Below, piece after piece: positions 1 through 32,000 of a stretch of DNA of 32,000 nt. The notes beneath the pieces are model-generated. The model searched no databases, had not been told where the DNA came from, and saw nothing but the letters and a program-made list of their open reading frames with translations. Position 1 is the stretch's first letter, and every line of letters starts with the position of its first letter. The stretch is from Candidatus Methanophagaceae archaeon (GTDB taxonomy: Archaea > Halobacteriota > Syntropharchaeia > Alkanophagales > Methanospirareceae). The stretch covers positions 400,444 to 432,443 of the forward strand of contig PQXB01000001.1 of NCBI GenBank assembly GCA_003194425.1. The letters are read 5' to 3'. The position numbers and the translations under genes were made by a program.

Positions 1-1223
1 ACGAAACCGAAGCAAATAAAGGTTACATAACAACCGTCGAGATTGCGAGCAACGGTGCAATTAGTGACGCGGTCTTGGACAAAGAAGTGTTCGCTCCTTA
101 CAAATGCAAAACACCCGACCTAATTCATATTTCAGGCGATGTTTACGCCGTCGCCTACAGAGGTCACAATGATTTGGGCAGCTTAAAGACAGTCAAGATT
201 TTTGAGAACGGCACTGTCTCGCCGTTCAACGAGACGCAACTCTGGATTGACCTCTTGCGGTTTGATACTGAGACTGGCAAAGGGGTGTACCCGGAGATAA
301 TTCACATCTCTGGCAATGTTTATGCAATTGCCTACGGAGGTGTAGACGACGACGGTTTTGTGAAGACCGTTACGATTGAAAGCGACGGTAGCATTGGCGA
401 CGCGGTCTTGGACTCCTTTGAGTTCGCTCCTAACAACGGCGGCACGCCAGACATAATTCATATTTCAGGCGATGTTTATGCAATTGCTTACGAAGGGCTG
501 ACTCAACAGGGCAGCCTGAAAACAATCACAATTTCAGACGCCGGCACCCTTTCAGAGACTTGTTTAGACCTCTTGCGGTTTGACACTACTCAAGGAAAAA
601 CGCCAAGCATAATTCACATCTCGGACAGCGTTTACGCGGTCGCCTACACAGGTGAGTCTGACGACGGATACTTGAAGACGCTCGAAATAACCTCTTCAGA
701 CTGCCTAATTTCGTGCGATTCCGGGGGCAACGAAAAAAACCAATTCGCACTGGGCGAAAACGTGTTTGTGAAAGGAGAGGGGCTTGCAGCGAACACGAAT
801 TACACGATTTGGATACAACTTGACCCAGTGAGCGAGGGAGACGCGATTGTTTCGGCAGAAGACCCTTCCACGACAACGCCAAAGAATGAGACGGTAAAAA
901 CCGACGCGCAAGGGGACTTCCCTGCGACGCTGATTTGGAGCATAAACGCGAGTGCACCCTTTACCTACCACGAGTACGACATTGTTGCAGACAACCTGGA
1001 GAGCGGGACAGTCGGGATCTACAATGTTGCGAGCGATGACTTGGATTCTGCGAGTGTTGCCGGCATTGTCGCACCGGTGCCGGATGTTTCAGCGCTGGTT
1101 CTGTTCGCGAGCGGGCTGGTTCTCGTTCTGGTGTATTTTGTTTGGGGGAGGAGGAAGAAGACTCACTTACGCCCTGCCTTCTTCTCCTTCTCTTTCTTCT
1201 TCTCGAACAACGAGGGCAGGTGA
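1..1223 (+). CDS. Surface protein, 5'-partial: at least 5 copies of a ~55-aa repeat, an Ig-like C-terminal module and a C-terminal membrane anchor
   Basis: The frame of track ORF 75..1223 (TTG start) stays open back to nt 3. The upstream residues (ETEANKGYITTVEIASNGAISDAVLDKEVFAP) continue the same repeat, P[DE][LI]IHISG[DN]VYA[VI]AY..G.[LV]KT[VIL].I, so the gene runs off the left edge. The C-terminus is IVAPVPDVS + hydrophobic helix (ALVLFASGLVLVLVYFVW) + GRRKK. Confidence 0.6.
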   Translation, partial: ETEANKGYITTVEIASNGAISDAVLDKEVFAPYKCKTPDLIHISGDVYAVAYRGHNDLGSLKTVKIFENGTVSPFNETQLWIDLLRFDTETGKGVYPEIIHISGNVYAIAYGGVDDDGFVKTVTIESDGSIGDAVLDSFEFAPNNGGTPDIIHISGDVYAIAYEGLTQQGSLKTITISDAGTLSETCLDLLRFDTTQGKTPSIIHISDSVYAVAYTGESDDGYLKTLEITSSDCLISCDSGGNEKNQFALGENVFVKGEGLAANTNYTIWIQLDPVSEGDAIVSAEDPSTTTPKNETVKTDAQGDFPATLIWSINASAPFTYHEYDIVADNLESGTVGIYNVASDDLDSASVAGIVAPVPDVSALVLFASGLVLVLVYFVWGRRKKTHLRPAFFSFSFFFSNNEGR

Positions 1224-1399
1224 ATTGCGTAAGTGCCGTCTTCTTTTAGATTCATTATTTTTCTACGCCCAACTCCGCCCAACTCCGAAAACCACTCTTC
1301 AAAGCCCTTGCCGCCCTCAATACTTTTCACCGTCCCCTTCTCTCCTGCCTCAAGCCGCAGAAGCGGAACCGTCTCGCCGGCTCCCGCACCGTCTCCAGC
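1163..1399 (-). pseudogene. FeoA-like (SH3-type) small ORF remnant without a canonical start codon
   Basis: A 78-codon open frame begins right after a TAG (1402-1400). It translates to ...ETVPLLRLEAGEKGTVKSIEGGKGFEEWFSELGGVGRRKIMNLKEDGTYAIHL..., matching the FeoA pattern L..L..GE.G.V..I.GG.G....L.ELG...G..I.V. There is no ATG/GTG/TTG before the motif; the first GTG is at 1330, already inside it. The C-terminal part is degenerate and overlaps the neighbouring gene tail. Confidence 0.3.
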
Positions 1400-1404
1400 C
1401 TATT

Positions 1405-2631
1405 TCAGTAAAGAGCCTGAGTAAAAGAGCAGAGCGGGTCCTCGCCCCAAATGTCGCCTGCTTCCGCGTAAGCCCGCACCCTGCACCCGCCGCCGCACAA
1501 CTCCTTCTGGGGGCACGAACCGCACTTGCCCTTCAAGAACTTCGTCTTCTCGCGGAAAACGGCGAGGACAGGGTTCTTGGGGTCGTTCCAGAGTTCGCTG
1601 AACCTCCTCTCCCGCAGGTTCCCGATTTTGAACTCCGGCAACTGCGCGAACTGGCAGGGGTAGACGTTCCCAGCAGGGTCAACGTTCGCAACGCGGTCGC
1701 CTGCACTGCACGAGTCGCCGGTGTACTGCAGCAGCCTCAACGCGTTCTCGTACTCCGACTCCGGGCTGCCCTCGTCCTTTAATTTGCTCAAGAGGTAAAT
1801 TCCGTCCTGCGGAGCGTCCACGGTGAGAATTTCCATCTCCGCAGGGTTCAACGCCCTCGCCCGCTGGTAGAGCAGGTCAAAAATCTGGGCGACCTCCTGC
1901 GGCTTCAACTGCAAGTCGTAAATCTCCCGCCCCCGCCCGCTCGGAACGAGCCAGTAAACGCAGAACCGCGGCACTCCTAAATCGCGGGAAAGGTCAAGCA
2001 AGTCGCCCACCTCTTTGTAATTTTCTTTTGTAACCGTAACACGAACGCCAGCTTTAAGCCCAACTTCTGCACAATTCCGCAGCGCCTGCACCGCCTTCTC
2101 AAAACAGCCGGGTTGGTTCCGGATTCTGTCGTGCGTCTCTGCCTTCGCTCCGTCCAGCGAGACACCAACGTACTCAACTCCGCAGTCCCTGATTTTTGCG
2201 GCGACCGTGCTCGAAATTAAAGTGCCGTTTGTGCTCAGTGCGGTCTTCAGCCCTCGTGCAGTCGCGTGAGCAGCGAGTTCCCAGAAGTCTTTTCTGACCA
2301 ACGGCTCGCCACCGCTGAACAGGACCAAAGGAACTCGCATCTCCGCGAGGTCGTCCAAGAACTCCTTCGCCTCTTCTAACGAGAGTTCGCCTCCGCTTCC
2401 GGTGTCTCTTCCGGTGTCAAGTTCGGGTCTGGCACCGCTGCTGCTGGCACTAATGTAGCAGTGCGAGCACGCCAGATTGCACTTGTTCGTGATGTTCCAG
2501 AAAATCACAGGTCGGCGAGTCTCGGCGAACGCCAGCAGCCTGCTCGGAACTTGGTGCGGCGGTTTCTTTCGGTGCTTCAGTGCCTCGCTGACGGTTCCTT
2601 TTCCGTGCACGAGTTGCGTAATTCGGATCAT
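1405..2631 (-). CDS. ahbD: Radical SAM/SPASM haem-pathway enzyme, AhbD (NirJ2)-like haem synthase
   Basis: CxxxCxxC motif in FWNITNKCNLACSHCY. C-terminal SPASM-type Cys cluster (CSAGD..VYPCQF...KCGSCPQKELCGGGCRVRAY). The N-terminal leader MIRITQLVHG..ALKH...P.RLL.F resembles NirJ2/AhbD from memory. Adjacent to ahbAB. The AhbC versus AhbD assignment is tentative. Confidence 0.6.
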   Translation of the reverse strand: MIRITQLVHGKGTVSEALKHRKKPPHQVPSRLLAFAETRRPVIFWNITNKCNLACSHCYISASSSGARPELDTGRDTGSGGELSLEEAKEFLDDLAEMRVPLVLFSGGEPLVRKDFWELAAHATARGLKTALSTNGTLISSTVAAKIRDCGVEYVGVSLDGAKAETHDRIRNQPGCFEKAVQALRNCAEVGLKAGVRVTVTKENYKEVGDLLDLSRDLGVPRFCVYWLVPSGRGREIYDLQLKPQEVAQIFDLLYQRARALNPAEMEILTVDAPQDGIYLLSKLKDEGSPESEYENALRLLQYTGDSCSAGDRVANVDPAGNVYPCQFAQLPEFKIGNLRERRFSELWNDPKNPVLAVFREKTKFLKGKCGSCPQKELCGGGCRVRAYAEAGDIWGEDPLCSFTQALY

Positions 2632-2674
2632 TTTTTGTTTGTAGTTTAGTTTGTTGAGTTAGAAAGGGTTTCAG

Positions 2675-3826
2675 TTAGTAAGGGTGCATAACGCTCGTCC
2701 GCTTGAACTGCTCCCCGCTGAACAGCACCAAATACTCGGAGATTCCGACAGCGTCAGAGAGCCGTTTCGCAGTCGCTTCCACTGACGCTCGGTCGTAGCC
2801 GTGAATTACAGTGAAGAGGTTGTGCTCCCACTTTCCCGGCACTGTGGCTCGCTCGTAGCAGTGCGTGATTTCTGTAAAACCCGAGAGAAGAGTTCCAACG
2901 CTCTCTACCCGCTCTGCAGGGACTTTCCACGCCACCACCGCGTTTGCGACAATTCCGACTCTGCGCTGGTTGACTGAGACTCCGAGCCGTTTTACGACGC
3001 CCGTGCTCACCAACTTTTTTAACCGCGCTACCACTTCCTCCTGACTCACCTCTGCCTCTTCTGCAACCTCTGCAAAAGGCTCTTTTACGAGTGGGACGCC
3101 GTCCTGCGTGCTGCGTAGAATTGTCTGGTCTATTTTTTTCTTCTTCTCATTCTTCTCACTGCCCTTGACCACTGGTTTCACCTTCTCCTTTCTCTCCTCT
3201 TCTGCTTTCTTCTCTCTCTGCTCCTCTTCTGCTTTCTTCTCTCTCTGCTCTGCGTCGGTAACTGCGTCGGTAAATCTGAACCGAACGTCGATTTTGAAGA
3301 CGCGAGTTGTGGGCAGGTCGAGAGTGTCAGCGTCTGGGACTCCTGTCCGTCTTTTTATCTCCTCTACCGTTCTTTCCAAGTCCTTCCCGCCGCAAGTCGT
3401 AACCGTGAACCAGAGGTTGTAGTCGTGTTCGCGGCGGTAGTTGTGAGTCACGCACAGGTATTCGTTAACGACGCCTACGACCTCGTCCAACCGCTCCGCA
3501 GGCACTCGCATCGCCAGCAAAGTCGAGGAACAGGCACCCACTTTCTTGGCGTCAAGAATCGTGCGCAGTTTTCGAATCACACCCGCCGCCGAAAGCCGCT
3601 GCACACTGGAGAGCACCTCGTCCTCCCCGAGCCCCAGCCGCTCTCCTACTACCGCCCAGGGTCGCTTCTCCACCGGGAAGTTGTCCTGCAGCAGTTGCAA
3701 CAGTTCCTTGTCCCTCTTGTCCAGTCTGACCGGCACAGGCTCTTTCGCACTCAATTTTTGTCTCCTCTTTCTTCTCTTTCTCCTTCTTCTCCTTCTTCTC
3801 TTCCTAAAGGAATGTAAGGGCACCAC
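2675..3826 (-). CDS. ahbAB: Siroheme decarboxylase, fused AhbA-AhbB (NirD/NirL-like)
   Basis: Two tandem Lrp/AsnC-like halves (LDKRDKELLQLLQDNFPVEKRPW...; IDQTILRSTQDGVPLVKEPF...). Each ends in the H.Y.R...NL[WF] signature (HNYRREHDYNLWFTV; HCYERATVPGKWEHNLFTV). The halves are joined by a repeat-encoded EQREKKAEE x2 linker. The start is uncertain: ATG 3826 gives a poly-Arg leader overlapping ahbC, while TTG 3754 gives a TTGA start/stop overlap. Confidence 0.8.
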   Translation of the reverse strand: MVPLHSFRKRRRRRRRKRRKRRQKLSAKEPVPVRLDKRDKELLQLLQDNFPVEKRPWAVVGERLGLGEDEVLSSVQRLSAAGVIRKLRTILDAKKVGACSSTLLAMRVPAERLDEVVGVVNEYLCVTHNYRREHDYNLWFTVTTCGGKDLERTVEEIKRRTGVPDADTLDLPTTRVFKIDVRFRFTDAVTDAEQREKKAEEEQREKKAEEERKEKVKPVVKGSEKNEKKKKIDQTILRSTQDGVPLVKEPFAEVAEEAEVSQEEVVARLKKLVSTGVVKRLGVSVNQRRVGIVANAVVAWKVPAERVESVGTLLSGFTEITHCYERATVPGKWEHNLFTVIHGYDRASVEATAKRLSDAVGISEYLVLFSGEQFKRTSVMHPY

Positions 3827-4890
3827 GGCTCTTCGGCTAAAAAGTCACCACTCAACTCCGCAGGCTCTTGCAGACCGCCGCAGACGTCCACGAAACTCGT
3901 CAAGCCGTAAGCCCGCGCGCGGCACCCACCGCAGACCGCCCGGTACTCGCAGACGCCACACTTGCCTTTTAAGTTGTCAAAGTCCCGCAGCGACTTCAGC
4001 ACGGGCGAGTTAAACCAAATCTCTTTGAAGTGCGTCTCGCGAACGCTACCCACTTTCAGCGGCAGGTAGGGGCAGGGCGTGACTTCGCCTGTCGGGTAAA
4101 TTCGGCAGTAAGTAAGCCCTGCGAGGCACCCGCGGGTCCACCTCCGCTTTTTGAGGTCAAGCCCCTTCTGCTGCAACGCGATTCGCATAAATTGCGGTGC
4201 ACAGACAGGACGGAGAGCGAGTTTAGTCTTCCCCGCAGCAACCTTCTGAAGCACCTCTGCGAGCATTTGCTCGTACTTCTCCGCCGAAATGTCCTTCATT
4301 TTCACGCCCCTGCCCGTTGGCACGAGGAAGAAGAGGTGAAAGGCGGTCGCACCCACTCGCTCCGCCAACTTCATTATTTCGTAGATTTCGCCGTAGTTCT
4401 GCTGCGTTACCGTTGTGTTAACCTGAACCGCGATTCCGTTTCGTCTGCAGGCTGCAATTCCCTCTAACGCTCGTTTCCAGGCTCCTTTAACGCCGCGGAA
4501 CGCGTCGTGCCGCTCGGGGCTGCTCGAGTCGAGGCTGACTGCAACTGCACTCACGCCGCACGATTTCAGGTCCCTCGCAACCGAGTCGGAAATGAGCGTC
4601 CCGTTGGTGCCGAGCCCCACGGTCAAGCCCTTCTCTTTCGCCGCGTAGTGGGCGAGTTCGAAGAGATCGTCGCGGAGCAGCGGCTCGCCACCGCTTAAAA
4701 TCAGAATTGGCTTGCTCACTTCTGCGATTTGGTCAATTAGCTCCTTTCCCTCCGCCGTGCTTAACTCCCCCGCTCCTGCACTTTCGCTCGCGTCAATGTA
4801 GCAGTGCGGACAGCGCAAATTACAACTAAAGGTCAAGTTCCAAGAAATTAGGCGTGGCAGAAAGTTTCCGTTCTCGTGCATTTTCGTCAA
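3751..4890 (-). CDS. ahbC: Radical SAM/SPASM haem-pathway enzyme, AhbC (NirJ1)-like
   Basis: PRLISWNLTFSCNLRCPHCY (CxxxCxxC). SPASM cluster CRIYPTGEVTPCPYL...KCGVCEYRAVCGGCRARAY. Clustered with ahbAB and ahbD. Confidence 0.6.
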   Translation of the reverse strand: MTKMHENGNFLPRLISWNLTFSCNLRCPHCYIDASESAGAGELSTAEGKELIDQIAEVSKPILILSGGEPLLRDDLFELAHYAAKEKGLTVGLGTNGTLISDSVARDLKSCGVSAVAVSLDSSSPERHDAFRGVKGAWKRALEGIAACRRNGIAVQVNTTVTQQNYGEIYEIMKLAERVGATAFHLFFLVPTGRGVKMKDISAEKYEQMLAEVLQKVAAGKTKLALRPVCAPQFMRIALQQKGLDLKKRRWTRGCLAGLTYCRIYPTGEVTPCPYLPLKVGSVRETHFKEIWFNSPVLKSLRDFDNLKGKCGVCEYRAVCGGCRARAYGLTSFVDVCGGLQEPAELSGDFLAEEPWCPYIPLGREEGEEGEREERGDKN

Positions 4891-4930
4891 TATCTTGTGT
4901 TCTTATTTAAGTTGAGATTTCTTAAAATAA

Positions 4931-5078
4931 AAGTAGAAAGAAGAATAGAAGAGGGAGAGAGAGAAGGAGAAAGAAGAATAGAAGAGGGAGAGAGAGAAGG
5001 AAAGAGGGAGAGAAAGAGAAGGAAAGAGGAAGAGAGAGAAGGAAAGAGAAGAAGAGGAGAGAAAGAGAAGGAAGAAAA
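4931..5078 (+). repeat. ~148-nt near-pure polypurine tract containing a 33-nt tandem duplication
   Basis: gaaagaagaatagaagagggagagagagaagga occurs at 4936-4968 and again at 4969-5001, followed by degenerate (GAR)n up to the ATG at 5079. Only three T and no C on the + strand. It lies in the divergent ahbC / ORF-5079 intergenic region. Confidence 0.9.
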
Positions 5079-5429
5079 ATGAGCGAAACAAGACCGAATA
5101 TAAGAATCGTGAAAGATGTGGGCTACAAAGTGATTATGAGGCGAGAGGACGGCAGCCCGAGACAGGTGTTTAGGTGCTTTATCAAGGAAGGAGACTACGG
5201 CAAGTTCGTCGCGATAGAACAGCACTGGGTGCAAAGAATGGACGGAGAGAAGATTCTGGAAAGCGAGTGGGCAAGAAGGAGTTACAATTTCTCTTACGAC
5301 CGCGAAAGGGCGGTAGACAAGTGGAATTCTATAAGAGAGTTGTTAGAGGATGCTTTGAACGCTGACCTTGAGGGAGAGCAGGGTCAGGAGGAGGTAGAAG
5401 AGGTTTTAGGGGTAGGGCAGAGCGAGTAA
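5079..5429 (+). CDS. Hypothetical small protein (116 aa)
   Basis: ATG directly after the purine-rich leader. Balanced, non-repetitive composition for the first ~95 aa (MSETRPNIRIVKDVGYKVIMRREDGSPRQVFRCFIKEGDYGKFVAIEQHW...) with an acidic tail. No motif recognised. Confidence 0.5.
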   Translation: MSETRPNIRIVKDVGYKVIMRREDGSPRQVFRCFIKEGDYGKFVAIEQHWVQRMDGEKILESEWARRSYNFSYDRERAVDKWNSIRELLEDALNADLEGEQGQEEVEEVLGVGQSE

Positions 5430-5467
5430 GAGGAAATTAACAGCGGGAAAAATAAGAAAATCCAAAA

Positions 5468-6490
5468 ATGTTCCCGAGAGTTAGAATGAGGCGTCTGCGT
5501 GGGCTGAAACTGGTGCGAGAGACACGGCTTTCCTGCGACGACCTGATTCTCCCGCTCTTCGTTGACGAAAATCTGGACGGCAAAAAAACCGAAAAAAGAC
5601 CGATTAATTCAATGCCCGGGCAGTTCCGGTTCTCAGTAGAAGGCGCGGTAAAAGAGGTTGCAGAGGCGCGTTCGCTTGGCGTGAAATCGGTCCTGCTCTT
5701 CGGAATTCCTGCACAAGCAAAAAAGGACGAAGGGGGTAGCGAGGCGTTTAACAGCGAGGGCGTGGTTCAAAGAACGGTTCGAAGGCTGAAGAGTGGGAGT
5801 GAGGGGGAGGGGAGGGGGGTCGTAGTTGCTACGGATTTGTGCCTCTGCGAGTACACGACGCACGGGCACTGCGGGCTTGTAGAAGCAGAAGCAGGAGCGG
5901 AACGGGGAAAAGGACGGGTGCTGAACGACGCTACGCTTGAGGTCTTAGGAGAAGTGGCGGTGAGTCAGGCAGAGGCGGGTGCGGACATTGTAGCGCCCTC
6001 GGGAATGATGGACGGAATGGTAAAGGCGGTGCGAGAGCGGCTCGACGACGCGGGCTTCTCTAACACCGCAATTATGTCTTACTCAGCGAAGTACAACTCC
6101 GCGTTGTACGGTCCGTTCCGCGAGGCTGCCAACTCGGGCTACCAGTTCGGCGACCGCAGCGGCTACCAAATGGATTTTTCTAACGCACGAGAGGCGCTCC
6201 GCGAGGTGGAACTTGACATTTCGGAGGGAGCGGACATTGTGATGGTGAAGCCCGCCCTCTTCTACCTTGACATTATTTCTAAGGTGCGAGAGCGTTTTGA
6301 TCTCCCGCTCGCGGCTTACAGCGTCAGCGGCGAGTACGCAATGATTTCGGCAGCAGCGGAACAGGGCTACTTGAACCGAGCGGAAGTGGTGCTGGAAGGG
6401 CTGACTGCGATGAAACGGGCGGGGGCGGATTTGATTATTTCTTATTTCGCGAAGGAGGTTGCGGAGACTTTAAGTCGCCCTCGGCAGTAG
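5468..6490 (+). CDS. hemB: Porphobilinogen synthase (5-aminolevulinate dehydratase)
   Basis: Zn-type motif [14 protein letters not shown]. Active-site lysine contexts [18 protein letters not shown] and [13 protein letters not shown]. Contains two short G/E-rich insertions (SGSEGEGRG; [11 protein letters not shown]). Confidence 0.9.
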
Positions 6491-8132
6491 CCAAGAACCG
6501 CTCAAACATCTTCTTCGGCTTCTTCAGCCTCTGCCCGCTTTTTATTTCTGCCACCGCCTCCTCAAGCCGTACAGAACGCAGGTCGCTCCCTGCACTCCCT
6601 GTTTTCATTCCAAGCCCTTCCCAGACCTCTGCCATTTTTTCAGGCAGCACCGCGTCCAAAAAGACGCAGACCGCTTTTATTATTTGCAGCACATTCTTCA
6701 CAATCTCGCCGCACCGCTCTCTGCCAGCCTCGCCCTGTTTCAGCAAATGCCACGGCTCCTCACGCTGAAAGAAGCTGTTTCCGAAGTTCGCAAGTCCCAT
6801 CGCCGCGTCAACGAGCTTCTTGAACTCGTACTCCTCAACCGCTCTCACCACCTCCGCCTTCGCTTTCTCGATTTCAACAAGAACCTCCTCTTTAACCACT
6901 CCCTCGGGAACGACGCCGAAATTTTTGTAGCCAAACGAGAGAACGCGGTGGACGAGGTTTCCGAGAATTCCGACGAGTTCGTTGTTAAGACGCGTGGCAA
7001 ACGCTCCCCAAGAGAAGTCCAACTCTTTCGTGTGGCTCGAGTGTGCCACTAAAAAATACCGCAACGCGTCGGGGTGGAACCGCTCCAAAAACTCCGAGAC
7101 CCAGACCACGTTCCCGCGGGTCTTCGAGAATGTCTTGCCGTCGATTTTCACCATTCCCGAAGCAACGACCGCGTTGGGCAGCGAGTAGCCCGCTCCTTTC
7201 AGCATCGCGGGCCAAAAAATGCAGTGGTGGTAAATAATGTCTGTCCCGATGAAATGCACGACGGTCGCTCCGTCCTCTTTCCAAAACCTCTGCCAGCCCT
7301 CTTCCTTTCCTCTATTTTTTAGCAATTCTTCGGTGAAAGAAATGTAGCCAATCGGAGCGTCGACCCAGACGTAAACGACCAAGTCCTCTCTGCCCGGGAA
7401 CTTCACGCCCCACTCCAAACTCCTCGTTACGCACCAGTCCCGCAACTCCTTCCGCACCCACTCCCTCGCGTAGTTCCGAGCGTTCAAAGTCCCGCCCAGC
7501 CCCTCCAAATAAGAAGCGAGGAAGTCGGCGAACGAGGAGAGTTTGAAGAAGAAGTGTTCTTGGTCTTTGAAGTCCGCCTTGCTCCCGCAGACCTTACACC
7601 TCGGCTCCAAAATCTCGCCCGGCTCGAGGTGCTTGCTGCAGCCCTGGTCGCACTCGTCTCCCCTCGCAACCGCCCCACAGTACGGGCATTCCCCCTCCAC
7701 GTACCTGTCAGGCAGGAACCGCCCGCAAGTGTTGCAGAAAGCCTGCTTCAGCACCTTCTTGTACACGAACCCGTTCTCCACGAGTCGCTGCACAATTTCT
7801 GCCGTCCGTTTGTGGTTCGTCTCCGAGTCGGTCCGCCCGAAGTAGTCGAATTTCACATTCAGTTCCGCAAAAGTTCGCCTGAAGTGCTCGTGATATTTTT
7901 CAACCACCTCCTCAGGCGTTACGCCCTGAGCCTCTGCACTCAGCACAATCGGCGTTCCGTGCGTGTCCGAGCCGCTCACGAAAACGACCTCGTAGCCCAT
8001 TTTCCGAAGCATTCGCACGTAAATGTCTGCGGGGACGTAAGTCCTGAGGTGTCCGATGTGGCACTCGCCGTTGACGTAGGGCAGAGCAGAGGTTACCAAG
8101 ACCGGCTTCTCGGTTGGGAGTTTCATTTTCAC
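6435..8132 (-). CDS. metG: Methionyl-tRNA synthetase
   Basis: [15 protein letters not shown] (HIGH). Zn knuckles CPYCG....CDQGC / CKVCG. KMSKS-type loop GKTFSKTRG. The track start is GTG 8132; an ATG lies at 8126. The 3' end overlaps hemB convergently by 56 nt. Confidence 0.9.
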
Positions 8133-8365
8133 TCCTGCGTCCGCTCTTCCAAAGGGGTCAGAAGCACGACGTTGTTGCCCCGAACCACCACAGAGCCAAG
8201 CTGTCTCTTCCGTTCTCCGTCCTCCAACTCATTTACCTTGCTCAAATGCAAATTCAAGTACTCGTCTGCACTTGTCAGCACGCCCTCCAGCACGCTCTTC
8301 TCGCCCTTCATTTCTACGTGCACCCTTCGCCCCACCAAACTCTGTACCCTTTTACTTGGAAACAT
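8129..8365 (-). CDS. Sm-like (LSm/SmAP) RNA-binding protein
   Basis: 78 aa with Sm1/Sm2-like blocks ([27 protein letters not shown] ... [12 protein letters not shown]). The stop TGA (8131-8129) overlaps the GTG 8132 of metG. Confidence 0.8.
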
Positions 8366-8431
8366 TTTCTTGCCTCTGCTTCTTTTATTTGCCTCCTTCT
8401 TCTTTTATTTTACCGCTTTATTAAAACAAAA

Positions 8432-9721
8432 ATGGGCAGGCTGCACAATTTGGTTGTCGCAGGCAGGGTTGTAAATCCCGAGTGGGTGAGCGAGTGCGAG
8501 GCTCAAATAGGCATCGACGACGGAAAAATTACAGCAGTAAAAAAGCAGGGCTTGCGAGGCGAGAGAAGAGTAGAAGCGGCGGCGGGGTGTCTGATTTTCC
8601 CGGGGTTCATTGACCTTCACGTTCACTTGCGGGAGGACAGCAGCCACGAGTGGGACTACAAAGAAGACTTTATGACAGGCACCGCGGCTGCAGTTCACGG
8701 CGGCGTGACTACTGTCGTGGATATGCCAAACACCCCGCTGCCTGGCGTAAATTCGGAGCGAATCAGAGCGAAGCACGAACTTGCACGCAGAAAGTCGGAC
8801 GGGCAGGCGCGGATTGACATTTTTTTCTACGGCGCCGTAACGGAGTCTAACTTGAATTTAAACGCCGTTGCCGAGATGCAGGACGAGGTGGTAGCTTACA
8901 AAATATTCCTCGCAGAAACTACAGGAGGGTTGAAGATTCGAGAGGAGACGCTGCCAAAAGCGTTTGAGGCGGTGGCTGCGACCTCAAAGCCTGCTACAAT
9001 TCACTGCGACGAGTCGGAGTTGTCCGCGGTAGAGCGGGTCTTGTCCGCTGCCTCACAAACTGCCTCACAAACTGCCTCACAAACTGCCTCACAAACTGCC
9101 TCACAAAGCGGGGCAAAAATTAACTTGGCACACGTCTCCGCCTACGAGAGTCTGCGTCTTTTAAAGTGGTTCAAAAGCAAAAGCAAAAATTTTTACTGCG
9201 AGGTCACGCCACACCACCTCTTTTTTAACGAGACCGACGCGTTGGAGAAAGGGGCGTTTTTAAAGATGAACCCGCGGTTGAGAAGCGAGGAGAACAGGCG
9301 GTTGCTGCTGAACGCGTTTAAGAACGGCGAAATTGATTTTCTGGCTACCGACCACGCACCGCACACGAAGGAGGAGAAAGCAGGTTCAGGCTCTGGCTCG
9401 GAAGCCTCTGCACCCGCGGGCGTTCCGAATTTAGACACCTACGGCAACTTCGTGGCTTGGCTGATTCTGCGTTGCGGGGTCAGTCCAAAGCTCATTTCGA
9501 GAGTCTGCTCCTCCAACCCCGCAAGGTTCTTGGGTCTGACCGACCGGGGGCGAGTAGAAGTAGGGAAGCGTGCGAACTTGACGGTTTTAGATTTGCAGAA
9601 GTCGGTAAAAATCCGCAGCGACGACCTGCAGACAAAGTGCGGGTGGTCGCCGTTCGAGGGCTACGAGTTCCCCGGGGCAGTGAAGCACACGATTTTTAAC
9701 GGCGTGGTTTTAGAGCCTTAA
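8432..9721 (+). CDS. pyrC: Dihydroorotase (cyclic amidohydrolase family)
   Basis: FPGFIDLHVHLRE (HxH), VVDMPNT, YKIFLAETTGG (carbamyl-Lys context), ATDHAPH. ATG 8432 is chosen; the 106 upstream codons of track ORF 8114 are antisense to the Sm gene and low-complexity. Carries an in-frame (ASQT)x5 repeat. Confidence 0.8.
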   Translation: MGRLHNLVVAGRVVNPEWVSECEAQIGIDDGKITAVKKQGLRGERRVEAAAGCLIFPGFIDLHVHLREDSSHEWDYKEDFMTGTAAAVHGGVTTVVDMPNTPLPGVNSERIRAKHELARRKSDGQARIDIFFYGAVTESNLNLNAVAEMQDEVVAYKIFLAETTGGLKIREETLPKAFEAVAATSKPATIHCDESELSAVERVLSAASQTASQTASQTASQTASQSGAKINLAHVSAYESLRLLKWFKSKSKNFYCEVTPHHLFFNETDALEKGAFLKMNPRLRSEENRRLLLNAFKNGEIDFLATDHAPHTKEEKAGSGSGSEASAPAGVPNLDTYGNFVAWLILRCGVSPKLISRVCSSNPARFLGLTDRGRVEVGKRANLTVLDLQKSVKIRSDDLQTKCGWSPFEGYEFPGAVKHTIFNGVVLEP

Positions 9722-11350
9722 ACTTAAAACCTTCGGAATATTTTCCACAACGTCAGTAGCAAGCAGCCCGTAGCCCTTCTGCTCAAAAGCGAGGTCGCCC
9801 GCAGCGCCGTTCACGAACGCAGCGGCGGTTGCTGCTTTGAAACCCTCGACGGAGGGGACTGCAAAGAACGCTCCAACCAGCCCTGCCAGAACGTCCCCTG
9901 TCCCACCGACCGTCATTCCTGCGTTCCCTGTTCGGTTCAGTTTCACACGAACGCCGTCTGAAATAATGTCGGTAGCACCCTTCAACAAAGTAACCACCCC
10001 GTTTGCCGCCGAAAAATCCTTCACAAATTCTTCCGCCTCCGCCTTTGTCTCTGTCTCTCTTTTTCTCGGAATCTTCGCGAACTCGCCTGCGTGCGGCGTT
10101 AAGACAACAGATTTCTCCTCTCCTTCCACTCGCTCCCCTCGCTCCCCTCGCTCCCCTCGCTCCGTCTCAATTGGCAGACGCAGTCCGTAGAAGCCGTCTG
10201 CGTCCACTACCACTCTCCTGCTCGCTTCGTCCTCAATTATTCTCCGCACCGCCGTCTTCGTCTCTTCCGCCGCACCCAGCCCCATTCCAATCACGAGTAC
10301 GTCGTGCCGCCTCACCAAATCCAAGACCTCCGGCACGTCCTCTTCTACTAAAATCCCTGCCCCCGCACCTGCAGAAAGCGGCTGCACAATCAAATTAGGC
10401 GAGAACGAGGCGAGGACTGAAGAGACGCTCTTGGGCGCTGCTACCGTCACCCAGTCCGCACCAGCACGGAGCGAGGCAAGAGCGGTCAAAACAGGAGCGC
10501 CAAAAAACGCTCCCCCGCCAACTACTAACACTCGCCCGTTCTCGCCTTTGTGACTGCTCGGTCTTCTTTTTCCTCGCCCTCCTCCCTCCAACACCTGCCG
10601 CAGATCCCCCGGACCCGCCAACCTCTCCAGCCCCTCCGGAATCCCAATTCCCGCAACCACCAACTCTCCTACCCACTCCTTAACACTGCTTTTAAGCAAG
10701 CCCTTCTTGGCGCGGTGGAAGGTAACCGTGAGGTCTGCCCTCACCGCTTTCTCTGGCTCGCCGCTGCCGACGACGCCCGTCTCCGCGTCCAGCCCCGAAG
10801 GGACGTCCACCGAGACAACGAACGCACCTGCGTCTGCTTTTGCAGAATTTACCAAGTCAATCGCAGTCGCCTCCGGCTCTCTTACTCGCCCTCGCACGCC
10901 CGTCCCGAAAATCGCGTCTACAACCACCTCCGCGTTGAGCCCCCCCGAAAGTTCCGAAGAATCCGTTATTTCTACTACCTCGCACCCGCTCTCTTTCAAG
11001 ATTCGGAAGTTCCTCCTCGCCTCCTCCGTCCTCAAGTCTCTTGACCGCCCGAGTAAAATCACCCGCACCTCAAACTCGTGCCGCAAGCCGTGCTCGTCCC
11101 CCTGCAAGTGCCTCGCAGCCACAAAACCGTCCCCGCCGTTGTTCCCCTTTCCTGCAATTATCGTAACTCTTTTTTTTACACCCGCAGCACCACCAACAGC
11201 ACCAAATCTCGCCTTCACCTCTCTCGCGAGAGCAGCACCCGCGTTCTCCATTAATTGCAGAGCAGAGAGCCCGAAGAAACCGCAGTTCTCGTCCAACGCC
11301 GCCCCCTCCTCCGCAGTTATTCCTCCTTCTTCTCCTTCTTCTTTTACCAC
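9710..11350 (-). CDS. nnr: Bifunctional NAD(P)H-hydrate repair enzyme (epimerase + ADP-dependent dehydratase)
   Basis: N-terminal YjeF_N motif IIAGKGNNGGDGFVAARHL. C-terminal kinase-fold half has HKGENGRVLVVGGG and GGTGDVLAG. In-frame ERGERGERGER insertion. Confidence 0.85.
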   Translation of the reverse strand: MVKEEGEEGGITAEEGAALDENCGFFGLSALQLMENAGAALAREVKARFGAVGGAAGVKKRVTIIAGKGNNGGDGFVAARHLQGDEHGLRHEFEVRVILLGRSRDLRTEEARRNFRILKESGCEVVEITDSSELSGGLNAEVVVDAIFGTGVRGRVREPEATAIDLVNSAKADAGAFVVSVDVPSGLDAETGVVGSGEPEKAVRADLTVTFHRAKKGLLKSSVKEWVGELVVAGIGIPEGLERLAGPGDLRQVLEGGGRGKRRPSSHKGENGRVLVVGGGAFFGAPVLTALASLRAGADWVTVAAPKSVSSVLASFSPNLIVQPLSAGAGAGILVEEDVPEVLDLVRRHDVLVIGMGLGAAEETKTAVRRIIEDEASRRVVVDADGFYGLRLPIETERGERGERGERVEGEEKSVVLTPHAGEFAKIPRKRETETKAEAEEFVKDFSAANGVVTLLKGATDIISDGVRVKLNRTGNAGMTVGGTGDVLAGLVGAFFAVPSVEGFKAATAAAFVNGAAGDLAFEQKGYGLLATDVVENIPKVLSLRL

Positions 11351-11440
11351 TTCTTCTTCTCCTTCTTCTTCTACCCCTTCGTTTTTTTATTTTTATTTTC
11401 TGATTTTTTTTGCAATAAAAGCAGTACAACAAAACAAAAA

Positions 11441-12322
11441 ATGGAAGATACAAACATCGTGGCATTAAAAAAGAAGAAGAAGAGATTGTGGTGTCTCTCT
11501 ACGGTTATCGGAAGCAGTCTTGCAGCTATTTCGTATTACTTTAAGTTAGAGTTTGTCGCTCCCTACGACGCGTACATTTTAGCAGTCATCGCTGCATTTG
11601 TGCCTCCTGCGTTTTATTTTTACGGTGAGTCGAGAAGGATAAAGAAAGCGGAGAAGGCTTTTCCAGACCTGCTTACTAACCTTGCACAAGCAAAGAGAAC
11701 AGGGCTGCCACTGATTGAAGCGGTTAAACTCACAGCCTCGACAGAAGGAGAGTATGGGGTGCTTACAGAGGGAATAAAAACAATCTCCAGACAGCTGAAG
11801 TGGGGTGTTCCTTTTGAAGAGGGGTTGAGGGGATTTGCAAAGAAATATCCTAATTCGCAGATGATAAAACGGTCTATTGAACTCATCATAGAAGGATACA
11901 GGTCGGGCGGCGAGGTAGGAAAAGTTCTTCAAATTGCTGCAGACGATGTTTCGGAGTTGAAGGAGTTAGAAGAGAAGAGAATAGCGGATATGGGACTTTA
12001 TGTAGGAATATGCTACATCACTTTTCTTGTATTCCTGGGCGTTTTATTGGTCTTATACACCAACTACATTCCTGTAATGGTGGAAGCAGGGAAGAAAGTG
12101 GCGGAAACTGGCACAAGTAGAGGCGGGACAATGATTTATCAAGTGGATGTCAATAAATTGAAGATGATTTTATTTCATTGCGCGATCATTGAAGGGTTCT
12201 GCTCGGGATTTATGGCAGGTAAATTAGGAGAAGGGAAGGTCATTGCAGGATTGAAGCATGTTGTAATTTTTACTTCACTCGCGTTTGCGGCGTTCGGTGT
12301 GATTACTTACGCACAACTTTAG
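11441..12322 (+). CDS. Type IV pilus/Tad platform protein, single T2SS-F domain (TadC/FlaJ/PilC-like)
   Basis: AFPDLLTNLAQAKRTGLPLIEAVKLTA...GIKTISRQLKWGVPFEEGL is the T2SS-F domain pattern. Two TM helices lie before it and three after. ATG 11441 is chosen; the track N-terminal 62 codons are polypyrimidine F/S-rich and antisense to the nnr 5' end. Confidence 0.75.
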   Translation: MEDTNIVALKKKKKRLWCLSTVIGSSLAAISYYFKLEFVAPYDAYILAVIAAFVPPAFYFYGESRRIKKAEKAFPDLLTNLAQAKRTGLPLIEAVKLTASTEGEYGVLTEGIKTISRQLKWGVPFEEGLRGFAKKYPNSQMIKRSIELIIEGYRSGGEVGKVLQIAADDVSELKELEEKRIADMGLYVGICYITFLVFLGVLLVLYTNYIPVMVEAGKKVAETGTSRGGTMIYQVDVNKLKMILFHCAIIEGFCSGFMAGKLGEGKVIAGLKHVVIFTSLAFAAFGVITYAQL

Positions 12323-12347
12323 CTCCCACAACCACTCCTACATTTTC

Positions 12348-14525
12348 TTAAATATTTACTTTAATTGTGCTCTTTTTTAGAGTTAGTCTGACGCCTCTTC
12401 CGTTTCCGTAGAGGTTGAGTGTCACTCGTTTAGTAGCGGAAGAGGGTCCAGCGTAAGCGGAGTTAGTAGAGAGGTTGTAAAAAGAGGAGTTTAGTTCGGA
12501 GTTTTGGAGTTCCCGCTCGAACCGCCGTTTCCAAATTTCAGGGTGGTCTGTCGAGAGAGAGAGCGTTAGATTTTCGTAGTTTAAGTTCTCCGCAATCACT
12601 GCAGACCCTTCGAAAGAAGCACCCACCGAGACGGTCGTTGAGCCAGAGTAAGAGAACTCAGAACCATTTAGATTTATCAGGGAAATCTTTACTACGGGCG
12701 TGCCCCCAGTCGCGTTATCCTTGCTAATTTCAATGTTGGGCAGAGAAGAGCGGTCGTAGGGGTAAAGAATAAAACCGCCTCTGCGTTGGGATTTAACCAC
12801 CGTGCCGTGCTCGTAGGCGATTTCTTGGTTGGGGTAGAAGAGGTAGCCGGTTTTGAATTTGACGGTGCCTGACGAGTTTCCTATGAGGATGGGCGAAGTT
12901 GCGGATCTGTAATGGATTTTGACCCAGTGCAGAACCGGGGTCGTAGCGGGGTCGTCGGTGTGTAACTTTACGCAGTACTGAATGTAGCGGTGGCCGTCGG
13001 AGGCAGAGCGCAAACTGGAAATGTCAGTTCCGTTTGCGACCGCAGGGCAATTCACCCAAGGCGGGGCATCCCTCATATCAGAGTGCCAGTCTGTCCGCAC
13101 TTTCAAAACGAGGCTCTGCCCCTTCTCTTCATTTACTGTACCGTTCCACAGGATTTTGCCGTAGCAAGTGCTGCTGCTTCCGGTGTCGTAAAAGTCAGAA
13201 ACGAACCAGCCGTCCTGGTAGTGCAGAATTGAGGAGGTGTAGTTTCTTTGGTCTACGTAAATCCCGGCGGCTCCTCCTTCCCCGCCTTCCTGACCTGTTG
13301 CGTCTTCTCCCTCTTCTGCTCTTTTGTTACTCGGTAGCTGTGCAGAGTCGTTGTAGAAGATTTTTATTCTTCCTCCTGCTCCTCCTCCACCGCCTAAACC
13401 AGTTTTTCCTCCAGGTTTAAAACCTCCTGCCCCTCCAGCACCGCCGTTTGCTGTTAGCACTGCTGAATCTGAAAAAATAGAAACATTTTTCCCGCGAATC
13501 AGAATGCTGCCCCCACTGCCGCCACCTCCTCCTCCTCCTCCTTTATCAAAAGTAGACCCTTCGCCATCTAGACCACGGCTACCGTTAGCCGAGACGGTGC
13601 CAGAAATATTTACTCTCTCCGCCTCTAACCAGACCGCCCCGCCACCGTCCCCGCCTGCTCCTCCGCTTGCCCCTGCGAAGAATCCTTCTCCTGCTCCGCC
13701 TCCTCCACCGCCTGAACCTAAGTCAAAGGACAAGGAGGGGTCAGAGCCGTAAGAAATTCCACTTGAACCGGAGTTGTTGCCGCCGTCACCACCGCGCGCG
13801 CCGTAGCCTGCGCCACCGCCACCGTTGCCGAAAGAGCCTGGACTGCCGTAGCCCTGCCCACTACCTGTTTTACTTCCTCCTCCTCCCTTGTAACCTCTCC
13901 CGTCCGCGATTATTCTTGATTTATTGTCTATGGAAATGCTCTTTGCGATGATTTTCAAGCGGTTGAAGGAGACTTTCACAGTGCTGTTCTTTAATTTAAC
14001 CCAGTCGTAGTACTTCTCGCCTTCTAACCACCAGTTAGGTTCGTCTACTAAATCCAGGACCTCTTCGTGGAGGATTGAAAGTTTCAGCTCGTTAGCGCTG
14101 GTTTCTACGCAGTGAGAAGTGCCGTTAAATTCCGGCTGCTCCCACATTCCAACAGTTCCAGCTGGGAAAACTTCTTCAGTCGGGACGCTGACATTGAATA
14201 TTGAGGCGTTCGGAGAGAAGACGACAGACGAGCCGGGCGGGGATAAACCAATGATGGGAATTCTGTCGGGCGACATTTTTATGGGCGTCGTTCCTGCTCC
14301 TCCTTCTCCTTGCTCGCCTGCTAACACCACTCCGTCAATCAGCGATTTCCAGTCTGAAAACGCGTCTACGACCTCAGCAGTGTGCCTGGCTTCAAAGTCC
14401 TTTGTCCAGACCGGGATTTGAGAGGAGAAATAAATGGCTGTTGCAGAAATGGCAATGCCCAGCAGTAGGACGACCCCGATAACGACCGATTGTGCGTCTT
14501 TGGCGCGCCGAAAGTCTTTTCTCAT
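12348..14525 (-). CDS. Pilin-signal (class III-like) extracellular protein with polyglycine beta-helix-like core
   Basis: The N-terminus RRAKDAQSVVIGVVLLLGIAISATAIYF resembles archaeal prepilin signals (charged leader, small residue, Q/S, hydrophobic helix). The central ~200 aa has G-runs alternating with short beta-like segments (AVWLEAERVNISGTVSANG; SILIRGKNVSIFSDSAVLTANG; RIKIFYND). Many N-x-S/T sequons. Starts 33 nt downstream of the FG-GAP gene. Confidence 0.65.
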   Translation of the reverse strand: MRKDFRRAKDAQSVVIGVVLLLGIAISATAIYFSSQIPVWTKDFEARHTAEVVDAFSDWKSLIDGVVLAGEQGEGGAGTTPIKMSPDRIPIIGLSPPGSSVVFSPNASIFNVSVPTEEVFPAGTVGMWEQPEFNGTSHCVETSANELKLSILHEEVLDLVDEPNWWLEGEKYYDWVKLKNSTVKVSFNRLKIIAKSISIDNKSRIIADGRGYKGGGGSKTGSGQGYGSPGSFGNGGGGAGYGARGGDGGNNSGSSGISYGSDPSLSFDLGSGGGGGGAGEGFFAGASGGAGGDGGGAVWLEAERVNISGTVSANGSRGLDGEGSTFDKGGGGGGGGSGGSILIRGKNVSIFSDSAVLTANGGAGGAGGFKPGGKTGLGGGGGAGGRIKIFYNDSAQLPSNKRAEEGEDATGQEGGEGGAAGIYVDQRNYTSSILHYQDGWFVSDFYDTGSSSTCYGKILWNGTVNEEKGQSLVLKVRTDWHSDMRDAPPWVNCPAVANGTDISSLRSASDGHRYIQYCVKLHTDDPATTPVLHWVKIHYRSATSPILIGNSSGTVKFKTGYLFYPNQEIAYEHGTVVKSQRRGGFILYPYDRSSLPNIEISKDNATGGTPVVKISLINLNGSEFSYSGSTTVSVGASFEGSAVIAENLNYENLTLSLSTDHPEIWKRRFERELQNSELNSSFYNLSTNSAYAGPSSATKRVTLNLYGNGRGVRLTLKKSTIKVNI

Positions 14526-14558
14526 TTTTACTTCTTCTCTTCAGTCTACTCAGTCTGC

Positions 14559-16361
14559 TCACTTCAGTTTGCAGCGGGCAGCCAAGAAACGAATGTAGAA
14601 GGTTAGGGCGAGGAGCAGAAGAACTGCAACGAGTGGGAACGCGACTGCCGGGAACGCAGGCACGGGTGCTATTCTCAGACTGCTGTCAATCGGATCGCCC
14701 TCGTCCCAGCGCCCGTTTTGGTTCGTGTCAACAACGATGTTGTAGTCGCCAGCGCGAAGCGGGGACGACCAAATGCTTACAGCCGGCCAAATTCCGCCCC
14801 AAAGTCCGCCCGAAGAGTTGGTGGCCGCCAGTTCCGCGGTTCCGTTCTCAGAAACATCTGTGAGCAGGTCTCCTGCCTTCCACTCTTCTTTGGGCTTGTG
14901 AGAGACGACAAAGATTTTTACGGTCGTGCTGGCAGGCAGGTTCCCGGCGTAACAGTAGACAGATTCGCTGGTCTTGAAAATGTTCTTCTCGGTTCCTGCG
15001 TCGTCTGAAGAATTGACGAAGGTTGGTTTTCCGAGCAGTAGGTAGACTTTCCCCGCCCAGTTTCCCCTCTCGGAATTAAAAGGAGCGGCGATTAAAAAGT
15101 CGTCAGCGTAGTCGCCGTTGCAGTCGCCTGCACCTGAAACTGACCAGCCAGAACAGTTGCCTTTACCGTCGCCAAGTAAGAAAGCGTCTGCGTCTGTTGC
15201 GAGCGGTGTGTTCTGTCTCCAGCCCGTGCTCTTGCCCAAAATTAAGTACACCTGCCCTGCTAAACCTCCAGCGTCAGAATTAAAAGGAGCACCGATCAAG
15301 AAGTCGTCGAAGCCGTCACTGTTGCAGTCCCCCGCTCCGGAGACCGAGTAACCAGCACCGTCGTTAGTACTTTCGCCCACGAAAGAGGCGCTGGCATTTG
15401 AAAGGTTTTCGTCCCACCAGCCCGTGTTGTTACCAAGAATCAGGTACGCTTTTCCTACTTTACCTCCACCCTTAGGAGCACCGATCAAGAAGTCGTCGAA
15501 GCCGTCACTGTTGCAGTCGCCTGTACCTGAAACAGACCACCCAGCACCGTCGTTAGTACTTTCGCCCACGAAAGAGGCGCTGGCATTTGAAAGGTTTTCG
15601 TCCCACCAGCCCGTGCGGTTACCAAGAATCAGGTACACCTTTCCTTTACTACTGCCGTGACTAGGAGCACCGATCAAGAAGTCGTCGCAGTCGTCGCCGT
15701 CAACATCGCCCGCTCCGGAGACCGAGTAACCAGCCTCGTCGTTAGTACTTTCGCCAAGGAAGGAAGCGTCAGCGGTTGAAAGCGGTGTGTCCTGTCTCCA
15801 GCCCGTTTCCTTTCCCAAAATCAGGTAGACTTTTCCCGCCTTACTACCTTTTTCATTGTTGTAGCAGTCGCCGATCAAGAAGTCGTCGAAGCCGTCACTG
15901 TTGCAGTCCCCCGCTCCGGAGACCGAGTAACCAGCAAGGTCACCCGCGGGTTCACCTACGAAAGAGGCGCTGGCATTTGAAAGGTTCTTCTCCCACCTGC
16001 CTGCGCTGTTACCAAAAATCAGGTACACCTTTCCTTTACCAGGACCACCGTCGCCAGGAGCGCCGATCAAGAAGTCGTCGTAGCCGTCGCCGTTAACATC
16101 TCCCACACCTGAGACGGAGTTACCTGCAACATCGCCTGCTCCCTCTCCCAAGAAGAAGGCGTCTGCAGCGCTTGAAAGGTTTTTGTTAGGCTCCCAGGCA
16201 GAGGCGTTCGAAATTACGAAACCTAACACTAACAAACCCAACACCAAATTAAGCCCTCTCGCTCTTACGCTTCTCTCTTTTGCTTCAGCCCTTACAGACT
16301 TTTTGTCGCCCTTTTCCCGCACTTCCCCTCTTCCCCTACCCCTCTTCCTCTTTTCTCCCAT
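14559..16361 (-). CDS. FG-GAP/integrin-alpha-type beta-propeller surface protein with C-terminal anchor
   Basis: At least six repeats of G[DY]SVSGAGD[VC]N[GS]DG[FY]DDFLIGAP...GKVYLI[LF]G. N-terminal signal-like helix LNLVLGLLVLGFVISNASA. C-terminal Ig-like module, then RIAPVPAFPAVAFPLVAVLLLLALTFYIRF. Confidence 0.85.
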   Translation of the reverse strand: MGEKRKRGRGRGEVREKGDKKSVRAEAKERSVRARGLNLVLGLLVLGFVISNASAWEPNKNLSSAADAFFLGEGAGDVAGNSVSGVGDVNGDGYDDFLIGAPGDGGPGKGKVYLIFGNSAGRWEKNLSNASASFVGEPAGDLAGYSVSGAGDCNSDGFDDFLIGDCYNNEKGSKAGKVYLILGKETGWRQDTPLSTADASFLGESTNDEAGYSVSGAGDVDGDDCDDFLIGAPSHGSSKGKVYLILGNRTGWWDENLSNASASFVGESTNDGAGWSVSGTGDCNSDGFDDFLIGAPKGGGKVGKAYLILGNNTGWWDENLSNASASFVGESTNDGAGYSVSGAGDCNSDGFDDFLIGAPFNSDAGGLAGQVYLILGKSTGWRQNTPLATDADAFLLGDGKGNCSGWSVSGAGDCNGDYADDFLIAAPFNSERGNWAGKVYLLLGKPTFVNSSDDAGTEKNIFKTSESVYCYAGNLPASTTVKIFVVSHKPKEEWKAGDLLTDVSENGTAELAATNSSGGLWGGIWPAVSIWSSPLRAGDYNIVVDTNQNGRWDEGDPIDSSLRIAPVPAFPAVAFPLVAVLLLLALTFYIRFLAARCKLK

Positions 16362-16373
16362 TTTCTTTTCTCC

Positions 16374-16453
16374 CTTTTCTTTCTCAACACTTAACGCAGC
16401 AACAATTTACACACTTTTCTTTCTCAACACTTAACGCAGCAACAATTTACACA
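16374..16453. repeat. Perfect 40-nt tandem direct repeat in the divergent control region
   Basis: cttttctttctcaacacttaacgcagcaacaatttacaca occurs at 16374-16413 and again at 16414-16453. An AT-rich TATA-like run (atatttatattattataaag) follows immediately. Confidence 0.9.
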
Positions 16454-16662
16454 TATTTATATTATTATAAAGTTTATAAAGAATTTGAAAAGCATAAAAA
16501 AATGGCAGTGAGTGAGCAGCACACCGAACCAAGGCAGAGAAAATGCGAACTAAAAGAGATGTAAAATGGGGAAAGTAGGAAGAAATGGAGAAAGTAGGAA
16601 GACTTGGAAGACGCAGGCGACACAAGCGACGCAGCAAAATAAAATGCTTTTTAAAAAAAATT

Positions 16663-16670
16663 AGGAGGTG
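16663..16670 (+). promoter_or_regulatory. Shine-Dalgarno-like site for pilin gene 1
   Basis: aggaggtg lies 13 nt upstream of ATG 16684, preceded by an ttaaaaaaaa A/T run. Confidence 0.5.
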
Positions 16671-16683
16671 AAAACGAAAAAAA

Positions 16684-17280
16684 ATGAACACGAACAAAAA
16701 ATTCGATGGAAAAGAAGAGAACGGCAGAAGAAACAGTGGTAGTTGTAAAGAGAGCAGTAGAAGACTTAGAAAAGACGAGCGGGCAGTCTCGCCGGTTATT
16801 GGAATTATTCTGATGATCGCGATCACAGTCGTAATCGCGGCGGTCGTGGCTGCTTTCGCTTACGGTCTGATCGGCAACGTAGACACAGCACCAAGTGCGG
16901 CACTGGTCGTTGATGGCGCTCAGGAAGGGAAACCAGAGTTTACCGTGCTTCATCACGGCGGAGAAATAATAACTCAAGCGTTTAGAGAGAATGTCCAAGG
17001 CGACTCTTGCTGGGATGAAATGGAAGTAAAACTAAACGGGCGGACTTTGACTTTCACTGACGGCAGGGTTGACGAAATATTTTTGAACGGTACGCCTTCA
17101 GTAGAGTCCCCGGCGGGTACAGCAACGGGGTGGGGAACTACGGTGTTTGCACCAGGCGACGAAGTGAAAATTACCCTAGATAGCAGCACTACACCACCAT
17201 TAACACTCAAGTCGGGCGACACAATTGCTGTAGTTTTCGTACCATCGGGTGACATAATGCAGCGAGTGACGGTGCCGTAA
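16684..17280 (+). CDS. Archaeal type IV pilin (Pilin_N/DUF1628-type N-terminus), paralog 1
   Basis: DERAVSPVIGIILMIAITVVIAAVVAAFAYGLIG is the conserved archaeal pilin N-terminal domain. The C-terminus SGDTIAVVFVPSGDIMQRVTVP is shared with paralog 2. Confidence 0.85.
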   Translation: MNTNKKFDGKEENGRRNSGSCKESSRRLRKDERAVSPVIGIILMIAITVVIAAVVAAFAYGLIGNVDTAPSAALVVDGAQEGKPEFTVLHHGGEIITQAFRENVQGDSCWDEMEVKLNGRTLTFTDGRVDEIFLNGTPSVESPAGTATGWGTTVFAPGDEVKITLDSSTTPPLTLKSGDTIAVVFVPSGDIMQRVTVP

Positions 17281-17335
17281 GCCGTGCAATAAAAAGCCGT
17301 GTAGCAAAAGACCGTAAAAAGTTGTAAGGGAGAAG

Positions 17336-17395
17336 AGAAGAAGAGGTGCTTCTTCTGCACTGCTCCCTTTTTTTATTTTTTTTTTTTCTTTTTAA
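17336..17395 (+). terminator. Hairpin plus long oligo-T terminator after pilin 1
   Basis: agaagaag (17336-17343), loop aggtg, cttcttct (17349-17356), followed by ccctttttttattttttttttttcttttt. Confidence 0.55.
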
Positions 17396-17398
17396 GAA

Positions 17399-17926
17399 AT
17401 GAGAGACAAGCGATTTTTTGTTTTTGAAAAAGGGAAGGGCGGGAGAAAGAGAGAGAGTAAGAGAGCGGTCTCTCCTGTAATTGGAACTATTTTAATGATC
17501 GTGGTAGTGGTCGTAATCGCGGTGGTCGTGGCTACTTTTTCTTACGGCTTGATCGGCAGAGAAATCCAAACCCCGAGAGTGACTTTGCTCATTGAAGGCG
17601 TTAAAGCTGGCAGTAAAAATGTAACAGTGGTTCACTACGGCGGAGAACCGCTAACAGAAGCATTTAAGAAACCAGCCACTCAGAACGGCTCCTGCTGGGA
17701 TTCGGTTCTGGTAAAAATTAACGGTATGACTTTCGATGCAAAGCAGGGCACGGTCGCGTTAAACGGCACTTGGGACCCTGCCGAGTGGGGGACTACGCGT
17801 TTTGAACCTGCCGACGAACTGAAGCTTGCTCTCTCTGAAACTGAGAAGCTTAAATCCGGGGATTCAATCACAGTGGTTTTCATTCCAACAGGCGACGTCC
17901 TGCAGAGAGTGAAGGTGCAGGAGTGA
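17399..17926 (+). CDS. Archaeal type IV pilin (Pilin_N/DUF1628-type), paralog 2
   Basis: SKRAVSPVIGTILMIVVVVVIAVVVATFSYGLIG. Conserved core (VVHYGGEPLTEAF...SCWD...KINGMTF) and tail SGDSITVVFIPTGDVLQRVKVQE are parallel to paralog 1. Confidence 0.85.
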   Translation: MRDKRFFVFEKGKGGRKRESKRAVSPVIGTILMIVVVVVIAVVVATFSYGLIGREIQTPRVTLLIEGVKAGSKNVTVVHYGGEPLTEAFKKPATQNGSCWDSVLVKINGMTFDAKQGTVALNGTWDPAEWGTTRFEPADELKLALSETEKLKSGDSITVVFIPTGDVLQRVKVQE

Positions 17927-17948
17927 AGGTGCAGGAGTGAAGGTGCAG
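17907..17948 (+). repeat. 14-nt tandem repeat x3 spanning the pilin-2 stop codon
   Basis: gagtgaaggtgcag occurs at 17907-17920, 17921-17934 and 17935-17948. The stop TGA (17924-17926) lies in copy 2. Confidence 0.9.
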
Positions 17949-17949
17949 T

Positions 17950-18030
17950 AAGGAAAAGAAAAGGAAAAGAAAAGGAAAAGAAAAGGAAAAGAAAAGGAAA
18001 AGAAAAGGAAAAGAAAAGGAAAAAGGAAAG
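17950..18030 (+). repeat. 11-nt purine satellite (aaggaaaagaa), 6 perfect copies plus a partial
   Basis: Read directly. Units start at 17950, 17961, 17972, 17983, 17994 and 18005, with a degenerate seventh. Located upstream of ftsZ. Confidence 0.9.
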
Positions 18031-18049
18031 TTGAAATGAGCGGGAGCGA

Positions 18050-18103
18050 ACTTTTATTTACAGGTATAAATAGAGATAAAAGAGAGAAGAGGAGGAAGAG
18101 GAG
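18050..18103 (+). promoter_or_regulatory. Putative ftsZ promoter (TATA-like) and purine-rich leader
   Basis: cttttatttacaggtataaatag with tataaata at 18065-18072, ~32-39 nt upstream of ATG 18104. A ggagg lies at 18091-18095. Confidence 0.4.
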
Positions 18104-19291
18104 ATGGAGAGAATGTTAGGAAATAATGCAGGGATCGTAGAGGGCGAGGGGGATTGTTTCGGGGTGCCGAGCATTTCAATTGTCGGCGTAGGCGGGGCAG
18201 GAAACAATTCAATGGACAGACTGGAGCAGTTAGGCGGGCTGAACAACATAGACAGAATCGCCGTGAACACCGACAAACTGCACCTGGATTCGATAACCTG
18301 CAAGAAGAAAATCTTGATTGGAAAATCGCTTACACACGGATTAGGAGCAGGAGGCTCGCCGGAAATCGGCAGGAAAGCCGCGGAAATCGACAGGCAGGAG
18401 TTGGAGCAGTTGCTGGCGGGCAGGAACTTTGTCTTTCTCACTGCAGGGATGGGTGGAGGAACAGGTACGGGAGCGTCGCCGGTAGTCGCGAGTGTAGCGA
18501 AGGAGGCGGGTGCGATCGTGGTCGCGATGGTCTCTTTCCCGTTTGAAGCCGAGCGGATAAGACGACAAAGGGCAGCAGACGGGATTGAGGAACTCCGAAA
18601 CACCACCGACACGGTCATCGTCTTGGAGAACGACAAACTCCTGAAATACTCGGGCAACCTGCCGGTGAACGACGCCTTCAAGACGATGGATATGCTGATT
18701 ACAAGCACGATTCAGGGCATTGCCGAGACGGTAACAAAACCCTCGCTCGTGAACCTCGACTTTGCAGACCTCAAGGCGGTAATGTCCGAAGGTGGTGTCG
18801 CAGTGATGCTCATCGGCGAGACACGGAAATCAGAGAACAAGCCCGAGGCGGTCGTCTCCGACGCACTCAGCCACCCGCTTTTAGAAGCGGACTACCGCGG
18901 GGCGAAGGGCGCTCTTATTCACATCACCGGCGGGTCTGACCTCACGATGAAGGAGACGACGGACATCGTAGAACTGCTCACCTACGACCTGAACCCCGAC
19001 GCGAATGTAATTTGGGGCGCGCGGATAAACGATGACTACAACGGGCGGGCGCGGGTGACCGCGATAATGACCGGCGTAGAGCCGAAGTGGATTTTCGGCG
19101 GGCGGTACGAAGTCCGAGAAGAGAAAGAGCGAGAGACTACCAATCTATGGAAATTAAATACAAGTAGAGACAGAGGAATCGGCAGAGGAGGTAAAGGTAG
19201 CAAAGGAGGTAAAGGTAGCGGAGGAGGTAGCGGAGGAGGTAGCGGCGACGGAGAGGGAGGAATTAAAAATATTATTTCCTTCATCCACTGA
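18104..19291 (+). CDS. ftsZ: Cell division tubulin homolog FtsZ
   Basis: IVGVGGAGNNSMDRL, GLGAGGSPEIGRKAA, and the tubulin signature GMGGGTGTGASPVVA. Ends in a low-complexity G/K/S-rich C-terminal tail (GGKGSKGGKGSGGGSGGGSGDGEGG). Confidence 0.9.
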   Translation: MERMLGNNAGIVEGEGDCFGVPSISIVGVGGAGNNSMDRLEQLGGLNNIDRIAVNTDKLHLDSITCKKKILIGKSLTHGLGAGGSPEIGRKAAEIDRQELEQLLAGRNFVFLTAGMGGGTGTGASPVVASVAKEAGAIVVAMVSFPFEAERIRRQRAADGIEELRNTTDTVIVLENDKLLKYSGNLPVNDAFKTMDMLITSTIQGIAETVTKPSLVNLDFADLKAVMSEGGVAVMLIGETRKSENKPEAVVSDALSHPLLEADYRGAKGALIHITGGSDLTMKETTDIVELLTYDLNPDANVIWGARINDDYNGRARVTAIMTGVEPKWIFGGRYEVREEKERETTNLWKLNTSRDRGIGRGGKGSKGGKGSGGGSGGGSGDGEGGIKNIISFIH

Positions 19292-19350
19292 AAAACAAAG
19301 AGAGAAAAAAGTATAAACTTATTTAAATAAGTACAAGAATTATTGTCAGA

Positions 19351-20268
19351 ATGGCAAAGACAAACAAGGCAGCGGGTTTGTTGTATCGGGGCGAATTTAC
19401 CTACTACGTGGGTTCAGCGATTTTTTCGGCGGGCATCGCACTCTTGGCACTCGGCACTGCGTTTATCGTCTACTACAAAATACACTACGGCTCCGAGCCA
19501 GAGCAGATTCTGCTTTCTACCCTTTTTATGGGCGTCGGCACTACGCTGGTTTTGGTGGGCGTAAATTTGATGATGCGGCAGACACGGTTCGGGTATTTTA
19601 TCGTGGCTGCGAGCGCTTCTCTCTCCCTGCTTGCTCTCCTCATTTTTAAACTCAACTACCCGCAGGACTGGTACTACCCGCTAATAAGTTACGGGCTCAC
19701 TCTTTACATCTCGGGGTTTTTGGTGCTGCTCGGGAACGCGTTTGCGAATGTGATTCTGTGGCTGATTGAGAGCAGGCCTGCGGAAATGCTGAGTAGTGTC
19801 TTGGGCAGGCGGCGGGAGGAGAAGAAATACAGCAACGAAGAAATAGAGCGGGACATTGAAGAAGCGACGAGGAAGAGCGTTGAACTCTCCGCCACGAAAC
19901 TGCGGTTTAAGGACTTGGGGGCTGTGCAGAATGTGCGACTCGGAAAGGCGTTCCGCGAGTCGCGGGGCAAGACAGTTAGGTTCAAAGACAGCATAAAAGA
20001 AACCGAGAGCTTGGGAAAAATAAAGAGGCCCGTGGAGCGAGTGCGGTCTGGCTCGGCGGAGGTTGAGAATATTTCAAAGAGCCTGGAAGCGGTCTTGAAA
20101 GAAGGAGCAGTTCAGAAGGGACGGGGTAGAGGCAGCGGCAGGGGAGGTCTGGGTCAGAGAGGACTGGGTCAGGGAGGACGCTTTGAGGAGTTGAAGGATT
20201 TTATTAGTGGCGTTGTAGAGAAGTTTTGCTCTGTTCTTGGGCTGAAGAGGAAGGGCAAAAACATTTAA
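19351..20268 (+). CDS. Four-TM membrane protein with a long charged/disordered cytoplasmic tail
   Basis: Four hydrophobic helices (YVGSAIFSAGIALLALGTAFIVYY; LLSTLFMGVGTTLVLVGVNLMM; YFIVAASASLSLLALLIF; LISYGLTLYISGFLVLLGNAFANVILWLI). Then ~165 aa of K/E/R-rich sequence ending GRGRGSGRGGLGQRGLGQGGRFEELKDFISGVVEKF. A 14-nt perfect palindrome cttatttaaataag (19318-19331) sits ~20 nt upstream of the ATG. Confidence 0.6.
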   Translation: MAKTNKAAGLLYRGEFTYYVGSAIFSAGIALLALGTAFIVYYKIHYGSEPEQILLSTLFMGVGTTLVLVGVNLMMRQTRFGYFIVAASASLSLLALLIFKLNYPQDWYYPLISYGLTLYISGFLVLLGNAFANVILWLIESRPAEMLSSVLGRRREEKKYSNEEIERDIEEATRKSVELSATKLRFKDLGAVQNVRLGKAFRESRGKTVRFKDSIKETESLGKIKRPVERVRSGSAEVENISKSLEAVLKEGAVQKGRGRGSGRGGLGQRGLGQGGRFEELKDFISGVVEKFCSVLGLKRKGKNI

Positions 20269-20325
20269 TTTAATCAGAGAAAATAGAGTAAAGCAAAAAA
20301 AGGACGAAAAGAAGGAGAGAAAAAA

Positions 20326-21402
20326 ATGGCAAAAGGATTGGATGTTGGGACGATGAACATTATTTGTTCAGAGAGAGAAGACGAGGATGTGGTTTTTACG
20401 CAGCAGCGGAACGCGTTTCTGGAACTCGAGTCTGGGGACTTGACGAAGACGATGTTGGACAGTGCGAACGTGCTTTACATTGAGAAGGACGGTCAGATTT
20501 ATGTGCTGGGCGAGGACGCGTTTAGGTTCGCGACGATCTTCGGAAAAGGGGCACGACGGCCGATGAAACGCGGGATAATTAGCCCTGAAGAGAAGGACGC
20601 GATCCCGATGATTCAACTAATCGTGGAGCGGGTTCTGGGCGAGCCGAATTATCGCAATGAGGTGCTCTGCATTTCTTCGCCCGCCAATCCGATTGACTTG
20701 GACATAAACACGCTGTACCACAAGAAAATGATGGAGGCGCTGGCAGGGCGAATGCACTACGAGACGAGCGTGATTGACGAGGGCTTGGCTGTGGTTTATT
20801 CAGAACTCGGAAGCTCCAGCTTCACGGGTCTCGGAATAAGCATCGGCGCGGGGCTGACGAATGTGACGCTTGCCTATTTAGCCACGCCTGTGATGTCGTT
20901 CAGCATCGGCAGGGGCGGGGATTGGATTGACGAGCAGGTCTCGAGCACGACAGGACTCTCGAAGGAGCACGTCTGCGCGACGAAGGAAAGCGGGTTCAAG
21001 ATGGGCTTGGGCTCGGAGGTTGAGTTCGGCAGTCCCGAGGGGGCGCTCTCGATTTACTACGACGCTTTGATGACTTACCTGATAAAGAACTTGAACAGGA
21101 GGCTTGCGGAGATTACGCCGCCGAAGGTGGAGTTCCCGGTTGCACTCGCGGGTGGAAGTGCGACGCCAAACGGGTTCTTGAGAATGTTCGAGAAGAAGTT
21201 GCGAGACGCGAAACTTCAGATTGACATCTCAAATGTGAAGCGTGCCAAAGACCCCCTCTACTCGGTCGCACGGGGCTGCCTCATCGCCGCGAGGACGCAG
21301 GAAGGCGAAGATGTGAACAGTGGCGGTGGCGGTAGCGGGAGTGGTAGCGGGAGTGGTAGTGGTAGTGGTAGCGTGAAGACCACCGAGGAGAAAAAGGCAT
21401 GA
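20326..21402 (+). CDS. Actin-fold (ASKHA) ATPase, MreB/ParM/FtsA-like
   Basis: Phosphate-1 GLDVGTMNI. RRPMKRGIIS (compare MreB RPM[KR]DGVI). Phosphate-2 GLGISIGAGLTNV. SIGRGGDWIDE. Adenosine motif VALAGGSA. DPLYSVARGCLIAA near the C-terminus, then a (GS)n tail. Confidence 0.7.
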   Translation: MAKGLDVGTMNIICSEREDEDVVFTQQRNAFLELESGDLTKTMLDSANVLYIEKDGQIYVLGEDAFRFATIFGKGARRPMKRGIISPEEKDAIPMIQLIVERVLGEPNYRNEVLCISSPANPIDLDINTLYHKKMMEALAGRMHYETSVIDEGLAVVYSELGSSSFTGLGISIGAGLTNVTLAYLATPVMSFSIGRGGDWIDEQVSSTTGLSKEHVCATKESGFKMGLGSEVEFGSPEGALSIYYDALMTYLIKNLNRRLAEITPPKVEFPVALAGGSATPNGFLRMFEKKLRDAKLQIDISNVKRAKDPLYSVARGCLIAARTQEGEDVNSGGGGSGSGSGSGSGSGSVKTTEEKKA

Positions 21403-21532
21403 TAAGAAGGAAATAAAATGGAGACGGTAGGTAATTTTACCGGAAAGACTTGGGTCTAAGTTGCGGGCGAAAGCGGAAGCGACGGGCTACTTGTAAACTT
21501 TAAGAAAGTTTGATCAAAATGCTTCGGAAGAG

Positions 21533-21628
21533 TTGAGCGAGAAGTACCTTGCGGAAGGGAAGGAGCTGTTGAGTAAAGCGGACTTGGAGCAGGCGTCGGA
21601 GAAGTTCTGGGGCGCTGCGGCTTTAAAA
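21533..21628 (+). pseudogene. N-terminal fragment of a PaREP1/HEPN-like gene
   Basis: TTG-initiated SEKYLAEGKELLSKADLEQASEKFWGAAALKNL matches, from memory, the helix pair with the SEK.WGAAA motif of archaeal PaREP1-type proteins. The similarity stops at the A/T hairpin (21632-21650). The last 43 nt (21586-21628) recur at 23867-23909, as part of the 74-nt repeat. Confidence 0.35.
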
Positions 21629-21659
21629 AACCTTTCTTTAAAAAAGAAAGCTTTACCAA
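21586..21659 (+). repeat. 74-nt repeat, copy 1 (gene fragment + 8-bp/3-nt-loop hairpin)
   Basis: ggagcaggcgtcggagaagttctggggcgctgcggctttaaaaaacctttctttaaaaaagaaagctttaccaa is identical to 23867-23940. Hairpin: ctttcttt / aaa / aaagaaag at 21632-21650. Confidence 0.95.
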
Positions 21660-21785
21660 AGAAAAAGGAAGTGAATGTAGAAATGAAAAGAAGTAGAGGG
21701 GAAATAGTTGGGTCCGCCTTACTGGCGGCGTTTGCAGTGGTGGTGGTTAGTGCCGGAGTACAGCGTCTGCGTGCCGCTAACGGCA

Positions 21786-22073
21786 ATGCCTCTCTCGGTG
21801 CCAGCGGGGTACAAGGAGACGCTGGAGTACAGTTTCGCAGTGCCGGAATTGGGTGCGAAATGGTTCAGCAACGCGTTCCTCGTGCAGTTGGCGGAGACAG
21901 AGGCGGGCGGGGGAGAAGGAGCAGGTGGAGGAGGAGAGGTCTTGGATGCGGACGCTGCGTGCTGGATTTACCGTCCTGCGGGCAGGGGAGTAGAAGCGGC
22001 GCAGACGGCAGTAGGAGAAGCGGAAGTAGAAATCGCAGACGAGATAAGGAGAGCAGTAGAAGGGGTAAAGTAG
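21786..22073 (+). CDS. Small acidic protein, EYSFAVP family, copy A (95 aa from ATG 21786)
   Basis: MPLSVPAGYKETLEYSFAVPELGAKWFSNAFLVQLAETEAGGGEGAGGGGEVLDADAACWIYRPAG...EVEIADEIRRAVEGVK. The frame is supported by synonymous differences versus copy B. The stop TAG is followed by a hairpin and T-run. Confidence 0.6.
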   Translation: MPLSVPAGYKETLEYSFAVPELGAKWFSNAFLVQLAETEAGGGEGAGGGGEVLDADAACWIYRPAGRGVEAAQTAVGEAEVEIADEIRRAVEGVK

Positions 22074-22102
22074 AGTCTCTAAAAAGAGGCTCTCTTTTTT
22101 TT
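22073..22102 (+). terminator. Hairpin + T8 terminator-like element after copy A
   Basis: gagtctc (22073-22079), loop taaaaa, gaggctc (22086-22092; 7 bp with one G.U), then tctttttttt. Confidence 0.5.
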
Positions 22103-22119
22103 AGGAGAGGGAGAGAAGA

Positions 22120-22359
22120 ATGGCAATCGTAGAAGTGGATGAGGAATACAAAATACCATTAAAGCAGGTCAGCGTTAGCTTTAACATAAAACCTGCGGAT
22201 CGTTTTTTGGTACGAGTAGAGACGAGAGAGAAGATAGTTTTGGAGAAGATAAAGCAGAAAGATTCGCTTATAGAGATTATTGAAAATCCAGGACACACGG
22301 ATCGAAGAGGGGCAGCCCTCGATTTAAAAGAGCTTGAGGAAGAGCTGTGGGGGAGATGA
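22120..22359 (+). CDS. vapB: AbrB/SpoVT(MazE)-type antitoxin, VapB-like
   Basis: 79 aa. MAIVEVDEEYKIPLKQVSVSFNIKPADRFLVRVETREKIVLEKI fits the swapped-hairpin AbrB pattern. The stop overlaps the downstream PIN gene start (ATGA at 22356-22359). Confidence 0.7.
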   Translation: MAIVEVDEEYKIPLKQVSVSFNIKPADRFLVRVETREKIVLEKIKQKDSLIEIIENPGHTDRRGAALDLKELEEELWGR

Positions 22360-22772
22360 AAGTTTTTGTAGATTCCAATATCTTTATATTCGCGAATATC
22401 GCGGAATATCCAGAGCAGGAGACTGCAAAGGAGAAATTGAAGTGGCTGATAAATAAATCCTGCACGATTTTAGTCAATCCGATTATCGTTTCCGAAGTGC
22501 ATTACAAACTTTCCAGACTATTAAGTGCGGAAGAGGCGTACGAACGAACATTGAAAATAATTTCTTCGGGACACGTTGAGTACGTGCCGTTGGGGAAAGG
22601 GACGGTGCTAAAAGCGATTGAGCTCAGTCGTTCAAGGAAAATCAGGATAAACGATGCTCTGATCGCTCAACACGCGTTGGACTTGAATGCAGAGGGTTTG
22701 GTAACCGATAACACGAAAGATTTCGTTAAAGTGGAAGGATTGAAGGTTATCAAATTGAGAGAGGACGAATAA
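22356..22772 (+). CDS. vapC: PIN-domain toxin VapC
   Basis: MKVFVDSNIFIF (Asp-1), IIVSEVHY (Glu), INDALIAQHAL (Asp), LVTDNTKDF (Asp). ATG 22356 is preferred over track GTG 22347 because of the ATGA coupling. Confidence 0.85.
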   Translation: MKVFVDSNIFIFANIAEYPEQETAKEKLKWLINKSCTILVNPIIVSEVHYKLSRLLSAEEAYERTLKIISSGHVEYVPLGKGTVLKAIELSRSRKIRINDALIAQHALDLNAEGLVTDNTKDFVKVEGLKVIKLREDE

Positions 22773-22799
22773 GCTCGTAAATGGGGAACAGAAGACCGG

Positions 22800-23123
22800 T
22801 TGGCGTTGCAGTGGTGGTGGTTAGTGCCGGAGTACAGCTTTGCGGTGCCGGATTTGGGTGCGAAGTGGTTCAGCAACGCGTTCCTCGTGCAGTTGGCGGA
22901 GACAGAGGCGGGCGGGGGAGAAGGAGCAGGTGGAGGAGAGGTCTTGGATGCGGACGCTGCGTGCTGGATTTACCGTCCTGCGGGCAGGGAAGCGGGAGCG
23001 GTGCCAGTAGCAGTAGGAGAAGTGGAAGTAGAAATCGCAGACGAGATAAAAGAGGCGATTGAAAAGTGGAGTAGGGCTTCTGAAAAGAGGCTCTCTTCTT
23101 TTTTATTTTTTCCTAAAGCATAA
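22800..23123 (+). CDS. Small acidic protein, EYSFAVP family, copy B (start uncertain: TTG 22800 or GTG 22824)
   Basis: ...VPEYSFAVPDLGAKWFSNAFLVQLAETEAGGGEGAGGGEVLDADAACWIYRPAG...EVEIADEIKEAIEKW. Near-identical at DNA level to copy A apart from a 69-nt and a 3-nt in-frame indel. The stop differs, so the ORF reads through a degenerate terminator copy. Confidence 0.55.
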   Translation: MALQWWWLVPEYSFAVPDLGAKWFSNAFLVQLAETEAGGGEGAGGGEVLDADAACWIYRPAGREAGAVPVAVGEVEVEIADEIKEAIEKWSRASEKRLSSFLFFPKA

Positions 23124-23487
23124 CACTTTCAGAGAAACTTTTAAAATGAGGGTCTCCTGTTAGAACCTTCACGCCTTTAAATCGTGCAGAGGCAAGCACG
23201 AACGCATCTGCGAGACCAAAGTCTTGCATCGTCTTCTTCGCCTCGGCGTGAATTTTCGCAGCCTCTACTGCAATCTGCTCGTCAATCGGAATGACTGCAC
23301 ACCGCTTCACGATGAAGTTCCTCCTCTCTTCTGCCCTTCCGTCGGTTCTTAAAGATTTGGAGAATATTTCTGCGATGATGATTGGAGAAGTGTAAAGTTG
23401 CACCTCGGTTTCAACGACCTCTTTCACCCTCTTCCCCTCCTCCGTGCCCATAAAATATTCTATCCAGGCGAACGAATCAAGCAGCAT
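23113..23487 (-). CDS. vapC: PIN-domain toxin VapC (second module)
   Basis: MLLDSFAWIEYFMGT (Asp-4), IIIAEIFSK (Glu), LADAFVLASA (Asp), LTGDPHFKSF (Asp). Confidence 0.85.
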   Translation of the reverse strand: MLLDSFAWIEYFMGTEEGKRVKEVVETEVQLYTSPIIIAEIFSKSLRTDGRAEERRNFIVKRCAVIPIDEQIAVEAAKIHAEAKKTMQDFGLADAFVLASARFKGVKVLTGDPHFKSFSESVML

Positions 23488-23497
23488 TTACTTTATT

Positions 23498-23710
23498 CTA
23501 TCCTATCCTATCCTCACGGTCTCTCAAGTCTGACTTCTCTGTCCTCGCCATCGTCCCAAAAAGACTTTTCTTCGCTTTAACTTTGAAAAGAGCATCATAT
23601 AAGATTTCGTTTATCTTTTCTGACACCCCTTCTTCGCCCGACTCTTTTTTTAACGCCAGATATATTTCTTCCCTCAATTTAATCGCCTTTCGAACATACA
23701 TCGTTTTCAC
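23498..23710 (-). CDS. vapB: Small antitoxin (RHH/CopG-like VapB) paired with the second PIN toxin
   Basis: 70 aa, ending 10 nt upstream of the PIN gene. KAIKLREEIYLALKKESGEEGVSEKINEILYDAL fits strand-helix-helix antitoxins that accompany archaeal VapC. Confidence 0.6.
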   Translation of the reverse strand: MKTMYVRKAIKLREEIYLALKKESGEEGVSEKINEILYDALFKVKAKKSLFGTMARTEKSDLRDREDRIG

Positions 23711-23740
23711 CTATTCTTTTTACTTGGACATTAATAAAAG

Positions 23741-23974
23741 TTGGCGATTCTTAAAAATTACGACGAGCCTATCGAGTACAGTTTCGCAGTGCCGGATTTG
23801 GGTGCGACGTGGTTCAGCAACGCGTTCTTCGTGCAGTTGGTGGATACAGAGGAAGGAGCGGGAGGAGGAGCAGGCGTCGGAGAAGTTCTGGGGCGCTGCG
23901 GCTTTAAAAAACCTTTCTTTAAAAAAGAAAGCTTTACCAACAACTTTTTTACCTTCGGTAAAAACCTTGACTAA
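23741..23974 (+). pseudogene. EYSFAVP family copy C, truncated and fused to the 74-nt repeat
   Basis: Only 23774-23866 (EYSFAVPDLGATWFSNAFFVQLVDTEEGAGGG) is homologous to copies A and B. At the shared ggagcagg microhomology it switches into repeat copy 2 (23867-23940). The N-terminal 11 codons overlap the vapB2 promoter region. Confidence 0.6.
23867..23940 (+). repeat. 74-nt repeat, copy 2
   Basis: Identical to 21586-21659. Followed by a 78-nt copy-specific insert (23941-24018) that carries a TATA-like ctttatatag. Confidence 0.95.
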
Positions 23975-24043
23975 ACTTTACTGAAGAAAAATAATACTTT
24001 ATATAGAGTTATAGAGTGAAAGAAAAAGGAAGTAAAAGTAGAA

Positions 24044-24193
24044 ATGAAAAGAAGTAGAGGGGAAATATTTGGGTCCGCCCTTGTGGCGGCGTTTGTAGTG
24101 GTGGTAGCGGTGTTTCCGACTGCGGTCTCGGTCTCGGTGACCGCAGCAGAGAGAGGAGCAGAGGGGAGAGGGAGAGAAGAAAGGCAATCGTAG
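24044..24193 (+). CDS. Hydrophobic micro-ORF (49 aa), intact twin of the leader at 21683
   Basis: MKRSRGEIFGSALVAAFVVVVAVFPTAVSVSVTAAERGAEGRGREERQS. TATA-like tttatata lies ~40 nt upstream. 24019-24108 is roughly 90% identical to 21658-21747 by eye (about seven mismatches in ~90 nt). It is below the 60-aa track cutoff. Confidence 0.4.
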   Translation: MKRSRGEIFGSALVAAFVVVVAVFPTAVSVSVTAAERGAEGRGREERQS

Positions 24194-24235
24194 AAGTGGA
24201 TGAGGAATACCATTTTGTAGATTCTGAAGTCTTTT
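24165..24235 (+). pseudogene. Decayed vapB'-vapC' remnant
   Basis: 24165-24210 matches 22104-22149 (the vapB1 5' end) with ATG mutated to AAG. After a 7-nt slip deletion it jumps to ttttgtagattc, which matches the vapC1 5' end (22363-22374), and then diverges. Confidence 0.7.
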
Positions 24236-24260
24236 ATTATTTTACCAACACATCCCTAGA

Positions 24261-25415
24261 ATGACGATCGAAGAGGAGATAAAAAACACCGAGGACGAAA
24301 TCCGAAAGACACCCTACAACAAGGCGACCTCACACCACATCGGACGGCTAAAAGCCAAACTCGCACGACTACGCGACGAACTCCAAAAACGCGCAACCGC
24401 CGCAACCGCCGCCTCAAAATCCGAAAGCAGAGGCTACGCGGTAAAAAAATCAGGGGACGCAACCGTCGTGCTCGTCGGGTTTCCCTCGGTCGGCAAGTCA
24501 ACGCTGCTCAACCGCCTCACCGGCACCAGCGCTGAGGTCGCTGCTTACGACTTCACTACCCTCGAAGTAATTCCCGGCACGCTCCTCTACAAAGGTGCGC
24601 GAATTCAATTCCTCGACCTCCCAGGGCTCGTCCGCGGCGCTGCAACAGGGCGAGGGCGTGGCAGAGAGGTGATTTCAGTGCTGCGGAACGCAGACCTAAT
24701 TCTCTTCGTCCTCGACCCCTTCCAGCCGCAGCAGCAGTACGAGACGCTAGCGAAAGAGTTGCACGACGCGGGCGTCCGAGTCAACGCCAAACCGCCTGCA
24801 GTCAGAATTCGGAGAACGAGCAGAGGCGGAATCGCAGTGAACAGCACCGTCCCTCTCGCCCTCAACCCTGATGACACCGAGACAGCTGACTCCGAGACTG
24901 GCGGAATTGACGAAGAAACAATCCGTGCAGTGCTGTCAGAATACAAAATACTCAACGCCGAAGTCCTGATTCGAGAACGCGTCTCCCTCGACCGACTCAT
25001 TGACGCAGTTCTCGGCAACCGCAGCTACATCCCCGCACTCACCGCCGTCAACAAGGTGGATTTGGCGAGTTCTGAGTTTGGGGGGTTTGGATTTGAGTTT
25101 AAAGACGCAATTCCAATCTCGGCGGCGCTCGGCACGAACATTGAGGCACTGAAAGCCCGGATTTACGACAAATTAGGGTTCATTCGCACCTTTATGAAGC
25201 CGCAGGGAGCACCGCCGGATTTGGAGAACCCGCTGGTCGTGAGGCGGAATTCTACGGTCGCGGACGTCTGTTCTGCGATTCATCGCGACTTCGTTGCGCG
25301 GTTCCGCTACGCCCGCGTCTGGGGAAAATCAGTGAAGTTCGGGGGACAGCGTGTTGGTCTCTCGCACTTGCTCGCTGACGGCGATGTGGTGAGCATTGCG
25401 ATGCAACGGAGATAA
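24261..25415 (+). CDS. DRG-family (Obg-like) GTPase with C-terminal TGS domain
   Basis: N-terminal TPYNKATSHHIGRLKAKLARLR. G1 GFPSVGKST, G3 DLPG, G4 NKVD. TGS-like tail (VADVCSAIHRDFVARFRYARVWGKSVKFGGQRVGLSHLLADGDVVSI). Confidence 0.9.
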   Translation: MTIEEEIKNTEDEIRKTPYNKATSHHIGRLKAKLARLRDELQKRATAATAASKSESRGYAVKKSGDATVVLVGFPSVGKSTLLNRLTGTSAEVAAYDFTTLEVIPGTLLYKGARIQFLDLPGLVRGAATGRGRGREVISVLRNADLILFVLDPFQPQQQYETLAKELHDAGVRVNAKPPAVRIRRTSRGGIAVNSTVPLALNPDDTETADSETGGIDEETIRAVLSEYKILNAEVLIRERVSLDRLIDAVLGNRSYIPALTAVNKVDLASSEFGGFGFEFKDAIPISAALGTNIEALKARIYDKLGFIRTFMKPQGAPPDLENPLVVRRNSTVADVCSAIHRDFVARFRYARVWGKSVKFGGQRVGLSHLLADGDVVSIAMQRR

Positions 25416-26517
25416 AACCTCTCTCTTTTCCGAAAACTCTTTTTCTAAAAGAAAGTGCAACAGCTCTTCGTTCTCCTCGTCCCGCCGCACCGAGAACCTA
25501 ATGTGCGACGGCAGACCAAACGAAGCACAGTCCCGCACCAAAATCCCACACCTCAAAAGCCGACGCTTCACTTCTCTCGCACTCGCATTTCCAACATCAA
25601 AAGCATAAAAATTCGCGTCCGTCTGAATTGAGCCCGCAAACGCCTCCTCAATTCTTTTTTTGCTCCGCTCTATTTTTCTCCGCGTCTGGTTTAAAAATTC
25701 CTCGCCCGCCGACCCGACCACTGCCTGTCCCACTCTCTGTGCAAAGACACTCACACTCCACGGCGCCTGCGCCTTCCTCATCATTTTTATGTTCTCTGCA
25801 GACGAAATCGCGTAGCCCAGCCGCAGACCAGGAACCGCGAACGACTTCGTGAGCGACCGCAGAACAACCAAATTCCCTGTCTGCGTCGGCGTCGGTCTTT
25901 GTGAAAACGCTTTCTCTACAAAATCCCGGTACGCCTCGTCAAGCACCAGCAACGCGTCCACCCGCTCCGCCTCTTCTAACACCTGCCGCACCTCGTCTTC
26001 GCTGAGGTACTGCCCGGTCGGGTTGTTAGGGTTGCAGAGAAAGACCACATCCCCGTTCTTCATTTTTTCCACCACCTGCTCGGGCTTGACTTGCAGCCCT
26101 GGCATTTCTACACGCTCTATTTTTACTCCTGCACCCCCTTCCTTCCCAACCAACCTCGCAGCGACCTCGTACTCGCCGTAAGTGTGCCTCGGCAGCACTG
26201 CCCGTTTTTTGACAAAAGAAAGTGCGACAAGCCGAATTAGTTCTGAAGCCCCCGCGCCCACCAAAATCTCCTCCTCCCGACACCCCTCTCTTCCCGAAAT
26301 CCTCGCTCGCAACGCGCAGCAGTCGGAGTCAGGGTACTCGCTTATTTCGGCTGCCGCCTCCCGCACTGCGTCAAAGACAAAATCTGGCGGTCCGTAAGGG
26401 TTTAAATTTACACTGAAGTCAATTATTTTTCTACTCTTGTCTCTTCGCCTACTACCCCCGTCTCTTCCCCCACCACACCCGTCTCTTCGCCCGCCGCCGT
26501 GCTCGCAAATTTCAATT

Positions 26518-26546
<29 letters not shown>
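25329..26546 (-). CDS. Class I/II PLP aminotransferase-fold enzyme, CobD (threonine-phosphate decarboxylase)/HisC-like
   Basis: EHGGG....IIDFSVNLNPYGPP (CobD-like N-terminus), FLCNPNNPTG, SLTKSFAVPGLRLGY (PLP lysine). Has a G/R-rich insertion near the N-terminus. The 3' tail overlaps the DRG gene convergently by 87 nt. Confidence 0.65.
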
Positions 26547-28071
<1,525 letters not shown>

Positions 28072-28079
28072 TTAATCAG

Positions 28080-28153
28080 CGAGCCGGGAGGGATTTGAAC
28101 CCCCGACGGGCAGGTTAAGAGCCTGCTGCTCTGCCTTTCTGAGCTACCGGCCC
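28080..28153 (-). tRNA. tRNA-Lys (anticodon CUU), 74 nt, no encoded CCA, no intron
   Basis: Reverse complement folds by hand: GGGCCGG/TA/GCTC-AGAAAGGCA-GAGC/A/GCAGG-CTCTTAA-CCTGC/CCGTC/GGGGG-TTCAAAT-CCCTC/CCGGCTC/G. All stems pair, with two G.U pairs. Confidence 0.9.
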
Positions 28154-28215
28154 ACGCTTCAATTTTTGTTAGGCACGATGTTATTTAAACTTTAATTAAA
28201 AAAGCAAAAACCAAA
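28154..28215. promoter_or_regulatory. AT-rich divergent promoter region (tRNA-Lys / tgtA)
   Basis: tatttaaa at 28182-28189 (tttaaata on the - strand) lies ~30 nt upstream of the tRNA 5' end. tttaattaaaaaa lies ~15-25 nt upstream of ATG 28216. Confidence 0.4.
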
Positions 28216-29790
28216 ATGGCAGAGGCACACGCAGACGCAGAGTTTAAGTTTGAGGTTCTGCACAAGGATTTGATGGGGCGGGTGGGTCGGCTGCGAACGC
28301 CGCGGGGGGCAGTGGTGGAGACGCCGACGCTAATGCCGGTGCTAAACCCTGGCCTCGCCTCAGTCGGCGCAGGTGCAATCGGTGCAGAGGAAATGCGGAA
28401 GCACGGCGCCGAGATGCTCATCACGAACGCCTACCTAATTTACAGGAAGCCTGATTTACGAGAGGAGGCGGTTAAGAAGGGCGTTCACTCGCTCTTGGGC
28501 TTGGGCTTGGACCTGGGCAGTGGCTGTGAGACGCCGGTGATGACCGACTCCGGGTCTTACCAACTCTACGAGTACTCCGATGTAGAGGTGAGCAACAGGG
28601 AGATTTTGGATTTTCAGCGCCGCATCGGCTCGGACGTCTGCGTGCCTTTGGACATTCCGACTGCACCGTTCCCGCACGCAAAAAGGGAGCAAGCGAGAGC
28701 AGACTTGGAGGAGACACTGAGGCGGCTCCGAGAGGCGAGGGAGACTATTTGGGGCGGCGACAAAATGCTTGCAGGGGTCGTGCAGGGCTCGAGTTTTTTG
28801 GACTTGCGGGCAGAGAGTGCGAGGCGTGCTGCAGAGATTGGGTTTGACCTGTACGCGATTGGGGGCGTGGTGCCGCTGCTGGCGTCCTACAGGTTTGAGG
28901 AGTTGGTGGACGTGGTCGTGGCGGCGAAACGGGAACTGCCGTTGAACGCTCCTGTTCACCTCTTCGGGGCTGGGCACCCGATGATTTTTCCGCTCGCAGT
29001 CGCTCTCGGCTGCGACCTCTTTGACTCTGCAGCTTACGCACTCTACGCGAAGGCAGGGCGGTACTTGACGAGCGAGGGGACGAGGAGAGTGGCGGATTTG
29101 CGGTTCCTGCCCTGCTCCTGCCCTGTCTGCTCTTCGCACAGCGTTGGCGAGGTGCGGGAGAGCGCGGAGTTGCTGGCGTCGCACAACTTGTGTGTCTCTT
29201 TCGCGGAGATGCGAACCGTGAAGCAGAGCGTTGCCGAAGGGCGGTTGTGGGAACTCTGCGAACGGCGGTGCAGGGCACACCCGGCTCTGCTGAGCGGTCT
29301 GCGGCGGCTTGCGAAATATTCGGCGCTGCTTGAGAGGTTCGACCCTGCAACGAAACTTCACCCTTTCTTTTACCTCGGCGAGACCTCTGCACACCGACCT
29401 GAAGTGCTGCGGTACTCGGAACGGCTGGAGCGGTTCAAGCTCTCGGGTAGGGTGCTGGTAAGCACGAACCCTTTTTCTAAAGAAAAATGTTTTACCGAAA
29501 AAGAGGAGGAGAAGTTTGAGAGCGTATTTTTTGTGAAGCCGCCGTTTGGACCCTGCCCGGTCGAGTTGGCAGAGACTTACCCGGTGGGGCAGGCAGAGGT
29601 GCCGGCAGCGGCAGAAGCAGACAGCGAAGCCAAGACGGTGGCGCTGCGAAATGTGCTGAAGTTGCTGGAAATGAACGCGGGGAAGGCGAAGTTCGTTTTT
29701 GTTTACGACCGCAGTTGGGCGTGTGAGTACCGGTGCCAGCCGTTGATTGAGGAGATTGGGAAGTACGCGGAGGTGAAAATGAAAAAATGA
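28216..29790 (+). CDS. tgtA: Archaeosine tRNA-guanine transglycosylase (ArcTGT)
   Basis: FEVLHKDLMGRVGRLRTPRGAVVETPTLMPVLNP. LYAIGGVVPL. Zn site CSCPVCSSH...H. 524 aa, with no recognisable C-terminal PUA-like segment. Confidence 0.85.
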   Translation: MAEAHADAEFKFEVLHKDLMGRVGRLRTPRGAVVETPTLMPVLNPGLASVGAGAIGAEEMRKHGAEMLITNAYLIYRKPDLREEAVKKGVHSLLGLGLDLGSGCETPVMTDSGSYQLYEYSDVEVSNREILDFQRRIGSDVCVPLDIPTAPFPHAKREQARADLEETLRRLREARETIWGGDKMLAGVVQGSSFLDLRAESARRAAEIGFDLYAIGGVVPLLASYRFEELVDVVVAAKRELPLNAPVHLFGAGHPMIFPLAVALGCDLFDSAAYALYAKAGRYLTSEGTRRVADLRFLPCSCPVCSSHSVGEVRESAELLASHNLCVSFAEMRTVKQSVAEGRLWELCERRCRAHPALLSGLRRLAKYSALLERFDPATKLHPFFYLGETSAHRPEVLRYSERLERFKLSGRVLVSTNPFSKEKCFTEKEEEKFESVFFVKPPFGPCPVELAETYPVGQAEVPAAAEADSEAKTVALRNVLKLLEMNAGKAKFVFVYDRSWACEYRCQPLIEEIGKYAEVKMKK

Positions 29791-29835
29791 AATTCGCCAA
29801 AATAAAACAACCTAAAGGAAGGAACTTTTTTTTAC

Positions 29836-30732
29836 TTATTTTGCCACGGGGTAAGTCCCCAAGATTTTCAGCGTCGCTACTCTCTGCTCCACGCCCCGCA
29901 ACGCTGCTCTTACCGCCTCCTCGTCCAAATGCCCCTCGCAGTCAATGTGAAACATGTAGTCGCCCATTGCACGCCTGGAGGGGCGGGACTCTATTTTCGT
30001 GAGGTTTATTCCACGCCGTGCGAACTCGCCCAAAACCTCGTACAACGCTCCAGGTCGGTCTTTCAGGTAAATCAAGACAGAGGTCTTGTCCTTTCCTGTG
30101 GGAGCTGTTTCGGTAGCCAAAGAAGAAGAGGAAAGCACGACGAACCTCGTGACGCTTTCTTTGTCCTGCACATTTTCCGCCACAATTTTCAGCCCGTACC
30201 TCCGCGCCGCCTCTTCAGACGCCAACGCCGCCGTTCTTCCTTTCTCGTCTTTGGCTGCCAACTTCGCAGCGCTCGCAGTGCTGTCCACGGACTTTATTTT
30301 CGCACCCCTCAACTGCTCCCTCAGGAACTGCTTGCACTGTGCCAACGCGTGCGGGTGCGAGACCACAGTTTTTATTTCTGCAAGATTTTTTGGTAAATTT
30401 AGTAAAGTTCTTAAAGAAAGGTTTATTTTTATCGGCACCAGCACCTCACCTACAATCCGCAACTCCTCGCCCTCGCCTTCGGCAGTCTCGGCGTTCTCTC
30501 TTTCACTCGAAAGCACATCTAAAGTCTCGCCCACCGACCCCTCCAACGAGTTCTCAATCGGGACAATTCCGCAATCCACCTCCCCCCTCAACACGCCCTC
30601 GGAGACCCCAAAAATCGTTTCGTAATATTTTATCTCTTCGCCCTCTTCATTTTTTTCCGCTTTTGACAACAACCACAACTCCGCCGCCGCCTCCGAGAAT
30701 GTCCCTGCAGGACCCAACACACCTATTTTCAT
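29836..30732 (-). CDS. pheA: Prephenate dehydratase (PDT + ACT domains)
   Basis: MKIGVLGPAGTFSEAAA. TRFVVL. ACT region SVLIYLKDRPGALYEVLGEFARRGINLTKIESRP. Confidence 0.85.
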   Translation of the reverse strand: MKIGVLGPAGTFSEAAAELWLLSKAEKNEEGEEIKYYETIFGVSEGVLRGEVDCGIVPIENSLEGSVGETLDVLSSERENAETAEGEGEELRIVGEVLVPIKINLSLRTLLNLPKNLAEIKTVVSHPHALAQCKQFLREQLRGAKIKSVDSTASAAKLAAKDEKGRTAALASEEAARRYGLKIVAENVQDKESVTRFVVLSSSSLATETAPTGKDKTSVLIYLKDRPGALYEVLGEFARRGINLTKIESRPSRRAMGDYMFHIDCEGHLDEEAVRAALRGVEQRVATLKILGTYPVAK

Positions 30733-30774
30733 TTTTTTCTCTCTGACCTCAATTCACTTCCCCCTAACTTAAAC

Positions 30775-32000
30775 TCACCTCACAAACTTAACAACTCCCC
30801 CCCCAGGAGCATAAAGCACCCCCTCCCGCTTCATAACTTCAATCATCTCCTCCGCCTTCTCGCGCTCCGTCCCTTCCTCCTCCGCAGCGTCAAGCACCGC
30901 CTCAATCGGCACTTCTTCCCCGTACTCCTTCACCAACTCCTTTATTATTTCGCGAATTGACCTTGCACGGTCTCGGCGTGTCTTCGTCGTCCCGACATTC
31001 ACCCAGTCAGCGTCTAACTTACCTGTCTCGGGGTCGACAAAAACCCGCTTCAAGCAGTAGGTGACCAAATTAATCACGCGTTCGGCGTCCTCAGCCGTTA
31101 TTTTGTCGCTCAGCCGTGCCCTTGCCCTTGCCTCGCCCAGCCGAATCAGTGCCTCTAACTGCCGTGCCGTTACAGGGACAGGAGCGTCCTCGTCCTCGTA
31201 GCTCGGCTGCCGAAGCCCGATGTAAAAGTCCAGAAACTTCTGCTTCGCCTCCTCACTCATCACCGGAAAGACATTCCTCTTGCTCCACGCCACATATTTC
31301 CTTAACAACCCCCCAGCTATTTCAGGCTTCATTCTTTGCATCGCCACCTTGAAATGCTCCTCTCTCTCGGCTCTCTCAGCTCTCTCGGCTCTCTCAGCTC
31401 TCTCACTTCTTTCACCTCTCTCACCTTTCTCAGCTCTCTCACTTCTTTCACCTCTCTCACCTTTCTCAGCTCTCTCACTTCTTTCACCTCTCTCACCTTT
31501 CTCAGCTCTCTCAGCTCTTTCACCTCTTTCACCTCTCTCGCTGCCCGCTTCTCTTCTGCTCCCGCTGCTCCTGTCACCTGGCGTTGCGAGCAGTTCGCCA
31601 ACGTAGTGCGTCTCAATTATGTGCTTCGCAGTCCTCGTGTCAAGTTCTTCGTTCGGTCGGTCTAGCATCGTAAAAATGAGGTCGAACCGCGACAAAAGTG
31701 TGGGAGGCATATTTATCTGCTCTGAAATTGGGGTGTACCTGTCGAACCGCCCGCCTTTCGGGTTCGCCGCAGCCAGCAACGCACACCGCGAGTTTAACCT
31801 TGCCATCATTCCTGCCTTCGCGATGCTCACTGTTTGCTGCTCGATCGCCTCGTGAAGTGCGTCGCGGTCCCGCTTCTCCATCTTGTCGATTTCGTCGACG
31901 GCAGCAATGCCCTTGTCCGCGAGCACCAGCGCACCAGCCTCCAAAGTCCACCGCCCCTCACCGAACTCGTCTTTGACCGCGGCTGCGGTGAGTCCTGCTG
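30775..32000 (-). CDS. mcm: MCM replicative helicase, partial (N-terminal part lies beyond the right edge)
   Basis: The frame stays open to nt 31998 (...AGLTAAAVKDEFGEGRWTLEAGALVLADKGIAAVDEIDKM). Walker B DEIDKM, arginine-finger SRFDLIF, C-terminal winged-helix-like end. A repeat-encoded insertion lies at 31362-31545. Confidence 0.9.
   Translation of the reverse strand, partial: AGLTAAAVKDEFGEGRWTLEAGALVLADKGIAAVDEIDKMEKRDRDALHEAIEQQTVSIAKAGMMARLNSRCALLAAANPKGGRFDRYTPISEQINMPPTLLSRFDLIFTMLDRPNEELDTRTAKHIIETHYVGELLATPGDRSSGSRREAGSERGERGERAERAEKGERGERSERAEKGERGERSERAEKGERGERSERAERAERAERAEREEHFKVAMQRMKPEIAGGLLRKYVAWSKRNVFPVMSEEAKQKFLDFYIGLRQPSYEDEDAPVPVTARQLEALIRLGEARARARLSDKITAEDAERVINLVTYCLKRVFVDPETGKLDADWVNVGTTKTRRDRARSIREIIKELVKEYGEEVPIEAVLDAAEEEGTEREKAEEMIEVMKREGVLYAPGGGVVKFVR
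31395..31502 (-). repeat. 36-nt in-frame tandem repeat x3 inside mcm (EKGERGERSERA)
   Basis: cagctctctcacttctttcacctctctcacctttct occurs at 31395-31430, 31431-31466 and 31467-31502, flanked by degenerate copies (31362-31545 overall). Confidence 0.9.

Follow-up and report, generated by a model that had tools for sequence, protein, structure and literature searches.

Volactin and a CdpA-like membrane protein gene beside ftsZ in an archaeon related to ANME-1 and Syntrophoarchaeum

Volactin, CdpA and filament adaptors

In actin-like systems such as ParM/ParR and MamK/MamJ, the gene of the filament protein lies next to that of an adaptor, which holds the filament ends or attaches cargo. The sole actin described in Haloferax volcanii is volactin (VolA, HVO_2015), which forms dynamically unstable cytoplasmic filaments that contact the membrane only at their tips (PMC10869688). 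Their dynamic instability was called ParM-like, and volactin-binding factors were postulated (PMC10869688). Filament assembly does not depend on the FtsZ1 ring, and filaments bridging sister cells depolymerize just before cytokinesis ends (PMC10869688). The Haloferax volA gene is located two genes from cetZ5, with which it is co-regulated, and VolA, CetZ5 and HVO_2016 rise together in disk cells.

The sequence-only reading of the locus studied here took SepF to be the archaeal tether of FtsZ. This view is out of date, as CdpA, CdpB and CdpC have now been described. CdpA (HVO_0739) consists of an N-terminal anchor domain (residues 17-149), a linker (150-284) and a C-terminal domain (285-328), and forms a complex with FtsZ2, SepF and CdpB (PMC12126565). 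In addition to this separate CdpA for division, haloarchaea possess HVO_2016, a CdpA-like paralogue with four transmembrane helices whose gene adjoins volactin (PMC12126565). Liao et al. 2025 mention the adjacency in Haloferax in a single sentence (PMC12126565). Volactin was also enriched in a CdpA-HA pull-down from Haloferax (log2FC 2.5, p=0.06; PMC12126565). The conserved gene pair described below has already been glimpsed in Haloferax, and the locus here contains members of the volactin and CdpA_N families.

Three genes and the families of their products

The window, by which we mean the whole 32,000-nucleotide stretch of archaeal DNA analyzed, contains three co-oriented open reading frames on the + strand, at 18104-19291 (395 aa), 19351-20268 (305 aa) and 20326-21402 (358 aa); all features given below are on this strand. 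The ftsZ gene is separated from the CdpA-like gene by 59 nt, and the latter from the volactin gene by 57 nt. The arrangement first noticed is borne out by the list of open reading frames, and all three products match protein families. Intergenic regions were read directly from the sequence. The region 5' of the ftsZ ATG at 18104 contains a putative promoter and ribosome-binding region (18053-18095), with TATA-like TTTTATTTACAGGTATAAATA at 18053-18073 and AGGAGG at 18090-18095.

The product of the first gene (18104-19291) matches Pfam Tubulin and FtsZ_C, scores 386.1 bits against TIGR00065 (cutoff 295.2) and carries the GMGGGTGTG signature. It is composed of a GTPase domain, an FtsZ_C domain, a Gly-rich organism-specific linker and the C-terminal peptide IKNIISFIH. 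An FG.P motif N-terminal to the G-box is found in 112/121 FtsZ orthologues and matches 'DDQFGDPR' of HvFtsZ2, and the orthologues' C-terminal ..DIIPIIRR is similar to '..GLDVIR' of HvFtsZ2. Identity to FtsZ1 of M. jannaschii is 45%. The S. caldarius orthologue, 60% identical, has an overlapping RHH gene upstream, like HVO_0582-ftsZ2; no RHH gene lies upstream of ftsZ in the window. Motifs and gene context thus indicate that the protein is probably of the archaeal FtsZ2 type. A dedicated third FtsZ paralogue was considered and rejected because identity declines smoothly to the Archaeoglobi (62%) and Methanomicrobiales (55%) orthologues, which share the same tail motifs.

The third gene (20326-21402) encodes a volactin-family actin homologue, the volA orthologue. 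Its product scores 412.7 bits against PF25216 Volactin (cutoff 35, E=1.6e-123), with residues 1-322 aligned on the 321-position profile. The ASKHA motifs phosphate-1 (D6, G8, T9), phosphate-2 (G170, S172, G174, A175, G176, T178) and adenosine (G276, G277, S278) are invariant among 14 diverse homologues, consistent with the earlier observation that all actin-fold nucleotide-binding motifs are present. Identity to homologues across Halobacteriota, Thermoplasmatota and Archaeoglobi is 60-85%, and to the haloarchaeal volactin of Halapricum about 50%. A Gly/Ser-rich C-terminal extension is specific to this organism. MreB profiles score far below their cutoffs (TIGR00904, 28.7 bits against 365.75; PRK13927, 27.7 against 293), and the best PDB MreB match (E=1.9e-4) covers residues 76-207 only. 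Neither FtsA nor PilM appears among the Pfam or NCBIfam matches at E<=0.01. An AF2 model from the 14-sequence alignment has a mean pLDDT of 46.9, and the family placement rests on the HMM scores. These scores identify the protein as a full-length volactin and not MreB, FtsA or PilM, and do not support the FtsA-like or MreB-like character first suggested for it.

The second gene (19351-20268) encodes a CdpA-like membrane protein, probably of the volactin-linked HVO_2016 type. Residues 17-136 match PF23600 (DUF7139) with 39.6 bits (cutoff 30). This family, named "CdpA_N" in newer precomputed annotation, represents the four-helix membrane part of CdpA, which anchors the division ring in haloarchaea. 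All 10 homologues tested, from five lineages, exceed the cutoff, the Halapricum protein with 153 bits. The four transmembrane helices noted earlier are also present in the AF2 model (residues 8-41, 50-75, 81-102 and 110-151; pLDDT about 66-86) and constitute a domain of about residues 8-151 (19372-19803). By hhalign this domain matches the transmembrane domain of paralogues fused to GrpE with 99.9% probability. Applying the positive-inside rule, we infer that both termini are cytoplasmic. The model and the alignment agree with the CdpA architecture of four transmembrane helices, a long linker, here a cytoplasmic tail, and a small C-terminal element, which is shared with both CdpA and HVO_2016. 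The suggested tie of the membrane protein to FtsZ tethering is upheld in part, in that its family is that of the FtsZ-ring anchor.

The tail had been described as disordered and RGG-rich. Its AF2 model is partly helical at low confidence, and several motifs are conserved across phyla, which argues against simple disorder: Y-T/S-D/N-E-E-I-x-R-D-I-E-E-A just after TM4, RVKD, G..G.D.AS..L and a C-terminal GRF..hK helix. The first of these (YSNEEIERDIEEA here, 19828-19866) is nearly invariant as Y-T-D-E-E-I-x-R-D-I-E-x-A among 72 homologues and also occurs in Halapricum and other haloarchaeal members. Judged from this alignment, it is a hallmark of the volactin-linked subfamily. A helix is predicted at residues 162-183, in the region after TM4, and another, with low pLDDT, at 276-296, where the K-G-R-F-x-x-h-K pattern is conserved. 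The latter, amphipathic helix (GRFEELKDFISGVVEKFCSVL, 20176-20238) is a candidate volactin-binding or membrane-binding peptide. The RGG/Gly-rich stretch (about residues 258-276; 20122-20175), which overlaps a tandem repeat of period 15 (20144-20179), is confined to this organism and to strains 99% identical to it; in every other homologue, including 71/71 locus homologues, its occupancy in the alignment is 0. It is an organism-specific insertion and not a family feature. By hhalign, the volactin-linked tails show no relationship to the GrpE tails of the fused paralogues (probability 0.06%), and homology of the CdpA-like tail to GrpE or any known actin-binding domain was undetected.

Conservation and transcription of the locus

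We compared 79 volactin loci from a collection of 185,579 species genomes. A CdpA-like gene is located immediately upstream of volactin on the same strand in 71/79; in 7 of the other 8, the contig has little or no upstream sequence. The pair occurs in Methanosarcinales, ANME-1, Syntrophoarchaeum, Thermoplasmatota, Archaeoglobi and Halapricum. The intergenic distance is -8 to +5 nt in 19/61 loci, the genes overlap in Methanosarcina and Archaeoglobi, and an SD-like sequence precedes volactin in 42/61. The conserved unit is therefore a two-gene pair, often translationally coupled and linked across at least four archaeal classes. Of the partner system proposed at the outset, the association of a membrane protein with an actin-fold ATPase stands, as the pair is kept across several archaeal phyla; the FtsA/MreB-like nature and the inclusion of ftsZ as a third member do not.

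The complete set of 79 loci was searched for FtsZ and CetZ genes near volactin, both by tblastn and with a tubulin-family HMM. A tubulin-family gene is found at four loci (L003, L005, L006 and L072), all in one clade, in addition to the window; the other 75 have no FtsZ or CetZ within 6 kb of volactin. Conversely, the pair is downstream of the FtsZ2 orthologue in 0/6 loci (S. caldarius, Methanoxibalbensis, Archaeoglobi and three ANME-1 genomes). A conserved three-gene group is thus not supported: ftsZ2 joins the pair only in a narrow group of methane/alkane-oxidizing archaea, the ANME-1/Syntrophoarchaeum-related clade. There, the FtsZ2-CdpA-like-volactin order occurs in the window, three strain variants and the four loci with differing flanks, and has been lost in close relatives (locus L001 and the Argoarchaeum group). 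Its presence across several genera despite the differing flanks could reflect selection rather than ancestry. In L003, L005 and L072 the same neighborhood also has a PRC-barrel (CdpB-like) gene and a CetZ gene.

A TATA-like box (TTTAAATA, 19322-19329) is located 22-29 nt 5' of the CdpA-like ATG. The layout recurs in L003, L005 and L006, with the TATA box about 25-30 nt 5' of the ATG, followed by conserved AATTATTGTC. Oligo-T runs follow ftsZ on the 5' side of the TATA box, in the relatives as in the window. TTTAAATA is probably the promoter of the CdpA-like/volactin module itself, producing a leaderless or short-leader mRNA, and ftsZ is probably transcribed separately from the module. TATA-like sequence had been seen in both gaps, making co-transcription unsure. 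The doubt is justified for the first gap, with its TATA box and T-runs; the second shows a Shine-Dalgarno-like AAGGAGAG (20312-20319), 7 nt 5' of the volactin ATG.

A possible membrane anchor for volactin

The volactin of the window resembles that of Haloferax in its full-length PF25216 match, its ASKHA motifs and the adjoining CdpA-like four-helix gene. Both also have a tubulin-family gene nearby, CetZ5 in Haloferax and FtsZ2 here. They differ in that the host here is non-halophilic and ANME-1/Syntrophoarchaeum-related, and in the C-terminal extension. Filaments and a role in cell shape are known only for the H. volcanii protein. The CdpA-like gene adjoins volactin as HVO_2016 does, and EEIxRDIEEA together with volactin linkage groups its product with the volactin-adjacent haloarchaeal members. 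Unlike this protein, CdpA proper (HVO_0739, compared through its published domain limits) is not encoded next to volactin. The CdpA-like gene also adjoins ftsZ2, for which there is no such report in Haloferax.

We favor a model, which we consider reasonably likely, in which the CdpA-like protein anchors volactin filaments at the membrane or regulates them, and ftsZ2 is a lineage-specific, separately transcribed neighbor. The four-helix domain would fix the protein in the membrane. The tail motifs (EEIxRDIEEA, RVKD and the C-terminal GRF..hK helix) would bind volactin, and this binding may nucleate, cap or anchor filament ends at the membrane. Analogous roles would be those of the CdpA domains in tethering the FtsZ2/SepF/CdpB ring and of ParR-type adaptors in holding the ends of ParM filaments. 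As in ParM/ParR and MamK/MamJ, an actin-fold polymer gene is located beside that of a small adaptor with a terminal peptide; the likeness would be one of mechanism. The sequences are unrelated, and the proposed adaptor is integral to the membrane, in contrast to a DNA-binding or magnetosome protein. The ordinary FtsZ2-type division gene would have become the upstream neighbor of the module in an ancestor of the ANME-1/Syntrophoarchaeum-related clade. Other PF23600 proteins bear a C-terminal GrpE domain, and one of them is encoded directly upstream of an Hsp70 gene. Hsp70 is another actin-fold ATPase, and GrpE is its partner. This arrangement may represent an independent parallel for a CdpA_N domain linked to an actin-fold ATPase.

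In a true triad, the CdpA-like protein would be a hub that joins the FtsZ2 ring, through CdpA_N with SepF/CdpB, to volactin, through the tail, and coordinates tubulin and actin polymers at the division site. The gene order kept despite differing flanks, the PRC-barrel and CetZ genes in the same neighborhood of three loci, and the proximity and co-regulation of volA and cetZ5 in Haloferax are in its favor. The Haloferax pull-down enrichment, together with filament depolymerization before cytokinesis ends, means that a volactin-division link is still conceivable. We nevertheless regard the triad as unlikely. The adjacency is confined to one clade, lost in L001 and the Argoarchaeum group and absent from all six FtsZ2-centered loci, and terminator-like T-runs and a separate TATA box are located between ftsZ and the module. 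Haloferax volactin filaments form independently of the FtsZ1 ring, and the presence in haloarchaea of CdpA for division and HVO_2016 next to volactin suggests divided labor. The locus resembles FtsZ-FtsA and FtsZ-SepF tethering in that a tubulin homologue gene is beside genes of membrane-associated and actin-fold proteins. It differs in that the actin-fold protein has no FtsA match and Haloferax volactin does not localize with the ring; moreover, the adjacency is not conserved and the transcripts are probably separate. In a broader and rather improbable scheme, PF23600 proteins would be general archaeal membrane adaptors (CdpA for FtsZ2/SepF, the HVO_2016 type for volactin, GrpE fusions for Hsp70), with the volactin-linked member in ANME-1/Syntrophoarchaeum coupling the FtsZ2 ring to actin-like filaments. 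If true, this would be prokaryotic tubulin-actin crosstalk at the membrane.

It is quite improbable that the protein is instead this lineage's functional CdpA, anchoring the FtsZ2 ring beside a volactin with an unrelated shape or mechanical role. Such a function would agree with the CdpA_N domain and the CdpA-like architecture. PF23600 relatives are also few (54 representative clusters in an exhaustive search), and non-halophiles may therefore do CdpA's job with a single copy. However, EEIxRDIEEA marks the volactin-linked subfamily, haloarchaeal members included, the gene overlap seen in Methanosarcina and Archaeoglobi points to a function in common with volactin, and across genomes the CdpA-like gene follows volactin, not ftsZ2. 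The actin-fold protein could also be a partner of the type IV pilus genes close by in the window (T2SSF at 11255-12322, pilins at 16684-17926), either PilM-like, as the sequence-only reading suggested, or an assembly ATPase. This is highly improbable: PilM is unmatched and volactin matched at full length, these pilus genes have no homologue in any of the 79 other volactin loci, and the upstream genes in relatives are different, namely an X-PRC-CetZ set or PmbA-like genes.

The anchor model has consequences beyond this locus. Because the CdpA-like gene accompanies volactin in Halobacteriota, Thermoplasmatota and Archaeoglobi, often translationally coupled, HVO_2016 is nominated as a testable membrane anchor or regulator of volactin in the genetically tractable H. 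volcanii. The findings suggest that cytoskeletal and ASKHA proteins can draw on CdpA_N as a reusable membrane module. By itself, adjacency to ftsZ2 adds little because it is clade-specific and ftsZ2 is probably on a separate transcript. It marks a cytoskeleton and division gene cluster (CetZ, PRC-barrel, FtsZ2, CdpA-like and volactin) in uncultured methane- and alkane-oxidizing archaea.

Identities of the three genes

The ORF list of the window contains three genes on the + strand: ftsZ (18104-19291, 395 aa), a gene for a CdpA-like membrane protein (19351-20268, 305 aa) and the volactin gene (20326-21402, 358 aa). Pfam and NCBIfam models back all three as genes, and their common orientation and gaps of 59 and 57 nt are exactly as the sequence-only reading had described them. 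Each of the three proteins has a Gly-rich tandem-repeat insertion that is absent in homologues, located in the FtsZ linker (19182-19245), the RGG part of the CdpA-like tail (20144-20179) and the (GS)n tail of volactin (21331-21373). A nearby DUF7289 protein (12348-14525, - strand) is likewise Gly-rich, and together these repeats suggest that GGN repeats in coding regions tend to expand lineage-wide.

The ftsZ product matches the Pfam Tubulin and FtsZ_C models and the NCBIfam ftsZ equivalog (386 bits; cutoff 295). Motifs and gene context indicate that it is probably FtsZ2. F/L-G-x-P directly precedes the G-box in 112 of 121 orthologues, many of which end in ..DIIPIIRR. These motifs agree with the peptides published for H. 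volcanii FtsZ2 ("..DDQFGDPR" and "..NNGLDVIR") and not with the FtsZ1 peptide, and the window protein is only 45% identical to M. jannaschii FtsZ1. In Ca. Syntrophoarchaeum caldarius, an RHH gene overlaps the orthologue (60% identical) from upstream, which resembles both the HVO_0582-ftsZ2 arrangement of Haloferax and the ftsZ2-parD association reported in the literature. A special extra paralogue was also considered and rejected: identity falls smoothly from 77-87% in ANME-1/Methanophagales to 62% in Archaeoglobi and 55% in Methanomicrobiales, as expected of an orthologous division FtsZ.

The third product had been read as an MreB- or FtsA-like protein. It is instead a full-length volactin, matching PF25216 ("Volactin") end to end (E=1.6e-123); MreB models gave just 28-31 bits against cutoffs of 293-365, and searches of Pfam and NCBIfam returned no match to FtsA or PilM. 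Its closest solved structures are MreB fragments (E ~1e-4). Its identity to homologues in Methanosarcinales, ANME-1, Thermoplasmatota and Archaeoglobi is 60-85%, with all nucleotide-binding motifs invariant in the alignment, and the family is very conserved at the sequence level. Volactin was reported in 2024 as HVO_2015, an actin homologue of Haloferax volcanii (Schiller et al., 2024; PMC10869688).

The membrane protein matches PF23600 (DUF7139; 39.6 bits, cutoff 30) in Pfam, a family labelled "CdpA_N" in a newer precomputed annotation of contigs. CdpA (HVO_0739) begins with a four-helix membrane domain, which a disordered linker connects to a small domain at the C-terminus. It acts with SepF and the PRC-barrel proteins CdpB1/2 in anchoring and organising the FtsZ1/FtsZ2 ring (Liao et al., 2025; PMC12126565). 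For the window protein, an AF2 model from an input alignment of 32 sequences predicts long helices at residues 8-41, 50-75, 81-102 and 110-151 with moderate confidence, and shorter tail helices at 162-183, 215-223, 236-254 and 276-296 with low confidence. The tail had been described as disordered and K/E/R- and RGG-rich. The RGG stretch is present, but as an insertion confined to this organism, and the conserved motifs found across 72 aligned homologues make the tail more than a disordered stretch: Y-T-D-E-E-I-x-R-D-I-E-E-A is nearly invariant directly after TM4, and RVKD, a G..G.D.AS..L stretch and a C-terminal K-G-R-F..h-K helix are conserved as well. Since EEIxRDIEEA is common to the volactin-adjacent proteins of Halapricum and to other haloarchaeal representatives, we provisionally assigned the window protein by this motif to the HVO_2016-type subfamily, not to CdpA proper.

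Gene neighbourhoods of volactin and ftsZ2

Volactin relatives were scanned in one genome per species, which gave 79 loci whose neighbours were called by tblastn and ORF clustering. The membrane protein and the actin-fold ATPase had been proposed as linked partners, and a CdpA-like gene is indeed immediately upstream of volactin and co-oriented with it in 71 of these loci. The contigs of seven of the other eight have hardly any or no sequence upstream; the remaining locus, L070, is a third paralogous copy within a single MAG. The pair occurs in Methanosarcina, Methanohalobium, Argoarchaeum, ANME-1, Syntrophoarchaeum, Thermoplasmatota, Archaeoglobaceae and Halapricum, and all ten CdpA-like homologues tested pass the PF23600 cutoff. 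In 19 of the 61 loci where spacing could be measured, the two genes are -8 to +5 nt apart, and 42 of the 61 have an SD-like sequence ahead of volactin. By these arrangements they are a deeply conserved pair, predicted to be often translationally coupled. Several MAGs, from Archaeoglobaceae and one unclassified archaeon, have two or three volactin loci (L018/L041/L070, L027/L043, L026/L044 and L028/L032). Most of these copies, but not L070, come with a CdpA-like gene of their own, and the module therefore appears to have been duplicated as a unit.

The expectation of a conserved three-gene neighbourhood did not hold. A tubulin-family gene is found within 6 kb of volactin in only 4 of the 79 loci: L003 and L005 (Methanophagales), L006 (labelled "Methanosarcinales") and L072 (Syntrophoarchaeum sp.). 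ftsZ is also beside the pair in three strain variants of the window organism. The triad loci form one clade on the volactin tree, within which L001 and the Argoarchaeum group are without ftsZ. Downstream of six FtsZ2 orthologues (S. caldarius, Ca. Methanoxibalbensis, an Archaeoglobi MAG and three ANME-1 genomes) the pair was found in no case. The more constant neighbour of ANME-1 ftsZ2 is a divergent gene set encoding a hypothetical protein of ~297 aa, a CdpB-like PRC-barrel protein (~230 aa) and CetZ (384 aa). This set occurs in ANME-1 and Syntrophoarchaeum (L003:656-3564 (-), L087:3016-5809 (-) and L088:2967-5808 (-); also L005 and L072), where it forms with ftsZ2 a cluster of cytoskeleton and division genes; it is absent in the window.

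Promoter, terminator and SD signals were read from the sequence. In the window, the TATA-like TTTAAATA (19322-19329) is located 22-29 nt ahead of the CdpA-like start and is followed by AATTATTGTC. The same layout is seen in L003, L005 and L006, where long T-runs come before it, directly behind the stop codon of ftsZ. Such an arrangement is consistent with transcripts that end behind ftsZ and with a separate promoter from which the module is transcribed almost leaderless, in keeping with the earlier doubt about co-transcription of ftsZ and the membrane protein gene. A AAGGAGAG SD sequence lies 7 nt ahead of volactin, and a weak AT-rich element farther upstream may be an internal promoter.

Several features flank the three genes. 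Directly upstream of the ftsZ promoter region are two perfect or near-perfect tandem arrays (17901-18023), one of a 14-nt unit repeated 3.4 times (17901-17948) that overlaps the 3' end of a pilin gene (17399-17926), the other of an 11-nt AAGGAAAAGAA unit repeated 6.7 times (17950-18023). Directly 3' of volactin (21533-24210) are direct repeats of ~75-250 nt, roughly 1 kb apart (21586-22047, 22806-23049, 23770-23940 and 24019-24210), with PIN-toxin and small antitoxin-like genes between them (22120-22772 and 23113-23710). In L090, a strain variant with identical volactin, the PaREP1-like gene is followed directly by the GTPase gene, so 21533-24210 is a strain-variable cassette array. An archaeal RNase P RNA gene is directly 3' of volactin in three triad-bearing loci (L003:7091-7349, L006:7102-7376 and L072:5633-5895 (+)); none was detected anywhere in the window.

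A candidate membrane partner for volactin

In the best-supported model, volactin has the CdpA-like protein as its partner at the membrane. The four-helix domain of this protein would anchor it there, and its conserved tail motifs would bind volactin, so that filament ends are anchored, nucleated or capped. What our analysis shows directly is which families the proteins belong to, that the linkage and coupling of the two genes are conserved, and that the tail motifs are conserved too; the interaction and its effect are what we infer. In Haloferax, volactin filaments are dynamically unstable, span the cytoplasm and contact the membrane at their tips only (Schiller et al., 2024), and a CdpA-like tail holding the filament ends would explain these contacts. 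Volactin promotes the rod-to-disk transition, which volA depletion delays, its assembly does not need the FtsZ1 ring, and volactin-binding factors of undefined identity were postulated (Schiller et al., 2024). HVO_2016, VolA and CetZ5 (HVO_2013) are all increased in disk-shaped cells.

A parallel is found among the relatives of the membrane domain. An exhaustive representative search for PF23600-type relatives found only 54. In many of them the same membrane domain is fused to a full GrpE domain, and in some to a CHAD domain. The fusion proteins are P0259, P0261, P0264, P0265, P0268, P0274 and P0278, and also P0271 and P0277. The partner of a GrpE tail is Hsp70, an actin-fold ATPase, and at locus L089 it is encoded next door, with the GrpE fusion (L089:873-1910 (+)) directly upstream of the Hsp70 gene (L089:2002-3036 (+)). 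The volactin-linked tails are not GrpE-like; the parallel supports the logic of a membrane partner. The CdpA paper (Liao et al., 2025) speaks neither of a membrane-anchored GrpE nor of any connection with Hsp70.

A broader reading is that FtsZ2, the CdpA-like protein and volactin form a genuine hub. The CdpA_N domain is common to the CdpA-like protein and CdpA, volactin is enriched in the CdpA pull-down (Liao et al., 2025), the gene order persists though the flanks differ, and CetZ5 is near volA in Haloferax. However, the distribution of the triad is patchy and separate promoter and terminator signals lie between ftsZ and the module, and we consider such a hub unlikely. Less likely still, and quite improbable, is that the membrane protein is this lineage's CdpA with volactin as a bystander.

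It had also been suggested that the actin-fold protein is a PilM-like partner of the type IV pilus-like locus upstream of ftsZ (11255-17926), which encodes a T2SSF/PilC-like membrane protein (11255-12322), the DUF7289 protein, an FG-GAP repeat protein (14559-16361, - strand) and two Pilin_N proteins (16684-17280 and 17399-17926). No homologue of any of these genes is present at the 79 volactin loci from other genomes, which removes this alternative; with the lack of a PilM match, it is essentially refuted.

The component families, volactin (2024) and CdpA/CdpA-like proteins (2025), are already known, and the adjacency of HVO_2015 and HVO_2016 is in the literature as a one-sentence remark in the CdpA paper (Liao et al., 2025). 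New are how widely and tightly the CdpA-like gene and volactin are paired across archaeal phyla, the set of motifs that the subfamily carries in the CdpA-like tail, the clade-specific juxtaposition of the pair with ftsZ2 and also with CetZ and PRC-barrel genes, and the GrpE/Hsp70 parallel for the CdpA_N membrane domain. The main value of these findings is that they nominate HVO_2016-type proteins as the missing membrane factor of volactin, a proposal directly testable in Haloferax.

What the first reader, a model, noticed from the sequence alone, without database searches (positions are those of the whole stretch)
21533..24240. 2.7-kb recombination mosaic: a duplicated and rearranged cassette array around two vapBC modules
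Between the actin-like gene and the DRG GTPase the sequence is a patchwork of re-used blocks. Order: [PaREP1-like fragment + hairpin] - [hydrophobic leader] - [acidic ORF A] - terminator - vapB1 - vapC1 - [25 nt of leader + acidic ORF B] - (vapC2, vapB2 on the opposite strand) - [acidic ORF C fragment fused to PaREP1 fragment + hairpin] - 78-nt insert with TATA - [intact hydrophobic micro-ORF] - [vapB1'/vapC1' remnant]. Blocks 21586-22149 and 23867-24210 share both ends (74 nt identical, ~90 nt with about seven mismatches, ~46 nt near-identical) but differ in the middle. Junctions sit at short microhomologies (ggagcagg; ggagtacag; atac). I saw no integrase, transposase or terminal inverted repeats. 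It looks like a cassette-shuffling hotspot, possibly a defence/TA islet, whose mechanism is unexplained by a known element.
Basis: seen in the sequence. Interest (0 to 1): 0.8.

Follow-up and report, generated by a model that had tools for sequence, protein, structure and literature searches.

The report
Strain-variable toxin-antitoxin islet of gene debris
The "mosaic" is real, but it is debris from three ordinary neighbouring genes (a PaREP1/HEPN gene, a DUF2341 surface-protein gene and vapBC toxin-antitoxin pairs), duplicated, deleted and reshuffled by ordinary recombination between repeats; only the two toxin-antitoxin pairs are still intact.

Summary
The blocks, however, are not cassettes of an unknown element.

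- **"Hydrophobic leader":** this is the signal peptide of a DUF2341 secreted protein gene.
- **"Acidic ORFs" A, B and C:** these are three copies of that gene's 3' end. Copy A is the gene itself with a 1.1-kb internal out-of-frame deletion.
- **74-nt repeat:** this is a PaREP1 (HEPN-T) gene with an internal deletion. Its hairpin is the genuine PaREP1 3' end.
- **"78-nt insert":** this is the ancestral PaREP1 tail plus the TATA promoter of the DUF2341 gene.

Independent metagenome assemblies with 97-100% identical flanks, some traceable to Guaymas Basin, show at least eight structural alleles between the same volactin and DRG genes. They carry no TA pair, vapBC1 only, vapBC2 only, both (the window), or vapBC1 twice. 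One allele is exactly the predicted 2281-nt deletion between the 74-nt repeats.

Joints sit at short purine-rich microhomologies, and the repeat copies are mosaics of each other. There is no integrase, transposase or attC-like site.

Best explanation: homologous recombination between direct repeats, plus microhomology-mediated deletion, in a small TA/surface-protein islet. It is a genuine hotspot that runs on a known mechanism, so interest is modest.

The parts
20326..21402 (+). Volactin gene, the conserved left flank of the islet.
   Evidence: Pfam Volactin E 1.6e-123. The identical protein is on 9 other contigs.
21461..21659 (+). PaREP1 (HEPN-T) pseudogene. The N-terminal ~55 codons are joined by an internal deletion of about 240 nt to the gene's own 3' end (LKNLSLKKKALP, the AT-rich hairpin).
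   Evidence: Pfam PaREP1 positions 6-43 of 115. tblastn to the intact L004 PaREP1, residues 1-55, 87%. PaREP1 copies that extend beyond the 74-nt form, with the same 3' end, are in L101 and L102; intact copies are in L004 and L107.
21586..21659 (+). R74 copy 1, the 74-nt perfect direct repeat. It lies inside the PaREP1 pseudogene.
   Evidence: Its fold is not unusual (z -0.9).
21660..21744 (+). Leader L1: ribosome-binding region, ATG at 21683 and the signal peptide of the DUF2341 gene. The 78-nt PaREP1 tail and TATA promoter are deleted here.
   Evidence: Colinear with the leaders of full-length genes in L012, L095 and L004.
21727..21747 (+). Joint J1, a 1100-nt internal deletion of the DUF2341 body. 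It formed at the near-homology GGCGTT(T)G(C/T)AGTGGTGGT and puts the 3' end out of frame.
   Evidence: The alignments to L012 14-175 and 1255-3482 overlap here. The sequences are shown and the reading frames. The same joint is in the independent contig L100.
21748..22102 (+). Copy A: the 3' end of the DUF2341 gene (stop 22071-22073) plus a terminator hairpin and T-run.
   Evidence: 95.6% aa identity to residues 354-464 of the L012 DUF2341 protein. Hairpin fold.
22120..22359 (+). vapB1 antitoxin, intact.
   Evidence: 79 aa, weak MazE/AbrB match (E 0.027). 100% conserved in all alleles.
22347..22772 (+). vapC1 PIN toxin, intact. The ATG is at 22359.
   Evidence: Pfam PIN E 6.9e-16. 98.5-100% aa identity across alleles.
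22787..23103 (+). Copy B: a promoterless 3' fragment of the DUF2341 gene. It starts abruptly at joint J2 (AACAGAAGACCGG = ...NPTEDR), lacks 69 nt between the GGAGTACAG repeats, has lost its stop codon, and keeps the terminator hairpin.
   Evidence: A B-type 3' end closes full-length genes in L101, L107 and L104.
23113..23487 (-). vapC2 PIN toxin, intact.
   Evidence: Pfam PIN E 6.2e-16 and NCBIfam VapC 1.4e-8. All identical copies lie at this same locus.
23498..23710 (-). vapB2 antitoxin, intact.
   Evidence: Weak VAPB_antitox match (E 0.012). 98.6-100% aa identity across alleles.
23774..23874 (+). Copy C: a 112-nt piece of the DUF2341 3' region that begins at GAGTACAG. It is fused at GGAGCAGG (joint J6) to PaREP1 sequence.
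   Evidence: The same joint continues into a much longer PaREP1 sequence (lacking the ~240-nt internal deletion, but frameshifted) in L101, and into PaREP1-like sequence in L104 and L106.
23867..23940 (+). R74 copy 2.
   Evidence: 100% identical to 21586-21659.
23941..24018 (+). The 78-nt segment: the natural 3' tail and stop of PaREP1, plus the TATA box (TTTATATA at 23998) of the DUF2341 gene. It is ancestral, not an insert.
   Evidence: Present in L102, L106, L107 and L094. TATA position.
24019..24164 (+). Leader L2: a signal-peptide remnant forming the 49-aa micro-ORF 24044-24193. It is truncated at GGAGCAG (joint J9) onto the vapB1 upstream sequence.
24165..24240 (+). vapB1'/vapC1' remnant: ATG mutated to AAG, the first 10 codons of vapB1, then about 22 nt of the vapC1 start. 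It is present in every allele next to DRG.
24261..25415 (+). DRG/Obg-family GTPase gene, the conserved right flank.

Best explanation
The 2.7-kb stretch is a small strain-variable islet in otherwise conserved chromosome of an uncultured archaeon. By its closest volactin homologues the organism is related to Methanosarcinales, Methanophagales and Syntrophoarchaeum.

**What it is made of.** The islet was built from tandem copies of one unit: a PaREP1 (HEPN-T) gene, a signal-peptide DUF2341 surface-protein gene, and a vapBC pair.

**How it changes.**
- Deletions at short microhomologies destroyed the PaREP1 and surface-protein genes. These microhomologies are mostly purine-rich (GGAGCAG(G), GGAGTACAG, GCTGCG, and a 19-nt near-homology between the leader and the gene body).
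- What remains is a set of direct repeats: three copies of the gene's 3' end (A, B, C), two PaREP1 stubs (R74) and two leaders.
- General homologous recombination between these repeats then adds or removes the segments between them. It can act within a chromosome, between co-existing strains, or through excised circles that re-integrate by a single crossover.
- As a result the vapBC pairs behave like cassettes without any dedicated recombinase.

**State in the window.** Only vapB1C1 and vapC2B2 are intact. Everything else between volactin and DRG is pseudogene debris.

**Shown:** the identity of every block, the joints, the population alleles, and the mosaic repeat copies.

**Inferred:** the order of events, the recombination pathway (unequal crossover versus circle re-integration), and whether selection retains the TA pairs by addiction or favours loss of the surface protein under virus pressure.
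For: 1. **Block identity.**
- Full-length genes lie at the same place in other strains. L012 and L095 carry leader + DUF2341 (464 aa called; Pfam DUF2341 E 4e-29), whose last ~117 codons are copy A.
- L107 has an intact PaREP1 (E 8e-22) + a 518-aa DUF2341 protein with a B-type end + vapC2B2 + C::R74 + the 78 nt + L2 + remnant + DRG.
- L101 and L102 show that the R74 hairpin is the natural PaREP1 3' end.

2. **Structural alleles with 97-100% identical flanks.**
- No TA pair: L001, L099 and L094. L094 equals the window minus exactly the 2281 nt between the R74 copies.
- vapBC1 only: L113.
- vapBC2 only: L101, L104, L106 and L107.
- Both pairs: the window, L011, L012, L013, L096 and L103.
- vapBC1 twice, as a 1005-nt tandem unit: L010.
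- vapBC1 followed by a new PaREP1-DUF2341 unit: L102.

3. **Independent support for the window's junctions.** Contigs from different samples and assemblies tile 21620-24376: L100 covers 21620-22951, L096 covers 21995-23940 and L107 covers 22826-24376.

4. **Exchange between repeat copies.** An alignment of 27 A/B/C copies shows hybrids of A-type and B-type segments, and a PaREP1 patch inside a B copy in L103. The leader in L001 is a hybrid of L1 and L2.

5. **No dedicated machinery.**
- No integrase or transposase among the window ORFs.
- Only one weak 16-nt inverted repeat.
- No Rfam family reaches its gathering score; the best hits have E 0.3-0.9.
- The hairpins are ordinary terminators.

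6. **The hotspot is local.** The flanks 18070-21585 and 24019-31887 are colinear at 98-99.7% with only small indels.
Against: - No single outside contig carries the window's complete arrangement, and reads could not be mapped. The exact order in this particular assembly is therefore unverified.
- The history (which allele is ancestral, circle versus unequal crossover) is not resolved.
- The same PaREP1 internal deletion is present in both R74 copies, which requires transfer between copies.
- Co-existing strains in metagenomes could produce chimeric contigs wherever identical stretches exceed the k-mer length.
- Recurrent use of GGAGCAG at three independent joints could hint at a sequence preference. 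However, that word is common on coding strands across the window (26 observed versus 6 expected).
Confidence: 0.8

Rival explanations
1. The window's arrangement is an assembly chimera. Co-existing strain haplotypes (a short form plus long forms) would have been threaded in series through the shared 74-nt and leader repeats.
For: - Many assemblies break immediately after volactin (L002, L003, L005-L009).
- The short S2 form (L094) and a window-type left half (L100) come from the same sample, 3300025163.
- No single outside contig spans the whole window arrangement.
Against: - Every junction recurs in independent contigs from different samples and assemblies (contig names in k141_, NODE_ and JGI formats).
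- Microhomology joints of 10 nt or less cannot be created by k-mer assembly.
- L095 links volactin-PaREP1N-R74-leader-DUF2341, and L011/L012 link TA1-B-TA2-C-R74-L-DRG. Long arrays are therefore chromosomal.
- Assemblers collapse repeats rather than expand them.
Confidence: 0.07
2. The locus is an integron-like or otherwise site-specific cassette system. An unrecognised recombinase would move [gene + hairpin] cassettes.
For: - Hairpins follow several blocks.
- Cassette number varies between strains.
- TA pairs are typical residents of chromosomal integron arrays (general knowledge).
Against: - No tyrosine or serine recombinase or transposase is found in the 32 kb.
- The hairpins are a gene's own 3' end and ordinary terminators. 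They are not shared between boundaries, and the R74 fold has z -0.9.
- The joints use different microhomologies.
- The 'cassettes' are truncated, out-of-frame pieces of neighbouring genes.
- vapC2B2 is in the opposite orientation.
- All identical VapC2 copies sit at this one locus.
Confidence: 0.03
3. The locus performs programmed surface variation. The promoterless 3' copies B and C would be silent donor cassettes that convert the C-terminus of the expressed DUF2341 adhesin-like protein, as in pilE/pilS-type antigenic variation.
For: - Partial promoterless 3' copies lie next to an expression locus.
- The 3' ends are mosaics of A-type and B-type sequence.
- DUF2341 proteins are proposed pilus-tip adhesins in archaea (PMC4858521), and a type IV pilus-like locus lies upstream.
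- In L103 and L104 the N-terminal body is swapped for a beta-propeller.
Against: - There are only two or three donor copies, and they are nearly identical over their first 170 nt. The differences are confined to the last ~35 codons.
- The 'expression' gene is itself broken in many alleles: a frameshift in L012 and L095, a 1.1-kb deletion in the window and L100, and complete absence in the S1 and S2 alleles.
- Copy B has lost its stop codon and 69 nt.
Confidence: 0.07

Closest known systems
Strain-variable chromosomal vapBC loci of archaea (for example Sulfolobus islandicus; PMC3718332)
   Same: Type II vapBC pairs sit in strain-specific stretches. They are gained and lost between close relatives and are accompanied by HEPN-family genes and gene remnants.
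   Different: In S. islandicus nearly all vapBC loci are flanked by degenerate IS copies thought to move them. Here no IS remnant is present. The flanking repeats are fragments of the neighbouring surface-protein and PaREP1 genes.
Tandem duplication and deletion by unequal homologous recombination, and Campbell-type single-crossover integration
   Same: Units are bounded by direct repeats. Copy number is 0, 1 or 2, and one allele has a 1005-nt unit in perfect tandem (L010). One allele is the exact deletion between repeats (L094). Each inserted segment is flanked by a full and a truncated copy of the same homology.
   Different: The repeats are short (74-283 nt) and partly diverged (86-100%). 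The founding joints were made by microhomology-mediated illegitimate recombination. The process has been seen only as population polymorphism, not experimentally.
Chromosomal integron (superintegron) cassette arrays carrying TA modules
   Same: A compact array in which TA pairs alternate with short ORFs and hairpins, and whose content differs between strains.
   Different: There is no IntI, attI or attC. The cassettes are not discrete ORF + site units, orientation is mixed, and the organism is an archaeon.
PaREP1/PaREP8 (HEPN-T) repetitive gene family of Thermoproteales (PMC3710099, PMC2701414)
   Same: Same Pfam family. Members are often found in tandem repeats and in conflict-system neighbourhoods.
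   Different: The window copies are internally deleted stubs, in an archaeon whose closest relatives found here are Methanosarcinales/Methanophagales MAGs rather than Thermoproteales. Here they serve only as recombination homology.

Membership tests
Type II toxin-antitoxin, VapBC | Toxin is a PIN-domain protein of about 125-140 aa. | tested here: met
   Pfam PIN E 6.9e-16 (22359-22772) and 6.2e-16 (23113-23487, minus strand), both above the gathering score. NCBIfam VapC matches fall below the curated cut-offs.
Type II toxin-antitoxin, VapBC | A small antitoxin gene lies immediately upstream of the toxin in the same operon. | tested here: met
   vapB1 (22120-22359) abuts or overlaps vapC1. vapB2 (23498-23710, minus strand) ends 10 nt before vapC2.
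Type II toxin-antitoxin, VapBC | The antitoxin has a recognisable DNA-binding fold (AbrB/MazE, RHH and similar). | tested here: inconclusive
   MazE_antitoxin E 0.027 for VapB1 and VAPB_antitox E 0.012 for VapB2. Both are below the gathering scores.
Type II toxin-antitoxin, VapBC | Toxicity that is neutralised by the cognate antitoxin. | not testable with these tools
   Requires expression experiments.
Integron cassette array | An adjacent IntI tyrosine recombinase with attI. | tested here: not met
   No recombinase family among the window ORFs or in the gene tables of syntenic contigs.
Integron cassette array | An attC imperfect inverted repeat at the 3' end of every cassette. | tested here: not met
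   Only one weak 16-nt inverted repeat in the region. The hairpins are the PaREP1 3' end and two terminators, and are unrelated to each other.
IS element, MITE or transposon | Terminal inverted repeats, a target-site duplication and a transposase. | tested here: not met
   The blocks are absent elsewhere in the window, and all outside copies lie at the same locus.
PaREP1/PaREP8 (HEPN-T) | A full PF05942 domain of about 115 residues. | tested here: not met
   The window copy covers profile positions 6-43 only. The intact alleles L004 and L107 cover 4-115. The window copies are pseudogene stubs of a family member.
DUF2341 secreted protein | A PF10102 domain behind a signal peptide. | tested here: not met
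   In the window the domain itself is deleted and only the leader and 3' end remain. Membership of the ancestral gene is shown by DNA colinearity with L012, L095 and L107, which carry PF10102 (E 4e-29).
Silent-cassette antigenic variation (pilE/pilS type) | An intact expression locus plus multiple promoterless partial donor copies that differ in the exposed variable segment. | tested here: inconclusive
   Partial copies and mosaics exist. However, the expression gene is broken in the window and in several other alleles, and there are only two donors.

The most novel reading that the evidence does not exclude
The directly repeated 3'-end fragments of the surface-protein gene and the PaREP1 stubs may act as portable homology arms. 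The vapBC pairs would then be recombinase-independent cassettes: popped out as 1.0-kb or 2.3-kb circles by recombination between repeats, passed between co-existing strains, and re-inserted by a single crossover. The toxin-antitoxin pairs would favour their own retention while the host genes around them decay. This would be a distinct, homology-driven mode of TA mobility in archaea.
Probability: 0.2. Interest if true: 0.5.

Novelty: new member of a known kind. Interest (0 to 1): 0.3.

Why it matters
This is a clean, population-resolved example of how a tiny chromosomal hotspot evolves in an uncultured archaeon from (at least partly) Guaymas Basin sediment metagenomes. More than a dozen independent rearrangements fall within less than 4 kb, while the sequence compared on either side (about 3.5 kb upstream and 8 kb downstream) stays colinear. 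The only survivors are two toxin-antitoxin pairs.

The locus shows that 'cassette-like' gain and loss of TA modules can arise from general recombination between gene debris, with no integrase or IS element. It also gives a caution for annotation: the ORFs called here ('acidic' proteins of 77-121 aa, a 49-aa membrane micro-ORF, and 102-aa and 199-aa chimeras) are fragments, not genes.

The locus does not reveal a new kind of genetic element.

Tried and rejected
1. **Acidic ORF as a new small protein family or a diverged PaREP1 paralogue.** Only 14 near-identical database hits were found. The idea was rejected once DNA colinearity with full-length DUF2341 genes was seen.
2. **Integron, IS or MITE.** No recombinase, attC or terminal inverted repeats. 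No significant Rfam hit.
3. **R74 hairpin as a functional site.** It is the PaREP1 3' end and its fold is not unusual.
4. **GGAGCAG as a Chi-like hotspot motif.** The word is about four times over-represented throughout the window on coding strands (26 versus 6 expected), so its reuse as microhomology needs no special explanation.
5. **Synteny in more distant relatives.** Only the CdpA-volactin pair could be traced in the closest species-representative genomes (80-85% aa volactin); no DRG match appeared in the sequence fetched downstream of volactin (1-8 kb). They are uninformative for this islet.
6. **vapC2B2 as a mobile module elsewhere.** All exact copies lie at this locus.
7. **Naming the organism or study from accession numbers.** Two literature searches were run. 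Only Ga0180301 could be tied to a site, a Guaymas Basin sediment assembly.
8. **Paralogues of the surface-protein C-terminal domain elsewhere in the window.** None found.

Full report
**1. Observation**

| Repeat | Length and identity | Source |
|---|---|---|
| 21586-21659 = 23867-23940 | 74 nt, 100%, spacing 2281 | |
| 21658-21744 ~ 24019-24105 | 87 nt, 92% | |
| 22104-22149 ~ 24165-24210 | 46 nt, 98% | |
| 21821-22102 ~ 22826-23103 | 283 nt, 87%, E 4e-94 | |
| 23774-23885 ~ both of the above | 112-113 nt, 86-87% | |

None of the blocks occurs elsewhere in the 32-kb window.

Two PIN toxins with upstream antitoxins are present, at 22120-22772 (+) and 23113-23710 (-). The segment 21533-21680 matches the N-terminal third of Pfam PaREP1. 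The flanks are a volactin gene and a DRG-type GTPase gene.

**2. What the blocks are**

I looked up contigs that encode the identical volactin protein, and the few database homologues of the 'acidic ORF'. This returned many independent metagenome contigs whose flanks are 97-100% identical to the window but whose content between volactin and DRG differs.

- **Leader and acidic ORFs.** In L012 and L095 the leader opens a 464-aa (as called) DUF2341 protein gene (Pfam PF10102, E 4e-29). Its last ~117 codons and terminator are the window's 'acidic ORF A'. L107 has an intact 518-aa version. The 'hydrophobic leader' is therefore this gene's signal peptide, and A, B and C are three copies of its 3' end.
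- **Copy A in the window.** Relative to L012, 1100 nt of gene body are missing between leader and 3' end. The joint lies in a 19-nt near-homology: GGCGTTTGTAGTGGTGGT in the leader and GGCGTTGCAGTGGTGGT in the body. The two parts are out of frame. The independent contig L100 carries the same joint.
- **The 74-nt repeat.** It is not a PaREP1 fragment plus a foreign hairpin. L101 and L102 carry longer PaREP1 copies whose natural 3' end reads ...IEQLIARLKNLSLKKKALP, which is the hairpin sequence. R74 is therefore PaREP1 with an internal deletion of about 240 nt.
- **The '78-nt insert'.** It is the natural PaREP1 tail and stop codon plus the TATA box (23998) of the DUF2341 gene. It is present in L094, L102, L106 and L107. 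Copy 1 has lost it.
- **PaREP1 family.** It belongs to the HEPN-T clade of conflict-system proteins (PMC3710099). DUF2341 proteins have been proposed as type IV pilus tip adhesins in archaea (PMC4858521). A TadC/pilin-like locus lies upstream in the window.

**3. Population alleles**

All alleles lie between the same two genes.

| Allele | Content between volactin and DRG | Contigs |
|---|---|---|
| S1 | PaREP1N-R74-leader-vapB'C' remnant | L001 (46.7-kb contig), L099 |
| S2 | As S1, plus the 78 nt | L094 |
| H2 | PaREP1-leader-surface protein (B-type end)-vapC2B2-C::PaREP1-leader-remnant | L107, L101, L106, L104 |
| H1 | DUF2341 (A-type end)-vapB1C1-Bstart::R74-leader, no vapC2B2 | L113 |
| Long | Both TA pairs | window, L011, L012, L013, L096, L103 |
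| Duplicated | A 1005-nt unit [3' end + vapB1C1] repeated in tandem | L010 |
| L102 | vapB1C1-Bfragment::PaREP1 pseudogene-promoter-leader-DUF2341 | L102 |
| L004 | A divergent intact PaREP1 allele followed by an in-frame leader-DUF2341 gene | L004 |

- S2 is exactly the window minus the 2281 nt between the R74 copies.
- In L104 the N-terminal body of the surface protein is a beta-propeller instead of DUF2341.
- The L102 joint is a different one, at GCTGCG.
- Contigs from different samples and assemblies tile the window's own arrangement from 21620 to 24376: L100, L096 and L107.
- By contrast, the flanks 18070-21585 and 24019-31887 are colinear at 98-99.7% with only small indels.

**4. Mechanism**

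- The joints sit at short, mostly purine-rich microhomologies:
  - GGAGCAG(G) at C::PaREP1, at the leader-2 truncation, and at the L010 joint;
  - GGAGTACAG at the 69-nt deletion in B and at the start of C;
  - GCTGCG in L102 and L103;
  - ATAC/TT in the vapB'C' remnant.
- GGAGCAG is a common coding-strand word throughout the window (26 observed, 6 expected). Its reuse therefore needs no special site.
- An alignment of 27 A/B/C copies shows that A and B differ mainly in the last ~110 nt. Several copies are A/B hybrids, and one B copy carries a PaREP1 patch. The L001 leader is an L1/L2 hybrid. These patterns are signatures of homologous exchange between the repeats.
- The Long allele has the topology expected if an H2 chromosome recombined out of register with an H1 haplotype. 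Equivalently, a circle [3' fragment + vapB1C1] could have integrated by a single crossover. Either route gives a full 3' end, then the TA pair, then a second copy that starts abruptly at the J2 border and continues into the natural downstream sequence.
- Recombination A x B, B x C or R74 x R74 would regenerate H2, H1 and S2 respectively.
- These steps are inferred from allele structures. They have not been observed directly.

**5. No dedicated machinery**

- No integrase, transposase or other recombinase was found among the window ORFs scanned here or in the gene tables of syntenic contigs.
- No terminal inverted repeats were found.
- No Rfam family reaches its gathering score; the best hits have E 0.3-0.9.
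- The hairpins are ordinary terminators or the PaREP1 3' end.
- All identical VapC2 copies lie at this locus.

**6. State of the genes in the window**

- VapB1, VapC1, VapB2 and VapC2 are intact and 98.5-100% conserved across alleles.
- PaREP1 is a stub in both copies.
- The DUF2341 gene is internally deleted and frameshifted.
- Copy B lacks a start codon, 69 nt and its stop codon. Copy C is a 112-nt piece.
- The 49-aa micro-ORF is a signal-peptide remnant fused to a dead vapB start.
- The ORFs that gene callers report here (77-121 aa 'acidic' proteins and 102-aa and 199-aa chimeras) are artefacts of this debris.

**7. Comparison and verdict**

The closest known situation is the strain-variable vapBC loci of Sulfolobus islandicus. 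Those are flanked by degenerate IS copies (PMC3718332). Here the flanking repeats are fragments of host genes.

The locus resembles an integron array only superficially and fails every defining feature. A pilS-like donor-cassette reading cannot be fully excluded. It is unlikely, because the expressed gene is itself broken in many alleles.

The assembly-chimera rival cannot be excluded for the exact order in this one contig without reads. Every junction is nonetheless independently supported.

Some of the matching contigs come from Guaymas Basin sediment metagenomes: Ga0180301 is so identified in PMC6478937, and the DOMB18-1 contig names are a weaker hint. By volactin similarity, 80-85% aa identity to Methanosarcinales, Methanophagales, Syntrophoarchaeum and Argoarchaeum MAGs, the organism is an uncultured relative of those groups.

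Overall this is a genuine and nicely resolved recombination hotspot and TA islet, explained by known processes. Interest is modest.

Noticed in passing
window 12348-18070; compare L002, L003 and L097: A second strain-variable stretch lies just upstream. Contigs with identical volactin and CdpA match the window only from 18070 onward. Before that point they carry different, or only ~66% identical, surface and pilin-type genes (FG-GAP, Pilin_N, DUF7289), next to a TadC/T2SSF gene at 11255-12322.
   Followed up: partly
L104 4365-5585 (minus strand); L103 116-1361: In these strains the surface protein at the same position has a Tachylectin/DUF4394-like beta-propeller body instead of DUF2341. It keeps the same C-terminal ~145 residues and the same vapC2B2 neighbour, so the domains have been swapped at the locus. 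In L103 the gene is split by a frameshift.
   Followed up: partly
L094, about 100 nt after the leader ATG at oriented position 2572 (equivalent to window 24122-24140): A 19-nt segment of the signal-peptide region (GGTCTCGGTCTCGGCGACC) is exactly inverted in this allele. It is flanked by the short inverted repeat GCGGTC/GACCGC.
   Followed up: no
L012 ~195-210 and the same site in L095; window 24124-24137: The short tandem repeat GTCTCG in the signal-peptide region varies between alleles: one unit in L004, two in the window's L2, two plus extra bases in L102. In L012 and L095 one base is missing, which separates the signal peptide from the DUF2341 body by a frameshift.
   Followed up: partly
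L101 2640-2699: The end of this public contig contains Nextera adapter sequence (CTGTCTCTTATACACATCT...). Its last ~60 nt are a library artefact, not genome sequence.
   Followed up: no
window 21325-21374 (volactin 3' end): The volactin C-terminal tail is a 12-nt-period Gly-Ser repeat. Its length differs between strains: 358 aa in the window against 350 aa in L104, and a shorter tail in L103.
   Followed up: no
whole window: The heptamer GGAGCAG occurs 26 times against about 6 expected from shuffles. It appears to lie on the coding strand of the local gene (judged by eye from the ORF table). This looks like a codon or composition bias of the genome rather than a signal.
   Followed up: partly
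window 1405-6490: The upstream core genes look like the alternative (siroheme-dependent) haem pathway: two radical-SAM/SPASM proteins, a NirDL-like siroheme decarboxylase fusion and ALAD. This confirms that the islet sits in housekeeping chromosome.
   Followed up: no

Follow-up and report, generated by a model that had tools for sequence, protein, structure and literature searches.

Repeated fragments beside vapBC cassettes in an ANME-1/Methanophagales archaeon: probable remnants of a secreted surface-protein gene

Three copies of a short, apparently coding sequence (designated A, B and C) lie beside vapBC toxin–antitoxin (TA) genes in the 32,000-nucleotide stretch of archaeal DNA analysed here (the window), within an island that varies between strains of an ANME-1/Methanophagales archaeon and lies between its volactin and DRG GTPase genes. 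The initial annotation took the copies for a small acidic protein family and a possible third TA component. Comparison with other strains points elsewhere: by tblastn and by synteny with a sister strain (contig L085), the copies are truncated C-termini of a 658 amino acid secreted protein, and we consider it very probable that all three are non-functional 3' remnants of the gene for this large, adhesin-like surface protein that have been copied along with vapBC.

Three copies in one ancestral frame

The presence of three copies is borne out by two families of direct repeats, one (D4) comprising 21821-21933, 22826-22938 and 23770-23882, where identity to the reference copy is 95 and 85%, and the other (D10) comprising 21909-22047 and 22911-23049 (86% identical); the DNA shared by A, B and C is 85–95% identical. 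The frame originally chosen gives open reading frames of 121, 107 and 77 amino acids for the three copies, and homology to the intact parent gene confirms this as the correct ancestral frame. In tblastn comparisons with the parent protein encoded in L085 (P0016), copy A (21732-22073, + strand) corresponds to the last 111 codons and stop of a DUF2341 gene (residues 548–658, 94.7% identity), copy B (22788-23066, +) to residues 542–655 with 23 internal residues deleted (67%) and copy C (23756-23866, +), a 37-codon scrap also detected among the repeats and by alignment, to residues 568–603 or thereabouts (69%). The domain's first ~45 residues (the TD..Y..GD....I.IANPTE block) are missing from all three copies, none of which has an in-frame signal peptide. 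The ATG at 21786, previously proposed as the start of copy A, is arbitrary: it falls within the parent gene's domain, homology to the parent begins at 21732 and the native start, at 21683, is in another frame. Gene callers and automated pipelines predict these ORFs in public metagenome sequences, where they appear as hypothetical proteins.

Five nucleotide differences between A and B in the first 13 codons had been put forward as evidence for a translated gene under purifying selection. The differences are exactly as described, four being synonymous (AGT/AGC, TTC/TTT, GCA/GCG and AAA/AAG) and the fifth (GAA/GAT) exchanging E for D, and all five are non-synonymous in the alternative long frame. 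The conclusion drawn from them falls, however, as the synonymous signal is explained by inheritance from full-length parents. Values of dN/dS are 0.10–0.29 for intact genes, 0.41 for A versus B and 0.50–0.60 for B versus intact genes; that they lie below 1, like the synonymous pattern itself, reflects descent from functional full-length paralogues. The frames of the copies stay open because the sequence is purine/G-rich, with few stop codons in two frames. Two indels between A and B (69 and 3 nt) had also been cited, as multiples of three. Both exist, but a third, of 1 nt and located about seven codons before the stop of A, had been missed, and neither of the other two offers good support for selection on the frame: the 3-nt indel sits within a GGA/GGN trinucleotide run that naturally slips by threes, and the 69-nt indel is bounded by direct repeats of GGAGTACAG and represents a deletion between them.

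An intact parent gene in a sister strain

The L085 contig matches the window at 98.9% identity over 18070-21624 and at 97.6% over 21732-23199. Between these two stretches, L085 has an intact 131 amino acid PaREP1 gene (L085 3534-3929) and the intact gene for the 658 amino acid DUF2341 protein P0016, whose last 111 codons are the counterpart of copy A. The P0016 gene is placed between the PaREP1 gene and the same vapB–vapC pair, after which comes copy B. The protein is built from a signal peptide (its N-terminus reads MKRSRGEIVGSALVAAFVVGVV), a DUF2341 domain (PF10102, E=2.2e-21) and, at its C-terminus, a beta-sandwich and charged helix. In a Pfam scan, none of the window ORFs in 21500-24250 matches DUF2341; the domain is deleted from the window, where only the C-terminal module survives. 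Even the longer allele of strain L003 has lost 1 nt between its signal-peptide codons and those for the mature protein. The locus may be decaying in several strains, or the L003 contig may contain an assembly error.

Copy A and its deletion junction

The window retains a PaREP1/HEPN-like 5' fragment of about 31 codons (21533-21624, +; PF05942 PaREP1, E=2.1e-6), the remainder of that gene having been lost. The Pfam envelope spans positions 6–63 of the 115 in the profile, real homology to the L085 gene stops at 21624 and the fragment does not amount to a full PaREP1 domain of ~115 residues. It is followed by 37 nt of AT-rich filler with a small hairpin (21625-21661, +), found in place of 220 nt of PaREP1 3' sequence and belonging to a repeat (D13) that pairs 21586-21659 with a second copy further downstream. 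Next come the ribosome-binding region and first ~21 codons of the DUF2341 gene (21662-21747, +; 89.5% identical to L085 3918-4002 by blastn), with the signal peptide MKRSRGEIVGSALLAAFAVVV encoded from the ATG at 21683. The adjoining 1.58 kb (L085 4003-5578) is missing from the window and the blastn matches overlap by 16 nt at the junction. The native ATG is in frame 3n+2 and copy A in frame 3n, so that translation from the real start would give an arginine-rich nonsense product. A 199 amino acid ORF in the signal-peptide frame (21533-22132) was considered as a real gene and rejected, being arginine-rich nonsense without homologues past residue ~27 and having only non-synonymous A/B differences in its frame. 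A gene on the minus strand was likewise set aside, there being no minus-strand ORF of at least 25 amino acids that covers 21871-22073.

Given that the region is dense in repeats of 85–100% identity and that the related sequences all come from metagenome assemblies, the arrangement might be thought to result from paralogous repeats having been wrongly joined during assembly of a metagenome-derived genome. We regard an assembly artefact of this kind as extremely unlikely: the junction between signal peptide and copy A recurs in a contig from a separate, independent JGI metagenome sample (L091) with only one difference in 280 nt, five further contigs, drawn from various projects, reproduce copy B and its flanks, and the microhomology at the junctions is imperfect, unlike that expected of k-mer collapse.

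The terminator-like hairpin and T-run of the parent gene (22072-22102, +) lie at the end of copy A, directly upstream of vapB1, and a similar hairpin and T-run (23073-23104, +) is found inside the ORF of copy B, at its 3' end. That these elements are retained after both A and B, that the hairpin of B stands between the convergent vapC1 and vapC2 and that a tandem unit in another strain (L001, see below) holds the same hairpin ahead of each vapB would all fit with the fragments being kept as non-coding DNA, serving the vapBC cassettes as terminator and possibly as promoter or 3'-UTR elements, a role that would account for their presence in every duplicated unit. About 30 nt would suffice for such a role, however, leaving ~280 nt of coding remnant unexplained, and the hairpin scan relied on bacterial consensus patterns. 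We judge retention as non-coding DNA to be unlikely.

The vapBC cassettes and the tandem unit

The first cassette comprises a vapB1-like antitoxin gene (79 amino acids, 22120-22359, +), with a weak AbrB/MazE-type match under the curated cut-off (PF04014, E=0.027), and the PIN-domain toxin gene vapC1 (141 amino acids, 22347-22772, +; PF01850, E=7.6e-16), the two overlapping by 13 nt. The second, on the opposite strand, comprises the PIN-domain toxin gene vapC2 (124 amino acids, 23113-23487, −; PF01850, E=6.2e-16; NF047959, E=1.4e-8), which is convergent with copy B, and a vapB2-like antitoxin gene (70 amino acids, 23498-23710, −) with a weak match to PF02697 VAPB_antitox (E=0.012). Each thus has the make-up of a VapBC type II TA system, with a PIN toxin and a small upstream antitoxin ORF that overlaps or abuts it, albeit with weak antitoxin matches, and the Pfam scan upholds the earlier observation that a PIN/antitoxin pair adjoins each copy. 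TA genes also flank four of the five examined paralogues of the module genes.

In strain L001, a 1.01-kb unit of fragment, vapB and vapC is found twice in tandem, with an offset of ~1005–1011 nt and 99% identity. The spacing from A to B in the window is 1005 nt. Each copy adjoins a vapBC module because the duplicated unit spans both the fragment and the vapB–vapC pair. An earlier suggestion that the copies are hitch-hiking cargo comes near the truth, in that the fragments travel with vapBC1 by virtue of a shared duplicated unit of DNA.

Downstream, copy C is fused at a GGAGCAGG microhomology to a second PaREP1 scrap which, with its filler, forms the second copy of repeat D13 (23867-23940, +; 100% identical to 21586-21659). 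The likeness between the middle of A and B and the PaREP1 scrap around GGAGCAGG was considered as a sign of common descent and judged to be recombination-junction microhomology only. Further along lie a second ribosome-binding region with the first ~45 codons of the DUF2341 gene (24019-24181, +; 90% identical to L085 3918-4072 by blastn; repeat D12), its signal-peptide scrap at ATG 24044 now forming a 49 amino acid dead-end ORF, and a scrap of the vapB1 5' end (24165-24210, +; repeat D19, 98% identical to 22104-22149) in which the start codon has changed from ATG to AAG. The occurrence of several copies within 2.5 kb could bring to mind a MITE-like mobile element or a structured non-coding RNA, but terminal inverted repeats are absent around the copies, the window has no copies of the module outside the island, and scanning the window against Rfam and for tRNAs yielded only a tRNA-Lys (28079-28153), with no Rfam match for the repeat. 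As a protein-coding C-terminus explains the sequence fully, we give this idea next to no credence.

The C-terminal module and its relatives

The initial annotation did not recognise the family, and we find likewise that Pfam, NCBIfam and PADLOC give no match for the copies; searches of these resources with the three ORFs, their alternative frames and the intact module returned nothing significant beyond PaREP1, PIN and DUF2341. A profile of the module found nothing below E=0.05 among PDB sequences, and no relative emerged when GTDB genomes were scanned with a profile of the fragment. A further GTDB scan, with the DRG GTPase, had its best match (72%) in a Methanophagales MAG, and none of the DRG loci fetched (L005–L084) has the module. 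An exhaustive phmmer search of 1.84 billion representative proteins identified 55 relatives, 42 of them with lengths of 250 amino acids or more, and in 35 of the 42 the match ends no more than 30 residues from the C-terminus. Most short matches are near-identical copies of this locus, and independent small ORFs elsewhere were not found among 5.8 billion proteins, which yielded only 14 near-identical fragments of the same locus. The notion of a stand-alone family with homologues beyond the locus is not sustained by these numbers. The only stand-alone small members whose sequences were checked (145–159 amino acids) retain the whole domain together with a signal peptide, and in every intact relative a signal peptide precedes the complete domain. 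On the evidence of these searches, the C-terminal module is an unannotated, lineage-restricted family of 55 clusters.

In an AlphaFold model of P0016, residues ~500–630 are predicted to form a ten-strand beta-sandwich (pLDDT of 76–93 by 10-residue block), followed by a helix at 640–655. The best PDB matches to this model in Foldseek were the Ig-like domain of AlkC, the MG domains of alpha-2-macroglobulin and antibody V domains, all weak (E ~1e-3 to 1e-2) and obtained with the full 658 amino acid model as query, the aligned part of which is not reported. The strand pattern of the model and the fact that all top matches are beta-sandwiches suggest that the C-terminal domain is Ig-like. Copy A begins inside strand five of the ten, and copy B lacks 23 more residues, so that neither is predicted to be a complete foldable unit.

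Copy B as a candidate gene

Copy B begins 16 nt past the vapC1 stop, and it is possible to imagine that B (perhaps also A) is an expressed small protein exapted from the module, conceivably one that modulates the adjoining vapBC systems or forms their third component. Its frame is open, at 107–111 amino acids, in every strain seen (the window, L002, L003, L004, L085 and L092), which on sequence grounds leaves room for some retained function. Automated pipelines annotate the ORF as a gene, its position directly 3' of vapC1 makes co-transcription very likely and dN/dS is below 1. The roughly six differences between strains (~3–4 synonymous, 2 non-synonymous), too few for a meaningful dN/dS, display no obvious replacement bias.

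Set against this is the state of copy B itself. Four of the ten strands of the sandwich, the first four, are absent along with the 23 core residues and, modelled alone by AlphaFold, copy B is predicted to be disordered (mean pLDDT 44, no strands). There is no ATG, the only candidate start codons being TTG or GTG. A 1-nt deletion before the ancestral TAG carries the frame past the old stop, and the previously assigned ORF (22800-23123) continues into the terminator, its last ~17 codons corresponding to the hairpin (23073-23094) and T-run; polymorphism in T-run length then shifts the end of the ORF between strains, giving 107 or 111 amino acids. Among close homologues in the databases, some (P0003, P0013 and P0014) are frameshifted or chimeric. 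The absence of a PADLOC match, the confinement of most short matches to this locus and the retention of signal peptide and complete domain in the 145–159 amino acid members also speak against a small-protein function, which we hold to be very unlikely.

Proposed origin of the remnants

If copies A, B and C are indeed remnants, their history might be reconstructed as follows. Homology, synteny, breakpoints, frames and the L001 tandem unit are observed directly, whereas the order of events and the mechanism of recombination are what we infer from them. The ancestral arrangement, preserved in the sister strain, would be PaREP1, surface-protein gene, terminator, vapB1 and vapC1, the intact protein comprising a signal peptide, DUF2341, a variable middle, a C-terminal beta-sandwich of ~125 residues and a short charged helix. 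Unequal crossing-over may then have doubled a ~1.0-kb unit running from inside the C-terminal domain to vapC1, placing copy B after vapC1. In the lineage of the window, deletions would have followed via short imperfect repeats, with junctions at GCGTT(T)GCAGTGGTGGTGG, GGAGTACAG and GGAGCAGG: loss of 1.58 kb of the parent gene would have joined the signal-peptide codons out of frame to copy A, and further deletions would have removed 23 codons from within B and fused copy C to the PaREP1 scrap. Transcripts of the fragments are probably confined to untranslated stretches of vapBC messages (the lack of translation is again something that we infer), with B keeping the parent terminator.

Implications and comparison with known systems

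Through a substitution pattern typical of coding DNA, the remnants mimic a TA-linked family of small proteins, and recognising them as probable gene debris averts the proposal of a false family and of a false three-component TA system. The locus records turnover of a surface-protein gene and change in vapBC copy number at the level of strains in uncultured methane-oxidising archaea, and it brings to light a C-terminal domain family, as yet unannotated, among the secreted proteins of these organisms. That module has been seen so far only in ANME-1/Methanophagales-type metagenome sequences, is joined to different N-terminal and middle parts in P0015, P0016, P0091, P0022, P0023 and P0030 and is placed where relatives carry a PGF-CTERM anchor. 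It is tempting to speculate, though we think it rather doubtful, that the module is an undescribed surface attachment or sorting module and that its DNA, with the TA cassettes, acts as a recombination handle; if so, surface-protein bodies could be shuffled between strains.

Makarova et al. (2016, PMC4858521) drew an analogy with PilY-type proteins in proposing that archaeal surface proteins with DUF2341 (PF10102) are adhesins. The parent of copy A (P0016 or P0015 in sister strains) resembles these in carrying a signal peptide and a DUF2341 match, and in more distant relatives the C-terminus is formed by CARDB/DUF11/TRAP_beta-like beta-sandwich domains. Proteins of the present lineage differ in ending in a charged amphipathic helix, the PGF-CTERM anchor being found in the distant P0025, P0026 and P0033, and there are no type IV pilus genes near this locus. 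The predicted ten-strand sandwich of the intact module is reminiscent of Ig-like or macroglobulin-type (CARDB-like) domains, with weak matches only. The two PIN-toxin/antitoxin pairs flanking the copies are like VapBC type II modules but, unlike the situation in three-component TA systems, the fragments derive from a neighbouring gene rather than from a component of VapBC. In all essentials the copies match gene remnants left by tandem duplication and microhomology-mediated deletion, sharing with these truncated domains, an out-of-frame start, a frameshift at the stop, strain-variable copy number and short repeats at the junctions.

Remnants of a surface-protein gene

ORFs of 121 aa (21708-22073), 107 aa (22800-23123) and 77 aa (23741-23974) exist in the reading frame that was initially annotated as encoding a small acidic protein family. 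Three direct repeats of one sequence do lie where they had been placed, as alignments of repeat families D4 (21821-21933, 22826-22938 and 23770-23882; 95% and 85% identity to the reference copy) and D10 (21909-22047 and 22911-23049; 86% identity) attest. They do not, however, form a family of their own: synteny with the sister contig L085 and mapping onto P0016, the 658 amino acid protein encoded there, identify copies A (21732-22073), B (22788-23066) and C (23756-23866) as remnants of a DUF2341-type surface-protein gene. By tblastn, A corresponds to P0016 residues 548-658, B to 542-655 and C to 568-603, with the homology of B (TEDRLALQWWW...) starting at 22788, 16 nt past the vapC1 stop codon.

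None of the three ORFs matched Pfam or NCBIfam, and a scan of GTDB representative genomes found no relative. Searched against 5.8 billion proteins, a profile built from the copies had just 14 matches, all of them near-identical metagenome fragments and several chimeric or frameshifted: P0013 runs on into PaREP1 sequence, P0014 changes over to a nonsense frame and P0003 begins in one. The contigs from which these fragments come show synteny with the window, and two (L003 and L085) carry a long gene in place of copy A. In L003 this encodes a DUF2341 protein of 464 aa (P0015; 200-1594) in which copy A makes up the last ~120 residues. A 1-nt deletion (ggtctcg-tctcgg, L003 181-203) separates the signal peptide from the mature part, splitting the long allele into 30-aa and 464-aa ORFs, which points either to a pseudogene or to an assembly error.

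The ancestral order is complete in L085: FtsZ, CdpA, volactin, PaREP1, P0016, vapB, vapC and copy B. Both the PaREP1 gene (131 aa, L085 3534-3929) and that encoding P0016 (L085 3938-5914) are intact, P0016 having the N-terminus MKRSRGEIVGSALVAAFVVGVV, a DUF2341 domain (E=2.2e-21) and the C-terminal end ...EVEIADEIRRAVEGVK. In the window, synteny with L085 likewise puts a cell-division/cytoskeleton cluster immediately upstream of the island (18104-21402). Its products are FtsZ (395 aa), a CdpA_N protein (305 aa) and a volactin-type actin homologue of 358 aa in which a Gly-Ser repeat (~21320-21380) lies close to the C-terminus.

Breakpoints were set by blastn of the window against L085. Window 18070-21624 equals L085 166-3697 (98.9%); at 21625-21661, 37 nt stand in place of the next 220 nt of PaREP1; 21662-21747, comprising the ribosome-binding region and signal peptide, equals L085 3918-4002; 1.58 kb (L085 4003-5578) is absent; and 21732-23199 equals L085 5579-7041 (97.6%). 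At the 1.58-kb deletion, the two flanks share a 16-nt overlap in which the microhomology is imperfect. As the same junction recurs in an independent JGI contig, L091 (279/280 nt identical), the deletion allele is real and not a local misassembly.

The PaREP1 (HEPN-like) gene 5' of the surface-protein gene is broken in the window: ~31 codons are left (21533-21624), forming the start of a 199-aa ORF beginning at 21533 (PF05942, E=2.1e-6) and followed directly by the 37-nt AT-rich filler. This scrap and filler recur at 23867-23940 with 100% identity (repeat D13, 21586-21659), and copy C, beyond the inverted vapC2-vapB2 pair, is fused to this second scrap. Two further repeats join the same island, D12 (21658-21744 and 24019-24105, 92%) and D19 (22104-22149 and 24165-24210, 98%). 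Within D12, an ATG at 21683 precedes MKRSRGEIVGSALLAAFAVVVV, apparently a signal peptide, in a frame different from that of copy A. A second signal-peptide scrap (24019-24181, ATG 24044) is fused to a vapB1 5' scrap whose start has changed from ATG to AAG.

Coding history and selection

The initial annotation chose the right reading frame: the first 13 shared codons of A and B differ at five nucleotides, four synonymous and one E/D, whereas read in the alternative long frame all five would be amino-acid changes. Its second argument, that both indels are multiples of three, is weakened. Of these indels, both confirmed, that of 69 nt is a deletion between a pair of GGAGTACAG repeats and that of 3 nt sits in a GGA/GGN run, where slippage occurs in threes; a third indel, of 1 nt, lies ~7 codons upstream of A's stop. 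Through this 1-nt indel B bypasses the ancestral TAG, so that a terminator-like hairpin with its T-run (23073-23094 plus tail) is read as its final ~17 codons.

Nei-Gojobori dN/dS is 0.10-0.29 among intact genes, 0.41 for A against B and 0.50-0.60 for B against intact genes, as would be expected of fragments with a purifying history in full-length parents and later drift. Variation in copy B among strains is slight: about six sites (three to four synonymous, two non-synonymous), a GGN codon indel and a T-run length difference, which shifts the stop. A model of copy B alone has a mean pLDDT of 44 and contains no strands, just a helix of low confidence. Copy B is probably untranslated: nothing here supports its translation.

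Linkage to vapBC

The copies do adjoin vapBC. In L001, an NCBI MAG contig (GCA_029935835.1; 1-2122), two complete [fragment-vapB-vapC] units of ~1.0 kb and a third, partial fragment stand in tandem (99% identity, offset ~1011 or 1005 nt), without the inverted vapC2-vapB2 pair of the window; in the middle fragment, which is chimeric, B-type sequence at the 5' side gives way to A-type sequence at the 3' side. As A and B are spaced 1005 nt apart in the window, fragment and vapBC1 constitute a single duplication unit, whose copy number varies among strains. Tandem duplication would have carried surface-gene fragments along with the vapBC cassette, with later deletions trimming them.

Toxin-antitoxin genes (vapBC, RHH-PIN, a VapB-like gene, MNT-HEPN or PaREP1) are also directly adjacent to full-length genes carrying the C-terminal module described below in four of the five contexts examined (L085, L086, L087/L088 and L090, neighbours of P0016, P0022, P0019 and P0024), which may be chance.

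Other features of the region

A 600-aa minus-strand ORF (14559-16361) contains tandem repeats of ~189-204 nt (15073-16166; 4-6 copies, 63-87% identity to the reference copy), which probably represent repeated domains in a further surface protein. Other arrays are a 9-nt period of CTCTCTCAG type (31326-31575), 156-177-nt repeats at the window start within a 382-aa ORF (33-680) and a purine-rich 33-nt repeat (4909-5078). The only Rfam or ARAGORN match in the window is tRNA-Lys (CTT; 28079-28153, minus strand). The island-adjacent DRG GTPase has its best match, at 72% identity, in a Methanophagales (ANME-1) MAG, and the next best matches are from Methanophagales too; the C-terminal module of the parent proteins is present at none of those DRG loci, indicating that the island is lineage-specific.

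A C-terminal domain of secreted proteins

An exhaustive phmmer search with copy A against 1.84 billion representative proteins (E<=1e-3) gave 55 matches, 42 of at least 250 aa; in 35 of these 42 the match lies within 30 residues of the C-terminus. N-terminal parts vary (DUF2341, DUF2341 plus laminin-G, FG-GAP or unknown domains), and the shortest intact members (P0106, P0131 and P0092; 145-159 aa) retain the whole domain with a signal peptide or leader. As the module also has no significant match in Pfam or among PDB sequences, it is an unannotated C-terminal domain of secreted proteins, of which the window copies are truncated pieces. The G/E-rich spacer noted initially is a lineage-specific expansion of one loop that is D-x-S-G-E alone in most members.

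P0015, P0016 and P0091 (464, 658 and 887 aa), alleles or paralogues of the DUF2341 surface protein, share their first ~150 residues and the module, of which P0091 has two copies, around dissimilar middles, which suggests that the protein body is replaced cassette-like between strains.

An AlphaFold model of P0016 with 50 homologues as input has a mean pLDDT of only 55.8, residues ~500-630 being confident (76-93 in 10-residue blocks). Ten strands are predicted (506-510, 516-521, 525-527, 531-539, 546-554, 559-562, 568-570, 576-583, 592-602 and 615-626), followed by a helix (640-655). Copy A begins within strand 5, B is without strands 1-4 and 23 internal residues, and C retains about three strands. 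The best Foldseek PDB matches of the model are Ig-like and macroglobulin-type sandwiches, weak at E about 1e-3. Archaeal DUF2341 proteins have been proposed as pilus-associated adhesins (PMC4858521), a proposal that fits a fast-evolving, strain-variable surface gene.
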